64,000 bases of DNA from Haliotis rubra (lineage: Eukaryota), in contig NW_025765059.1 of assembly GCF_003918875.1 (NCBI RefSeq), forward strand, positions 1,922,001 to 1,986,000. Direction: 5' to 3'. Within the stretch, counting starts at the first letter, position 1. The number at the start of each line of letters is the position of its first letter. Below the pieces are notes generated by a model. That model did not search any database. It was not told the origin of the DNA and worked only from the letters and a program-made list of their open reading frames with translations. Made by a program: the position numbers and the translations under genes. Positions 1 through 64,000 of this stretch are shown piece after piece.

Positions 1-505
1 ATCCACACTGTTCAATACAGTGACACACAGTCAACCAAGTCAAGAAGTTGGATCACATAAACCATTCTGTCACGACAAAACCCAGATTTACCCCTTTATG
101 ATCCTGCAACACTATGCTACCATTTTAAGCTGTGTTTCTAGGTTAGGATCAGTCACCATCATGTTGCACTGGAAGATATGACTGAATGGATCACATTAGT
201 CAAATGATTTTTTTGATACGTGAACTTCGTCGCATGGATCATTGATCATAATATCAATAGCTGGATCATCTGGTTGATTTTTACAGGCTATGCTTGTACT
301 GCTAGCTTGTACAGCTATGTGTGGTGTTAAGAACCAAACTAGAAAATATCTTGTCTGATCACTGATGAAGACTGGCCATGTGACACCTCAGGTTGAACTG
401 GGACTCTCAGGATTTGCTGTTTTGTTTGAAACCCAGATTTACCCCTTTATGATCCTGGGTTTGTCAACACTACACCGGTTGTCATGAATGTAGCTACCAT
501 TTTAA

Positions 506-830
506 GAAAAAAGAAGAGGAAATATAGGGATTTGGGCGGGCTGAAAAGGTTGGACAAGCCCTCAATACTATCTAAATATAAGCTTTGCAAACATGTCGGG
601 CTTACACAAAAAAAAATGGCTTGCTACACGCTTGGTTGTGGATAGTGTAGAGGGAGATGCCTACATTGTTAATGAACAATATGATATGTTGTTGGAGAAC
701 GGTGTTAGGATCTACACCGAAATGTAGCATCTATTGCAATAAAGAAGTTGTCCATCCAAAAAAAAAGTGTTCCTCTTCATCATACCAGCTTCTTCATCAT
801 ACCAGCTTCTAAATGCCACTTAAAGAAGTT
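506..830 (+). mobile_element. Penelope-like element terminal (pLTR-type) fragment with hammerhead-like motif
   Basis: Motif tggagaa-c-ggtgt-loop-acacc-gaaa-tgta-gcatc, then aataaagaagttgtc(c)atcc and cttctaaatgccacttaaagaag; the same tails recur at 12930-12953 and 13235-13258. Family assignment is from recalled PLE end motifs. Confidence 0.4.
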
Positions 831-939
831 GTACATATTCTCAGTCATAATATCGTGAACTTAGTAAAGTATTAAGTGAATGCTTTGACACTGTATAAAT
901 CTTGGATAAATGTAGTAACCAATGTTGCTATGGTTACAG

Positions 940-1025
940 GAGTCCTGCTGGGCATAACCAATGCGATTGCTACGATTCCAGGCTTCCTGGGCCCTCAGTT
1001 AGTTGGCATCATCACCAACGATAAT
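940..1025 (+). CDS. SLC17/sialin-like MFS anion transporter, penultimate coding exon
   Basis: ttacag|...|gtaagt; encodes (G)VLLGITNAIATIPGFLGPQLVGIITNDN, the SLC17 TM11 GxxNxxATIPG motif. Confidence 0.85.
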
Positions 1026-1229
1026 GTAAGTTGCCCTGCAATGTGTCTGGTATAATCTGCCCGGGACTGGGAATAACCTGTAAATTTTGTAATTTCCCAG
1101 GGAGGACATAATGCTTTCCAACAGGTTGTTTTGTCATATGATGAGGTCACAGCAGAGAAATCCCATGGCTTATTCAACCCACTTCAAAACAACATAGCCA
1201 AAACAGTATTGCAGCACATACAATGCCGA

Positions 1230-1810
1230 CAGTAATTCCGCGCACCTAAGCAAATCGATCGCAACACGACAACTTATGTCTCTTATTTTTTGTGGTTTAC
1301 GTGACTAAATATGCTGGTATGCATCATACCATGCTGGTATGCATCATATTTACCTAGAAATATAAGTTTTATTGACAACTATGAGATTCTAACGTTGCAT
1401 TATGCCATACGGTTGACCTTACCGGCGTTCTGACGACATCACTTGCTGTCCGGTAATTCTGACCAGCAACTGATGCACATAACATCCAGCTGGAGATCCG
1501 AAGTATGGAAGCGTATTAGGGCCAGATTATTTTCAAAAATCACTTCATCAATGTAAGGAAGAGTGGTTCATATTAAATCCAATTATGAATAATGAAGAAA
1601 AAGGTTTAAAAGTCCGATGAAAACGAATTTTCATAAAACTGTCAATTTATCTGTCAGTTACTGTTATTTACTTACCTTTAGTGATTAAAAGCCAGTCCCT
1701 TGTAGAAATGTCCCGATTTCAAGCGTAAATGTGGTAGCAGACGATGTTTACCTTGATACGGAAGTACTCTATTGCAGCTGCGCAGAATTACCGGATACGC
1801 GGAATTACTG
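1230..1810. mobile_element. Putative non-autonomous TIR element
   Basis: 13-bp inverted repeat cagtaattccgcg (1230) / cgcggaattactg (1810); no convincing TSD. Confidence 0.35.
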
Positions 1811-1842
1811 GACTCGCTTGTAATAAGAAACTAAATCCTCTA

Positions 1843-1948
1843 GGGCCCGTTCCACAAAGCATTCGTAGCGCTACGACTGTCGTAAGTCTATGTTAAAAAA
1901 TGGGAGTTCAATCACCTTAGCGCTACGATCGCTTTGTGGAACGGGCCC
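1843..1948. mobile_element. PIF/Harbinger-like (Tourist-type) MITE, 106 bp
   Basis: TIR gggcccgttccacaaagc / gctttgtggaacgggccc; 3-bp TSD CTA on both sides. Confidence 0.75.
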
Positions 1949-2430
1949 CTAATCTTTACATGATATCTCCACCGAACTTCCTTGCCAATATGTCCACTGA
2001 ATGTCAGCCGTTAGTCAGCTATGGGGCTGTACATAAAGGTCATATCACTTTCATGCTGAGACCATTGTACCATTTCAAGTCTAAAAGTTAGTTTTCTGCT
2101 GTCAAAATCTTGAAAACCTCAAACATGAATCTCAGTTATTCACCATACTTCACTGGTGTTGATACAGAAGGCTTCTATCAGTTCAATACGATTCACATTG
2201 TTAGTGACCTGTCAAAATGGACATTGAAAGGCCTTTTTGTTAATTGTTTAACAGTGATAGTGAGGTTTAGTTTCATTGATACAGTAGCAGTCAGTAGGAC
2301 TTGCTTGTCATTGTTCACCCTGAAGTGTGTTGTTGTTGTTTGGTCAAACTGGAGCATACACTCTTCTCTATCTTGTTTATTTGCAATTACATTATTTAGA
2401 AGACTATTTCTCATAAAAAATATTCAAAAC

Positions 2431-2501
2431 ATGTTGGGAATCAAACCTGGGTCTTTGGCATGACAAGCAAACGCTTTAACCACTAGGCTACCCCACTGCC
2501 C
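2431..2501 (-). mobile_element. tRNA-derived SINE family A, head fragment
   Basis: Reverse complement matches the A/B-box head of the full copy at 28891. Confidence 0.7.
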
Positions 2502-2896
2502 ATAAACATATGTGAGAAGGTATGAGTGCAAGAGAGAGGACATTTTGCACCATGACTGATACTTGTAATGTCTTAGAGGCGTTCCTTACATTCACTGTGA
2601 AAATATCACATTTTTCACATTGGTCAATGACAGATACATCATGTTTCACAAGACACTTGAAATTTTTAAGTTTGGTGTTCGGAATAAAATAATGGAGATG
2701 ACACGTATTTATTTTATCAATTGCTATCTTTGTATTGTCATTGTATGAAGAATATCAGTACTAATGATATACCTTAAAATGATATCCATTTTTGTCACTG
2801 CAGTATATATTAAACTATATGACATATTAGTATTTTATTTGAGGTTTTGGAACAAAGCTATTAAATACCTTTGATACATTGTGTGCGTGCCCACAG

Positions 2897-3136
2897 GAGA
2901 CGATAGCTGGATGGAGGATTGTCTTCATCATTACGGCAGTAGTCTATTTGTTCGGGACAATCATCTTCATCATCTTTGCTCGTGGAGAAGAACAGCCCTG
3001 GGCTAAAGTGAAATCTGAGGAAGAGGAAGAGGAAGATGTTGTGGAGAAATCCAAGTCCTCCGTACAAGCAACTGTACAGAATGCTCCTTATGATCAGGAA
3101 ATTCTTATACCACCTCCTACTGATAGCTCTTCATGA
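2897..3136 (+). CDS. SLC17/sialin-like transporter, last coding exon
   Basis: ccacag| phase-0 acceptor, compatible with the upstream exon; ETIAGWRIVFIITAVVYLFGTIIFIIFARGEEQPWA... is the SLC17 TM12 plus EEQPWA signature; TGA at 3134-3136. Confidence 0.9.
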   Translation, partial: ETIAGWRIVFIITAVVYLFGTIIFIIFARGEEQPWAKVKSEEEEEEDVVEKSKSSVQATVQNAPYDQEILIPPPTDSSS

Positions 3137-5623
3137 TACTGTGGAAGTGTGTAAGCTGTATTGTTCAATATGTACTATTCATTCACTGTACTTTCCGTGT
3201 TGGTTCCTGGTTAGAACTGGTCCCAGTTACCTGTACTTGTAGAAAGAGATGGCCAAGTGGATCGGGTCGTCGACTCAGTGGTTTGCATCATACCTCTTGT
3301 GTAGATCAAGGCTCACAATATCAAACCTGTTTTGTGTAGTCCAGAATGGATTATTAACAAGCTGCTATGTTGCCAAACAGGACATTAAAGGAAAAAACAT
3401 ACAGTATTCTTGGATATGTCATAGAAACAGTTCTATATTTATGTGGTAGTGGCACTTCCAGGTCAATCAAATCACCGAGTCTGACCACCTGACCCAAGCA
3501 GTGCTTGGTACCTGTTCTAACCTGGTTCTCGGTGGTGTTTGTATTCATGTATATGGGAGTCACACACATATCACTGTGTGTTTGTGCATGTTGTTGATTT
3601 TACAGCATGGTATAGTGGCTGTATTGAGGTTGCTTGTTGTACTGGGTACAGAACACTGATCAGATGAAGATGAGCAGTGTTGTTGGTCTGAGAGAGAGTG
3701 TAGGGTGACTTCATCCTGCAGCTTAACTCCTGAGAGTTTCTAGGGCTTGGTACCTGGTAGGATGGACTGTTGATCTTCTAGGCCTCAAAGGCAGCTTAAT
3801 TGGTGTAGTCCCCACAAAATAAAAATGAACAATAAACCACACTGTTTTACTGACCAGAGTAATATTGTAGTCAGGGGTATTCCTTGACCTACAAAACTAG
3901 GGTTCAGATGGCCTACAGTTAATAATTTCAAGATATATGCGAGGCCTAAAAGTAATGACATGGTATTGTGTACTGAACCAAAAATTTAGTAACTATTATA
4001 ATTACAGGGAGATTGTGTTTCATGTCAAGAATTAAGTACTAAGAATATTATTGTTGCAGTATATTTTTTCCGGTGTTTAATGTGTTTGTTTGTACATACT
4101 GGGGGCACATTTCTGGTAGAACTTTCTCTGAGTCAATTCGGAACATTATAGAAATGCTGATTATATTCTGGTATGAGCTTACGTTCCAGTTGGTGGAGTA
4201 ATTAAGAAAACCTTTTGACCAGAACATTGAGCATAACCTTTGATAAACTGCATTGATGTGTTTACTGGTCTGATAGTTCTGTGATTAGATATTCAAAATA
4301 TCAGATTTGAGAACCACATTCCATACCAATTTCCTTGACATTGCTTTGCAAAGTGATTCATATTTCTGGGGAAGTAACAACAATTGCTGTCAGCCGAACA
4401 GATCTTCACCAGATTATTTAGTGTGTGCATTCTAACCCTTGGAATCATGAAGGTGACAGAACACATATACTGACACAAGTCTGTCGGTGTTGGAAGGCCT
4501 GTGACGAAAATAGGTGAAACTTCATGAAGAATTCTTCCCCAAGGTATGGAGTTTAGTACAGTGCACATATTAATGTGGATTATATTAATCCTTCATGTTC
4601 ACATCTACAGGAAGAACCTGCTGGTTACTGAACCAGTCAGGTTGATAAAAATATTTATGTATTTATATAAATATTTATCAGTATGTCAGACAGTTGCTCA
4701 ATAGTCAAACCTGGTGAAATGTCATGATCTGATACATGATTGTTTGGGTTACTGCTTGACATGGCACTCAGCAAGTTTCCGGCTATATGATAACAGTCTG
4801 TAAATAATCGAGTCTGGACCAGACAATCCAGTGATTGACATCATGAGCATTGATCAATGTAATTATTTGACAAAGGATTGTGTTGTTTCATTATTGTAAA
4901 TTGCCATTAATTCCTGAGCATTTGATTTGCTATGCAATCAATCTTGCACTTTGTGTTTACATTAATCAAAACAATATCAAGCCATGCCCACAAAGGGACT
5001 ATTTTCTCTTGATTTGCATATAATAAAGTGGGTGTGGTTTAGGTTGTGGTAGTGCCATGAATGATGTCAATCATTTTGTGCTCTCTATGTGGGTAGTTGT
5101 TATTGTTGACACGCTGTTGCACTTATTTATACAGTTTGCACACCATTGTTGTCATTTATACCTACCGGTACATAAATGCAAATATAACTATATTTTAAAT
5201 TTTGTAAGATGTACAGGTCTGTTTGCCAATACTCTCTTGCCAATATGCTAATACATTTATTTATGTGTTTATTTAAGTGGATATTCTCCTTAATGTGCAA
5301 TACAATTGTGCCAACTACTAGTTATGGAAATACTAAACAATACTCAGTTTACTTTTTAAGTTGTTTTTCTACAATTTATTATAGATTCATCTTTAGTTCA
5401 GGAATGCTGCCTTGTTGATTTAAGTTTTAGTGTTTATTTACAGCTGAAACAGTAAGTAAAACAGAATTTTAATTTACAGTAAGTAAATTAACTTTATCTC
5501 AAATTGAAATAGGTTTATTGATTGATAAACGTACTGCAAAGGATTCACAATGGCAGTACAATTATAATGGCAGGAGTCTGACTGATCTGGAAGATGTTAA
5601 ACTGAACTCAGTTCAACTATAGT

Positions 5624-5977
5624 GAGGTGAGGTGAAATTGGGTTTAACATCCTACTTGAGAATATTTCGCTCATATGACGACGTGCATGCGTGTGTGTGT
5701 GTATGTGCGGCTGCTTGTACTAGCCAAGACTTAAGCTGGTTTTATAGTGCTAGCCCACTGAGATACCATGCCGCAGTGAAGCATGAATACCCTACTCAGA
5801 CACAGTATACTGACTCCGAGCCGACCAGTCCTTCTTGGACCCATTAATGCAGAGCGCCAGGCAGGGACCAACAAGTACCATATTTTAACGTCTTTTGGTA
5901 TGATGCGGTTGGGGATCGAACCCTCGACCTTCCGCTCTCCGGGCGGACGCTCTAACGTCTACACCACGGAGGCGGTC
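5624..5977 (-). mobile_element. tRNA-derived SINE family B (MetaSINE-like central domain)
   Basis: tRNA-like head, ataccaaaagacgttaaaatatggtacttg domain, (cacct)n tail, TSD aactatagt; near-identical copies at 15186-17152 and 30683-31045. Confidence 0.85.
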
Positions 5978-6467
5978 TTTTAACTATAGTAATATCAGAT
6001 ACAGTGTAATACAATTAACACATTGTATTAAAATGAATTTTCAGCTGAAGTAAGGAAGTCAAAGATAACGTTTACCAATTTCATGAAAGCCACAAGCAGG
6101 GCACTGTTTTTACAAACCTAAGATGATTATGTCTGGCATTGTGCCATTGTAATCTTGTTTATCAGCAATCGGTAATAAACACAGCATTTCACCTGTATAC
6201 ATGAATTTTTTGTTGGTGTTTCTTGTTGTTAACTCTACAGGTAGCAATATGGCAGCTGTCGTGAACAATAGAGTCCAGACAATTCAGTGATTGATAATCT
6301 TTTTTAACAAGTTATCACACAATACCTTGTCACTGTGACCCACCACCCATGAGGTTGCCTCCAACAACAGTCATACCTGTTGGTTGCTGGGAATCTATTC
6401 TAACAAGGAATCCCTCTAAATGTGACACGGTATAGATAACAACCATGATGGGCCAACAATTTGGTTC

Positions 6468-6624
6468 GGTGAGTGAGTGAGTTCAGTTTTACGCCAATAT
6501 TCCTGCAATATCATGCAGGGGACACCAGAAATGGGCTTCACACATTGTATCCATGTAGGGAATCGAACCAGGGTCTTCAGTGTGATGAGCGAATGCTTTA
6601 ACCACTAGGCTACCCTACTGCCCT
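6468..6624 (-). mobile_element. tRNA-derived SINE family A
   Basis: Full-length copy, (actc)n tail, 10-bp TSD aatttggttc. Confidence 0.85.
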
Positions 6625-7729
6625 AATTTGGTTCAGAGTGGAGTGTTAGTCGCGAATGAAAGGACGAAAGACTATTAACTTTCCCCAATCTCTTTCATGA
6701 GCTCGTCACTATGAGCTAAACATCTACTGTTTGATATGAATTTCTTTAACCTTTGGAAATTATTTGTTGACTTGCTTGTTACACTCTATGAAAGTTTTAG
6801 AACCATATTAATTGTAGATAATAGTACTTGTCACTGACATCAATAATCAGAAAGGTTATAAATGTGCCGCTTTGTATATTTTAGTGAATCAGTATATTTT
6901 ATGTGACTCAATATTCATACCACACACATTTGGCTTGGGACTTGAAAATACATGCACCGATTAAATACAGAAAGAAATATATATATTTCAGAGTTGTCAA
7001 AGATTATGTTCCATCTATAATAACTATCTATATTGTTGTTTTTGATACACAGATTGGTTAAAATGTGACCTCATTCAGAGCTTCTGCTGCTTAGACATTG
7101 TTTTTGTGTGAACACACAATACTAGTAATTGATAAATGCTATGATAAATTGTATGTATGTCTGTGTGAAAATATGTGTAACTAAGTTTCTTCAAAGCAAA
7201 TTGTTTCACTCAAACACATCCCAAATCACAATGGCCATCCCTTCGACAATGGGTCACGCTGCACTGGAGTCGTGTTAGCATCGCTGTCTCTCATGCCGAC
7301 TTCTAGTCAAAGACACAAGTCTCTACAGAAGAGGTTATTACCCTCCAGTAGGTACTCATTCTTTGAACATGAAACACAGAAACTATAACAAGAAATGAAT
7401 ATTTAAAATATTTATTTCTGTATGTACAAGATTCTCCATGAGGGTTTTCCTTATCTTCATCTACGCTGATGGACAGCCCAAATGCTGACTGAAATGTATT
7501 TGTGGGAAGTGAAGACAGACTTAAAAAACATCCTTCCGTAATGGCAGAATGCCAAAGTAGAGGCCACAATCCTGGTCTTGTGTGGAATGGACTGACTGAC
7601 TGACTGAGGTTTAGCTTTTCGCCCTTTCCAGCAATAGCAATATTCCAGCAATATCACTCATTGTGAAGTGGGCTTAACAGACTGTGGAATGGAAGCCTCT
7701 AGAGGTGGTAACCCGGCAAAGGTGTCAGC

Positions 7730-8720
7730 TTGAAGGATCTTTGAATGTTACAAAAGAGATGTTGTAGTATTCCATGCTGTGTACAGTGGAATGTATATAA
7801 TAAAGGCATAAAGACGCCATTGCCGTCAGGTAAATATGGAGAGCTCGAACAGAGCATAAAATGACATCTTTGTGATCTTCAAAATGCAAATCAAGGCCAG
7901 AGTTGGAATGGTGATTAAAGAGTCTGGTTGCCACGAGAGCTGGTTCTTCCCAGTTAGGTCATAGTGTAGTCGAAGAAAGACCTTCCTCTGATGTTGTCTA
8001 TCAAAACAAACCTTGTTGACATCGAGTGAGTGACGCTAGCTAGCAAATGCTGAAGCCATTGCTTAAGCCAATAAAAACAGTAACACATTAACAAAAAGAG
8101 TAGGATGACACTGAGATTCCATGTTTTAATCATGACGGTCTGCCAGTTTGTAGCAACAAATATGTGCCTGCAGTCCTGTTATTGTGGAGATTTGTGAAAC
8201 CATAGTGGTATCAGTTACTGGACTGAGCACATTCAGGAAATGTAGCCTTTAGGCATCATGTAGAAGGTATGTGCTGAACTGAGGTGTGAATTGGGTTTGG
8301 ATAAAGTTGTAATTCCATCAAAATGTTGTAAATGTAGTTGTCACTTTCTCAGTATAGTTGATTAATTTGATATCTGGTTTTACATTGTGAATCCCTGGGA
8401 TGTGCCAGAATGGAACCTGAATGTGGAGGGAGATAATTGTTGCCAGAGTTGACTTGGAAGACTTGTTGATGACCAAACCACTGATATGTTGTATGACTGG
8501 GTCATGAGGTGTGATGCCTGTAGAACTACCGCCCAATGACTTAACACCAGGATCTCTGCCTTGAATTCTAGGTTGTTGATGTGAAGCTTCTTATTTTCAT
8601 TGATGGACCAACGCCGGCAACCTGGTGATCGTGAAAGTGAATTCCTCATCCATGGTTCCGGCACTGATGTAAGTGATATGCGCAGTATTCCAAAGAAATT
8701 ATACACAATTAGATGTAGTC
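7730..8720 (-). mobile_element. Highly decayed DIRS-type retrotransposon relic (RNase H and YR fragments)
   Basis: Translated fragments RWSINENKKLHINNLEFKA (DIRS RNase H LHINxLELxA) and LCSVRALHIYL (YR LCPVRALxxYL), in the expected order. Confidence 0.55.
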
Positions 8721-9001
8721 CTGTGGGGATACCATATCAGGGAACCAACCATGCCATGATGTAGTAGGATACCACCATAAGGTACAACTACACAGACAAG
8801 GCTTGGCAATCAGTCCTTCAAAGCATTCTGAGGTGGCTCAGTCCATCTGCTGCACCTTTACCCATCAACTTTAAAAGAAAGCTCAAGGCATTGCCCTGTA
8901 AACAGAAATGTCCTTCCAACTTCCAAAATGCCACCCTCTGAAGAAATGTTCACATCCTTCACTTTCTGCAACTCTGTACATGTTAATGCTGAATGAGTGT
9001 T

Positions 9002-9071
9002 TCAAATGCGGAATATGGTGGCACGGTAGTACTTGAGTTCCTCGATGCTTTCCTTGATGTCATCCAGTGCT
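9002..9071 (-). CDS. REXO2: Oligoribonuclease REXO2 exon 6 (last coding exon)
   Basis: tttcag|A GCA CTG GAT GAC...; (R)ALDDIKESIEELKYYRATIFRI*, ExoIII HRALDD motif. Confidence 0.93.
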
Positions 9072-9331
9072 CTGAAACAAACCAATTTATATACTAGAAT
9101 ATTGTTTCAAACATTATTAAGTGAAAATGAAATACCATAATCAAGAAAGTTAAATATAATTTCGGGTAATTTTCTGACGTCATATTGGAATGGGGAACAA
9201 TGTGCCAGTTATTTACTTATAACAGCTGTCATATAACAAGTGTAAGTTATTCAGTCATACAACAGCTGTCGGCTATTCAGTCATACAACTGTGGCCATGG
9301 AGATCACGGGAAGCCAGAGATGATGACAAAC

Positions 9332-9385
9332 CTGTGGGAAACCTTCTTTATGGGCGCTGCTTCATATTTCTCAGGACACCATCTC
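9332..9385 (-). CDS. REXO2: REXO2 exon 5
   Basis: tttgcag|...|gtttgt, phase 2/2; RRWCPEKYEAAPIKKVSHR. Confidence 0.88.
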
Positions 9386-10110
9386 CTGCAAACAGATTTT
9401 CCTTCACATTATGCCAGTTGTGAAATACCACTGTCAGCTCTACAACCACACAACATCAACACAACTGGAACATGCTAGCCTAGCAGTAGCAGGATGGAGT
9501 GCTCAGTTGACATGTCATCGATGGCCATCTGATTCAACCAGTCCACAACAGGAGTAGATTTGTGTCTAGAGAGTGTTACTCTTGGTATAACAATACTCCA
9601 GCCATAGCAGGATGGGGAGCACCACATGTGGAGTCAAACCTGGTGCTTCAGTGTGACAACCCCATTCCAACATTTCGACACCAACTGCACTGCTTGATCG
9701 ATTGCAAACTGGGAGGTGACACTTTTTGTCCATCTTGGCAGCCATTTTGGCCAGGGGATCCACATTTTGGATGCCTCATAATAATACTCAAAACAGCAGA
9801 CGCTGGGTAATATCATCACAAGTAACGTATGGATGACAGCTTCTTTGTGATGCTTCAGGGAAGATGTTGCCTTGACAACGGTGATAGCATCAGCCCTGTA
9901 ATCGAGCAGCCATCATCCACACAAATTGCTTGATTTTCACTAGGCAATGCCCAAATGTAGAATTTTGTAAAACATTTTTTCAGTCAATCATGTGGAACTA
10001 ACAGAGACTGAGTGAGTTCGATTTAACACTGCCTGACCACTATTTCTGGAACATCACATGGATATGGGAGTAAACCCCCATTAACATCAATGTTTGAAGT
10101 GTATAGCTAC

Positions 10111-10331
10111 CTGCAGAGTTCCTTCACAGTGCTCACGTCCATGATGCGGTAGTGCAGGTGGTTCACGAGCTGTGGCATGTACTTTTTCAGAAACATCTTG
10201 TCTGCATGTACAGAGTTGCCTCCCAGAGGACACACCCCAGGCTGAGTGTGCATTTTGGCAAACTGCAGAACTTCCTGTTCAGCTTTGGGTAAAGTGATCT
10301 TACTGTTCTTCACGGCTTCTGTCAAACCAGA
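10111..10331 (-). CDS. REXO2: REXO2 exon 4
   Basis: [10 protein letters not shown]...[41 protein letters not shown]; Orn ExoII motif; AG/GT boundaries. Confidence 0.95.
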
Positions 10332-10753
10332 CTGAAACAGAGCCTCATATAGCTAGAGTCTTGAGTGAAGCAGTTGATGGAATGAGCTGAGAATGAAATA
10401 TCCCTGACAAGGTGCCACAGCGGACCACAGAATAGGACACATTATATCCACTCGGGGAATCAAACCTAGGCTCAAGTTAATGCTTTTACCGCTTGCCTAC
10501 TAAGTTCCTGGGTTAGATCAATGCTAGTTTTTGTTCTAGTTCTGCTACCTAAAAAAGACTTTGTTCAATATAGCCATTGCAATATATTCAGCACAATTTA
10601 GGTCAGATTTAGTATAATTATTTTAAAAAATAAAGTTATAACATGATTTCACTTAGGTCCTAACCACTGGTATCACACCTCAAGGCGAGTGTGCACAAAT
10701 TTGTTTTACGATCTAATATATTTGTGTTTCACATAGCAGTCGGAACATAATAC

Positions 10754-10831
10754 CTTCCCATGATGCTCTGTGCACCAATTGTCCATGGCGTCCAGTGCAG
10801 AGTCCGGTTGATTGATGACCAGGTTCGGACC
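10754..10831 (-). CDS. REXO2: REXO2 exon 3
   Basis: [26 protein letters not shown], phase 0/0, AG/GT. Confidence 0.93.
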
Positions 10832-11199
10832 CTGAGCAACAACACAAGCAATTACAGCCTTATCCTATATGTTACTTTGAATAAACACAGCAACACAATT
10901 ACCGTATCTTATGAGAAACTATTTTCACCGAGAGTTGTTTCCTATAGCGTCTTAAATCTTGTACTAATTCTTCAATGATACAGAACTCAAGGAACGATTA
11001 CTACAATAGGAGTATACTATGAATGTCATGATATCCAGTAGTTCGAAAGGTGAATGAAGAATATTAAAAATAAAATACTGCTGCTAAAGAATTTCACAAG
11101 ATGTATGTACATGTGTCATGTAGGTGTCATGTACATGCGTCCTTCACATGTTTGCATGTCTTTAGAATTTTACCTCATGTGTCAGTATTTGGTTCTCAC

Positions 11200-11283
11200 C
11201 TCAGCAACAATGTTGAGCTGTCCATCCGTGACAAGACAAGCTATCTCCAGGATCTGATCTGTTTCTATATTCAGCCCTGTCAT
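11200..11283 (-). CDS. REXO2: REXO2 exon 2
   Basis: [28 protein letters not shown], ttttcag|...|gtgaga. Confidence 0.93.
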
Positions 11284-11330
11284 CTGAAAACATAGTCCCT
11301 TTATGATATGTGCTTCACACAGTTAGTGGA

Positions 11331-11513
11331 CTGACTGACTGACTGACTGACTGACTGAGTTTGGTTTTACGCCGCTTTTAGCAATATTCCAGCAATATCA
11401 CGGCGGGGGACACCAGAAATGGGCTTCACTCATTGTACCCATGTGGGGATTCGAACCCGGGTCTTCGGCGTGACGAGCCAACGCTTTAACCACTGGACTA
11501 CCCCACAGCCCCC
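11331..11513 (-). mobile_element. tRNA-derived SINE family A
   Basis: Full copy with expanded (cagt)n tail; about 11-bp TSD cagt(t/c)agtgga. Confidence 0.85.
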
Positions 11514-12571
11514 CAGTCAGTGGATCACTTGTTACCACAATGTATACTCTCACCCAGGGAATGTTGACAAAAGGTTTAAATTGAGTTGCATTGCTGACGC
11601 ATGTAGACGTAAGCCAGAATTTACAGACATATTTTTCACCTATATGATAAAGGACAAAGAAACATTGCCTTTGGAGATGTGACTGGTCGATCAGTCATGA
11701 AGTCACATTCTGAAATGAATTTGTAAACTGCTAAACTCTGACTGGTCAATCAGAGGTAATCAGATCACTAAAAGTACAGATATCTGATAAAATTGGCTTT
11801 GACAGCTAATAGTACTAGCAAACAAGGATAAGTTGAGCACCGACCTGACAATTGACCCGTATTAGAATGTATGAGTGCCGCCCACTGGCGCTTGCCATTG
11901 TTATCGAAGGGGCCCCAGGTTGTCCGTCTCAGTGAAGACAGAGATAAACCGATGGCATTGCTAGCTTTTAACAGTGTCTGTTTCGTGGATGTACATTCTT
12001 CTCCATGTACTTAATAACATTGTATGCCACTTCTTGGGTCTGAGAATGGATTATCTGACCGTGCTTACCTAACTTTGACATGTTTAATTCTCTCGAAATA
12101 TATATATATCTATATCTGAATATTACCGACTTGCTATACTGACCATGTGAGAGTCCTATGAGCAAGGTTTGTGCAGCTACGCACGGAATCAATTTCATCG
12201 TCATGCAATGCACATGCACTAGCTTACATCTGCTCTACCTTTCACAAACCAAATGGGTTTGCTCATTGCCTTGCACCGCCTACTTCTCGTTAACGCGTTC
12301 TCTGCGCCGGTCCAACTTATCCTTGTTTGCCAGTAGTATATTCTCAGACATTATCGGGAGGCAATTTGCATTCAGTATCAAGTATGAAGCAGGGCCTCTC
12401 AAACATTTCTTGTCAACTATATAAAGACTGGAATAACATCAAATTCATGCATCAATATTTGTAGAAATATAAAACTATCTGGTTATGTTTTTTACAGGGG
12501 CACTGATCTTGCACACTTTGCTAGAAGAGGTTGCTGTTTCTCCCCAAGGATACCCAGAAGATATCTCAGAA

Positions 12572-13253
12572 GAGAACAAGTCTATATGGATGACAACTTC
12601 TTTTTTTCTTGAGCATGATGTTTCGATACAGGTTCTTGTATTGTTTTCAAGTATGAATGGTACAGATAGAGAACATGTGATATATATACAAGAAGACTAA
12701 TTAACAAGGCAAAGCGGAATAACAATGTGATGATAACAAATAAAGGGATAACAGAAGATTACAGGGATAAACATGGGAGGCCAGTGGAATCCAGTGATAC
12801 ACAGAGCATAGAATGTATACACGATTAACAATGTGATGACAGCAAATAAAGGGTAGGAGAGGATTATGGGGATATACATAGAAGCCAGTAATGTTTGTAC
12901 AGGAGGCTAGGGTTGATACGATGAGCTCAAGAATAAAAGAAGTTGTCATCCATATATACTTGTTCTATCTGACTTCCAACATCTAAACCCGTGAAGGTCT
13001 TGGTTAGAATATTGATCTTCAGTAACCCATGCTTGTCGTAAGAGGTGACTTATGTGATCGGATGGTCAGGCTCCCTGACTTGGTTGACACATGTCATCGG
13101 TTCCCAATTGGGCAGATCGATGCTCACGCTGTTGATCACTGGATTGTCTGGTCAAGACTCGATTATTTACAGACCGCCGCTATATAGCTTGGATATTGCA
13201 GAGTGCGGCGTAAAACTAAACTCACCCACTCCAACTTCTAAAATGTCACTCAA
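12572..13253. mobile_element. Penelope-derived palindromic insertion carrying a nested SINE
   Basis: About 42-bp inverted repeat 12573-12614 / 12924-12966; flanked by a 16-bp duplication agaagatatctcagaa (12556, 13254); shares tails with the 506-830 fragment. Confidence 0.5.
12988..13230 (+). mobile_element. SINE-like family C (gtcgtaagagg(c/t)gact core)
   Basis: 3' tail atattgcagagtgcggcgtaaaactaaactcac resembles family A; TSD ccaac(a/t)tctaaa; decayed copies near 1-340, 4760-4865, 6215-6410, 33600-33730, 40300-40370, 41090-41260 and 42350-42430. Confidence 0.75.
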
Positions 13254-14870
13254 AGAAGATATCTCAGAAATCTGGTTCCCAGCCTATCCTGCACCAATCA
13301 CAAGCACTCTTGCAAGTATAAGAGTATATTCTCACATTAATCGATAAAGATGAAACACGTCTTCGAATTAATATGGAAATGTAAGCATCTTTGTTTGTTG
13401 CATTGGTGATGGTGATGGTGATGGTGATGGTGACGAAGTTTCCAGAAGTCGAATGGTATTCTCTGATTATAGTTTGCACTGTTTTCACTTGTCACACCAA
13501 CTAATGATTTCCCCTGAACAATGCTTATCAATCAAATCATGTGTCTACATTACACAATAAATTTTCATGTAAGCAATTAATAAAATGCTTTAATATTTCA
13601 GTTATTTCACAATTGGCTGAAAATCTATCCATCTAGTTTTATTTATTAAGATAACAATTTTAAATATTCTGAAGAATACTTTTCTACCAGTAGCTGTTAG
13701 GATTGTAACAAAACCAGAAGTCTGTGTACATTTATTTTGCAGCTGACAAGGAAACGTCTTCAATGGCAGCTGTCTTTGCGTCAATCTAACTTTGGAAAAT
13801 ATATACTAGTACATCGTTTCACTATGTCAAATCAGTGGGAAACTTTGTCAGGTATGTTAGAACTATATACTTGTACCAAATCTTTTAACTAAGCATCAAG
13901 TAAATGACAACAAATAATCAGGTGTTGGATTACACCACCAAACATGGACGGCAACACGAGACAAGAAGATTGTTGGTTGTATTGTAAGCAGTTTAGCTGC
14001 CTGAAATATATGGGTTGTTGGCTGTTTTGAGAATATGAAATGAACTTCATTGTTGCAAAAAAGCACATATATTAGCTGCATTCTAATGTAAATTAATGTA
14101 CATATAGATTTACTTAAATGGTTCGTTTAATACAGCAAAGGCAAAAGTGGGCTATAGTGTCAAATCTTTCAAATGTGTATGTTAAACAGGCCTACCGTTA
14201 GAATACAGCACCACAAACTTTAAAAATATGTCATAATACCCTTTTATATAATTTTATGTGACTTTGTTCCAAACCAACTTCTGGAAACAATATAAATATT
14301 ATAGGTCACAGGACATTATTACATTAATCAATGTCTAACTCAGCTGCGACTGATGTTTGTCAAGACTTTAATTGAATGGGGTATTTCATTATAAAAGAGC
14401 ATCATCCAATCAGCATTAACCGACTGGCTTTTTGACTGCTTGTTTAGGGTTAAGAAATTAAATCCAATAACACCCTTGGATTTATCGAAATCTTCAAAGA
14501 TTTGAGGTAACCAATTATAATGTTTTGAAATCAGTATGACCAATGGACTCAAAACTTCTTGTAACTGTCTTTACAGACGGAAGCCCAGTCTCATGTCAAG
14601 ATCAGTGTGCCAGCAAATCGTCTCAGTCCCAAGTGAAAGTGCTAAAGAATTGGGTTGAAACAGGGCCCGAAACATGAGGTGTCCCGTTAAATAATGTCGA
14701 CACGAATGGTTAGCTTCTCTCGTTAGAAATAACATGAATAAGACCATTTGCCAGAGAGGTTAAGCCCAGATTCATCTCTCAACGAAGTATGGTGCGCTTC
14801 ACATATTTTTTTAAGTGTACTTTCGTTTTGATGTCATCTACCTTATCGCATAATATTGTCATAAACACAC

Positions 14871-15002
14871 CTCCAGATCAATCCAAACTATTCTATTTTT
14901 CTCCGCATCCTGTATGGCCGACATGGACTTATTCCCTTGGCTCATCTGCCTCACGAAAACCCCGAACAGGTTAGCGCTTCGCCTGACAATATTCGACAAC
15001 AT
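14871..15002 (-). CDS. REXO2: REXO2 exon 1 (putative mitochondrial presequence plus ExoI start)
   Basis: MLSNIVRRSANLFGVFVRQMSQGNKSMSAIQDAEKNRIVWIDLE|gt; WIDLE+MTGL is the Orn ExoI motif. The six exons sum to 639 nt in frame. Confidence 0.9.
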
Positions 15003-15255
15003 GATTGTACCCAAGCTCCTCACAGCGATAACCCGTTACAGCTCCTAACTGGTACAGGGAGGGAGTAGTAACGAGACTGGTTTGTTTGCCGTAGGGCGCT
15101 TGCGCTCTCTGTCGCAACGAGCTCACTAATTTTAGACGATCGTGGCTCTCCCACGTTCTGACATGGCCCTAATGTAATTTAAAGGTGAGGTGAAATTGGG
15201 TTTAACGTCGTGCTTGAGAATATTTCACTCATATGACGACGTGCATGCGTGTGTA

Positions 15256-16907
15256 TGTCAGGGTAGAGATTGCGATCTGGTAGAATTGGAGATTCTACCA
15301 GTAGAGATTGCGATTGGAGTCTCTACTGGTACAGTACAGTACAGTTTCCAATTCAAATGGAAGACACTTTATTTGCTCAACAATATTATGCATTTTATTC
15401 AGATGTAACACTAGACTGTTTCCAGTGAAACTGTGTTTATTTCAGTAAAGGGGCCACCGACCCATTATACAGATACATAGAACATGATGTATAAGAGATG
15501 AGATAAAATAAGGTAAAATACCACATTGCATCAATTCATTTGAGAAATTGTGAATATTTCTTAAAAGCTAGAAATACATATTTAGCTAGATTATTAAGAA
15601 GAGAAGCATTATAAGATGTCAACAATAGTACACATTTATGGAGAGATGGAGAAGTGTAATAATACTTAGGGAGCAGGGCCTGACGAAGATTATTATAAAA
15701 ATTACATTCTAAGCAGAAGTGATGTTCAGACTCAATAATGGGTACAATACAAAAGGGGCATAATCTTTCGCTCCGTGCTAGGCCGACCTTTCCTCCTTCC
15801 TCAATTAGGGTGAAAACTGACAGCCCTGTCAAATGCCATACATACACTCAAAGAAATCAGTAAAGTCTTCATTTAGTGAAACACAAGACTTTACATTAAA
15901 ATATATGTTTTTAATCGATCGAAAAACTCTACCCTTAATAATGAAGTGCTAAATATTTAGAGATTTATAGTGTCCAACACAAAAACATTGTCAGTACTTT
16001 GGAAGCCTTTCCTTAAACCCGGATTGGACCTTAATATTAAAGAATGAAATATATTTTACACAACTTCTTGTTCATTCACTTTTTTTGTTCATTCATTCTT
16101 ATATTTGAGTGAAATAACAACAACAAAAAACAGGAAGGTGGGGAAATGACCGGCCAGATATATATTTGGGTGGGGTATTGTCCGGGTGGGGAAATGGTAG
16201 GTGAGGAATTGACCAGGTGGGGAAATGACTGGATTCCTGGGGGGACACCATGAACAATTACACCAGTCAGTTACTGGTCAGAGAGGTGAGATCAGAGACA
16301 TGTTAAGAAGGTGACATGGATCTGACAAAACTCACTATTGTGACATATTGTTTTATGTTTATATTCGATATCTTCCATTGAAAAGTGCACACATCAGTGA
16401 TTATTGATAACAAACAATGTCACATTTATGACTGACCTAAATGTTGCTAATGTCATTTATTGATGGACATAGCTGACATTAGAACTCACAAAAAAGTGTG
16501 AGATTTTCTAAAATAAACATTGATTTTTTTTTTCATTTTAGAGTTAACATTTATTTACAATAACAATCATAAATGAAAACAAAGTAACAATGTTTTATTT
16601 TCATTTTGTTTGTAAACATTAAGTTGGACAAACAGCGTGCACTTTTCAATGGAAGATGTCATTTTACAATATATGAAAGCAAATTTTGTTTTTCTAAATA
16701 TTCACTTAGATTGCAATCTCTACTAGTAGGATCAGATTTGAGCTTCTACTGGTAGAGATTGTGATTGTATAGGTTATTCAATATTACTCCGATTGCAGTC
16801 TCTACCAGTAGGATCGGAGATTCTACCAGTAGAGACTCCGATCGCAATCTCTACTGGTAGAATCTTCGATTCTTCGATTCTACGAGATCGCAGTCTCAAC
16901 CCTGACA
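15256..16907. mobile_element. Non-autonomous TIR element with TGT...ACA ends
   Basis: About 31-bp TIR tgtcagggt(a/t)gaga(t/c)tgcgatct(g/c)gtagaat; subterminal ctaccagtag/ctactggtag repeats; possible 5-bp TSD gtgta/atgta. Confidence 0.7.
15330..15790 (-). mobile_element. 3' end of a non-LTR retrotransposon (LINE ORF2 C-terminal Cys/His domain)
   Basis: ERLCPFC...IESEHHFCLECNFYNNLR...LAKYVFLAFKK followed by aataaa and an (actgt)n tail. Confidence 0.7.
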
Positions 16908-18251
16908 ATGTATGTGTGGCTGCTTGTACTAGCCCAGACTGAAGCTGGTTTTATAGTGCTAGCCCACTGAGATACCATGCCGCAGTGAAGCATAAATACC
17001 CCACTCAGACACATTATACTGACTCCGAGCGCCAGGAAGGGACCAACAAGTACCATATTTTAACGTCTTTTGGTATGACGCGGTCGGGGATCGAACCGGC
17101 GACCTTCCTCTCTCCGGGCGGACGCTCTAACCACTACACCACGGAGGCGGGGGTAATTTAAAGGGAAACAGCATCCAACTCTCAGCCTCAGACCATTGAT
17201 ATCCCTTTGAATTCTCATACATGTATTTGATCCTATTGTGCTTACCAAAACCTTCCTCCTCTTGCAAATCCGTATATGTGTGCAATGTACAATTATGTTC
17301 TCCAGTATACATCAATATTACGTGAAACAGGTAATATTTTTTGCAACAATGAAGTTCAGTTAACGTACTGTTATGAGGCAGTGCTGTTGAGCAACAATGT
17401 TTCACCTGTTCAGGTACATTGTACCTGTAAGGTCAGTGGGGTCAGTGGTGTGCTATATTTAGACTTTCTAGATTTACTGTGACATACAGAAAGTATATTC
17501 CAGAATCATCTGTCATAGTTTGGACATGTGAAGCTTCTTTTTCTATGGTGTGTAAGGGGGTCCAGGTATATATGGTCTCTCATCACGCATTATCCAAATT
17601 ATCATGAACTGCTCAGACAGCCAAGCACCTACATTATTAGGAAATGTACACGGCAAATAAAGTAGCTATATTAGACGTAGTCCAATAAGCTGGCAGTCAG
17701 TTTCCGTTGCAATATACTGAGTAGTAGTACAGTAGGTGAAACGGGACCGTTGACACGTTGCTGGAGGGGTGGTGTCCGCCCGGGAAAGCCACATTTGAAA
17801 AATACCAACTGCCGCTAAAGCCACATTTCAAGTACAAACCTCGGTGCCGCGAATCGCCGCGAAAGTCACATTGAGTATGGGAATTAATACCGTTTTTTTC
17901 AAATGAGCGTCACCCATTGATCACAATGGATTAAAATTGTTTAAGTGACTTGTCCTTTGTTTGTGTAGTTAAATATGATGGGCGGCTTGTTTTATTTCGT
18001 TGAAGACTTTAGTTAACATATGATAACATATGTTCTGAGATAAAATGATACATGCAAATGGGTCATTCTATGGAAAAGGGCAATTTCAGCTTTTGCTCTT
18101 AAGAAAATTTTATTTGTATTTTTTTATTTCTTCACGTAAACTACTTTGGTTTGTATGATTGGTATGTCGCATCAGCAGAGAAGTTTGGACAAGCTTAAAA
18201 ACAGCTAAGAAATGAAAAGAGTAAGGCGTCACATATGTAGCTGTTTATAAG

Positions 18252-19533
18252 TATACTAGGCACATAAAGAAACTGTGCATACAAAAATTTAAAATCTAAA
18301 TTTATCAAACCTGTGTAGACACATAAGGATTTAAACTCAGAGATTAGTGACATGTATCCAACATGCATGCACGTGCCACGTTCCGTGACGTTAGTGGGTT
18401 CGTCCTTGAGACGTGCAATACGTTGTTGCACGTGCATTCCGGGAAAGAGAAACAGAGCAAATGAATGCCACACAATACTGTCACTTTGGAAAGCTCAAAC
18501 CCTGCCCTTGCGATCGTTCAAAAATTAAACGGCTATTGAAACGCATAGCATGCCAAGGCTCACGTCTGCACAACGTCATGAGGCCATTGGGATGGTCCGT
18601 GGGGGAATGTCTCAAGGACAAGTGGCTGCACATTTCCACTGCCACCGGAACACCATTTCTGCACTGGTGAGACGCCACCAGAACACAAATGACGTCATCG
18701 ATCGGCCACGTTCTGGACGTCCACGTGTAACAACGCCAAGACAGGACAGATGGATAAGGGTGACCCATCTTCGCCACAGGTTTCAGACTGCAGTGATGAC
18801 TGCCCGAACCATCCCAGGACTTCGCCGTATCCACCCCAACACAGTTCGACAACGTTTACGTCATCACGGGATCAGACCACGACGTCCCGCCATACGGCCT
18901 ATCCTGACACAACGTCATCGACAAGCTCGCCGAATGTGGTGCCGAAATCATGTCCGCAGACCCTTGTTTTGGTGGAGAAATGTTGTTTTACAGATGAGTC
19001 CAGGTTTAACATGTTACATAGTGATGGACGTCAACGTGCCTATAGACGCGTGGGAGAACGTCATGCACAGGCCTGTGTCTTGGGGAGGAATCGCTTTGGT
19101 GGTGGGTCCGTGATGATTTGGGGTGGAATAACAGCACGCCAAAGAACTCCTTTGGTGATTGTTCAGGGCAACTTAACTGGTGTGGGCTACAGGGATCAGA
19201 TTCTTCGACCTGTGGCAATTCCTTTTCTGCAACATCATGATCCAGGGTTAACATTCCTACAGGACAATGCCCGCCCTCATACGGCAAGGGTTGCTATGGA
19301 TTTCTTGCAACACCACAACGTTGACTTACTGCCTTGGCCTGCAAATTCCCAGATCTCTCCCCGATAGAGCATGTTTGGGACGAGATGGATCGACGGCTAC
19401 GCCGTCTTCCCCTCATCCGCCAGATAACGACCTTGACCTTGCAACAGAACTTGAGAGAATCTGGCGTGACATCCCACAAGCCTTCCTTGCACGTTTGATT
19501 GGTTCTATGCGTCGTCGATGCCCTGCTGTTCTC
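18252..19533 (+). mobile_element. Tc1-family DNA transposon, 3' end missing
   Basis: Left end probably ta|tactaggcacataaagaaac; transposase follows; the sequence switches to the DIRS-order element at TTCTC 19529-19533. Confidence 0.8.
18550..19533 (+). pseudogene. Tc1 DD34E transposase (frameshifted, C-terminus cut)
   Basis: Paired-like HTH with RSGRPR, FTDESRF (D), QDNARPH (D), PDLSPIEHVW (E), GSMRRRC; three frameshifts, all at homopolymers. Confidence 0.92.
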
Positions 19534-20747
19534 CTAATCACATCGTTCCACAACATCACAACACAACACAGTTTACTGGAATACGCTTGTGACTGGTGCG
19601 ACCGTTTTATTTACAAACCTCAACACAACACAACTTGACTCAACTTGGTATCTATTATACCCATCTCTTACAGAAATAAATGATTCTATATTTATGCAGA
19701 AATATAATGATATCTTTATTACCTGCTGAAACCCGACACGTAAAACCAGAGATAAAAACTCTTACAGAAAACACTCTGGAACCGTGTTCCCTCTACGAAT
19801 GTAACAGCACATACTGGAGGGTTTACAGTACATATCAATCTTGTATGTATACAGTCTACAGTGTATTACATAAACAGTCACAACACTGGAATACAAACAT
19901 CACAACTTGAATTAAATTCAAGATTATTATAGGAAATTATACAAATGCCATATGCACATCATGATAGCTTACCAGCCTAGCAATATTCAATCAACATATT
20001 TTACAAGTTCCTTCATACAGGAATATGCAATAATATACAGGCTTACCAGGCCAGCTGAATACAAACTACAGCTTTACATATATACATATGATATAGGAAA
20101 AGGCAATTTCTAATGGCTTGCCAACCCCAAAACATACAAACACATACAGTATTATGATGGCTTGCCAGCCCAGTAGCTTTCAGATATACATTTCATATAG
20201 AAATGTGCAATATTCTAATGGCTTGCCAGCCCATAGCTTTCAAATATATATTTCATATAGAAATATGCAATATTCTAATGGCTTGCCAGCCCAAAGAAGA
20301 ACAAACTCATGCAGTATTATAATGGCTTGCCAGCCAAAACCTTCATATAGAATAGATGCAACATTATAATGACTTGCCAGGCCAATGAACAATACATGAA
20401 GCTTACAGCTTACTAAATTTGTTCATCTCTACTCCAATGATCCAGTCAAATTGATGACCTGAAACAGTAAATATGATTAATCACACATGGACCATTTTAC
20501 ATAATATGACACACATAAAAAAAGCTTAAAATTCATCAACCTTATATATACCCTTAATCAACGCCACCTGGCAGAATCGCCAGTCACGTGGCTGTAGTTA
20601 CACACCGCTAGGAGAAAGCAATTTCCCACTTATTCATACTTCAAACGTTGGAAATTTCATTTCTCCTAATCACATCGTTCCACAACATCACAACACAACA
20701 CAGTTTACTGGAATACGCTTGTGACTGGTGAGAATATGCAAAGAAAG

Positions 20748-21768
20748 TCATAGGCCAAGAGAAAGTGAAACTTTCATCCTTTGCTCCCAAACTATCTTTT
20801 ATATACCCGTCTTTAGCTTTTTCGCTTCTCCATCGTCCGTGACGTTTAAACATTCGATCTGGTAATCCGTTATTTGCAGCCGCCGTTGCTCCACCACTGC
20901 GCAAGCTATGCAAACCATACTGTTTTATGTTATCAACATAAGGACGTAAAGCATCAATGAATATCTCTCTTAATCTTGTATATGAGATAGGAACATTTCC
21001 TTTCCTGATGATATATCCAGAAGCACATTTTGTCAGACCTCTAAAAATATACTGATCCGAATCAGACTCAATCGCAGCCATATCAAGATAACGTTCTAAA
21101 CAAGCTACTGGACAAAGCTTTGTTTGTGTACGACCTATAACAACCCATGCACCATCTCTGTAAATGTCAGTCTTTGATTTTTCAATGAAAACAAGCATAT
21201 GAGATTGACAAAATACAACATCAGAACGTGATATATACAATAACTCGGCTGATCGCAAAAATCCTGCATAAGCCAATAAACACATTGAAAGCAATCTAAG
21301 CTCAGGTAACCCAGCTCCTTGTATTTTGTCATCATACAAGCGTTCAAGAATAGCTACCGTGATAGGTTCTTTCTTAACTACAGCTTCCAGCTTCCTCTTA
21401 GCTGCTTCCATGACACTCTTGACTAAACCGTTAGCAGTGGGACTCACAAGTCCTATACTTGAATGCGCATGGCGCAAGCTATAAAAAGCTGTCAACACAG
21501 GGGAAACAGTTTCACTTTGTTGAATTACTGATACCAAATATAATGCACAATGCAACGGCGATACAGGTAAATCAAAAGAAATCTCATTACATATCGCCCA
21601 CCTTTTCCAGGCAGCAAACCCGTACTGATACTTTCTGTTTGTCGAATCAGCTGCAGCTCCAGACAACATCGATGGGATATCATCAGCCAATGCTCTAACA
21701 CTATCTGGGAGATCACTCAACTCGTCCCTGTACACGTGCTGGAAAGCCTCTGTAAACACATACAGCAT
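20748..21768 (-). CDS. Tyrosine recombinase of the PAT/Ngaro-type element
   Basis: AGFLRSAEL (R), KSKTD (K), LHSLRSGG (HxxR), RHGRW, DGY (Y); apparent frameshift just before the natural stop. Confidence 0.92.
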
Positions 21769-21771
21769 AAA

Positions 21772-23700
21772 TTAACGAAAATCAATGAACAGAGCAAGCA
21801 TATTAAAATCTAAATCTGTCTGGCCGAACAAACCCCCTTGTATCCTAGAAGCTGTATACGCTTCCTTAACTGTGGGAAGATACATCCAATCTTTGATCTG
21901 TGGAATGAACACGTTTTAGCGCATATCAACGGCCAGAAACACGCAGAAGGCCACTCGGGAACCACTAAAGTACCAACTGCACGACATTCTTTCTCAAGTG
22001 CTTGATGACCCTTGGAATCAAACCTATAGGCGGGACAATCCAGCTCATAGTTCCTCTCCAGTTGACTGTGAAACAATCTACCGCTTGACTCCCAGGATTG
22101 CTGAACTTAGAACTGAAACGCTCCAACTTCGTATTATAGTACGAAGCAAATCTATCCACATTATGAGGTCCCCAAAAAGCATCTACTTTATGGAAAACAT
22201 CCTGAGAAACACCCCAATCATCACGATCAAGCAACCGACTCAAAAAATCAGCTTTTTGGTTAGTACAACGGGGAATCAACTGAACCTCTAACTCAACACT
22301 ATACTTTAGGGCACAAATCGAAAATCTTCAGAGCAATGGACTGTTGATGTTGCTTCATGCTCCCCTTTGTTATAATGTTAACAACGTTCTGATTATCAGT
22401 GAGCCACTTCACGTGTTGATGACTTAACCTTGAAATCAAACTTTCAGACACCAATTTCACAGCTTTGAGCTCTCTCTAAGTTGAACTAAGCCTAGCTTCT
22501 TCACTGGACCACTGACCACAACTAGGTACACAATCTACATTAACACTATAGCCTCCAAATCCAACATCACTCGCATCTGAATAAACAACAGTTGTAGCAG
22601 TAGCTGATTGTACAAGGGATCTAGAATCATATGTTTCTATGTTCTCGTACCAGAATTTCAACTGTTCGATACTGATATCCGACAAAACAACCTTGCTGTA
22701 CCACGAACTTGCCTTGAGAATGTCTATACTGACTGATCTTGTCATAAGTTGTGATACCGGACCCACAACTAACTTCATGGCAATGATTTGACCCACGACA
22801 GATGCAACTGACCTTACACAGATTGGCTTACAAATGCTTTGAAGCAAAGTAACAATCGAAAGTTTAACCTTGTCAATCTTGCCTTTTGGCACAGAAATAG
22901 TCATCGTAGTAGTGTCAATACCAAATCCTAACCATTCAATATTCTGTGAAGGGACCCACAGAGATTTCTCAACTTTAGGTACAAAACCAGATAAGAGCAG
23001 ATCATTCTTGATATCCAAACCTGCTGAAAATGTCGTAGCTGATGAGGATCCAGACAAAATACCATCATCCAAAAATGTGACTATTTTGTGTCCGTCTGAC
23101 CTCCACTTTTTAACCAGCTGTCTAGTCACTTTCGTAAACACATAGGGTGCCGATGTGAGTCCAAAGGGTAAAACCATAAACTTATAGAAGCAAAGTTTAC
23201 CAGCTTTGTCTGGCCACGCAAACCCAAGGTAATCTGTATGACCAGGATAAATATCAATATGGTGATAAGCTGAATGGATGTCAAATTTTATAAGCCAATC
23301 ATCTTTATCAATATAGTTCAAAGCAGTTTTCCAGTCTTCATATTTCACAGTTCTTTTAAAAGATAAATGCATTCACCCTGGACAAATCAAAATTAGTCGT
23401 TTTTGCCCGAAGATTGAACAGACACTGTTAAAGGATTCACTACGGTAGGTGGTTGATGACAGGTCAGGATCAACTGTTTCATCATCAGCTCTTCAATGGC
23501 CTGCGTGACAAAACCATTCTGTTTGAGAGCTGACTTGTTATTGGGTATAAACATAGGAGGGATAGATATAAATTGAATTTTATACCCAAAAGCAATCAAA
23601 TCAATGACAAATTGTGACGCACCAATTTGACGCCAAAACCCAAACTCTGTTTGAGCCTACCCTTGACAATTATTTCTGATAAACCCTGCTCATACTCATA
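21772..23700 (-). pseudogene. RT - RNase H - methyltransferase-like pol ORF (frameshifted)
   Basis: KFDIHSAYHH, VLPFGLTSAPYVF, FLDDG; YSDASDVGFGG and NQKADFLSR (RH); VDRFAS...WIVPP...GTLVVPEWPSACFWP (MT-like). Confidence 0.9.
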
Positions 23701-24488
23701 ATAGTCGTCAGTTAGTTTGTAAGAATTGATCTCAACATCAACACGATGAGCATACTTAACTGACAGATCTTGACTATTTGTTGACTGGAGTCGAGACTCC
23801 GCCTGTGACCACCGGGCTTTAGATGTACTGACGCTGTAGGGACAGTCTCGTCGGTAGTGCGAGAACTCACCGCAGGTGAAGCATGAACCTGACCTTTGAC
23901 TTTTTGCACGAAAAAGAGCAGGCTGGCTAGGCTGAAGAGCAGGAACAGGCTGCACAGCAAACTGTACGGGCCGAGCGACCGTCGACGAGCGGCGAGCTGA
24001 CCTAGATGTGGAGTACGGTGATTGGCGTGCACGCTTTTGACGAAGTTTCCTGACTGCCTTGTTTTCAGCCGAAGTAATCCTTTTGTCATCGTCAGAATCA
24101 TCAGCGAGATCATTAGCAACATAGTTTCTCACAGTTTCCCAGCCCCCTTCACTAGAATCCGCAATTTTGATGTGCTTATTTCTTTTCTGGACACTTTCTA
24201 TCGCTGACGTCAGAACCGTCTCAGCCTCTTCATAACGTTGATTCTGAATCGACAAAAGAACTGTATTCAAAGAATCTACTGTCTCACTGTTGAAATTGTA
24301 CTTTGTATTTTATTTCCTTCCCTTGACCACGTATAATCCTTTTCAGCTTTGAGTTTCTTCAAATCAGTAGAAGCTTGACTAAACTCTTGTCGTAAAGCAC
24401 CGAGCTGGGAGTTAAAGGATTCTTCCAGTTGATCTTTATTAGCATTCAGCTGTTTCAAGATGGCGTCTAATTTGGCGTCTGTGTCCAT
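23596..24488 (-). pseudogene. Gag-like ORF1 with CCHC zinc knuckle (frameshift near 24300)
   Basis: KRNKHIKIADSSEGGWETV...DDSDDDKRI and CFTCGEFSHYRRDC. Confidence 0.85.
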
Positions 24489-24670
24489 TTTAAAGATGTA
24501 CGGTCTTGTTTGCACAAGCGAGAGAACGAATTTAAATTCATCAACCTTATATATACCCTTAATCAACGCCACCTGGCGGAATCGCCAGTCACGTGGCTGT
24601 AGTTACACACCGCTAGGAGAAAGCAATTTCCCACTTATTCATACTTCAAACGTTGGAAATTTCATTTCTC

Positions 24671-27600
24671 TGACGTTTAAACATTCGATCTTGGTAATCC
24701 GTTATTTGCAGCCGCCGTTGCTCCACCACTGCGCAAGCTATGCATTACCATACTGTTTTATGTTATCAACATAAGGACGTAAAGCATCAATGAATATCTC
24801 TCTTAATCTTGTATATGAGATAGGAACATTTCCTTTCCTCATGATATATCCAGAAGCACATTTTGTCAGACCTCTAAAAATATACTGATCCGAATCAGAC
24901 TCAATCGCAGCCATATCAAGATAACGTTCTAAACAAGCTACTGGACAAAGCTTTGTTTGTGTACGACCTATAACAACCCATGCACCATCTCTGTAAATGT
25001 CAGTCTTTGATTTTCAATGAAAACAAGCATATGAGATTGACAAAATACAACATCAGAACGTGATATATACAATAACTCGGGCTGATCGCAAAAAATCCTG
25101 CATAAGCCAATAAACACATTGAAAGCAATCTAAGCTCAGGTAACCCGGCTCCTTGTATTTTGTCATCATACAAGCGTTCAAGAATAGCTACCGTGATAGG
25201 TTCTTTCTTAACTACAGCTTCCAGCTTCCTCTTAGCTGCTTCCATGACACACTCTTGACTAAACCGTTAGCAGTGGGACTCACAAGTCCTATACTTGAAT
25301 GCGCATGGCGCAAGCTATAAAAAGCTGTCAACACAGGGGAAACAGTTTCACTTTGTTGAATTACTGATACCAAATATAATGCACAATGCAACGGCGATAC
25401 AGGTAAATCAAAAGAAATCTCATTACATATCGCCCACCTTTTTCCACGCAGCAAACCTGTACTGATACTTTCTGTTTGTCGAATCAGCTGCAGCTCCAGA
25501 CAACATCGATGGGATATCATCAGCCAATGCTCTAACACTATCTGGGAGATCACTCAACTCGTCCCTGTACACGTGCTGGAAAGCCTCTGTAAACACATAC
25601 AGCATAAATTAACGAAAATCAATGAACAGAGCAAGCATATTAAAATCTAAATCTGTCTGGCCGAACAAACCCCCTTTGTATCCTAGAAGCTGTATACGCT
25701 TCCTTAACTGTGGGAAGATACATCCAATCTTTGATCTGTGGAATGAACACGTTTTAGCGCATATCAACGGCCAGAAACACGCAGAAGGCCACTCGGGAAC
25801 CACTAAAGTACCAACTGCACGACATTCTTTCAAGTGCTTGATGACCCTTGGAATCAAACCTATAGGCGGACACAATCCAGCTCATAGTTCCTTCCAGTTG
25901 ACTGTGAAACAATCTACCGCTTGACTCCCAGGATTGCTGAACTTAGAATTGAAACGCTCCAACTTCGTATTATAGTACGAAGCAAATCTATCCACATTAT
26001 GAGGTCCCCAAATAGCATCTACTTTATGGAAAACATCCTGAGAAACACCCCAATCATCACGATCAAGCAACCGACTCAAAAAATCAGCTTTTTGGTTAGC
26101 ACAACGGGGAATCCACTGAACCTCTAACTCAACACTATACTTTAGGCACAAATCGAAAATCTTCAGAGCAATGGACTGTAGATGTTGCTTCATGCTCCCT
26201 TTGTTATAATGTTAACAACGTTCTGATTATCAGTGAGCCACTTCACGTGTTGATGACTTAACCTTTGAAATCAAACTTTCAAACACCAATTTCACAGCTT
26301 TGAGCTCTCCAAGTTGAACTAAGCCTAGCTTCTTCACTGACCACTGGACCACAACTAGGTACACAATCTACATTAACACTATAGCCTGCAAATCCAACAT
26401 CACTGCATCTGAATAAACAACAGTTGTAGCAGTAGCTGATTGTACAAGGGATCTAGAATCATATGTTTCTATGTTCTCGTACCAGAATTTCAACTGTTCG
26501 ATACTGATATCCGACAAAACAATCTTGCTGTACCACGAACTTGCCTTGAGAATGTCTATACTGACTGATCTTGTCATAAGTTGTGATACCGGACCCACAA
26601 CTAACTTCATGGCAATGATTTGACCCACGACAGATGCAACTGACCTTACACAGATTGGCTTACAAATGCTTTGAAGCAAAGTAACAATGGAAAGTTTAAC
26701 CTTGTCAATCTTGCCTTTTGGCACAGAAATAGTCATCGTAGTAGTGTCAATACCAAATCCTAACCATTCAATATTCTGTGAAGGGACCCACAGAGATTTC
26801 TCAACTTTAGGTACAAAACCAGATAAGAGCAGATCATTCTTGATATCCAAACCTGCTGAAAATGTCGTAGCTGATGAGGATCCAGACAAAATACCATCAT
26901 CCAAAATGTGACTATTTTGTGTCCGTCTGACCTCCACTTTTAACCAGCTGTCTAGTCACTTTCGTAAACACATAGGGTGCCGATGTGAGTCCAAAGGGTA
27001 AAACCATAAACTTATAGAAGCAAAGTTTACCAGCTTTGTCTGGCCACGCAAACCCAAGGTAATCTGTATGACCAGGATAAATATCAATATGGTGATAAGC
27101 TGAATGGATGTCAAATTTTATAAGCCAATCATCTTTATCAATATAGTTCAAAGCAGTTTTCCAGTCTTCATATTTCACAGTTCTTTTTAAAGATAAATGC
27201 ATTCACCATTTACATGTAAAGAATTAGTCGTTTTTTGCCCGAAGATTGAACAGAGACAGTTAATGGATTCACTACGGTAGGTGGTTCATGACAGGTCACG
27301 ATCAACTGTTTCATCATCAGCTCTTCAATGGCCTGCGTGACAAAACCATTCTGTTTGAGAGCTGACTTGTTATTGGGTATAAACATAGGAGGGATAGATA
27401 TAAATTGAATTTTATACCCAAAAGCAATCAAATCAATGACAAATTGTGACGCACCAATTTGACGCCAAAACCCAAACTCTGTTTGAGCCTACCCTTGACA
27501 ATTATTTCTGATAAACCCTGCTCATACTTCATAATAGTCGTCAGTTAGTTTGTAAGAATTGATCTCAACATCAACACGATGAGAATACTTAACTGACAGA

Positions 27601-28156
27601 TCTTGACTATTTGTTGACTGGGGTCGAGACTCCGCCTGTGACCACCGAGGCTTTAGATGTACTGACGCTGTAGGGACAGTCTCGTCGGTAGTGCGAGAAC
27701 TCACCGCAGGTGAAGCATGAACCTGACCTTTGACTTTTTGCACGAAAAAGGAGCAGGCTGGCTAGGCTGAAGAGCAGGAACAGGCTGCACAGCAAACTGT
27801 ACGGGCCGAGCGACCGTCGACGAGCGGCGAGCTGACCTAGATGTGGAGTACGGTGATTGGCGTGCACGCTTTTGACGAAGTTTCCTGACTGCCTTGTTTT
27901 CAGCCGAAGTAATCCTTTTGTCATCGTCAGAATCATCAGCGAGATCATTAGCAACATAGTTTCTCACAGTTTCCCAGCCCCCTTCACTAGAATCCGCAAT
28001 TTTGATGTGCTTATTTCTTTTCTGGACACTTTCTATCGCTGACGTCAGAACCGTCTCAGCCTCTTCATAACGTTGATTCTGAATCGACAAAAGAACTGTA
28101 TTCAAAGAATCTACTGTCTCACTGTTGAAATTGTACTGTATTTTATTTCCTTCCCT
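24671..28156 (-). mobile_element. Second, partial copy of the same YR retrotransposon
   Basis: Near-identical to 20840-24323 with many extra indels; lacks the YR 3' end, gag N-terminus and terminal repeats. Confidence 0.9.
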
Positions 28157-28890
28157 AGTTTATAAGTTATCTCAAACAGTTATCAGAAAAGGATAAAACA
28201 TTGAATTGACCCTCCTATAATGCTTCAAAGAAATAATTGGTTGCATGATCATAAATCATTCGTAAAAGGTGTTTGAGTACCTACGTGAGGCAGCTAGTTT
28301 GCGGGATCTGGACTTTTCTCCTCGAACAATTCAACTGGATTTCTAGATTTTACATAATGAATATTTTACATTACTTACGGTAACATGGATTAGCAAATAG
28401 CGCATTGCCGGGAGAGTCACATTCGCACGATCACTCAACTATGTCCATTGCCGGTTAAGCCACACCATTTTCAACTCTGTTTTTCTTAAATGTGGCTTTC
28501 CCGTAGCTCATTGCCAATATAGATCTACATCCGCGGCAAACACAAAGCGTGGGGTGAGGTGTGTGTCAGGGTATGTTATGTTAACCTTATGTGGTTACAG
28601 AGTAATACAGACTACCTGGCCTAAAATTCACACCTGATAAATCCACTTAAGTCACCAGAAGCCAAGCATTGTGTATGGCGATTATATCATGTCTAGACGT
28701 TGCCAGTTGGATCACTGAGGTGGGAATATTACCATCTTTGTCGTTTTTTGCTATAATCACTGCTCTTGTATAAGCTGCCTCTTAATTTGTACTGCCATAC
28801 TATTTTGCACAGATGGCACCATTGTATATTGGTTTGTGAACTTATTTAATTCTAGAATACTATTGTCAATTACAGCATTTTTTGCTGTTT

Positions 28891-29061
28891 AGGGGCGGTG
28901 GGGTAGCCTAGTGGTTAAAGCGTTCGCTCGTCACGCCGAAGACCCGGGTTCGATTCCCCACATGGGTACAATGTGTGAAGCCCATTTCTGGTGTCCCCCG
29001 CCGTGATATTGCTGGAATATTGCTAAAAAGCGGCGTAAAACCATACTCACTCACTCACTCG
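28891..29061 (+). mobile_element. tRNA-derived SINE family A, young full-length copy
   Basis: A box tagcctagtgg, B box gggttcgattccc, (actc)n tail, TSD ttgctgttt. Confidence 0.9.
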
Positions 29062-30682
29062 TTGCTGTTTGTTGGTTAGCTTAGGTTAACACGTAACAAC
29101 CTAAAACAGCGTCGATCCTTACTTTTTCAGGCAAATTGCATTATAATACAAACCTTACTACACCCTTCATGTCATCCATGTTTTATTGTATTAACCCTAC
29201 ACTTGTGTATTGGTCGTCATTCACTTGGTGCTCAGTTTATGATTGTATTACAGTTATAGATTAAAGGTAGCGGTGCTCTGATAACCTGACTATGTAAAAT
29301 AAGGAAAGTTCAGCCATAGGGAAGTCAAGGATAGCTGGCAAGCAGTGATTTGCATTTGGAAATACAAATGCCAGGTGTAACTATTTAGCCCAGGATTGGG
29401 TTATGAAAAGGTTTGACTGGGCGAATGTATTACACGTGTTATGTAATATGGCAGAGCAGCAAGAGAGGAACTGTCATGTATTACATAGATACAGGCCACA
29501 CACTGCTATGAACGTTTGATGATCTTTTGTTTGATATTTTTATGTGTAATTGTCAAGTTTAGTGTTGCATACGATATTATTTACCTTTAGACATCTCTCT
29601 AATTGTACAGTCCGAGGTAGATCCAGTGCCGCCCCAGCCCACTTCACATACAACGTTCACCTTTCAGATTTTATGAAAATGTGCATCAGAAAAAAACCTT
29701 TGTATCCAGAGGCTTAAGGGATCACTTCACATGATAATTTGAATCTGAATGGTAATCCCGAGTCGCTGAATGTATATTTTAACACCTTTAAGCTTTGTTT
29801 ACAATGACCATCTGTGACAATGTGCACATAGCTTTAACCAGGAGAATAGAATACACGGTAGATTATCCCTGCTTTAACATAAATGAATATTCATGATTTC
29901 CATTGTTCAGCGTGAAAGGTATACAACGGTATAATATGAGAGGTGGTTTAATATTCTGACTGGACATAATCTAGCCCGAGTCTGTAGGGATAAATGAAAA
30001 TTCACACAGATAATATTTCCGCACCGTCGATTGTCAGGCATATTTATCATTAAGGGAATATATATACGGTAATTACCGTATAATGGTAATAAATGTGATT
30101 ACCTGCGGAGCCGTTGAAGGGCGAAAGATCTTGTGCAGATATACTGGAGTTTTGGCAAGAAGAAATATCTGGCCTCATATTTTATATATTTATTGCTTAT
30201 ACACTTTTATAAGCTTGCACATCGAGTTTGATAATAAAATTTGTTAGATTATTACAAATAATTTTTGCCTGCACCTAAAACTCATTTTACCGGTAACTAC
30301 TTTATATAATGAAATATTCGTAATCTTGTCAGAAAATATTCTAACAGAGGACATAATCAGACTTGACTAAAACAATTAAACTGCAGCCAACCCGGTTACC
30401 CTATCACATAACTAGTTTCCCGATCCTTTGAAGAGCGTCAGTGTAGAGACGGAATCCAGCTGGACTTATCCGGATGTGACGTCAAATAGAAGCGGCTTTA
30501 CCGGCTCTTGGTTTGGCGCAAGTTGACCAATCGCAAAGGGAACCGGGAACCAGCCAAGGAAAATGGGGACTTGGGGACGTAACTCTGAATATACACCTAC
30601 TTGCAATGTTTAACGGTAGAGCACCTGTACAACAGAATGCGGTTGGCTTAATTTACAACAAATAAACGTTTTAGCAACTGGA

Positions 30683-31045
30683 GGTGAGGTGAGGTGAAAT
30701 TGGGTTTAACGTCGTGCTTGAGAATATTTCGCTCATATGACGACGTGCATGCGTTTGTACATGTATGTGCGGCTACTTGTACTAGCCCAGACTGAAGCTG
30801 GTTTTTTATAGTGTTTTAAAGCCCACTCAGATACCATGCCGCAGTGATGCATGAATACCCCACTCAGACACATAAAACTGACTCCGAGCCGACCAGTCCA
30901 TGTTGTACCCTTTAATGCCGAGCGCCAGGCAGGGACCAACAAGTACCATATTTTAACGTCTTTTGGTATGACGCGGTCGGGGATCGAACCGGCGACCTTC
31001 CGCTCTCCGGGCGGACGCTCTAACCACTACACCACGGAGGCGGTC
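30683..31045 (-). mobile_element. SINE family B
   Basis: Full copy with 13-bp TSD tttagcaactgga. Confidence 0.9.
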
Positions 31046-31457
31046 TTTAGCAACTGGAAATATAGACTGTTGATAATAAAAGTTATGGAAAAAAAACCCA
31101 TGAAACATTATGGTTATTATGGAGCATATCAGATACTTTCATGAGATACTGATACTTGACACACTAGCTTTTATACTTATATTTCTGTGCCATATCTGTA
31201 CTCCAAGAAGTCTATCCAACGAGCATCAAAGACTTGCTTAAATTTCAAATATTAAGGAAGAAACATATTGACCCAACACAATCTTTCTCCATGGTACTGA
31301 TTCGACTGAAAACATAACACATTATCTGGGGTGTATTTACCCTAATTCATTGTAAGTTTTCTTTGTGCATGGTATGGAATTAAAAGATAAAGAATACTTT
31401 TCATCTTGGCACAGTGACTTTTCATTGATACATTCTGGCTCTTTTAAATCATTGTAA

Positions 31458-31772
31458 GGCCAGACCAATTTTATTTCTTGTTTTACGGAGTTTTGTCCTC
31501 AGAAAACCTAAAGGCAGGAGGGAAAAAAACACACAATAAAATCACCAGTCAAAGTAATATTCTTTCTAAATACTCAAAGTATGGTACTTTTGGCAATTTA
31601 TGAAGTGTATATGGGGCAAAAAACAATGTAAAAACAAAATTTCTAATATGTTTACATTTCGGCTAATGAAAACTTTAGGACTTTATTTTTTGAGCATTTT
31701 TATTTTTTTCTTATTCTTGAAAAAATATACGACAGGTGGATCTGTAATACAAGAAATAAAATTGGTCTGGAC
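31458..31772. mobile_element. PIF/Harbinger-like MITE
   Basis: TIR ggccagaccaattttatttcttgt / acaagaaataaaattggtctggac; TSD TAA. Confidence 0.8.
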
Positions 31773-33088
31773 TAAACTGGAAAAACACATAAGACATGAT
31801 ATTCATTATTAAAACTAATTTAACATTATTTACATAATCTAATGTTTATATGTTCCCCGAAGGATAATATATATCTGCCATTTTTTATATGGGGTACAGT
31901 TACAGAATGGATGAATAGTTGTCAGTAGACGTGAGTAAATATACACCAAGCAGATAAACTTATGTTGATTAATGGCATATAGTACTAACAATGGATTTAG
32001 TTGACGGAGATCCTGCCTTTTCTGAATGTACGCATCTTTCAGGATTTGTACAAAGCGTTTTAAGATGACCTGGCATGCTGTTACATGGCAGTGTTATTCA
32101 CAGTGTTGTAATTTAGTGACAATGTTTCTGTTAAGATACACCCGACTTAGGCTGTGGTGTGTTGGCTGCCATAGTCAGGGTCAGAGTGGAGACTGGACAG
32201 GAAGATTCTTGAGTTTCCCGGCCATTCCCGCGCAGCTTGACCCAGAGAGCAATTCCTTTATTTTTTTTTAAAACAGGAAGCAAAATCTTGTCTTGGTAAG
32301 ATTAAATTACATCTCACATTACAAGAAGACCAGGAGTTGTGTGAAGATCACTTTTCACTCTTGATTCACCGGCAAGGCCTATTACAGAAGCTTGACGGTA
32401 CTGGGTAGCTAGGTAGATATTATCACAACTGTCTGTATTGATTTTATACCACATTGTCATGGTACATTATAACATATTCAGCCATTGGATTTTTAATACC
32501 AATGTAATTCTTTAGTAGTTGTTTGTACCCCAGTTAGAACATCCTCAGGTGGAGATTTATCGGAACATATACCCTGGAGAATATTGAGGATGATGTTACA
32601 ATACAATTGGTAATTACGTACAATGTTGTTTGTGGGTTTACACATCAAACTTCTTAACCTTTCGAGTTAACTTATTGTTTCAACATTATTATATACTAAG
32701 CAAAGTATGTAACCATATCTCTGACTGTACAACAAATATTAACTATTGGGACATTGTAACTGTGAGCTTACGTCATTTCACTTTGTCCATTCATCAATTT
32801 CACACACTGTGAAGCACGTTATGACACTTTGAAATAACTGAGTCCGGCTAATGAGAAATCTTAAAGCTCTGTGGTGACGAGGTTGATGGTAGCGCCCCAC
32901 ACTGCTGATGGTTTGTTGTTAGTTTCACAACACTTGCCCTATAACTTATTAATGATAGAAAATGCAGACAATATTGTATCCAAGAAAAGAAAAGTAAAGT
33001 GCTCTATTGTTTCCTAGCCGGAGTTATAGCAGAAATTGAGGCTAGGTTCAAATACTGCCAGCCTATCACATACTGTTCTCCGTTACAC

Positions 33089-33186
33089 GGTTGTCTCCCA
33101 TTTGTTACACATGCCAGTTGTTACACACTCTGATGTTGCCAGTTGTTACACAGTCAGGTTGGGGGTGTAACAAATGGGAGGATACC
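33089..33186. mobile_element. Tiny MITE with 8-9-bp TSD
   Basis: TIR core ctcccatttgttacac / gtgtaacaaatgggag; TSD (c)cgttacac. Confidence 0.55.
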
Positions 33187-33218
33187 CGTTACACTGTTTC
33201 GCGCAGGAAATATATGGA

Positions 33219-33264
33219 ATCAGAGACCATATAATAAATATTTTATTATTATATGGTCTCTGAT
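33219..33264. repeat. Perfect 19-bp-stem hairpin (possible TIR-only transposon remnant)
   Basis: atcagagaccatataataa - 8-nt loop - ttattatatggtctctgat. Confidence 0.7.
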
Positions 33265-34566
33265 GCAATCTAATATTATCTGTTTAACAAAAAAGACTAT
33301 TCAAAAGTAATAAAGATAATATTTATTCTTCATATTTCATGAAATTCATCTGGAAGCAGATTTCTGGAGTTTGATGTTAGGTTTCACTGAGCATTTAGTA
33401 ATGATTTCATTTAATACACTCACACACACAACAACATTCTCTCCGCTATTTTTTTAATTCCATGGCTAACAAAAGTTTACAGAAACACATACATACATTA
33501 ATATGCCAAGGGACACACAAACACTTCCCCACATTGTGCCGTAATTAATATCCAAGATGTACTTGTGATTCAGACTGTACGTCCCCTCAACCGAGTCCTA
33601 CTTAGAGGTGACTACATGGATTAAATGGTCAAGATTTGTGACTTGATTGATTGCATGTCATTTTATCCCAACTGCATAGATTGATGAAAGTAGTCTTCTT
33701 GATCTTCTGTACAGAAGTGGGCAGTAAACAAACAAAAAACAAACAAAAAACAAACAAATATACACATCCATGAGTTGGTACTAGCTTGACATGAAGACAA
33801 ACTCTATGTAACCCATAATATAATTTTCAAACAAAAAGTAACAATGAAAATACAACTGATAGTATGCAAATTAAATCTCTATAACAGTTTAAGTGAAATA
33901 TACATCTATTGACGTGAACAGTCCAGTGTGAGTGAGTGAGTTTTAGGCTTCTTTTGCAATATTCCAGCAATATCATAGCACTGGGGCTTTAATAATAGAA
34001 ATGAGCTTCACACAAACAGTCCGTCAGTTGTTTAACACAGAAGTTCACAATATTCCAGTTATATGACTGAAAAAGATTCTATTTTGTAGACATAATCCAG
34101 CTCCGCAGAACTCTGCATGACTGAAAAAGATTCAATGTTGTACCCACATTCCAGCTCTGCAGAATTCTGGAGAAGGTACTAAAGATTAGAAGGTTAGATC
34201 TGAAGCATACAGTACAATGCAACAAGAGGGTGGTTTTACAGAGAATGTTGTGACAGAACACGAGGGCACAATTCCTGCTACATTCAGGAGGCTTGTAGTT
34301 GATTCAATTGGAGTCATACAAACCAGGGTTGAAAGGAAGAAATACAATCAATGCAATCACCATCCAATCAATAGTGGAGATTTATCGTAATGTATACCCT
34401 GGAGATTATCGAGGATGTGCAATCACAGTATGATGACAATTAAATCATCAAGGTCATTCACTGTGACCTTGACCTAGTAAACAAAGGCATGAGACTAATG
34501 AAGACGATTGTAAGTTGTAACTCAGTTATGTTAAAACAGACTGTAGCAGCTAGAGATGACATAGAG

Positions 34567-34720
34567 AAGGGTGGTTGAGTAGCATGGTGGTTAAACATTC
34601 GCTTAATAACACTGAAGACCCGGGTTTGGTTCCCCACATGGGTACAACGTGAAAGTATTTTAGGAGCCCTTGCCATGATATAGTTGGAATAATGCCAAGG
34701 TGGCATAAAACCATACTCAC
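34567..34720 (+). mobile_element. SINE family A, diverged
   Basis: Head and tail align by eye with the copy at 28891. Confidence 0.7.
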
Positions 34721-35014
34721 TACCTTGGGAGAACTCGGGCCAATGCTGTAATGGTTATCTACACATACAGAGTGAGGTACATATTTTATGCTGAATAAGA
34801 ATTTTGATTGGTTGATATTATAAGTAAGTAGAACCTTTATATCAGTACATCTTTATATCAGATGTTATCAGTACAATGGCGTAGACGGTGATGGATATGA
34901 TGTGTTATAAACATCTGATGAATATGATGTGATATCAGTGTATCTTTATAAATCTGAAGATATGAAGTGATATCTGTATATCTGCAGGAGGGATGGAGAG
35001 AGCTGGTCCTGCCG

Positions 35015-35098
35015 CTAGTGAAGTCTGTTCCTGGTAGTTGACAGACGTGCCCGCGACCCCGAGGTCTGCTTTAGATGGTCGTATCTGTGCTGTTCTTC
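35015..35098 (-). CDS. SH2-myosin, candidate terminal exon
   Basis: ttcag| acceptor; phase 0 reads EEQHRYDHLKQTSGSRARLSTTRNRLH*, phase 2 reads KNSTDTTI*; no homology support. Confidence 0.45.
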   Translation of the reverse strand, partial: EEQHRYDHLKQTSGSRARLSTTRNRLH

Positions 35099-35187
35099 CT
35101 GAATACAGAAACAGTGCTTAGTCAGGTCACTAGTTACCATGGGCACAGATATACTGGAACTGCATGTTTCACAGGAGATACAATATA

Positions 35188-35649
35188 CAGTGGAAACCTG
35201 ATAAGTAAAATTTCAAGGGACTCGCCAAAATTGTTCACTTATCAGGTATTTTACTTATCCAAACTTATAAAAACCTGCAATGACAACCATATGCATGTAT
35301 ATGTATACAGCGGAATAACAGACAACATTTGTGAGTAATATGGCCTCCAGTTGTCAGTGTATTGTCAACTGTCATGACGCCAGTGAGCTGTAAGTAGGAT
35401 GTTTGTTTAGCTGGAGACTGACACGTGCCCCTCATGTCGGATCATTTAGTTATCCAGTCTCTTTTGTTAAGTAATTTACTTCCAGGGACCGTGTGAAGAT
35501 TTAGCTAAGCGTTATTGTTTACTTATCCAAGTTTAGTTAACCAGACTCTAATAGTGATAATTAATGAAGAAATTTGCCGGGACCAAAGAAAAGTGTTTAC
35601 TTATCCGATCTCTTTAGTTAAGCGGTCTTTACTTAGGCGGTTTCCACTG
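35188..35649. mobile_element. Tc1/mariner (pogo/Tigger-like) MITE
   Basis: ta|cagtggaaacc ... ggtttccactg|ta. Confidence 0.8.
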
Positions 35650-36403
35650 TATACAGATAATATCCGTCACTTCAGCACACAGTACAACACACTGCCACAT
35701 CCAGTTCCATCACGTATACAAGGAACAGAGGAAAGGCAGTGTGATGGAAGCTATATTCAAATCTACATTTTTCTCTTACCTCAAATTGATTCATTTTTCT
35801 CTTCTTCTAACACATATATCAACATTATGTATTAAATAAAACTAAGAAAGAACTTGGTTATGTATGTTTTAAGTCTGAGAAAGTGACAGAAAAGACTAAG
35901 ATGTACAGAAGTGGAGGTTAGACATGTAAGCAGGTGTGAATCCCTCCTTTTACAATAGTCATACCAGCAGGAGTGTATGTCATACGTTACTACACCGTCA
36001 CATATCAGGTGTGTAAATCTTCCCTTACAATATTTTCAAATATGTATTGTATTTCATAGCGGATTCTACTGATACTTATATATCAGCAAATGGTCTATTT
36101 ACAAATATCCTCTCATATGAACATAGAGATATGTTCTGCTTTCTACATAATATGGTAACTGTAATAAGTAAGTGTATTAGCTTCATAAATGGTCACGTAA
36201 GTGACTTTCTGTATTCATGATACATTCACGTACAGAGAAATGTGTGTTAAGTTATGGTTTATAACATACAATGTACTAAACTATATCTGTTTTACTTCTT
36301 TATTAATACAGTATATGTTACTAGAGTTTGTGAGAGTACAGTGTGACTAGACGTTTTCTGATATAGTGGTATCAGTAGTATAAACATATACTGAAGCAAA
36401 TAC

Positions 36404-36465
36404 ATTGTCCTGTAGGCCTCCTTGAAACTGGCCGCATCACTGGCCCAGTACACCGTCTCTCTCTT
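36404..36465 (-). CDS. SH2-myosin, candidate small exon
   Basis: GC-rich island, tagcag| acceptor and |gtattt donor; KRETVYWASDAASFKEAYRT(M). Confidence 0.35.
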
Positions 36466-38500
36466 CTGCTACAACACTTAAACACTTTAGGCCTGTAAGT
36501 AACTAGCACCACCAATTTCCCATTACACCATGAGGCTCTAATCTGCTACAACACTTAAACACTTTAGGCCTGTAATTAACCAGCACCACCACTGGCCCAT
36601 TACACCATGAGGATCCTACAACATTAAACACCTGTAATTAACCAGCAGAGGATCTAATCTGCTACAACACTTAAACACTTTAGGCCTGTAAGTAACTAGC
36701 ACCACCAATTTCCCATTACACCATGAGGCTCTAATCTGCTACAACACTTAAACAGTTTATACCTGTAATTAACCAGCACCACCACTGGCCCATTACACCA
36801 TGAGGATCTAATCTGCTACAACACTTAAACAGTTTAGGCCTGTAAGTAACTAGCACCACCACTGGCCCATTACACCATGAGGATCTAATCTGCTACAACA
36901 CTTAAACACTTTAGGCCTGTAAGTAACTAGCACCACCACTGGCCCATTACACCATGAGGCTCTAATCTGCTACAACACTTAAACAGTTTAGGCCTGTAAG
37001 TAACTATAGTACTGTCGGAAATAGAAAAAAACTGTTTTGAGGCTGTTACTCTGTATCCCTAAAATTTACACAATTACAAATAGCATATTTCGAAATAACC
37101 CACTTCGGCCTAACTGGGCATTCAGTGGGATGCGTAATAGGATATCCAGAAAAGCATGTTTACTCATAAAATCGGGCAAAACTTATAAAAAATACGAATA
37201 GCTGCTGAAAACAATAGATCAGACCATAGATGGCAATTAGGTTGCTCAGCCAGGTATGACGACAGACCGTTGACTCACCTGGCATGAAATGCACATGCTG
37301 CCTACAGGCACAAGGGGTCATCTCAAAGATATTTTGTGCGTTTTTATGTGTGTTTACTATGTCTCATCTACTGATTAACATCTTACGTGTCTTTCTTTCA
37401 TAAAGTTTATGTTGAGATATGTAAGAGAGTATGATACCCGAAAACCATAGAAACGCATCGTAGTATATAGGTGGCATGACCACCCGAAGATCGACAGGAC
37501 TGGATATTATTTGTAAATTGTTATGACGTGCCGTGTACCTCCCCAGTATGATTGCCCTAAAGGATTATCTTATCTTAGCTGATATCTCTATCCCCAAGCC
37601 CGATCCCAGGTTTTGCTTTTGAGGCGACCCCTCCTATCTGTTTCTTTTTATAGTGACAGTGAGACTGCATGGTAGCTACATCCTTAATAGTTTCGGCATA
37701 AAAGTTATTATTTTTTACGTCAGCTATCGTTTATAATGAATCTACGTCTTATTTCAAATTGGGCATTTAAAAAGTGTCCTTTGTAATACAATATCGTCGC
37801 ACACTAATTTGCATAAAGCCATGGTCTGTTCCAAATAAGTCTTTGCTTATTTCTGTACTAATTTCCCCTCAGTAAAGTCCTTTTTCTCCGTTTCCTATCT
37901 CCCTACCACTGAGACTGTCGTAAGGCCGAACTTAGTTTAACAGATATTTCACACTTTTACATATCAACTACATAAATTGTAGAGATAAATCAGAAAATAC
38001 AGTTTTTTTCTATTTCCGACAGTACTATAGCACCACCACTGGCCCATTACACCATGAGGCTCTAATCTGCTACAACACTTAAACACTTTAGACCTGTAAT
38101 TAACCAGCACCACCACTGGCCCATTACACCATGAGGCTCTAATCTGCTACAACACTTAAACACTTTAGACCTGTAAGTAACAAGCACCACCACTGGCCCA
38201 TTACACCATGAGGCTCTAATCTGCTACAACACTTAAACACTTTAGACCTGTAAGTAACAAGCACCACCACTGGCCCATTACACCATGAGGCTCTAATCTG
38301 CTACAACACTTAAACACTTTAGACCTGTAAGTAACAAGCACCACCACTGGCCCATTACACCATGAGGCTCTAATCTGCTACCACCACTGGCCCATTACAC
38401 CATGAGGCTCTAATCTGCTACAACACTTAAACACTTTAGACCTGTAAGTAACTAGCACCACTGGTCCAGTACACCGTAAGGCTCCTCTGCTACAAGACTT
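36438..38500. repeat. 77-bp minisatellite (interrupted by a TIR element)
   Basis: Unit ctgctacaacacttaaacactttaggcctgtaagtaactagcaccaccactggcccattacaccatgaggctctaat; period 77 (36466 to 36543). Confidence 0.92.
37007..38027. mobile_element. Non-autonomous TIR element, TA TSD
   Basis: 28-bp TIR tagtactgtcggaaatagaaaaaaactg; inserted at the TA of a minisatellite unit (taac-ta-gcacc). Confidence 0.88.
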
Positions 38501-38644
38501 GACAATGACAACCAACGAACAAAGTTCTTGTGACTGACCTCATTGTTGCCTTGTAAAACAACCATAAGGGACGTATTCTAACATGGTTCATTGCCATTAC
38601 ATCAGATGATAGCACTTGCTACTGCTAGACAAAGATCTCTGGAC

Positions 38645-39821
38645 CACAGGGGCGTGTCACGCTTAGAAACAGCGGTAGAAAGACATATAGGTATATAGAC
38701 CCAACCCTAGTACTATATAAAAGGAAAGGGATGTAACGACGGAACCACCCCCTCCTCAATCTAAGTTAGATTTCACCATGTAAACTATTTTAAGGCCCCG
38801 TCGAGACCTACGGATCGACCAGATGATTTCCGAGATCGGTCAAAGCATTATTTCAGATGATTTCCCTCCGCCTACAAAAAATCATGATTACCCAAGACGG
38901 CGAAAACTCACCTTTTAAATTAGGTCAGCACCTATGTAGGGCTATCATTATTTCTAAAACTTTTCTCCAAAAATCATCGGCAAAAAACCATCATAAACTA
39001 CTCACTTGTCGGCCATAGATGGCCTTGACATTTGAGTGACCTGAGCACTAAATTTGTAAGAATAATTTTAGAGGTTAAATATTTATAAATATAATTTCCT
39101 AAAAATGAATCAATATCGAATGCCTTTTTACAACCTCTAAAACCATTCTTAACAATTTACTGTTCCGTACATAATCCAAAATATAGGATTATTGCAAAGT
39201 TCATATTTCGCGCCCATTAGCAAACAGTCAAAATCTTACAGTATATTACATTTTCCACCAATCGGATGGCCCAATTTCGTTTCTGCGAATCTGCTCAGAT
39301 CACTTGAATGTCAAGGCCATCTATGGCCGACAAGTGATTTTGATTGCCGATGGTTTTGGAGAACATGCCTGCTTACTGTCGAGGAAATGATTTGTAGATG
39401 TTGCAATAAGTTTTTAGACCCGTGGAATGGCGCTGCCGATCGAATCTAGCCCTACATAGGTGCTGTCAACGTGGCTGGAATTAATAAACAAATTTAAAAG
39501 GTGAGTTTTCGCTGTCTTGGGTGATCCATGATTTTGGCTTGGAATTGCGGAGGTAGCTGTTTTCGGTGAGTCGTGGCGTATAACTTTTGAAATAATGATC
39601 CGATTGTGACCATTTATAGCTCATTTTGTAGGGAAATCATCTGGCTTTCAATCCGTAGGTCTTGACGGGGCCTTAAAATAGTTTACGTGGTGAAATCTAA
39701 CTTAGATTGAGGAGGGGGTGGTTCCGTCGTTACATCCCTTTCCTTTTATATAGTACTAGGGTTGGGTCTATATACCTATATGTCTTTCTACCGCTGTTTC
39801 TAAGCGTGACACACCCCTGTG
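38645..39821. mobile_element. Foldback non-autonomous DNA transposon (CA...TG ends, 8-bp TSD; P/hAT-like)
   Basis: About 185-bp near-perfect TIRs plus inner inverted blocks; TSD ctctggac (38637, 39822). Confidence 0.9.
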
Positions 39822-41336
39822 CTCTGGACATCATGTAACTACATCAGAGAGACCTCTAAAAACTCGGATCAACTAATGAAATGATAGCAAGCAAATCAGA
39901 GAGCAACTTTCTCAAGCTTTACAGAACTAGTGTCAAACTTATAATCCACTTCCATTCAAGAGTTGTTTTGAAAAAAATACTTATTCAGAATCTAACATAA
40001 AGAAAATTCTGAATAAACTACTAGATGGTCCAGATTGTTTGTCAGTACATAGGCTATGAAAAGAGTCTTCCATTCAAATATTTATGCCACGGAAGTGATC
40101 TTTCCTGATCTGATTCCTTGGATGAAAGGTTGTTCTGATGTGGTCAAGTTGTCCTCAGATCTTTGTAAGGTGGTAGCAAGCACTAAGGTATAATTTTAGT
40201 GAGATTGAACCCAGGTTCTTCATAGGGAGACAAAAACAGGTTGTGAGTGGGGACCTATTGTACACTGGTTCCTCATGGGGAGCCAAGCCCACGTTGTCTT
40301 GACCAAGTCAGTCACCACCCAGTCCATTCAGACACCTCGACAACCAGCATAGGTTGCTGAGCAACTGGTGGAATCAGCAGGAAACGATCAGATCAATAAC
40401 CAAGAGCTGTGATACTATTGGCAAAGCGCCACATTTTCGTAATGAATATAAAAGGACACAAACCTAGCTTCACCATCTACAGAACATTATCAAAAGATGT
40501 CTACGAGATAGAGAAATTTATTGAGAAGAAAAACGATAATATGAAACATTTTTACAGAAAATGGAATGTCCTAGATGCAGTCCTGTAATTTATTTTTCAG
40601 TCTTTTAATTCTCTGTAATATTAGCTGGCATCTCAATTGTTAATCTATATTCCCAGTACTATATGTTATACATTGTCTGCTTTCTATTATGCAACCTGTA
40701 CCATTCTACTCTACCCACATATCTTGTTCAAATGTAACCAAGTAAAGTGAATAAAAATACTTTACAAAAAAAAGAAAGAGCTGTGAGTGTTTGTCGTGAG
40801 ATTAAGCTGTTAGAGTGTCTCTGTGTATTAGCGCTAGTTCTGCCTGAAGGCTAATGTTAGCTTCAAATAAAGTTACAACAAATATGTCTGGAATCTCCTC
40901 TCACCTCTCACTTGCCAAAATGGTCCTGCTAAAAGTAAGGTGAGCATATTTATCCCCTTCCAGTCATGTACTAGGGATATCAAGTACTTGGGGTAACAAT
41001 ACAATATTGTGAAAGGCACAAATGTATTAGAACTAAATTTAATTTAACTTAAAATGTCATCCATGTTCTTGTTTCTTTAAATCTGAATTCTGCAATATTC
41101 CAGCTCTATAAAATTGGTATGTAAATACTCAAATCTGGACCAGACAATCTGGTGATTGACATCGTGATCATCAACCTCCACCATCAGGATATGATGACAG
41201 CGTCTACCAAGTTAGCAATCCTGACCACCTGTTGGCAGCTTCGAACAACAAACATATGTTGTAGGCAACCAAGTTTATCCCACATCATTATAAACCTGAA
41301 GTAATGTTGGAATGTGTACAGTGAGAGTGAACATAC

Positions 41337-41486
41337 CTGGTTCTGAATGAGCCTCTGGTAGGACTGGGGTGGCACCTGGGGTGGCACCTGGGGGAGGGGT
41401 CTCCCGGCCATCCTTGAGTTCCCTTGCTCTCGCTGTACAGTGTAGTTCCTGGGAGGCAGTCCAGGGCTGGAGGCACCACTCTGTCT
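41337..41486 (-). CDS. SH2-myosin tail exon (proline-rich)
   Basis: RQSGASSPGLPPRNY...GRPLPQVPPQVPPQSYQRLIQNQ; AG/GT, phase 0/0. Confidence 0.75.
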
Positions 41487-41529
41487 CTGCACATCATAAA
41501 CATAAAGTTTAACATCTGTGAACCTGTAT

Positions 41530-41682
41530 TGAGTGAGTGAGTGAGTTTGGTTTTATGCTGCTTTTAGCAATATTTCAGGAATATCAAGGCGGGGGGCACC
41601 AGAAATGGGCTTCACACATTGTACCCATGTGGGAAATCGAACCTGGGTCTTCAGTGTGATGAGCGAACGCTTTAACCACTAG
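41530..41682 (-). mobile_element. SINE family A abutting a (gcac)n microsatellite
   Basis: Matches the copy at 28891; the head is replaced by (gcac)n at about 41690-41755. Confidence 0.8.
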
Positions 41683-41950
41683 GATGCATGCACGCAGGCA
41701 CGCATGCACGCACGCACGCGCACGCACGCACGGCACACGCACGCACGCACGCACAAACCTGTAAATGGCATTGACGCATCATGGATGTAACATCAGCAGA
41801 AATCTCTCTTTAAACAGGCCATGAGCCGGTATCACTACATGTAATGTAAGTAACAAATAATTTTTTTTAATCTACATGACAGATTTATTTCAGTTTGTTA
41901 ATCAATCCTCCATGCGGACACCAGACATGTGTGACTGACAGAGCACCTAC

Positions 41951-42040
41951 CGTTGACCTTGATGGTGTAGCTGCAGGGTCAAGGACAAAGTACATGCGGT
42001 TGGAATCGTCCATGAGGTCCATGTAGTCGCAGTCACCACT
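41951..42040 (-). CDS. SH2-myosin tail exon
   Basis: SGDCDYMDLMDDSNRMYFVLDPAATPSRST; cttacag|...|gtaggt. Confidence 0.75.
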
Positions 42041-42908
42041 CTGTAAGACAGCATAATCAGGGTTGGATGGGGGGAGCTAGAGGTGGGGAGGGAGGTGGAG
42101 GTGGGGAGGATGGGAGGGAACACATCATGTAGTAAAGTATAACAAGAGTCACAGGTACAGAGCTCACCTTTATAGTTATACAGAACTTGAGTAAGAAAAA
42201 CGTTTCTAAACTATGTATGTGAACTATATTGAGAGAATATGTTGTTTTCAAACACAGACCTTTAATTATTTGGTCACAAAAGCTCTGGCCTAAAATTCAA
42301 AGTAGCTAATCAGAAATATAAGTAGTACTGCCACAAACCACCCTACAGGAACACGATAACAAACCACCCAATTTGTGAGTCGCCTCTTATGACAAGCATG
42401 GGTTGCTGAAGACCCAGTGGACCTTCGCATGAAGACTCACAAAAGAAGTAATGACTGTTGTTCCACACATTTTGTCCTCTCAAATGACATCCCAGATAGC
42501 ACTCGGACTTGGCCCAACGTTGGCAATGTTGGCAAAACCATTGCCAATGTTAGGCCAACGTCTGAATGCTATCTGGGATGCAGTTAATGTTTGTCAGTGT
42601 CATTTATATCGGCTGAACCACCTAACCAGTGTCATAGTTCATCAATATGAATGGTTCTCGATGTACAAGTTGGCAAATTGCTGATTACACTACAACTAGA
42701 ACATGTAACACCAACAAGAGGTTAGCTGGTAGTACTGGCAATGTTTACTGGACTTGAGCAGTCTCTATTTAAAAACTAAAACTAAAATCTCTCACAATAC
42801 ACTGATAAGCAATTAAACAGACTGTTCACATAACACCAATAATTACAAAACATTTTTCCAAAGGTAACATAAATACAGAATAACACAGGTTTTTGTCTAT
42901 ATATTTAC

Positions 42909-42956
42909 CTGTCCACATGGATCAGTCAGCAGACTCTTCCAGTTGGAGATGTGATG
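42909..42956 (-). CDS. SH2-myosin exon (end of SH2 domain)
   Basis: HHISNWKSLLTDPCGQ; the LTxPCGQ ending is typical of SH2D2A/SH2D4-type SH2 domains. Confidence 0.8.
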
Positions 42957-43019
42957 CTGAAAGATGTGAGAAGGGTGATATATATCTCATGCCAGCATTG
43001 TATTACTTGGCCCTGAAGC

Positions 43020-46000
43020 ACACTATCATAGTACTACATAGGCCTCCATTGCAATACCATCATACTACATAGGCCTCCATCACACTACCATCATACTACA
43101 TAGGCCTCCATTGCAATACCATCATATTACACAGGCCTCCAACACACCACTGTCGTATGACATGGGCCTCCATCACACAACCATCATATTACATAGGTCT
43201 CCATCACACTACCATCATATTACATAGGCCTCCATCACACAACTATCATATTACACAGGCCTCCAACACACCACTGTCGTATGACATGGGCCTCCATCAC
43301 ACAACCATCATATTACATAGGCCTCCATCACACAACCATCATATTACATAGGCCTCCATCACACTACCATCATATTACATAGGCCTCCATCACACAACTA
43401 TCATATTATATAGGCCTCCATCACACTACCATTGTATTACATAGGCCTCCATCACACTACCATTGTATTACATAGGCCTCCATCACACATCATTGTATTA
43501 CATAGGCCTCCATCATACCATTGTATTACATAGGCCTCCATCACACTACCATTGTATTGACATAGGGCCTCCATCACACTACCATCATATTACATAGGCC
43601 TCCATCACACTACCATCATATTACATAGGCCTCCATCACACAACTATCATATTATATAGGCCTCCATCACACCATTGCCTTGTTACATAGGCCTCCCTCC
43701 ATCACACAACCATCATATCACACAGGCCTCCATCCACAAACCATCATATGACATAGGTCTCCATCACACAACCATCATATATTACACAGGCCTCCATCAC
43801 ACAACCATCATATCATATCACACAGGCCTCATATGACATCAGGTCTTCATCACATCATATTACATAGGCCTCCATCACACAACCATCATATGACATAGGC
43901 CTCCATTGCAATACCATCATATTACACAGGCCTCCATCACACCACTGTCTTATGACATGGGCCTCCATCACACAACCATCATATTACATAGGCCTCCATC
44001 ACACAACCATCATATTACATAGGCCTCCATCACACAACCATCATATTACATAGGCCTCCATCACACAACAACCATTACATATTCACACAACCATCATATT
44101 ACATAGGCCTCCATCACACTACCATCATATTACATAGGCCTCCATCACACAACCATCATATTACATAGGCCTCCATCCACACACTACATAGGCATCACAC
44201 AACCATTGTATTACATAGGCCTCCATCACACTACCATTGTATTACATAGGCCTCCATCACACTACCATTGTATTACATAGGCCTCCATCACACTACCATC
44301 ATATTACATAGGCCTCCATCACACAACTATCATATTATATAGGCCTCCATCACACCATTGCCTTGTTACATAGGCCTCCATCACACAACCATCATATCAC
44401 ACACGCCTCCATCACACAACCATCATATCACACAGGCCTCTATCACACAACCATCATATGACATAGGTCTCCATCACACAACCATCATATTACACAGGCC
44501 TCCATCACACAACCATCATATCACACAGGCCTCTATCACACAACCATCATATGACATAGGTCTCCATCACACAACCATCATATGACATAGGTCTCCATCA
44601 CACAACCATCATATGACATAGGCCTCCATTGCAATACCATCATATTACACAGGCCTCCAACACACCACTGTCGTATGACATGGGCCTCCATCACACAACC
44701 ATCATATTACATAGGTCTCCATCACACAACTATCATATTACATAGGCCTCCATCACACAACTATCATATTACACAGGCCTCCAACACACCACTGTCGTAT
44801 GACATGGGCCTCCATCACACAACCATCATATTACATAGGTCTCCATCACACAACCATCATATTACATAGGCCTCCATCACACTACCATCATATTACATAG
44901 GCCTCCATCACACAACTATCATATTATATAGGCCTCCATCACACTACCATTGTATTACATAGGCCTCCATCACACTACCATTGTATTACATAGGCCTCCA
45001 TCACACTACCATTGTATTACATAGGCCTCCATCACACTACCATTGTATTACATAGGCCTCCATCACACTACCATTGTATTACATAGGCCTCCATCACACT
45101 ACCATCATATTACATAGGCCTCCATCACACAACTATCATATTATATAGGCCTCCATCACACCATTGCCTTGTTACATAGGCCTCCATCACACAACCATCA
45201 TATCACACACGCCTCCATCACACAACCATCATATCACACAGGCCTCTATCACACAACCATCATATGACATAGGTCTCCATCACACAACCATCATATTACA
45301 CAGGCCTCCATCACACAACCATCATATCACACAGGCCTCTATCACACAACCATCATATGACATAGGTCTCCATCACACAACCATCATATGACATAGGTCT
45401 CCATCACACAACCATCATATGACATAGGCCTCCATCACACAACTATCATATTACATAGGCCTCCATCAAACTGCAATCGTATTACACAGGCCTCCATCAC
45501 ACAACCATCATATGACATAGGCCTCCATCACACAACCATCATATGACATAGGCCTCCATCACACAACTATCATATTACATAGGCCTCCATCAAACTGCAA
45601 TCGTATTACATAGGCCTCCATCACACAACCATCATATTACATAGGCCTCCATCACACAGCCATCATACCACACAGGCCTCCATCACACAACCATCATATT
45701 ACACAGGCCTCCATCACACAACCATCATATTACACAGGCCTCTATCACACAACCATCATATTACACAGGCCTCCATCATCATATTACACAGGCCTCCATC
45801 ACACAACCATCATATTACACAGGCCTCCATCACACAACCATCATATTACACAGGCCTCCATCACACAACCATCATATTACACAGGCCTCCATCACACATC
45901 CATCATATGACATAGGCCTCCATCACACAACTTTCATATTACATAGGCATCCATCACACTACCATTGTATTACATAGGCCTCCATCACACTACCATTGTA

Positions 46001-46200
46001 TTACATAGGCCTCCATCACACTACCATCGTATTACATAGGCCTCCATCACACAACTATCATGTTACATAGGCCTCCATCACACCATTGTCTTGCTACATG
46101 GGCCTCCATCATACTACCATCATATTACATGGGCCTCCATTGCACTACCATCAGATTACATGGCCTTCCTTGACATTATTATCACATTACATAGGCCTTC
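43020..46200. repeat. 31-bp satellite, about 100 units, intronic
   Basis: Unit ggcctccatcacacaaccatcatattacata. Confidence 0.95.
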
Positions 46201-46275
46201 AACACATTATTATCAAATTACAAATTTGGTTGTACATATATTATGTAGAATAGTTGTTAAGCAAAGAGTACTTAC

Positions 46276-46393
46276 TGTTTTATGGTGCTCGATCATGTCA
46301 TGGAGTGACCGATGAACTTTGCTTTCTCCAAGAATGATAAATTTTCCATTTCTTATCTGGTCAATCATATAATGGCGTGACCTGTCTTCAGCT
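46276..46393 (-). CDS. SH2-myosin exon (SH2 betaD to alphaB)
   Basis: AEDRSRHYMIDQIRNGKFIILGESKVHRSLHDMIEHHKT; AG/GT. Confidence 0.88.
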
Positions 46394-46586
46394 CTGTCAA
46401 CAAACAAGTTTCGAAAATTAGGAAATAAGTTGCTGCCTTGTACTGCCATTTACGTCATGATATCAAGGAAGTCAGATGAGTGAATGCTGTAAGATGATGG
46501 CTCCCGTGTTGCCATGAAATACGGCACTCTGGAGTTAGTTGCAATATGAAACATTACCATGGTTACAGGTATATACAAGTGCTTAC

Positions 46587-46676
46587 CTGAATGACAGGGT
46601 GTAGCCAAAGCGGCTTTCACTGACTCGGATGAGGTAGCAGCCAACTGGCATCCCTTTCAACAGAGCCTCGGACTGT
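46587..46676 (-). CDS. SH2-myosin exon (SH2 FLVRES-like motif)
   Basis: QSEALLKGMPVGCYLIRVSESRFGYTLSFR; phase 2/2. Confidence 0.9.
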
Positions 46677-46719
46677 CTGTGAAACAAATGAAACACACTG
46701 CTCAAAGCAATATGGATAA

Positions 46720-47070
46720 TGTGGTAAGTATGACATATTATGTGGCTATCACATATTATATAACCATGGTTGTAAGGGTCACAGATCATGTTGCAAGGAT
46801 CATAGATTATGAGACAAGTATCACAGATTATGAGACAAGTATCACACATTATGTGGCTATCACATATTATGTTAACATGGTTGTAAGGATCACAGATTAT
46901 GTTGCAAGGATCATATATAATATGAGACAAATATCACAGATTATGAGACAAGTATCACACATTATGTGGCTATCACATATTATGTTACTATGGTTATAGA
47001 TCACAGGTTATGTTGCAAGTATCACAGATTATGTTACCATGGTTACAAGGATCATAGATAATGTGGCAAG
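46720..47070. repeat. Degenerate tandem repeat (atcacagattatg... units)
   Basis: Repeated atcaca(g/c/t)attatg(agacaagt/ttgcaagg/tggct) blocks. Confidence 0.75.
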
Positions 47071-47417
47071 GAAGGTGTTCGGTTGATGATACTTTCAATA
47101 ATCACTTAGATAATATCCTTTCATGATCAGTTAATAAGGGGTTCAAACTCCTCACAGCAGATCCTTGCACCGCTAAACGGCACAATGTCTGGATGTGTCA
47201 GAGGTACTGGGTCCATAGTGCTTATTCCCTCTGAGGTCTTGTCAGCATGAGCATGTGTGAGACTGAGAAATTGGGTCATTGAAGTACAATTTGATTGACC
47301 GATTGATTGGAGTTTGCAGAGAAAAAAAATTGTTTGGAGTTAATGCAATCTTGTTTGGACTGCAGATGACACAAAATCCCCAATTAAGTAAGAGTATTTT
47401 CTAAACACAAGCCTTAC

Positions 47418-47614
47418 TTCCTGGAGATGATGCCGTGAAACCATGGGGCAAACTTCCCTGACTGCGGCTCCACGACATTCTCAGTCTGGGTGGACTGGAA
47501 CCAGATGGTGGCCGCCTTCCGCCCTGGGGCTCCAAACTTGTTGCGATTAGAAGCATCAGCTTTGAAATCATCATCCATGATTTCATCGTCTTCATCATCA
47601 TCATCATCATCCAT
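47418..47614 (-). CDS. SH2-myosin exon (acidic linker plus SH2 start)
   Basis: MDDDDDDEDDEI...FAPWFHGIISRK; WFHG is the SH2 N-terminal motif. Confidence 0.88.
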
Positions 47615-47844
47615 CTGGAAAACAGTTTATCAGTCTGTAGATATACGTGATGGAGGTAGTGAAGCTCATTCTGCTCTCATAGGCAACTACTACATGAAGC
47701 TACATGGTATAACTTCTGCGGTGCACTGAGACAAACAACTCTCTCTTAAAAGGATGACATTCATTCCTCAAAATACCTTACTGTGGACTGTCAGCATTAA
47801 CAAATAAAGATAAAATATTATAAACGAGCTTTACGCTTTACCCA

Positions 47845-47958
47845 CCCCAGTCCCACATGACACGGTGTGCTTCTCTGGCTGGAGGTAGCTGTTTATGGAA
47901 CCAGTTGGAGAGTGAAGTGGCAAAGCAGGTGGCTGAAGTTGATCACTCTTTTTCTTGT
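47845..47958 (-). CDS. SH2-myosin exon (donor position uncertain)
   Basis: tttcag| phase 1; DKKKSDQLQPPALPLHSPTGSINSYLQPEKHT...; several candidate GT donors between 47835 and 47863. Confidence 0.6.
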
Positions 47959-48129
47959 CTGAAACACAAATATGAAAGTCATAAAAGCATCTTGGGACCT
48001 CCATCTCAGGGACTATAAATACCTCTGTTGAGTTATAAGGAACCAATGCTATGCATAGGATATTCCCAACCTTTTAACAAAATGATACTCCACACCAACT
48101 GTACAATAGATTTATACTCGACATCTACC

Positions 48130-50677
48130 GTACAACAAAGTTATATTCCACATGTACCTTACAACAGAGTTATATTCCACACGTACCTTACAACAGAGTT
48201 ATATTCCACACGTACCTTACAACAGAGTTATATTCCACACCTACCTTACAACAGAGTTATATTCCACACCTACCTTACAACAGAGTTATATTCCACACCT
48301 ACCTTACAACAGAGTTATACTCCACACATACCTTACAACAGAGTTATATTCCACACCTACCTTACAACAGAGTTATATTCCACACCTACCTTACAACAGA
48401 GTTATATTCCACACCTACCTTACAACAGAGTTATATTCCACACCTACCTTACAACAGAGTTATATTCCACACGTACCTTACAACAGAGTTATATTCCACA
48501 CGCATTGCCTTACAACAGAGTTATACTCCACACATACCTTACAACAGAGTTATATTCCACACCTACCTTACAACAGAGTTATATTCCACACCTACCTTAC
48601 AACAGAGTTATATTCCACACCTACCTTACAACAGAGTTATACTCCACACATACCCACAACAGAGCTATAATCCTTACAACAGAGTTATATTCCACACCTA
48701 CCTTACAACAGAGTTATATTCCACACCTACCTTACAACAGAGTTATATTCCACACCTACCTTACAACAGAATTATATTCCACACCTACTTTACAACAGAG
48801 TTATATTCCACAACTACTTTACAACAGAGTTATACTCCATACGTACCTTACAACAGAGTATACTCCACACCTACCTTACAACAGAGTTATACTCCACACC
48901 AACCTTACAACAGAGTTATACTCCACACATACCTTACAACAGAGTTATACTCCACACCTACCTTACAACAGAGTTATACTCCACACCAACCTTACAACAG
49001 AGTTATACTCCACACATACCTTACAACAGAGTTATACTCCACACCAACCTTACAACAGAGTTATACTCCACACATACCTTACAACAGAGTTATACTCCAC
49101 ACATACCTTACAACAGAGTTATACTCCACACCTACCTTACAACAGAGTTATACTCCACACCTAACCTTACAACAGAGTTATAATTCACACATACCTTACA
49201 ACAGAGTTATACTCCACACCTACCTTACAACAGAGTTATACTCCACACATACCTTACAACAGAGTTATACTCCACACCAACCTTACAACAGAGTTATACT
49301 CCACACCTACCTTACAACAGAGTTATACTCCACACCAACCTTACAACAGAGTTATACTCCACACATACCTTACAACAGAGTTATACTCCACACATACCTT
49401 ACAACAGAGTTATACTCCACACCTACCTTACAACAGAGTTATACTCCATAATTGCACCTTACAACAGAGTTATACTCCCACACCAACCTTAGCAACAGAG
49501 TTATACTCCACACGCACCTTACAACAGAGTTATATTCCACACCAACCTTAGAACAGAGTTATATTTCACACCAACCTTACAACAGAGTTATACTCCACTC
49601 GTACCTTACAACAGAGTTATACTCCACACGTACCTTACAACAGAGTTATACTCCACACCAACCTTACAACAGAGTTATACTCCACACCTACCTTACAACA
49701 GAGTTATACTCCACACCTACCTTACAACAGAGTTATACTCCACACCAACCTTACAACAGAGTTATACTCCACACCTACCTTACAACAGAGTTATACTCCA
49801 CACCAACCTTACAACAGAGTTATACTCCACACATACCTTACAACAGAGTTATATTCCACACCTACCTTACAACAGAGTTATACTCCACACCTACCTTACA
49901 ACAGAGTTATACTCCACACCTACCTTACAACAGAGTTATACTCCACACCAACCTTACAACAGAGTTATACTCCACACATACCTTACAACAGAGTTATACT
50001 CCACACATACCTTACAACAGAGTTATACTCCACACCTACCTTACAACAGAGTTATACTCCATACGTACCTTACAACAGAGTTATACTCCACACCAACCTT
50101 ACAACAGAGTTATACTCCACACGTACCTTACAACAGAGTTATATTCCACACCAACCTTAGAACAGAGTTATATTTCACACCAACCTTACAACAGAGTTAT
50201 ACTCCACACCTACCTTACAACAGAGTTATACTCCACACCAACCTTAGAACAGAGTTATATTTCACACCAACCTTACAACAGAGTTATACTCCACTCATAC
50301 CTTACAACAGAGTTATACTCCATACGTACCTTACAACAGAGTTATACTCCACACCTACCTTACAACAGAGTTATACTCCACACCAACCTTACAACAGAGT
50401 TATACTCCACACGTACCTTACAACAGAGTTATACTCCACACATACCTTACAACAGAGTTATACTCCACACCAACCTTACAACAGAGTTATACTCCACACC
50501 AAACTTACAACAGAGTTATACTCCACACCAACCTTACAACAGAGTTATACTCCACACCTACCTTACAACAGAGTTATATTCCACACGTACCTTACAACAG
50601 AGTTATATTCCACACCTACCTTACAACAGAGTTATATTCCACACCTACCTTACAACAGAGTTATATTCCACACCCAC
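48130..50677. repeat. 29-bp satellite, about 88 units, starting at a myosin 5' splice site
   Basis: Unit cttacaacagagttata(c/t)tccacac(c/a/g)(t/a)ac. Confidence 0.95.
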
Positions 50678-50842
50678 CTTTTGGTTTGTTGACATCCTCC
50701 TGTCTAATACGCTCATGGTTCAGGCTGCACGTCACACACAGCTGCTCAATCTGCTGAAGAAGGCCCTCCACCAGACGGCGCTGTTCTACCGCTGCCTGAC
50801 GTAGACGAGCAGCATGGCGACGTGCAACAAACCCTCGTGCGA
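50678..50842 (-). CDS. SH2-myosin exon (IQ motif, neck)
   Basis: LARGFVARRHAARLRQ...; with the previous exon it forms LQKLARGFVAR (IQxxxRGxxxR). Confidence 0.88.
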
Positions 50843-51004
50843 CTGTAGACATACAATTATAACAGTCTGTAACAACAGGTGGATATAAGTTTTATAAGAT
50901 TTGTCCAGTGCGAGAGAATCCCCTAACTTTGTTACACAAACTGTTCTTGGTTCATTATTATTCATTGTTATCTTGTTCTGTACATTGCCCAAGTATAGAT
51001 ACTG

Positions 51005-51165
51005 GAAGCGGGGTAGTATAGTGGTTAAAGTGTTTGCTCGTCACGCCGAAGATCTAGGTTCGATTCCCCACAGTGGTACAACGTGTGAAGCCCAATAAAT
51101 TTCTGGTGTTCCTCGCCATATGGCTGAAATATTGCTAAAAGCAGTGAAAACTCACTCATTCACTC
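51005..51165 (+). mobile_element. SINE family A, diverged
   Basis: A/B boxes and (actc)n tail. Confidence 0.78.
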
Positions 51166-51306
51166 AAGAATATATATATGTCCATATCCAGTCTGTATTA
51201 TTCATCTGAAGACGGAGTGAGAATTAACTCAGAAATATCATGCTTAACAAACATAGACGCATGTTCATCACCTCTAAATACGTTCCTCTATAGGTGTTCT
51301 ACTCAC

Positions 51307-51398
51307 GTTTCTGCAGCATCACCGCTGACACTCCCATGCGTTGCAGGATGTCGGACAGCTGCTCGATGTGCCAGTACTTCAGGAACACCTTTGTCTTC
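51307..51398 (-). CDS. Myosin converter exon
   Basis: GKTKVFLKYWHIEQL, the hallmark end of the myosin motor domain. Confidence 0.93.
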
Positions 51399-51785
51399 CT
51401 AAACACATATATACAGTGTCATTCAAGTACTTATGTATATCATCCGGGGTACTCATACTGCAACTTAAGTCCCGTCCACATGTGTGTATCCATAGCAACT
51501 AAATCTGTATATAAAAAAATGCCAAACACAATACAAGCAAGCAGAAACAATCAGCATGCATTCTGGGTTCCCTGTGGATAACTTGACCTGAGTTGCCTGT
51601 TTGATGCCAGAAGAAATTTACAAACACACTTTGCAATGAATTTACCCTCTATAATACAACATAACAAATACTAAGTGATTTCTATCCAACATGGCATGGG
51701 ATTTATCTGTTGGTCTCATACTCGCTAAATGTAGCAAAATGTTCAGATTAAGTGCAAAGTTCGCAGTAAGTACACATGTACTGAC

Positions 51786-51881
51786 CCAACGTGCCAGCCC
51801 TTGAGGCCGCTTGCCTGGAGAATCTTCCTGCAGTTTTCAGATGACCCCTTCAGTTTGTGCTGACACAGCAGAATCTTGTAC
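51786..51881 (-). CDS. Myosin converter exon
   Basis: YKILLCQHKLKGSSENCRKILQASGLKGWHVG; phase 2/2. Confidence 0.88.
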
Positions 51882-52063
51882 CTACCGACACAAGGGTTCA
51901 CATGTGATGTACACTATAGTAACTCTTGTCAAGATTACACAATATCCTCCACTTTTATTTTGTTTATTAATGGCAAAATATTTTAATAAGGCCTTCACAG
52001 AAAAAATGAGATAGAAAATAAGTATGTTAAGCGTTGTCATGAAAAAGAGATAGGTCAGCATAC

Positions 52064-52149
52064 TTGTCAACAAATTCCTGGAACATAGGCCTCACTGCAA
52101 AGCCCTCCCTTCGGATCTTGGTAGTCTCCAACATGCCAGTGTACAGAAG
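52064..52149 (-). CDS. Myosin motor exon (SH1-helix region)
   Basis: LLYTGMLETTKIRREGFAVRPMFQEFVDK, matching myosin QLRYxGxLExxRIRRxGY. Confidence 0.93.
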
Positions 52150-52179
52150 CTACAACATGCACAGCAGATGCATCACCAC

Positions 52180-52429
52180 NNNNNNNNNNNNNNNNNNNNN
52201 NNNNNNNNNNNNNNNNNNNNNNNNNNNNNNNNNNNNNNNNNNNNNNNNNNNNNNNNNNNNNNNNNNNNNNNNNNNNNNNNNNNNNNNNNNNNNNNNNNNN
52301 NNNNNNNNNNNNNNNNNNNNNNNNNNNNNNNNNNNNNNNNNNNNNNNNNNNNNNNNNNNNNNNNNNNNNNNNNNNNNNNNNNNNNNNNNNNNNNNNNNNN
52401 NNNNNNNNNNNNNNNNNNNNNNNNNNNNN
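52180..52429. other. Assembly gap (250 N)
   Basis: Run of N. Confidence 1.
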
Positions 52430-52803
52430 TTCACTCGCATATTCGGTGAATCGAACTGTAGCTCTTCATGAATTCAATTTGTTATTCATGGTCACCAGAA
52501 CCGAATATTAACGAATATTTACGATTTTTTTAAGGGAGCATGTTTTACTTGAACCCTTATGTCCTTTTCCTAACTGAGATATGCAAGAATGGAACATGTA
52601 CTAGTGTTGCAGTAGTGCAAGTCAAGTTAGTTTGCCAAGACTGCACATGGTACTGTCGATTATAACTATTACATACCAAATTTGAGTGTCATGAGATCAC
52701 TGGTTATTGCTGTGACAAATCAAACTGTCAACACGGGCGTTCCATATCAATCACTTAACTACAATATTGTATTCATGAATCATTATTCGTATTCGTTACC
52801 CAA

Positions 52804-52932
52804 TGATGAATAGGAAAGGAGAGATCAGCATCAAAAATATGAGCTTCTGATTGGTTGATTAAGGTGGGACGGATGGGACGTGAATCTGATTGGTCAATCC
52901 TACCTGTCTCGATGACGTCACGCTAAAAATAG
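52804..52932 (+). repeat. Left TIR of the Polinton-like element
   Basis: tgatgaataggaaaggagagatcagcat...tgacgtcacgctaaaaatag, inverse of 62319-62447. Confidence 0.93.
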
Positions 52933-53970
52933 TTTGTTTGGTATTTCAAATTGCTGTCACAGAACCGGATTAAAATCCTGCCATATCAAATGAAGTACAT
53001 AATAGTTTTGTTAGTTGGTTAAATCCTTGATGAGATATTCACATATCTATTGAAAACAAAATACTCATTCATGTAGATCTATGAACTGAGATGAAGTATT
53101 CAGTCACTGTGAAATTCAGGTGACCTCATACAGCGAGGGTACCAATAAGGTCACACAGTGAGAGCTATGCACAGCAGTTCCATTTACAAGCTCCTATCAG
53201 TTTTCCTATTAAGTTTCTCAACCGGTAGTTAACTATAACATCATTGTTTACACATATGTACACAAGTAGTCACACTTATATTTCACTCTTTCCAAAAAGT
53301 GTGGACAAAATAAGATTGTGAGGGGAGGGAGAAAGAAAATCACGTAATATGGGAAATTCCCATGCTTTAAATAGTTGACAGTTACACCTCGAAACTTGTC
53401 GTGTCTGGAATCAACCGGTACAACTATGACGTCACGTTTAAGGTCATTGTAGTTCAAATGTATAACCAGGGAAAGCTGAGCGCTATTTTTCGTATCTTCA
53501 TTAACTTTTCACAATCTTATTACACACAATTTAGTAAAGTAAATATTGACAACAGTTATAAGTGAGGTTCTATGTTTTGGATTAAAATCATTCAAACATT
53601 TACATAGCAGCTCCTACAATACTGAAAGTGTTGGAATAAACTGGTGCTAACCGCTTATGTAAGAGTGTATAAATAGTGATTTTAAATTCCGCTGTTGTCG
53701 GATGAGACAGACGAGTGTTCCAACTGCGTGTCACACCCCAGGTAAAGATTAACCACAAAACACCTTTACATGTTAACATAAATGAAATGCTAAGATAAAT
53801 TTATAAGTATTTAACTGCACTTGTTTCCCATAACTAGAGAGCACATGAGAAATAGTTCCCAGTTTAGTCAACTTCACATATATCAAATGCCTTTTGTGCA
53901 GAAGAAATTGCATAAAATATTTTATGTATAAAGGACATTTTACTAGATTTATATTACCCTTAATTTTAGA

Positions 53971-56900
53971 ATGGCAAGCAACATGGATTAACAGAACTTT
54001 TGAACACGGTGCGATCGGTTGAAAACCTTGAGGAATGGGCTAAAGCTAACAATTGTGAAGATGACCAAGAAGTAGCCTTGAAACGAATTCAGTTGTTGGC
54101 GCTAGATTTGTCATCGCAACTATCATCAACAGTACAAAAGAAGCATGTTGAGAACAGATGTAATGAGTGTGGTAAAGACTTTAACAGCGACAGCACCTAA
54201 TGAGACATATCCGGACGGTTCATGGAAATCAACGATTCACTTGTGAGCAATGCAACCACAGCTTTACACGACGGGAGAATTTCAACACTCACCGCTGTCG
54301 AAGAAAGTCTAGAGATGTCAGCGAGACTCCCAAACGACGATGCTTACATCCCGTGAACACAGACGACAACACATCTCAAGCCCGTTACGCTACATGCAAC
54401 TAGTGTGGACACTACAAGTGCCTATTACCTGGCAAGGCCTTTTGTGAAAGATGCTCACACAAAGGTCCCGAGTGTAAGCTGTGTCACCGACCTATGCCTG
54501 AGAGGTTTTACTCTCAGCGAGTAGACCAGTGTGACAGTTGTTTTCGCAGACGGGAGCGCTATCAAGAGAGGTCAAGAAATCAGGTCGGTGGCGGACGAGT
54601 GGAGGCTCTTGAGGGGTTGGTCTCCACAACAACTCTCACTCCCAGTGAAGGCAGTTTCTCGCAGACGAGAAAACAAATATTGAATCATTATTGCATGATT
54701 TCTTCTTAGAGATGAAAGGTTTGAAATGGTTTCTGGTGTTGAAAGTGAAATATATAAAATATGATGAAAATAATGATAGCACTTTGGCAGAACCTGTGAT
54801 GAGAAGCACGAATTTTATCCTTACAAATCTCTCTGAAAAAGAAGAACAGATTGCAGAGGCCTATCAAACACTGTACATCGCTACTCAGGAATTTCAGGCA
54901 GAAGGTAGTGGGTGGATATTGGATAACATTGTACATTTAGAAGTGAACATGGCCGAGTATACTCCCTTAGCAGCCAGCAGTTACATTCCCCTGTCCAATT
55001 ATCTGAAGGATAAGAAGGCAATTTTGAATATTAAGAACGAGGATTAAAGATGTTTTGTGTGGTCAGTGTTAGCAGCCCTACATCCTGTTGACCGGAAACA
55101 AAATGCAAACAGAGTCAACAAGTATGTTCAGTTTGAAAAGGACTTGAATCTAGAGGGAATTGACATGCCCATGCCACTGTCACAAATTCACAAATTTGAA
55201 GAGCAAAATGGCATTTCAGTAAATGTTTTTGGCTATGAGGGTGATAATGATGGGGTTTTCCCTCTCCATGTTAGCAAGTGTAACTTTTCAAAAGAAGTAG
55301 ATTTACTATTGCTAAGTGCAGGGGAAAAGAGACACTATTGTTTGATAAGGAATTTCAGTCGGTTGATGGGAGATAGGACAAAACATAACGGAAAAACATT
55401 CTATTGTAAACACTGTCTTCATGGCTTCAGTAGACAAAATTTGCTTGATAATCATAAACTTTATTGTTATACCCATGGTCTGCAGAAAGTTAGATTACCA
55501 GACAGTGAAGATGAGAAGTGGGTTAAATTTAAAAGTCTACAGAAGCAGCTAAAGGTTCCGTTTGTAATCTATGCTGATTTCGAATCCATTACCAGAAAAG
55601 TTAGCAGCTGTCAACCCAATCCAAACACATCACATACTACAGTCTATCAACAGCATGAGCCTTCAGGATTCTGTTACAAGGTTGTATGTTCAAACCCTGA
55701 CTATTACAAACCAGCTGTAGTTTACAGGGGCCCCAATGTTATTCAAAACTTCATTGAATGTTTACTCGAGGAAGAGAAGCATATTACACAATTGTTAGAT
55801 CAGGAAGTACCAATGATAATCACTGATGATGAAGAGCAAGCATTTCAGGATGCCAAGGTGTGTCACATTTGTCATACACCTTTCGGTCCAAAGTCTGTCA
55901 AAACGAGAGATCATTGTCATATATCAGGGAGATTTAGGGGTGCTGCCCATCAAAAATGTAATCTTAATTACAAGTTCAAACAAGTAACAGACAAAGAAAC
56001 CAACCAGAACAAATACTTTCTTCCTGTCATCTTTCACAATCTTAAGGGTTATGACTCCCATCTCATCATGCAAAAGCTGGATAAATCCATCAAGTAAAAA
56101 CTACAATGTTTGGCTAACAACATGGAAAAGTACATCTCATTCTCTGTTGGCAATCTGAGGTTTATCGACTCAATTCAGTTTCTAAATACATCTCTAGAAA
56201 CATTGGTAGACAATTTGAAAGCTGAAGGTTCTTCCAAATTTAAGAATCTAAAACATGAGTTTTTGGATCAGCAACAATTTCATCATCTCTTAAGAAAGGG
56301 AATATATCCGTATGATTTCATGGATGATGAATCCAAGTTTGAGATGAATTTTCTTCCTTCCAAAGAAGAATTTTACAATGTTCTGAGTGACAGCCCCATT
56401 TCAGACAGTGATTATGTCCATGCACAACAGGTATGGTCCACTTTTGGTCTTAAAACAATGGGTGACTATCATGATTTATACATGAAAACGGATGTCTTAT
56501 TGTTGGCAGATGTTTTTGAGAATTTTAGGAATATGGCTTTAGAATACTATCACTTAGACCCTGCCCATTATTACACGCTGCCAGGTTTGGGTTGGGATGC
56601 TATGCTGAAGATGGGAAATGTAGAACTAGAGCTGCTCACTGACTTAGACATGCATCTCATGATAGAACAAGGACTTAGGGGTGGCATATCTATGATTTCC
56701 ACAAAATATGCAGAGGCTAACAATCCTTATCTGAAAAAGGATTTCAGACCTAGTGAACCCTACTCTTATATCATGTACTGGGATGCTAATAATTTGTATG
56801 GTCATGCCATGTCCCAGCCATTGCCTGAGCGAGACTTCCAATGGATGACTCCAGATGACATTGACAGGCTAAACATACAGAGCATCCCTCACGATTCTAA

Positions 56901-57998
56901 AACTGGATATATTTTGGAGGTTGACCTAAAGTATCCACACGAGTTGCACGACAGTCACAATGACTATCCCTTAGCCCCAGAGTCCATTACAGTAACAAAA
57001 GACATGCTTTTCCTCGTTCCCTGGAGTTAAGAGAGAAGCTCTGTATCAAGGGGAAACCTGTTAGGAAGTTAGTCCCAAATCTGTATGATAAACAAAAATA
57101 TGTTGTACACTACAGGAACCTGCAGTTCTATTTGAATCAGGGACTAAAACTGACCAAAATTCATCGAGTAATTCAATTCCAACAGTCCCCATGGTTACGA
57201 CCTTACATTCTTTTTAATACCGAGAAACGGAAACAGGCTAAGAATGAAGCAGAGAAGGCTTTCTTCAAGTTATGTAACAATTCATGTTTTGGCAGATCCA
57301 TGATGAATGTGAGGAAGCATGTTAATGTTGAATTGGTCAGTTCATCTAAAAGACTGAGAAAGCTTTGTGCTAAACCTACTTTTGAAGCCTTTAAAATTTG
57401 TAATCCTGATCTGGCAGCTGTACACCTGAAACGAGCAAGCCTGTTCCTAAATCAACCTCTGTATGCAGGCTTTTCGATACTGGATCTCTCAAAGATAGTG
57501 ATGTATGATTTTCACTATAATTTTATCCATAAACACTATGGAGAAAAGGCCCACTTGTGTTTTACTGACACAGACTCAATGTGTTATCAAATTGAGACTG
57601 AAGAACTGTATGCTGATATGGCCAAGCATTTCGATTTGTTTGACACCAGCAACTACAACCCCTCCCACCCCCTATATTCTGTACAAAATGCCAAAGTTTA
57701 AAGACGAAGTTGGAGGCTGTGTTCTTGAACAGTTTGTTGGATTGCGACCAAAAATGTACTCTCTTATGTATGATGGAAAAGAAAAGCAGACTGCCAAGGA
57801 AGTATCCAAAACCGTGATAAAGAAGCAACTTAGACATTCAATGTACAAACAATGCCTCTTTGACGAGGTACAATATAGACACACTATGCATAGTATTCAG
57901 AGCAAAAACCACCAGCTGTACAGCGTAGCTGTGAATAAAATTAGTCTGAGTTGCTTTGATGACAAAAGATATGTTTTATAGGATCAATGCAATTCATA
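53971..57998 (+). pseudogene. Protein-primed DNA polymerase B (Polinton type), disrupted
   Basis: ExoI YADFES, ExoII FHNLKGYD, ExoIII LYMKTDV, PolA YWDANNLYGHAM, PolB KLCNNSCFG, PolC FTDTDS, DDKRY; N-terminal C2H2 fingers; in-frame stops (55045, 56095, 57979) and frameshifts. Confidence 0.95.
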
Positions 57999-58000
57999 TA

Positions 58001-58150
58001 CAGTGGAAGCTGTCTAACATAGCAGCTATACAATCCAGCAAGTTTTCTAAACTGACATAAAATATTAGTTCCATCCGTGACTAGCACATTTATCATCATT
58101 TAAAAGCTGTTTATTCTGGCAGCCATTCATTACGGATTTTGCCATCAAAT
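58001..58150 (+). mobile_element. One-ended Tc1/pogo-like MITE fragment truncating PolB
   Basis: ta|cagtggaagctgtctaa resembles the end of the 35188 MITE; no matching right end found. Confidence 0.5.
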
Positions 58151-58508
58151 GAGGCAACTAAAAGTGTGTTTTGTAATTAGAGTTTTTCACTTATATCTAT
58201 TATGGCAACGGGAAAGCTCGCATCACCAATATGGTTTGTGGTTTGGGATGCGGTGAAACCTGTGAGTGTTAGCTGGAACAAGCTAACCATGAGTGACATT
58301 GCAATGATTCTCAATAAAGCATTGCACTCTTCCCAAGAAGAAAAACTCAACTAGTTGAAGCTATTTACACTCTTTATTACAAATACACAAATACATGTTG
58401 ATCGTCACATGCCTCAAATTAAACTGCATACAGATTAATGCATTAACAAGCTATTCACATTCTACTACATAATATTAGCATTATGATCAGCTCGTAGAAA
58501 AACAAAGT

Positions 58509-59177
58509 TTATAGTTCATCATCTGATTGTTCATCATCTGACTGTTCATCCACAGACTTGTCATCAAAGTCTACATCTTCAGCCTGGCCCGAGTCCACAT
58601 GAGAGAGAATATCTTTCACGACAGGTTTCATCCACTGTCCAATTTTCGCATCAATGTCTTTGGGGTTCATGTCAGGGTCCAGGTCTGTGATTTTCTCCAA
58701 TACAGGCTTGAAAAGGGGACCATATCCGAAATAGCTGGCATAACGGATGGCTATCGCAAGTCTGTCAAGAAACATAGTTTCCCAGCATTTCCTCAATTTC
58801 TTCTCAATCAATCTTTCACTCTTTCCTTTATCCTCAAGGTCCTCCTTTTTTTTCCTTATGTCCTCCTTGCAGGCTTTCAACGTTTGTTCCCACATGTATT
58901 CAATGCCTTTCACTTCTCTCTCTTGATCAACCATAGTACCTTTTTTCACTGGACGCAGGATATCATTCTTAGTATCATCAGGTGCATCCACCTTAGCTCG
59001 CTTCTGCAGAGGCTCCCCACCATTTTCAGGGCACCAGGTCCTCACATGACGTTGAAGGTCATGGTTGTTTTCAAATACAATATCGCATTCATCACAGGAA
59101 GGCATGTTTTCGTCTTCCGAGGGTACAGTAGTCTCAACCAGCTTGGAGATGTTATCTCTGTGTGTGTCTGGAGTCAA
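58509..59177 (-). CDS. Polinton hypothetical protein with zinc-finger-like motif and acidic tail (possibly the C-terminal part of the ATPase gene)
   Basis: CDECDIVFENNHDLQRHVRTWC, charged helical region, DEQSD repeats. Confidence 0.65.
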   Translation of the reverse strand: MTPDTHRDNISKLVETTVPSEDENMPSCDECDIVFENNHDLQRHVRTWCPENGGEPLQKRAKVDAPDDTKNDILRPVKKGTMVDQEREVKGIEYMWEQTLKACKEDIRKKKEDLEDKGKSERLIEKKLRKCWETMFLDRLAIAIRYASYFGYGPLFKPVLEKITDLDPDMNPKDIDAKIGQWMKPVVKDILSHVDSGQAEDVDFDDKSVDEQSDDEQSDDEL

Positions 59178-59323
59178 ATGATAAGGTGGCTCAGGTTGTT
59201 CCTCTTTTATAGATGTGCCCCCTGTCTCAAAGTGTCTTGATTTTGGTGGTGGGGGGGGGTTGAAACATGTCGTTTTGCTATCTCTGGGACCGGGGGTATG
59301 TCAGCTTTTGTAACATTAGGTTG

Positions 59324-59947
59324 TCATCTCTCAGATTCAAGGCTTGTAGGTTGTAGGTCGATAGTCAGATTGCCATAAGGTTTTTGAACAGCTGTCTCAT
59401 ACACTGACATAAACCTATCAGCATTGTTGGGGTAGATATGTCTGGCAAACAATTGGACCTGAAGTCTATCCATTGGGGAATTAAAAAGGGTCACATAGTG
59501 AGAATTCAGAGCAATGTCACGTGACTCTTTCCCTCGTGGAAACAGATTCTGTAACAGTAGGAAGATAATGACATTCTTATGATGAGAGGTTCGGGTAAAT
59601 AGCTGCGAGATGCGTTTGTCATCCTTGGCTTCAGACATCAAGTCATCCAACACAATCATGTTGTTGTTTCTGGCATCCAAGTAGGTGTCGTCAAGTACAT
59701 TGTAAGGAATTCCTTTCACAAACGTCACATGGGGTAACTGTTCACAGATCACCTGGTACAGGGGCTGCCATTGAGTATAGCACCAGATAATGTGATTAGG
59801 TGTTGGCTGTATACATCCTTGCATGAGAAGGTTGTATACAAACATCGATTTGCCACTGCCAGTAGGACCCACAACGACTGAATTAGAGGGGATGGTAAAC
59901 TTGAAATGTTTAGGCATTAAGTGTGACTGCAGCAGTGGCTGCAAATA

Positions 59948-59983
<36 letters not shown>

Positions 59984-60280
59984 GCTGCTGCTGCTGCTGG
60001 GAATATGCTGCTGCTGCTGCTGCTGCTGCTGGGAATATTGCTGCTGCTGCTGCTGGGAATATCGCTGCTGCTGCTGCTGCTGGAATATTGCTGCTGCTGC
60101 TGCTGGGAATATTGCTGCTGCTGCTGCTGTGAATATTGCTGCTGCTGCTGCTGGGAATATTGCTGCTGCTTGTCATACTCCTTGTGTTTATTACGCCTAT
60201 GTCTGCTGCTAAGAATATTGCTGCTGGCCAGGTATAAGTCATGAAGGTATAAGTATTGGAACAGAGAGAACAACCATACA
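59324..60280 (-). pseudogene. A32/FtsK-like DNA packaging ATPase with polyQ N-terminus (frameshifted in the repeat)
   Basis: Walker A GPTGSGKS, Walker B MIVLDD, RTSHHKNVIIFLLLQN motif; upstream QQQYSQQQ repeats. Confidence 0.85.
59941..60170 (-). repeat. (CAG)n-CAATATTCC compound coding repeat
   Basis: Units of (ctg)n ggaatattg on +; reads YSQQQQQQ on -. Confidence 0.92.
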
Positions 60281-60337
60281 TGTTGTCACGTCAGCAGTTT
60301 GATTCCAACTGTGATCATGTCATAAAATGGATGCTCT

Positions 60338-61480
60338 TTATACCCACCAAAAAGACTGTAGATCTGCCTCGGGGATCCAGCTGTTGAATTTCTTGGGATA
60401 ACCCATCCATTTGACATACACCTCTTTTCTACCAGTTCTCTTCCTCTTCTTCAAGACTTTGTCAACACGCCACATGGTGTCTGCAGACTTATAAACTTTC
60501 TGAAGTTCATTTGCATAAAAGGTACCAGTGATCGGATCCTCAGCCATATCCTTGACTTTGTAGACTGGTATCCCATCCCTATAATATCGTCTGCTAATAA
60601 TGAATATTTCCTCTGTCCATTTCTCCTGATAGTCGCGTTGAAAGGCATGTCTCAAATGTGACAGTCGTACCTGATCCCCTACTTTGAATTTAAAGGCTTT
60701 CCGTCTGCTTTCATTCACCTTCTCTGCTTTGGGTTTGACTTGTTTGTGCAGTGGATCAATGTACTGTTGTTTCCAAACGACTGATTCATTTTTGACATCA
60801 ATATCAGCTGGTGATCTTTCATTTAGCGATCTGTGGGGTCTCTGGTTATAATCATTCACCAAGTCTTGTAAAATGTCAAGATAACGATACGTTTGTTTGA
60901 AAGTAAAATATCTATACATAGTCGTCTTGAGTGTTCGTATTACTCTCTCGGCATAAGAAGCCTTGGTTTCATTCTGTGTGACATAGTAGGTGATACCCTT
61001 CTTTGCTAAATATGATCTCACTTTCTTGTTATCAAATTCACGACCTTTGTCAGATCGTATAATGTGTGGTAGAGTAGCACGAGCAAATATCTTCTTCATG
61101 GCTTTAATAATGACATCTGGAGTTTTATTTTGGAGAGGCTCCACCCACAGAAATCGTGTAAATACGTTAATAGCTATCAATAAGTATTTTACACCATCAT
61201 TGTCTGAGGCTATGTTAGATACATCAGCCAAGTCAATATCCCACCGGTCATTCAAACCAGTTGAGACCACTCTGTTCTGCTTAAACTTGTATCTAAGAGG
61301 TCGTTGAAGTGAATAGGCATCTTGAGAAGCGAGCCACTTTTTGATGTGATGTAAGCTGATATCAAATTTCCCTTCCTTTTTCACCATGTGATATAACTTA
61401 GTTGAGCCCACGAAGGAGGCTGGGTGTTTGGAATTAAAGTAAATGCTGGACAAATACTCTTCCCATCCTTCCACGGGCAT
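60338..61480 (-). CDS. Retroviral-type (rve) integrase with C-terminal chromodomain, intact 380 aa
   Basis: YFNSKHPASF N-terminus; DIDLAD / SDKGREF / AERVIRTLK (D,D,E); VDKVLKKR...YVKWMGYPKKFNSWIPEADL chromodomain. Confidence 0.95.
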   Translation of the reverse strand: MPVEGWEEYLSSIYFNSKHPASFVGSTKLYHMVKKEGKFDISLHHIKKWLASQDAYSLQRPLRYKFKQNRVVSTGLNDRWDIDLADVSNIASDNDGVKYLLIAINVFTRFLWVEPLQNKTPDVIIKAMKKIFARATLPHIIRSDKGREFDNKKVRSYLAKKGITYYVTQNETKASYAERVIRTLKTTMYRYFTFKQTYRYLDILQDLVNDYNQRPHRSLNERSPADIDVKNESVVWKQQYIDPLHKQVKPKAEKVNESRRKAFKFKVGDQVRLSHLRHAFQRDYQEKWTEEIFIISRRYYRDGIPVYKVKDMAEDPITGTFYANELQKVYKSADTMWRVDKVLKKRKRTGRKEVYVKWMGYPKKFNSWIPEADLQSFWWV

Positions 61481-62318
61481 GGTTGTAGGAGGAATGTCAT
61501 TAAAGTAAACAGAGTCTAGCTTTTATATGTGTAGGCAGTGTACACACAACAGTTGTCTCGACTCGTTCTGTATGGTCTACTTTTCATTTCACTGTAAAAG
61601 GTCCCCTGACACGTACTATCTATGAAGTTAGCAACATAAGGTTGTAATACCTGAATGGTCATTTATACCCCACTGCTTTCAACATCTACTTTAGTGAAAA
61701 CAAATACACGGGGCTTACTAATGTACTGTTCGGGGTTTCCCCAGTCAAACACAACCTTTTTTTAAACATGCAGGCATCTATTTTTAGCGTGATGTCCATA
61801 CCAATGAAAGCAGCACCATGAACGAAACAAATATTAAAGCAATGGGAAGGAGTGGTAAGTCAGTTTACATGTACAGAGATGACTTTAAATGAACATTGTT
61901 TTGCTGTAAACACGCCTTACTATAAACTCATCCAACCAGACGATTCAAACCACATGTGAATACAGAGTATATTCATTTTAACGCGTCGAGGCGAGATGGT
62001 TTAATTTCACCAATGTATTTCTCAGGGGCTGCGTTATAGTGAAGACTGCAGCATTCGCAGAACTCCCGTACACTTCGTGTCTCGCTATGTGACCCACTTT
62101 TCCCCTTCACTGTAACAGGTCACTAAAAGTGCACCGTGAATGACTACAACATTTCAATACACAGATCTTCTTTTAATTAGCACTTTGTTTACAATATTTA
62201 CTTAAGTGAATATCACATAGTGGCTTTAATGACAAGTTAACGAAGGTATTATGAAGTCCAATGGATAGCGCGGGGTTTCCCACTGCTCATGACACTACCG
62301 TTTTAAATTCAAAGATAT

Positions 62319-62447
62319 CTATTTTTAGCGTGACGTCATCGAGGCAGGTAAGACTAACCAATCAGATTCACATCCCATCCGTTCCACCTTAATCAACCAA
62401 TCAGAAGCTCGTATATTTTATGCTGATCTCTCCTTTCCTATTCATCA
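62319..62447 (-). repeat. Right TIR of the Polinton-like element
   Basis: ...atgctgatctctcctttcctattcatca followed by TSD acccaa. Confidence 0.93.
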
Positions 62448-62872
62448 ACCCAATATTCATGATACGTATCATATTCACCACATAGTGTATTCGCTGCAGC
62501 CCTAATACATACATAAAATGTATACATACTAATATTTGTATAGCACCAATATCCAGCTCAGCTGCAAAGGTGCTTTGCTTTCCCCTCGATCATTGGATGC
62601 CAATCTCAACAGCACATCATATTTTCAATCTCAACTCCCTGGGGATCATAAAACTCTTGCAGCCATTATCGCTACATCACATGCATCGCTACAAGACTTG
62701 CATCATAACCATATGTACAATACTCATGACACTACATGCAGCTGGTACTGAGAGTTGGAAGGATGACATGCACCATGTAAATATGAACAAGTGTTTGCCA
62801 CTGATATGGCAATGTCCCCCGCAGCTAAAGAATGGAATATCTATATTTACTACTTTTTATTTTTGGGTCACA

Positions 62873-63798
62873 TACAAGATGCCTGAAATGACTGGTGTCT
62901 GCATAATCACCCAATGTAGGCTGTCAACATACTTGAAACATTGGGTGCAATGTTTTATGAGATATCCGCTTTAAAAAGCGGTCAAAGTATCGTGGTGACC
63001 TTGAAGATAAGGTCAAGGTCACCCAAATAAACTGGTGTCTGCGTAATCCCCCAATGTAGGCTGTCACCAAATTTGAAGACACTGGGTACAACAGTCCATC
63101 AGATATCATGTTAACAACAGTTTGAAAAGTGGTTAGTGTCATGGTGACCTTGAAAATAAGGTCAAGGTCACGCAAATCGACTGGTGTCTGCGTAATCCCC
63201 CAATGTAGGCTGACACCAAATTCGAAGACATTGGGTACAACAGTTCATGAGATATCGCGTGAACAAGAGTTGGAAAAGTGGTCAAAGTGTAGTGGTGACC
63301 TTGAAAATAAGGTCAAGGTCACGTAAATCGACTGGTGTCTGCGTAATCCCCCAATGTAGGCTGACACCAAATTTGAAGACATTGGGTACAACAGTTCATG
63401 AGATATCGCGTGAACAAGGGTTGGAAAAGTGGTCAAAGTGTCGTGGTGACCTTGAAAATAAGGTCAAGGTCACGTAAATCGACTGGTGTCTGCGTAATCC
63501 CCCAATGTAGGCTGACACCAAATTCGAAGACATTGGGTACAACAGTTCATGAGATATCGCGTGAACAAGAGTTGGAAAAGTGGTCAAAGTGTAGTGGTGA
63601 CCTTGAAAATAAGGTCAAGGTCACGTAAATCGACTGGTGTCTGCGTAATCCCCCAATGTAGGCTGACACCAAATTCGAAGACATTGGGTACAACAGTTCA
63701 TGAGATACCGCGTTAACAAGAATCGGGACGTACGTACGTACGGACGGACGCTGCTGAATACATAGTCCCCCGTTTCTCGCTGCGGCGGGGGACAATAA
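62873..63798 (+). mobile_element. Helentron/HINE-type non-autonomous element with 151-bp tandem array
   Basis: acaag start, about 5.5 units containing gtgaccttg..aaggtcaaggtcac, (acgt/acgg)n microsatellite, 3' hairpin gtcccccg/cgggggac then aataa. Confidence 0.75.
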
Positions 63799-64000
63799 CC
63801 GCCAAATGTACAACACAGGCATAACCATCACAGTCGTGGTGGATCGCAACAGCAAATAATTACTACAACATGCTTAATACAGCACATGCATTGTCGAAAC
63901 ACATGCACAACTACAACATTTGCACAGTACATGCATCACAACAAATCAATCATCACATCTCCTGCAAATCATTGCTACAACATACATAACTATAATGCAT

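Follow-up and report, generated by a model that had tools for sequence, protein, structure and literature searches.

Polintons and their compact forms

In Polintons (Mavericks) the inverted repeats measure 100-1,500 bp and the target-site duplications 5-8 bp. Their end motifs vary among (AGT)2, (AG)3 and (AC)3A (PMC8097293). Whether to class them as viruses, as transposons or as both is argued mainly from their conserved capsid genes. Fully equipped members go down to 10,272 bp, and the same compilation holds single rows for two short forms, P_Pd1.1 from the annelid Platynereis (10,777 bp) and P_Gi1.2 from Glomus (11,019 bp) (PMC4028283, Table S1). Among Polintons without a major capsid gene, 9 of 13 have also lost the ATPase.

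L001, a complete Polinton, lies on a contig in a bacterial genome bin that is probably host animal DNA. Its genes run in the order integrase, minor capsid, PZ, major capsid, protease, ATPase, PW and pPolB. The virion genes (minor capsid, PZ, major capsid and protease) form a contiguous 2.74-kb block, the large protein of which is predicted from its fold to be a double jelly-roll capsid.

Termini of the Haliotis element

A Polinton-type element of 9,644 bp occupies positions 52804-62447 of the window, the 64-kb stretch of Haliotis rubra contig NW_025765059.1 that was analysed and to which all coordinates refer; it is the only copy there. Target-site duplications ACCCAA, read directly from the sequence, lie at 52798..52803 and 62448..62453, flush with the element on both sides as the initial annotation had described, and two random 6-mers of the window match with p ~4.5e-4. 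A 5-bp or shifted duplication was rejected. Each end reads 5'-TGATGAATAGG (both strands), the termini being 5'-TGATGA on the left and TCATCA-3' on the right. The left outer inverted repeat (52804..52932, plus strand) is identical to the right arm at 120 of 129 positions (93%), including the first 28 nt, and seven of the nine differences are transitions. The right repeat (62080..62447, minus strand) has its outer 129 bp at 62319-62447. The length of 129 bp first assigned to the repeats holds for this outer part but falls short of the whole, since the homology continues at about 67% for some 240 bp more. The left inner repeat (52933..53170, plus strand) aligns over 243 nt at 67.5%, with a score of 139 against 39 in the best of 300 shuffles, so that each arm extends to approximately 370 bp. 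Repeats and 6-bp duplication thus take the form expected of Polintons. At about 61490-61800, upstream of the integrase TATA box, the right inner repeat is followed by a decayed tandem copy of itself, the third version of this sequence (69%, score 76 versus 42 in the best shuffle). The left outer repeat (plus strand) also contains two CCAAT-type boxes and a TGACGTCA site. Rfam gave no match over 52000-64000.

Both ends carry the short terminal tandem repeat characteristic of Polintons, here as (TGA)2//(TCA)2, which differs from the three motif types of PMC8097293. No Polinton with such ends was found in the literature searched, a scope outside which Repbase and the founding papers lie, and alignment of the ends to L001-L003 scored at shuffle level; the L001 and L002 loci have no long inverted repeat. 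By analogy with the family, the repeat fits priming with a 3-nt jump back, and the TG...CA ends with a trinucleotide repeat suited to such priming bear out the earlier description. As a fourth end motif, and one with CA-3' ends, it is relevant to the way in which jump-back priming and an rve integrase use common terminal bases.

Gene content

The pPolB pseudogene (53971..57990, plus strand) is recognized from Pfam matches, motifs and comparison with L001. It comprises N-terminal C2H2 fingers, vOTU-like Cys/His motifs, an exonuclease with an endonuclease VII insert and palm motifs, a domain order following PMC11161782, together with a presumed terminal-protein region placed by position only. 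Pfam recovers PF00096/PF13465, PF02945 and PF03175, the last with E 8e-9 on one fragment. Compared with the intact 1,331-aa pPolB of L001, identity is 41-50%, and the likeness fades about ten codons short of the end. This protein-primed family B polymerase is not encoded by an intact reading frame. Of its roughly nine lesions, those at 54401, 55045, 56095 and 57979 are in-frame stops, while the frame shifts near 53990, 54200, 54650-54700, 57000-57060 and 57698. We infer that it belongs to the Beta adintovirus / Polinton group 1 (pPolB1) type; the weak or absent PF03175 match is in line with the "more divergent" Beta class, and pPolB1 accounts for 2,559 of the 2,598 rows from molluscs. A tblastn search of phage records with a pPolB fragment gave no match.

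The second gene (58509..60281, minus strand) encodes a ZnF, a Gln-rich linker, an A32/FtsK-type packaging ATPase, a further linker, a second ZnF and a helical domain, as judged from a homolog (P0121), Pfam and Walker motifs. PF02456, PF01580 and PF04665 lie under or near cut-off in the ATPase part, where Walker A and B motifs are present; a single stop and several shifts of frame disrupt the gene. P0121, a single open reading frame of 516 aa, matches the ATPase part at 74% and the stretch first listed as a separate "ZnF ORF" at 41%, with a stop (59324-59326) and a shift of frame lying between them. Since one reading frame covers both, they constitute one gene, and the ZnF ORF was rejected as an unrelated fourth gene; the four genes originally counted are three. 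The 3' part remains open as a 198-aa ZnF-helical ORF (58509..59105, minus strand), which, judging from sequence features, may in addition be expressed by itself from a start within the gene: TATAAA lies 106 nt upstream, and a Met precedes its finger in 29 of 49 relatives. Only zinc-finger look-alikes were found for the tail of the gene in the ESM Atlas. A CAG/24-bp repeat tract (59938..60170) falls in the linker, which is Pro-rich in P0121. In a tree of 140 ATPase domains, containing neither named references nor capsid labels, the element groups with P0121 and P0242 (support 1.0).

The rve integrase with a C-terminal chromodomain (60338..61480, minus strand; PF00665, PF00385) is the only one of the three genes that is still open, as a 380-aa ORF. 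Its D83, D144 and E178 form the retrovirus-like D-D-E triad and are invariant across 39 aligned sequences; the nearest homologs share 85% and 73%. Between the convergent pPolB and fusion genes lies a spacer (57991..58508) with AATAAA on both strands, which is one possible site for the loss of a capsid block. It contains a 50-aa ORF without homolog (58202-58354, plus strand), for which the ESM Atlas offered no lead (best 0.78). With pPolB, integrase, ATPase, inverted repeats and target duplication all present, the original assignment to Polintons stands.

Search for virion genes

Searches tested against positive controls found no major capsid, minor capsid, PZ or protease gene in the element, and PW is also absent, so the capsid module that defines virion-forming polintoviruses and adintoviruses is lacking, as initially noted. 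A capsid profile built from 120 homologs gave 325 bits on the control and at best -4.1 on the element. On control slices it detected 16 of 19 at 50 aa and 17 of 17 at 80 aa; at about 30 aa it detected 7 of 20, and shorter remnants would mostly be missed. The seed protein was confirmed as a capsid protein by its structural match to Sputnik (fold search, E 9e-16), using a prediction from 91 sequences, the single-sequence prediction reaching only pLDDT 31; a PDB sequence search with this control gave nothing significant. With tblastn, the controls were recovered at E 3e-12 to 5e-12 (minor capsid) and 2e-23 to 3e-23 (protease), whereas the few minor capsid and adenain-like protease references had no match below 0.06 in the element. 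Small minor capsid, PZ and protease profiles (2-3 sequences each) stayed at shuffle level. Pfam detected no capsid or protease in 27 open and 18 read-through frames; because it also missed both control capsid proteins (and gave the control proteases no better than E 0.011 and 0.064), this result was discarded as proof of capsid absence.

Origin of the compact form

Since pPolB and the ATPase gene are broken, this copy is dead and is not itself the replicating element first envisaged. The two alternatives put forward at the outset, a capsid-less lineage and a deletion derivative, are nevertheless the right pair to weigh. At a probability of roughly 0.5, we favour the view that this is the fossil of a compact, mollusc-type Polinton from a stable lineage that would have lost its virion block, the four genes contiguous in L001, before this insertion. 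On the model of the family, its own protein-primed polymerase would have replicated the linear copy, with initiation within the TGA-TGA repeat and a 3-nt jump back. The rve-chromodomain integrase would then have linked the CA-3' ends to the host DNA at sites staggered by 6 bp, and neutral decay would have followed. Spread may have been intragenomic self-synthesising transposition or packaging in the capsids of complete Polintons; helper packaging, like lineage-wide loss, is a conjecture.

In favour of a compact lineage, the element retains no remnant of any virion gene, and a chance deletion would usually be expected to leave pieces. A homologous integrase (P0002, 73%) and the fusion protein P0121 (74%) each lie on a 3,539-nt contig; if these are one contig, assumed from equal size only, approximately 0.9 kb is left, less than a 1.3-kb capsid gene. 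The coding DNA, about 6.9 kb in all, holds five in-frame stops. This density of 0.7/kb agrees with the 0.6-1.1/kb obtained in simulations of 2-3.5% decay, the level that the outer arms point to, and the three genes were therefore probably intact at insertion. The matching gene sets of P_Pd1.1 and P_Gi1.2 also speak for a compact lineage, whereas the loss of the ATPase in 9 of 13 Polintons without a major capsid speaks against it.

Published spacings are also relevant. In PMC10748475 (Supplementary Table 3), 64 mollusc pPolB1 rows have an integrase score of at least 380. In 20 of them, from 10 assemblies, the distance from the pPolB 3' end to the integrase is 1.87-2.63 kb (for instance GCA_003918875.1_PolB1_4, GCA_003343065.1_PolB1_44 and GCA_003671525.1_PolB1_1), and the rest cluster at 4-5 kb; the gap in the element is 2.35 kb, and the virion block of L001 measures 2.74 kb. 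This table gives spacing alone, with neither integrase strand nor capsid column. Fused gene models reveal the arrangements pPolB>ZnF-ATPase (P0254) and ZnF-ATPase>integrase (P0323), so that equal spacing could arise with capsid genes beyond the integrase. The short-gap rows were accordingly rejected as proof of a capsid-less class. By eye, the only size-matched contigs common to 120 integrase and 120 capsid matches are chromosome-sized and hence uninformative.

A one-off internal deletion has a substantial chance of being the correct explanation, though short of even. Here the insertion, or its immediate parent, would have been a complete Polinton some 12.4 kb long that lost its 2.7-kb virion block in one event. 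The stretch separating the ATPase gene from the pPolB 3' end is the likeliest place for this, and the TGA ends would belong to an ordinary capsid-encoding family. The contiguous block of L001, which has the same polymerase architecture and a 41% identical integrase, provides a model for such a loss, and 9.6 plus 2.7 kb is within known Polinton sizes. The ATPase is retained, and because fusion-type ATPases adjoin protease (P0322) and PZ (P0367), the fusion is no mark of capsid-less forms. Degradation is also common, affecting 96% of vertebrate Maverick loci (PMC8097293). However, both breakpoints would have to sit at module edges without a detectable remnant, and AATAAA on both spacer strands resembles a natural convergent 3' region, albeit a motif common by chance in AT-rich DNA. 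The unrecognisable pPolB end may be the deletion junction, but a Gly near its expected position in a shifted frame means that a small indel would explain it too.

An assembly artefact, with the virion block collapsed or two copies mis-joined during scaffolding, is very improbable: the element has a gap of 250 N at 374 bp to its left and a repeat tract inside it, but the target duplications match, no N occurs internally and the tract belongs to a gene colinear with P0121. Least credible is a Ginger-like cut-and-paste transposon with captured Polinton genes, for although TG...CA ends are the rule in Ginger, IS3 and IS481 and Ginger2 uses 6-bp targets, Ginger has TGTNR termini and a single transposase with an H2C2 finger, while this element has TGATGA ends, pPolB and ATPase of Polinton types and an integrase of the same rve-chromodomain layout as, and 41% identical to, that of L001.

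Implications

If the compact lineage is real, it offers a natural test in animals of pure intragenomic self-synthesising transposition versus helper-satellite packaging; if the copy is a one-off deletion, novelty is limited to the end motif. Published screens that demand capsid genes or known end motifs would miss such elements. A broader proposal, which we consider unlikely, is a widespread, hitherto undescribed mollusc lineage of three-gene Polintons of about 9-10 kb, with pPolB opposed to a ZnF-ATPase and an integrase, TGA-TGA origins and retrovirus-like CA ends, living as satellites of endogenous animal DNA viruses; these would replicate autonomously, keep the packaging motor under selection and load their genomes into complete-Polinton capsids.

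Comparison with known systems

Ginger1/Ginger2, IS3/IS481 and LTR elements share an rve-type integrase and TG...CA ends with the Haliotis element but have TGT- ends without a trinucleotide repeat and lack pPolB and ATPase. The non-autonomous Polinton-1N1_DR and 2N1_DR are likewise shortened and devoid of virion genes; unlike the element, they have no ATPase. L001 resembles it in pPolB (C2H2 and endonuclease VII included), integrase and ATPase (32%), and differs in being encoded on one strand throughout with a stand-alone ATPase; its termini fall outside the available locus. With Polintons/Mavericks generally it shares a pPolB with vOTU-like motifs, an rve integrase, an A32/FtsK ATPase, long inverted repeats, the 6-bp duplication and a short tandem end motif; it departs from them in lacking major and minor capsid, PZ, PW and protease, in its 9.6-kb length and in having two of three genes broken. 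P_Pd1.1 and P_Gi1.2, at about 10-11 kb, likewise keep the ATPase and lack major capsid, penton and protease (PMC4028283), although these table rows describe no lineage and are likened to the element by gene set and size alone. With capsid-less, ATPase-keeping Polintons of about 11 kb already known, and complete ones scarcely larger than the element, size and gene set do not mark the undescribed system that had been proposed; it is the end motif that stands without a match in the literature searched, on an element otherwise built like a Polinton.

Structure, gene content and age of the element

The Polinton-like insertion at 52804-62447 (9,644 bp) is a genuine, end-intact, dead Polinton without virion genes. 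Its polymerase, integrase, repeats and target duplication fit a Polinton, and it is not classed as a polintovirus because the capsid test was negative. Both ends read 5'-TGATGAATAGG and are directly abutted by the 6-bp target duplication ACCCAA (chance agreement of two random window 6-mers, p 4.5e-4), which bears out the initial annotation on intact ends and a perfect duplication. The 129-bp inverted repeats described there are the outer part of longer arms: 120 of these 129 bases are identical, with transitions accounting for seven of the nine differences, and homology continues inward over 243 aligned bases at 67.5% identity (score 139 versus 39 for the best of 300 shuffles), so that each arm spans about 370 bp, its outer portion closely matched. 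Arm identity drops from 93% to 67% at about base 129, and a third copy of the right inner repeat, in a decayed state, lies at about 61490-61800, upstream of the integrase gene. No second copy of the element was found within the window.

The element carries three genes. The protein-primed family B polymerase (pPolB) gene (53971 to about 57990, + strand) has matches to PF03175 and encodes C2H2 fingers at its N-terminus as well as an endonuclease VII insert; exonuclease and palm motifs are present, as are Cys/His motifs at the place of the vOTU protease according to the accessible part of PMC11161782. About nine lesions break this gene, four of them in-frame stops and the other five or so changes of frame; they went unmentioned when pPolB, ATPase and integrase were first listed. 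The second gene (60281-58509, - strand) encodes, in order, a zinc finger, a low-complexity linker, a packaging ATPase, a further linker, a zinc finger and a helical domain; in the window it is disrupted by a stop codon (59324-59326) and by shifts of frame. Two features given below, a Met and TATAAA sites, raise the possibility that its zinc finger-helical tail (window position 59105, - strand; P0242-P0391 among the ATPase-type relatives) is a nested gene under a promoter of its own. The zinc-finger ORF and the ATPase had been taken for separate genes, a division contradicted by the homolog P0121, in which a single 516-aa ORF holds the entire layout (74% identity to the element's ATPase, 41% to the zinc-finger ORF). 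By a pattern of our own, 49 of 151 ATPase relatives have a second finger, and fusions of this kind are common. A Met lies at most 6 residues ahead of the second finger in 29 of these 49 (11% expected). The rve-chromodomain integrase gene (61480-60338, - strand) is open, encoding 380 aa with intact catalytic positions; among the 120 matches listed, its best homologs are 85% and 73% identical, and the named animal matches are all bivalve proteins (48-55%), which suggests a mollusc-like host. Each of the four starts inferred for the element has TATAAA 44-106 nt ahead of it; such sites number 14 in 9.6 kb over both strands. A 50-aa spacer ORF (58202-58354, + strand) has neither a homolog nor a TATA box.

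Assuming arms identical at insertion, an assumption weakened by their graded divergence, each outer arm has drifted by about 3.5%. The coding DNA amounts to about 6.9 kb and contains five in-frame stops; their density (0.7 per kb) fits the 0.6-1.1 stops per kb given by simulated decay of 2-3.5%. Most simply, the element inserted with its three genes intact, and their decay came later.

The window also contains a DIRS-type retroelement (20641-24309 and 26368-28159, - strand) with reverse transcriptase, Dam-like methylase domain, tyrosine recombinase and an adjoining second partial copy, a broken Tc1/Tc3-type transposase gene (18481-19638, + strand), and minisatellites with units of 77 bp (36465-38381), 31 bp (43035-46206), 29 bp (48085-50680) and 151 bp (62974-63721), the last two flanking the element. 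This repeat-rich setting would suit chromodomain targeting. An assembly gap of 250 N (52180-52429) lies 374 bp to the left of the element.

Absence of virion genes

A genome scan yielded three loci from 34 pattern matches, and two capsid-encoding Polintons from bacterial genome bins, L001 and L002, served as positive controls. L001 (654-10444) is complete, its nine genes all lying on the same strand within about 9.8 kb; its pPolB has the same layout as that of the element (41-50% identity), and a 2,738-bp virion block (minor capsid, PZ, major capsid, protease) directly follows its integrase. The same block occurs in L002 (1-4320), a partial Polinton with a PC4-like ORF after the integrase. The modelled L001 major capsid (pLDDT 87) matches capsids of Sputnik, PBCV-1 and mavirus (best E 9e-16), while minor capsid, PZ and PW are putative labels given by position and resemblance. 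Both contigs, binned with marine-symbiont bacteria, are probably host animal DNA.

Pfam missed both control capsid proteins and is therefore uninformative on capsid absence. A profile of 120 capsids like that of L001 scored at best -4.1 bits in the element against 325 bits in L002, and recovered 17 of 17 control slices at 80 aa, 16 of 19 at 50 aa and 7 of 20 at 30 aa. For minor capsid, PZ and protease, cross-locus tblastn controls reached E values of 1e-12, 6e-4 and 1e-23, respectively, against nothing below 0.06 in the element, and small profiles for the three left the element at shuffle level. The non-coding gaps measure 800, 518, 56 and 599 bp, the longest leaving no room for a 1.3-kb capsid gene. 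Very short remnants aside, the absence of the capsid module, as first annotated, is solid.

Capsid-less lineage or single deletion

The element belongs to a capsid-less lineage with a probability of about one half. This reading is favoured by the clean absence of virion-gene remnants, by a level of gene decay that matches arm divergence, and by the integrase homolog P0002 and the fusion homolog P0121 sharing one 3,539-nt contig, as inferred from equal contig size alone. A one-off deletion of the virion genes is somewhat less probable; pPolB likeness to L001 fades about 10 codons short of the L001 end, where there may be either a junction or just a small indel.

Six parts of Supplementary Table 3 of PMC10748475 that include molluscs (about 520 of 2,598 rows) were covered, and 73 rows with an integrase score of at least 380, a cut-off chosen post hoc, were kept; two parts gave none. 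The table has neither an integrase strand nor a capsid column. In 20 of the 64 kept pPolB1 rows, from 10 assemblies, the integrase lies 1,869-2,627 bp beyond the 3' end of pPolB (2,348 bp in the window), with a pPolB ORF of at least 1,140 aa in 18 of them; in the remaining kept pPolB1 rows the integrase clusters 4-5 kb away on either side. The resemblance of these short-gap rows to the window argues for a capsid-less lineage; against this use of the table, the spacing would be equal if the genes were co-oriented and those for the capsid lay on the far side of the integrase. Also on the opposing side, fused gene models among the ATPase relatives join pPolB to a following ZnF-ATPase (P0254), and ZnF-ATPase to a following integrase (P0323), protease (P0322) or PZ (P0367). 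The covered rows of GCA_003343065.1 and GCA_003918875.1 include a large class whose low-scoring integrase (about 90-120) touches or overlaps the pPolB 3' end, a geometry unrelated to the element. A new, testable hint is that the compact architecture recurs in molluscs.

Comparison with known Polintons and related elements

In the accessible part of PMC4028283, 13 of 72 Polintons lack the major capsid gene, nine of these also lacking protease and ATPase. P_Pd1.1 (10,777 bp) and P_Gi1.2 (11,019 bp) resemble the element in keeping the ATPase as sole virion-related gene, and Polinton-6_NVi fits all four virion-related genes into 10,272 bp. Given these precedents, neither the size of the element nor its gene set is new, and the earlier proposal of an undescribed system on those grounds falls. 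Literature searches for the motif, and for capsid-less Polintons among the entries listed, returned neither a Polinton with TGA ends nor a compact mollusc class. The (TGA)2 end motif is new in the sense that it was not found in the accessible literature, and it may be catalogued elsewhere; neither the motif nor a compact mollusc class appears in the accessible parts of PMC8502044, PMC11131425, PMC3014272, PMC10294476, 10.1101/2022.07.12.499685 and 10.1101/2023.08.22.554363.

According to the available sections of PMC8097293, 96% of vertebrate Maverick loci are degraded, and their end motifs, (AGT)2, (AG)3 and (AC)3A, are tied to jump-back initiation. The (TGA)2 of the element belongs to the same class of repeat and would allow a 3-nt jump-back. 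The 6-bp target duplication is likewise shared with the Polinton norm (PMC10045372, accessible part). The TG...CA ends are common to the element and to Ginger, IS3/IS481 and LTR elements, of which they are typical in the part of PMC2836005 available; by analogy, the CA-3' end would suit an rve integrase, and it is dispensable, since Polintons with AG...CT ends exist.
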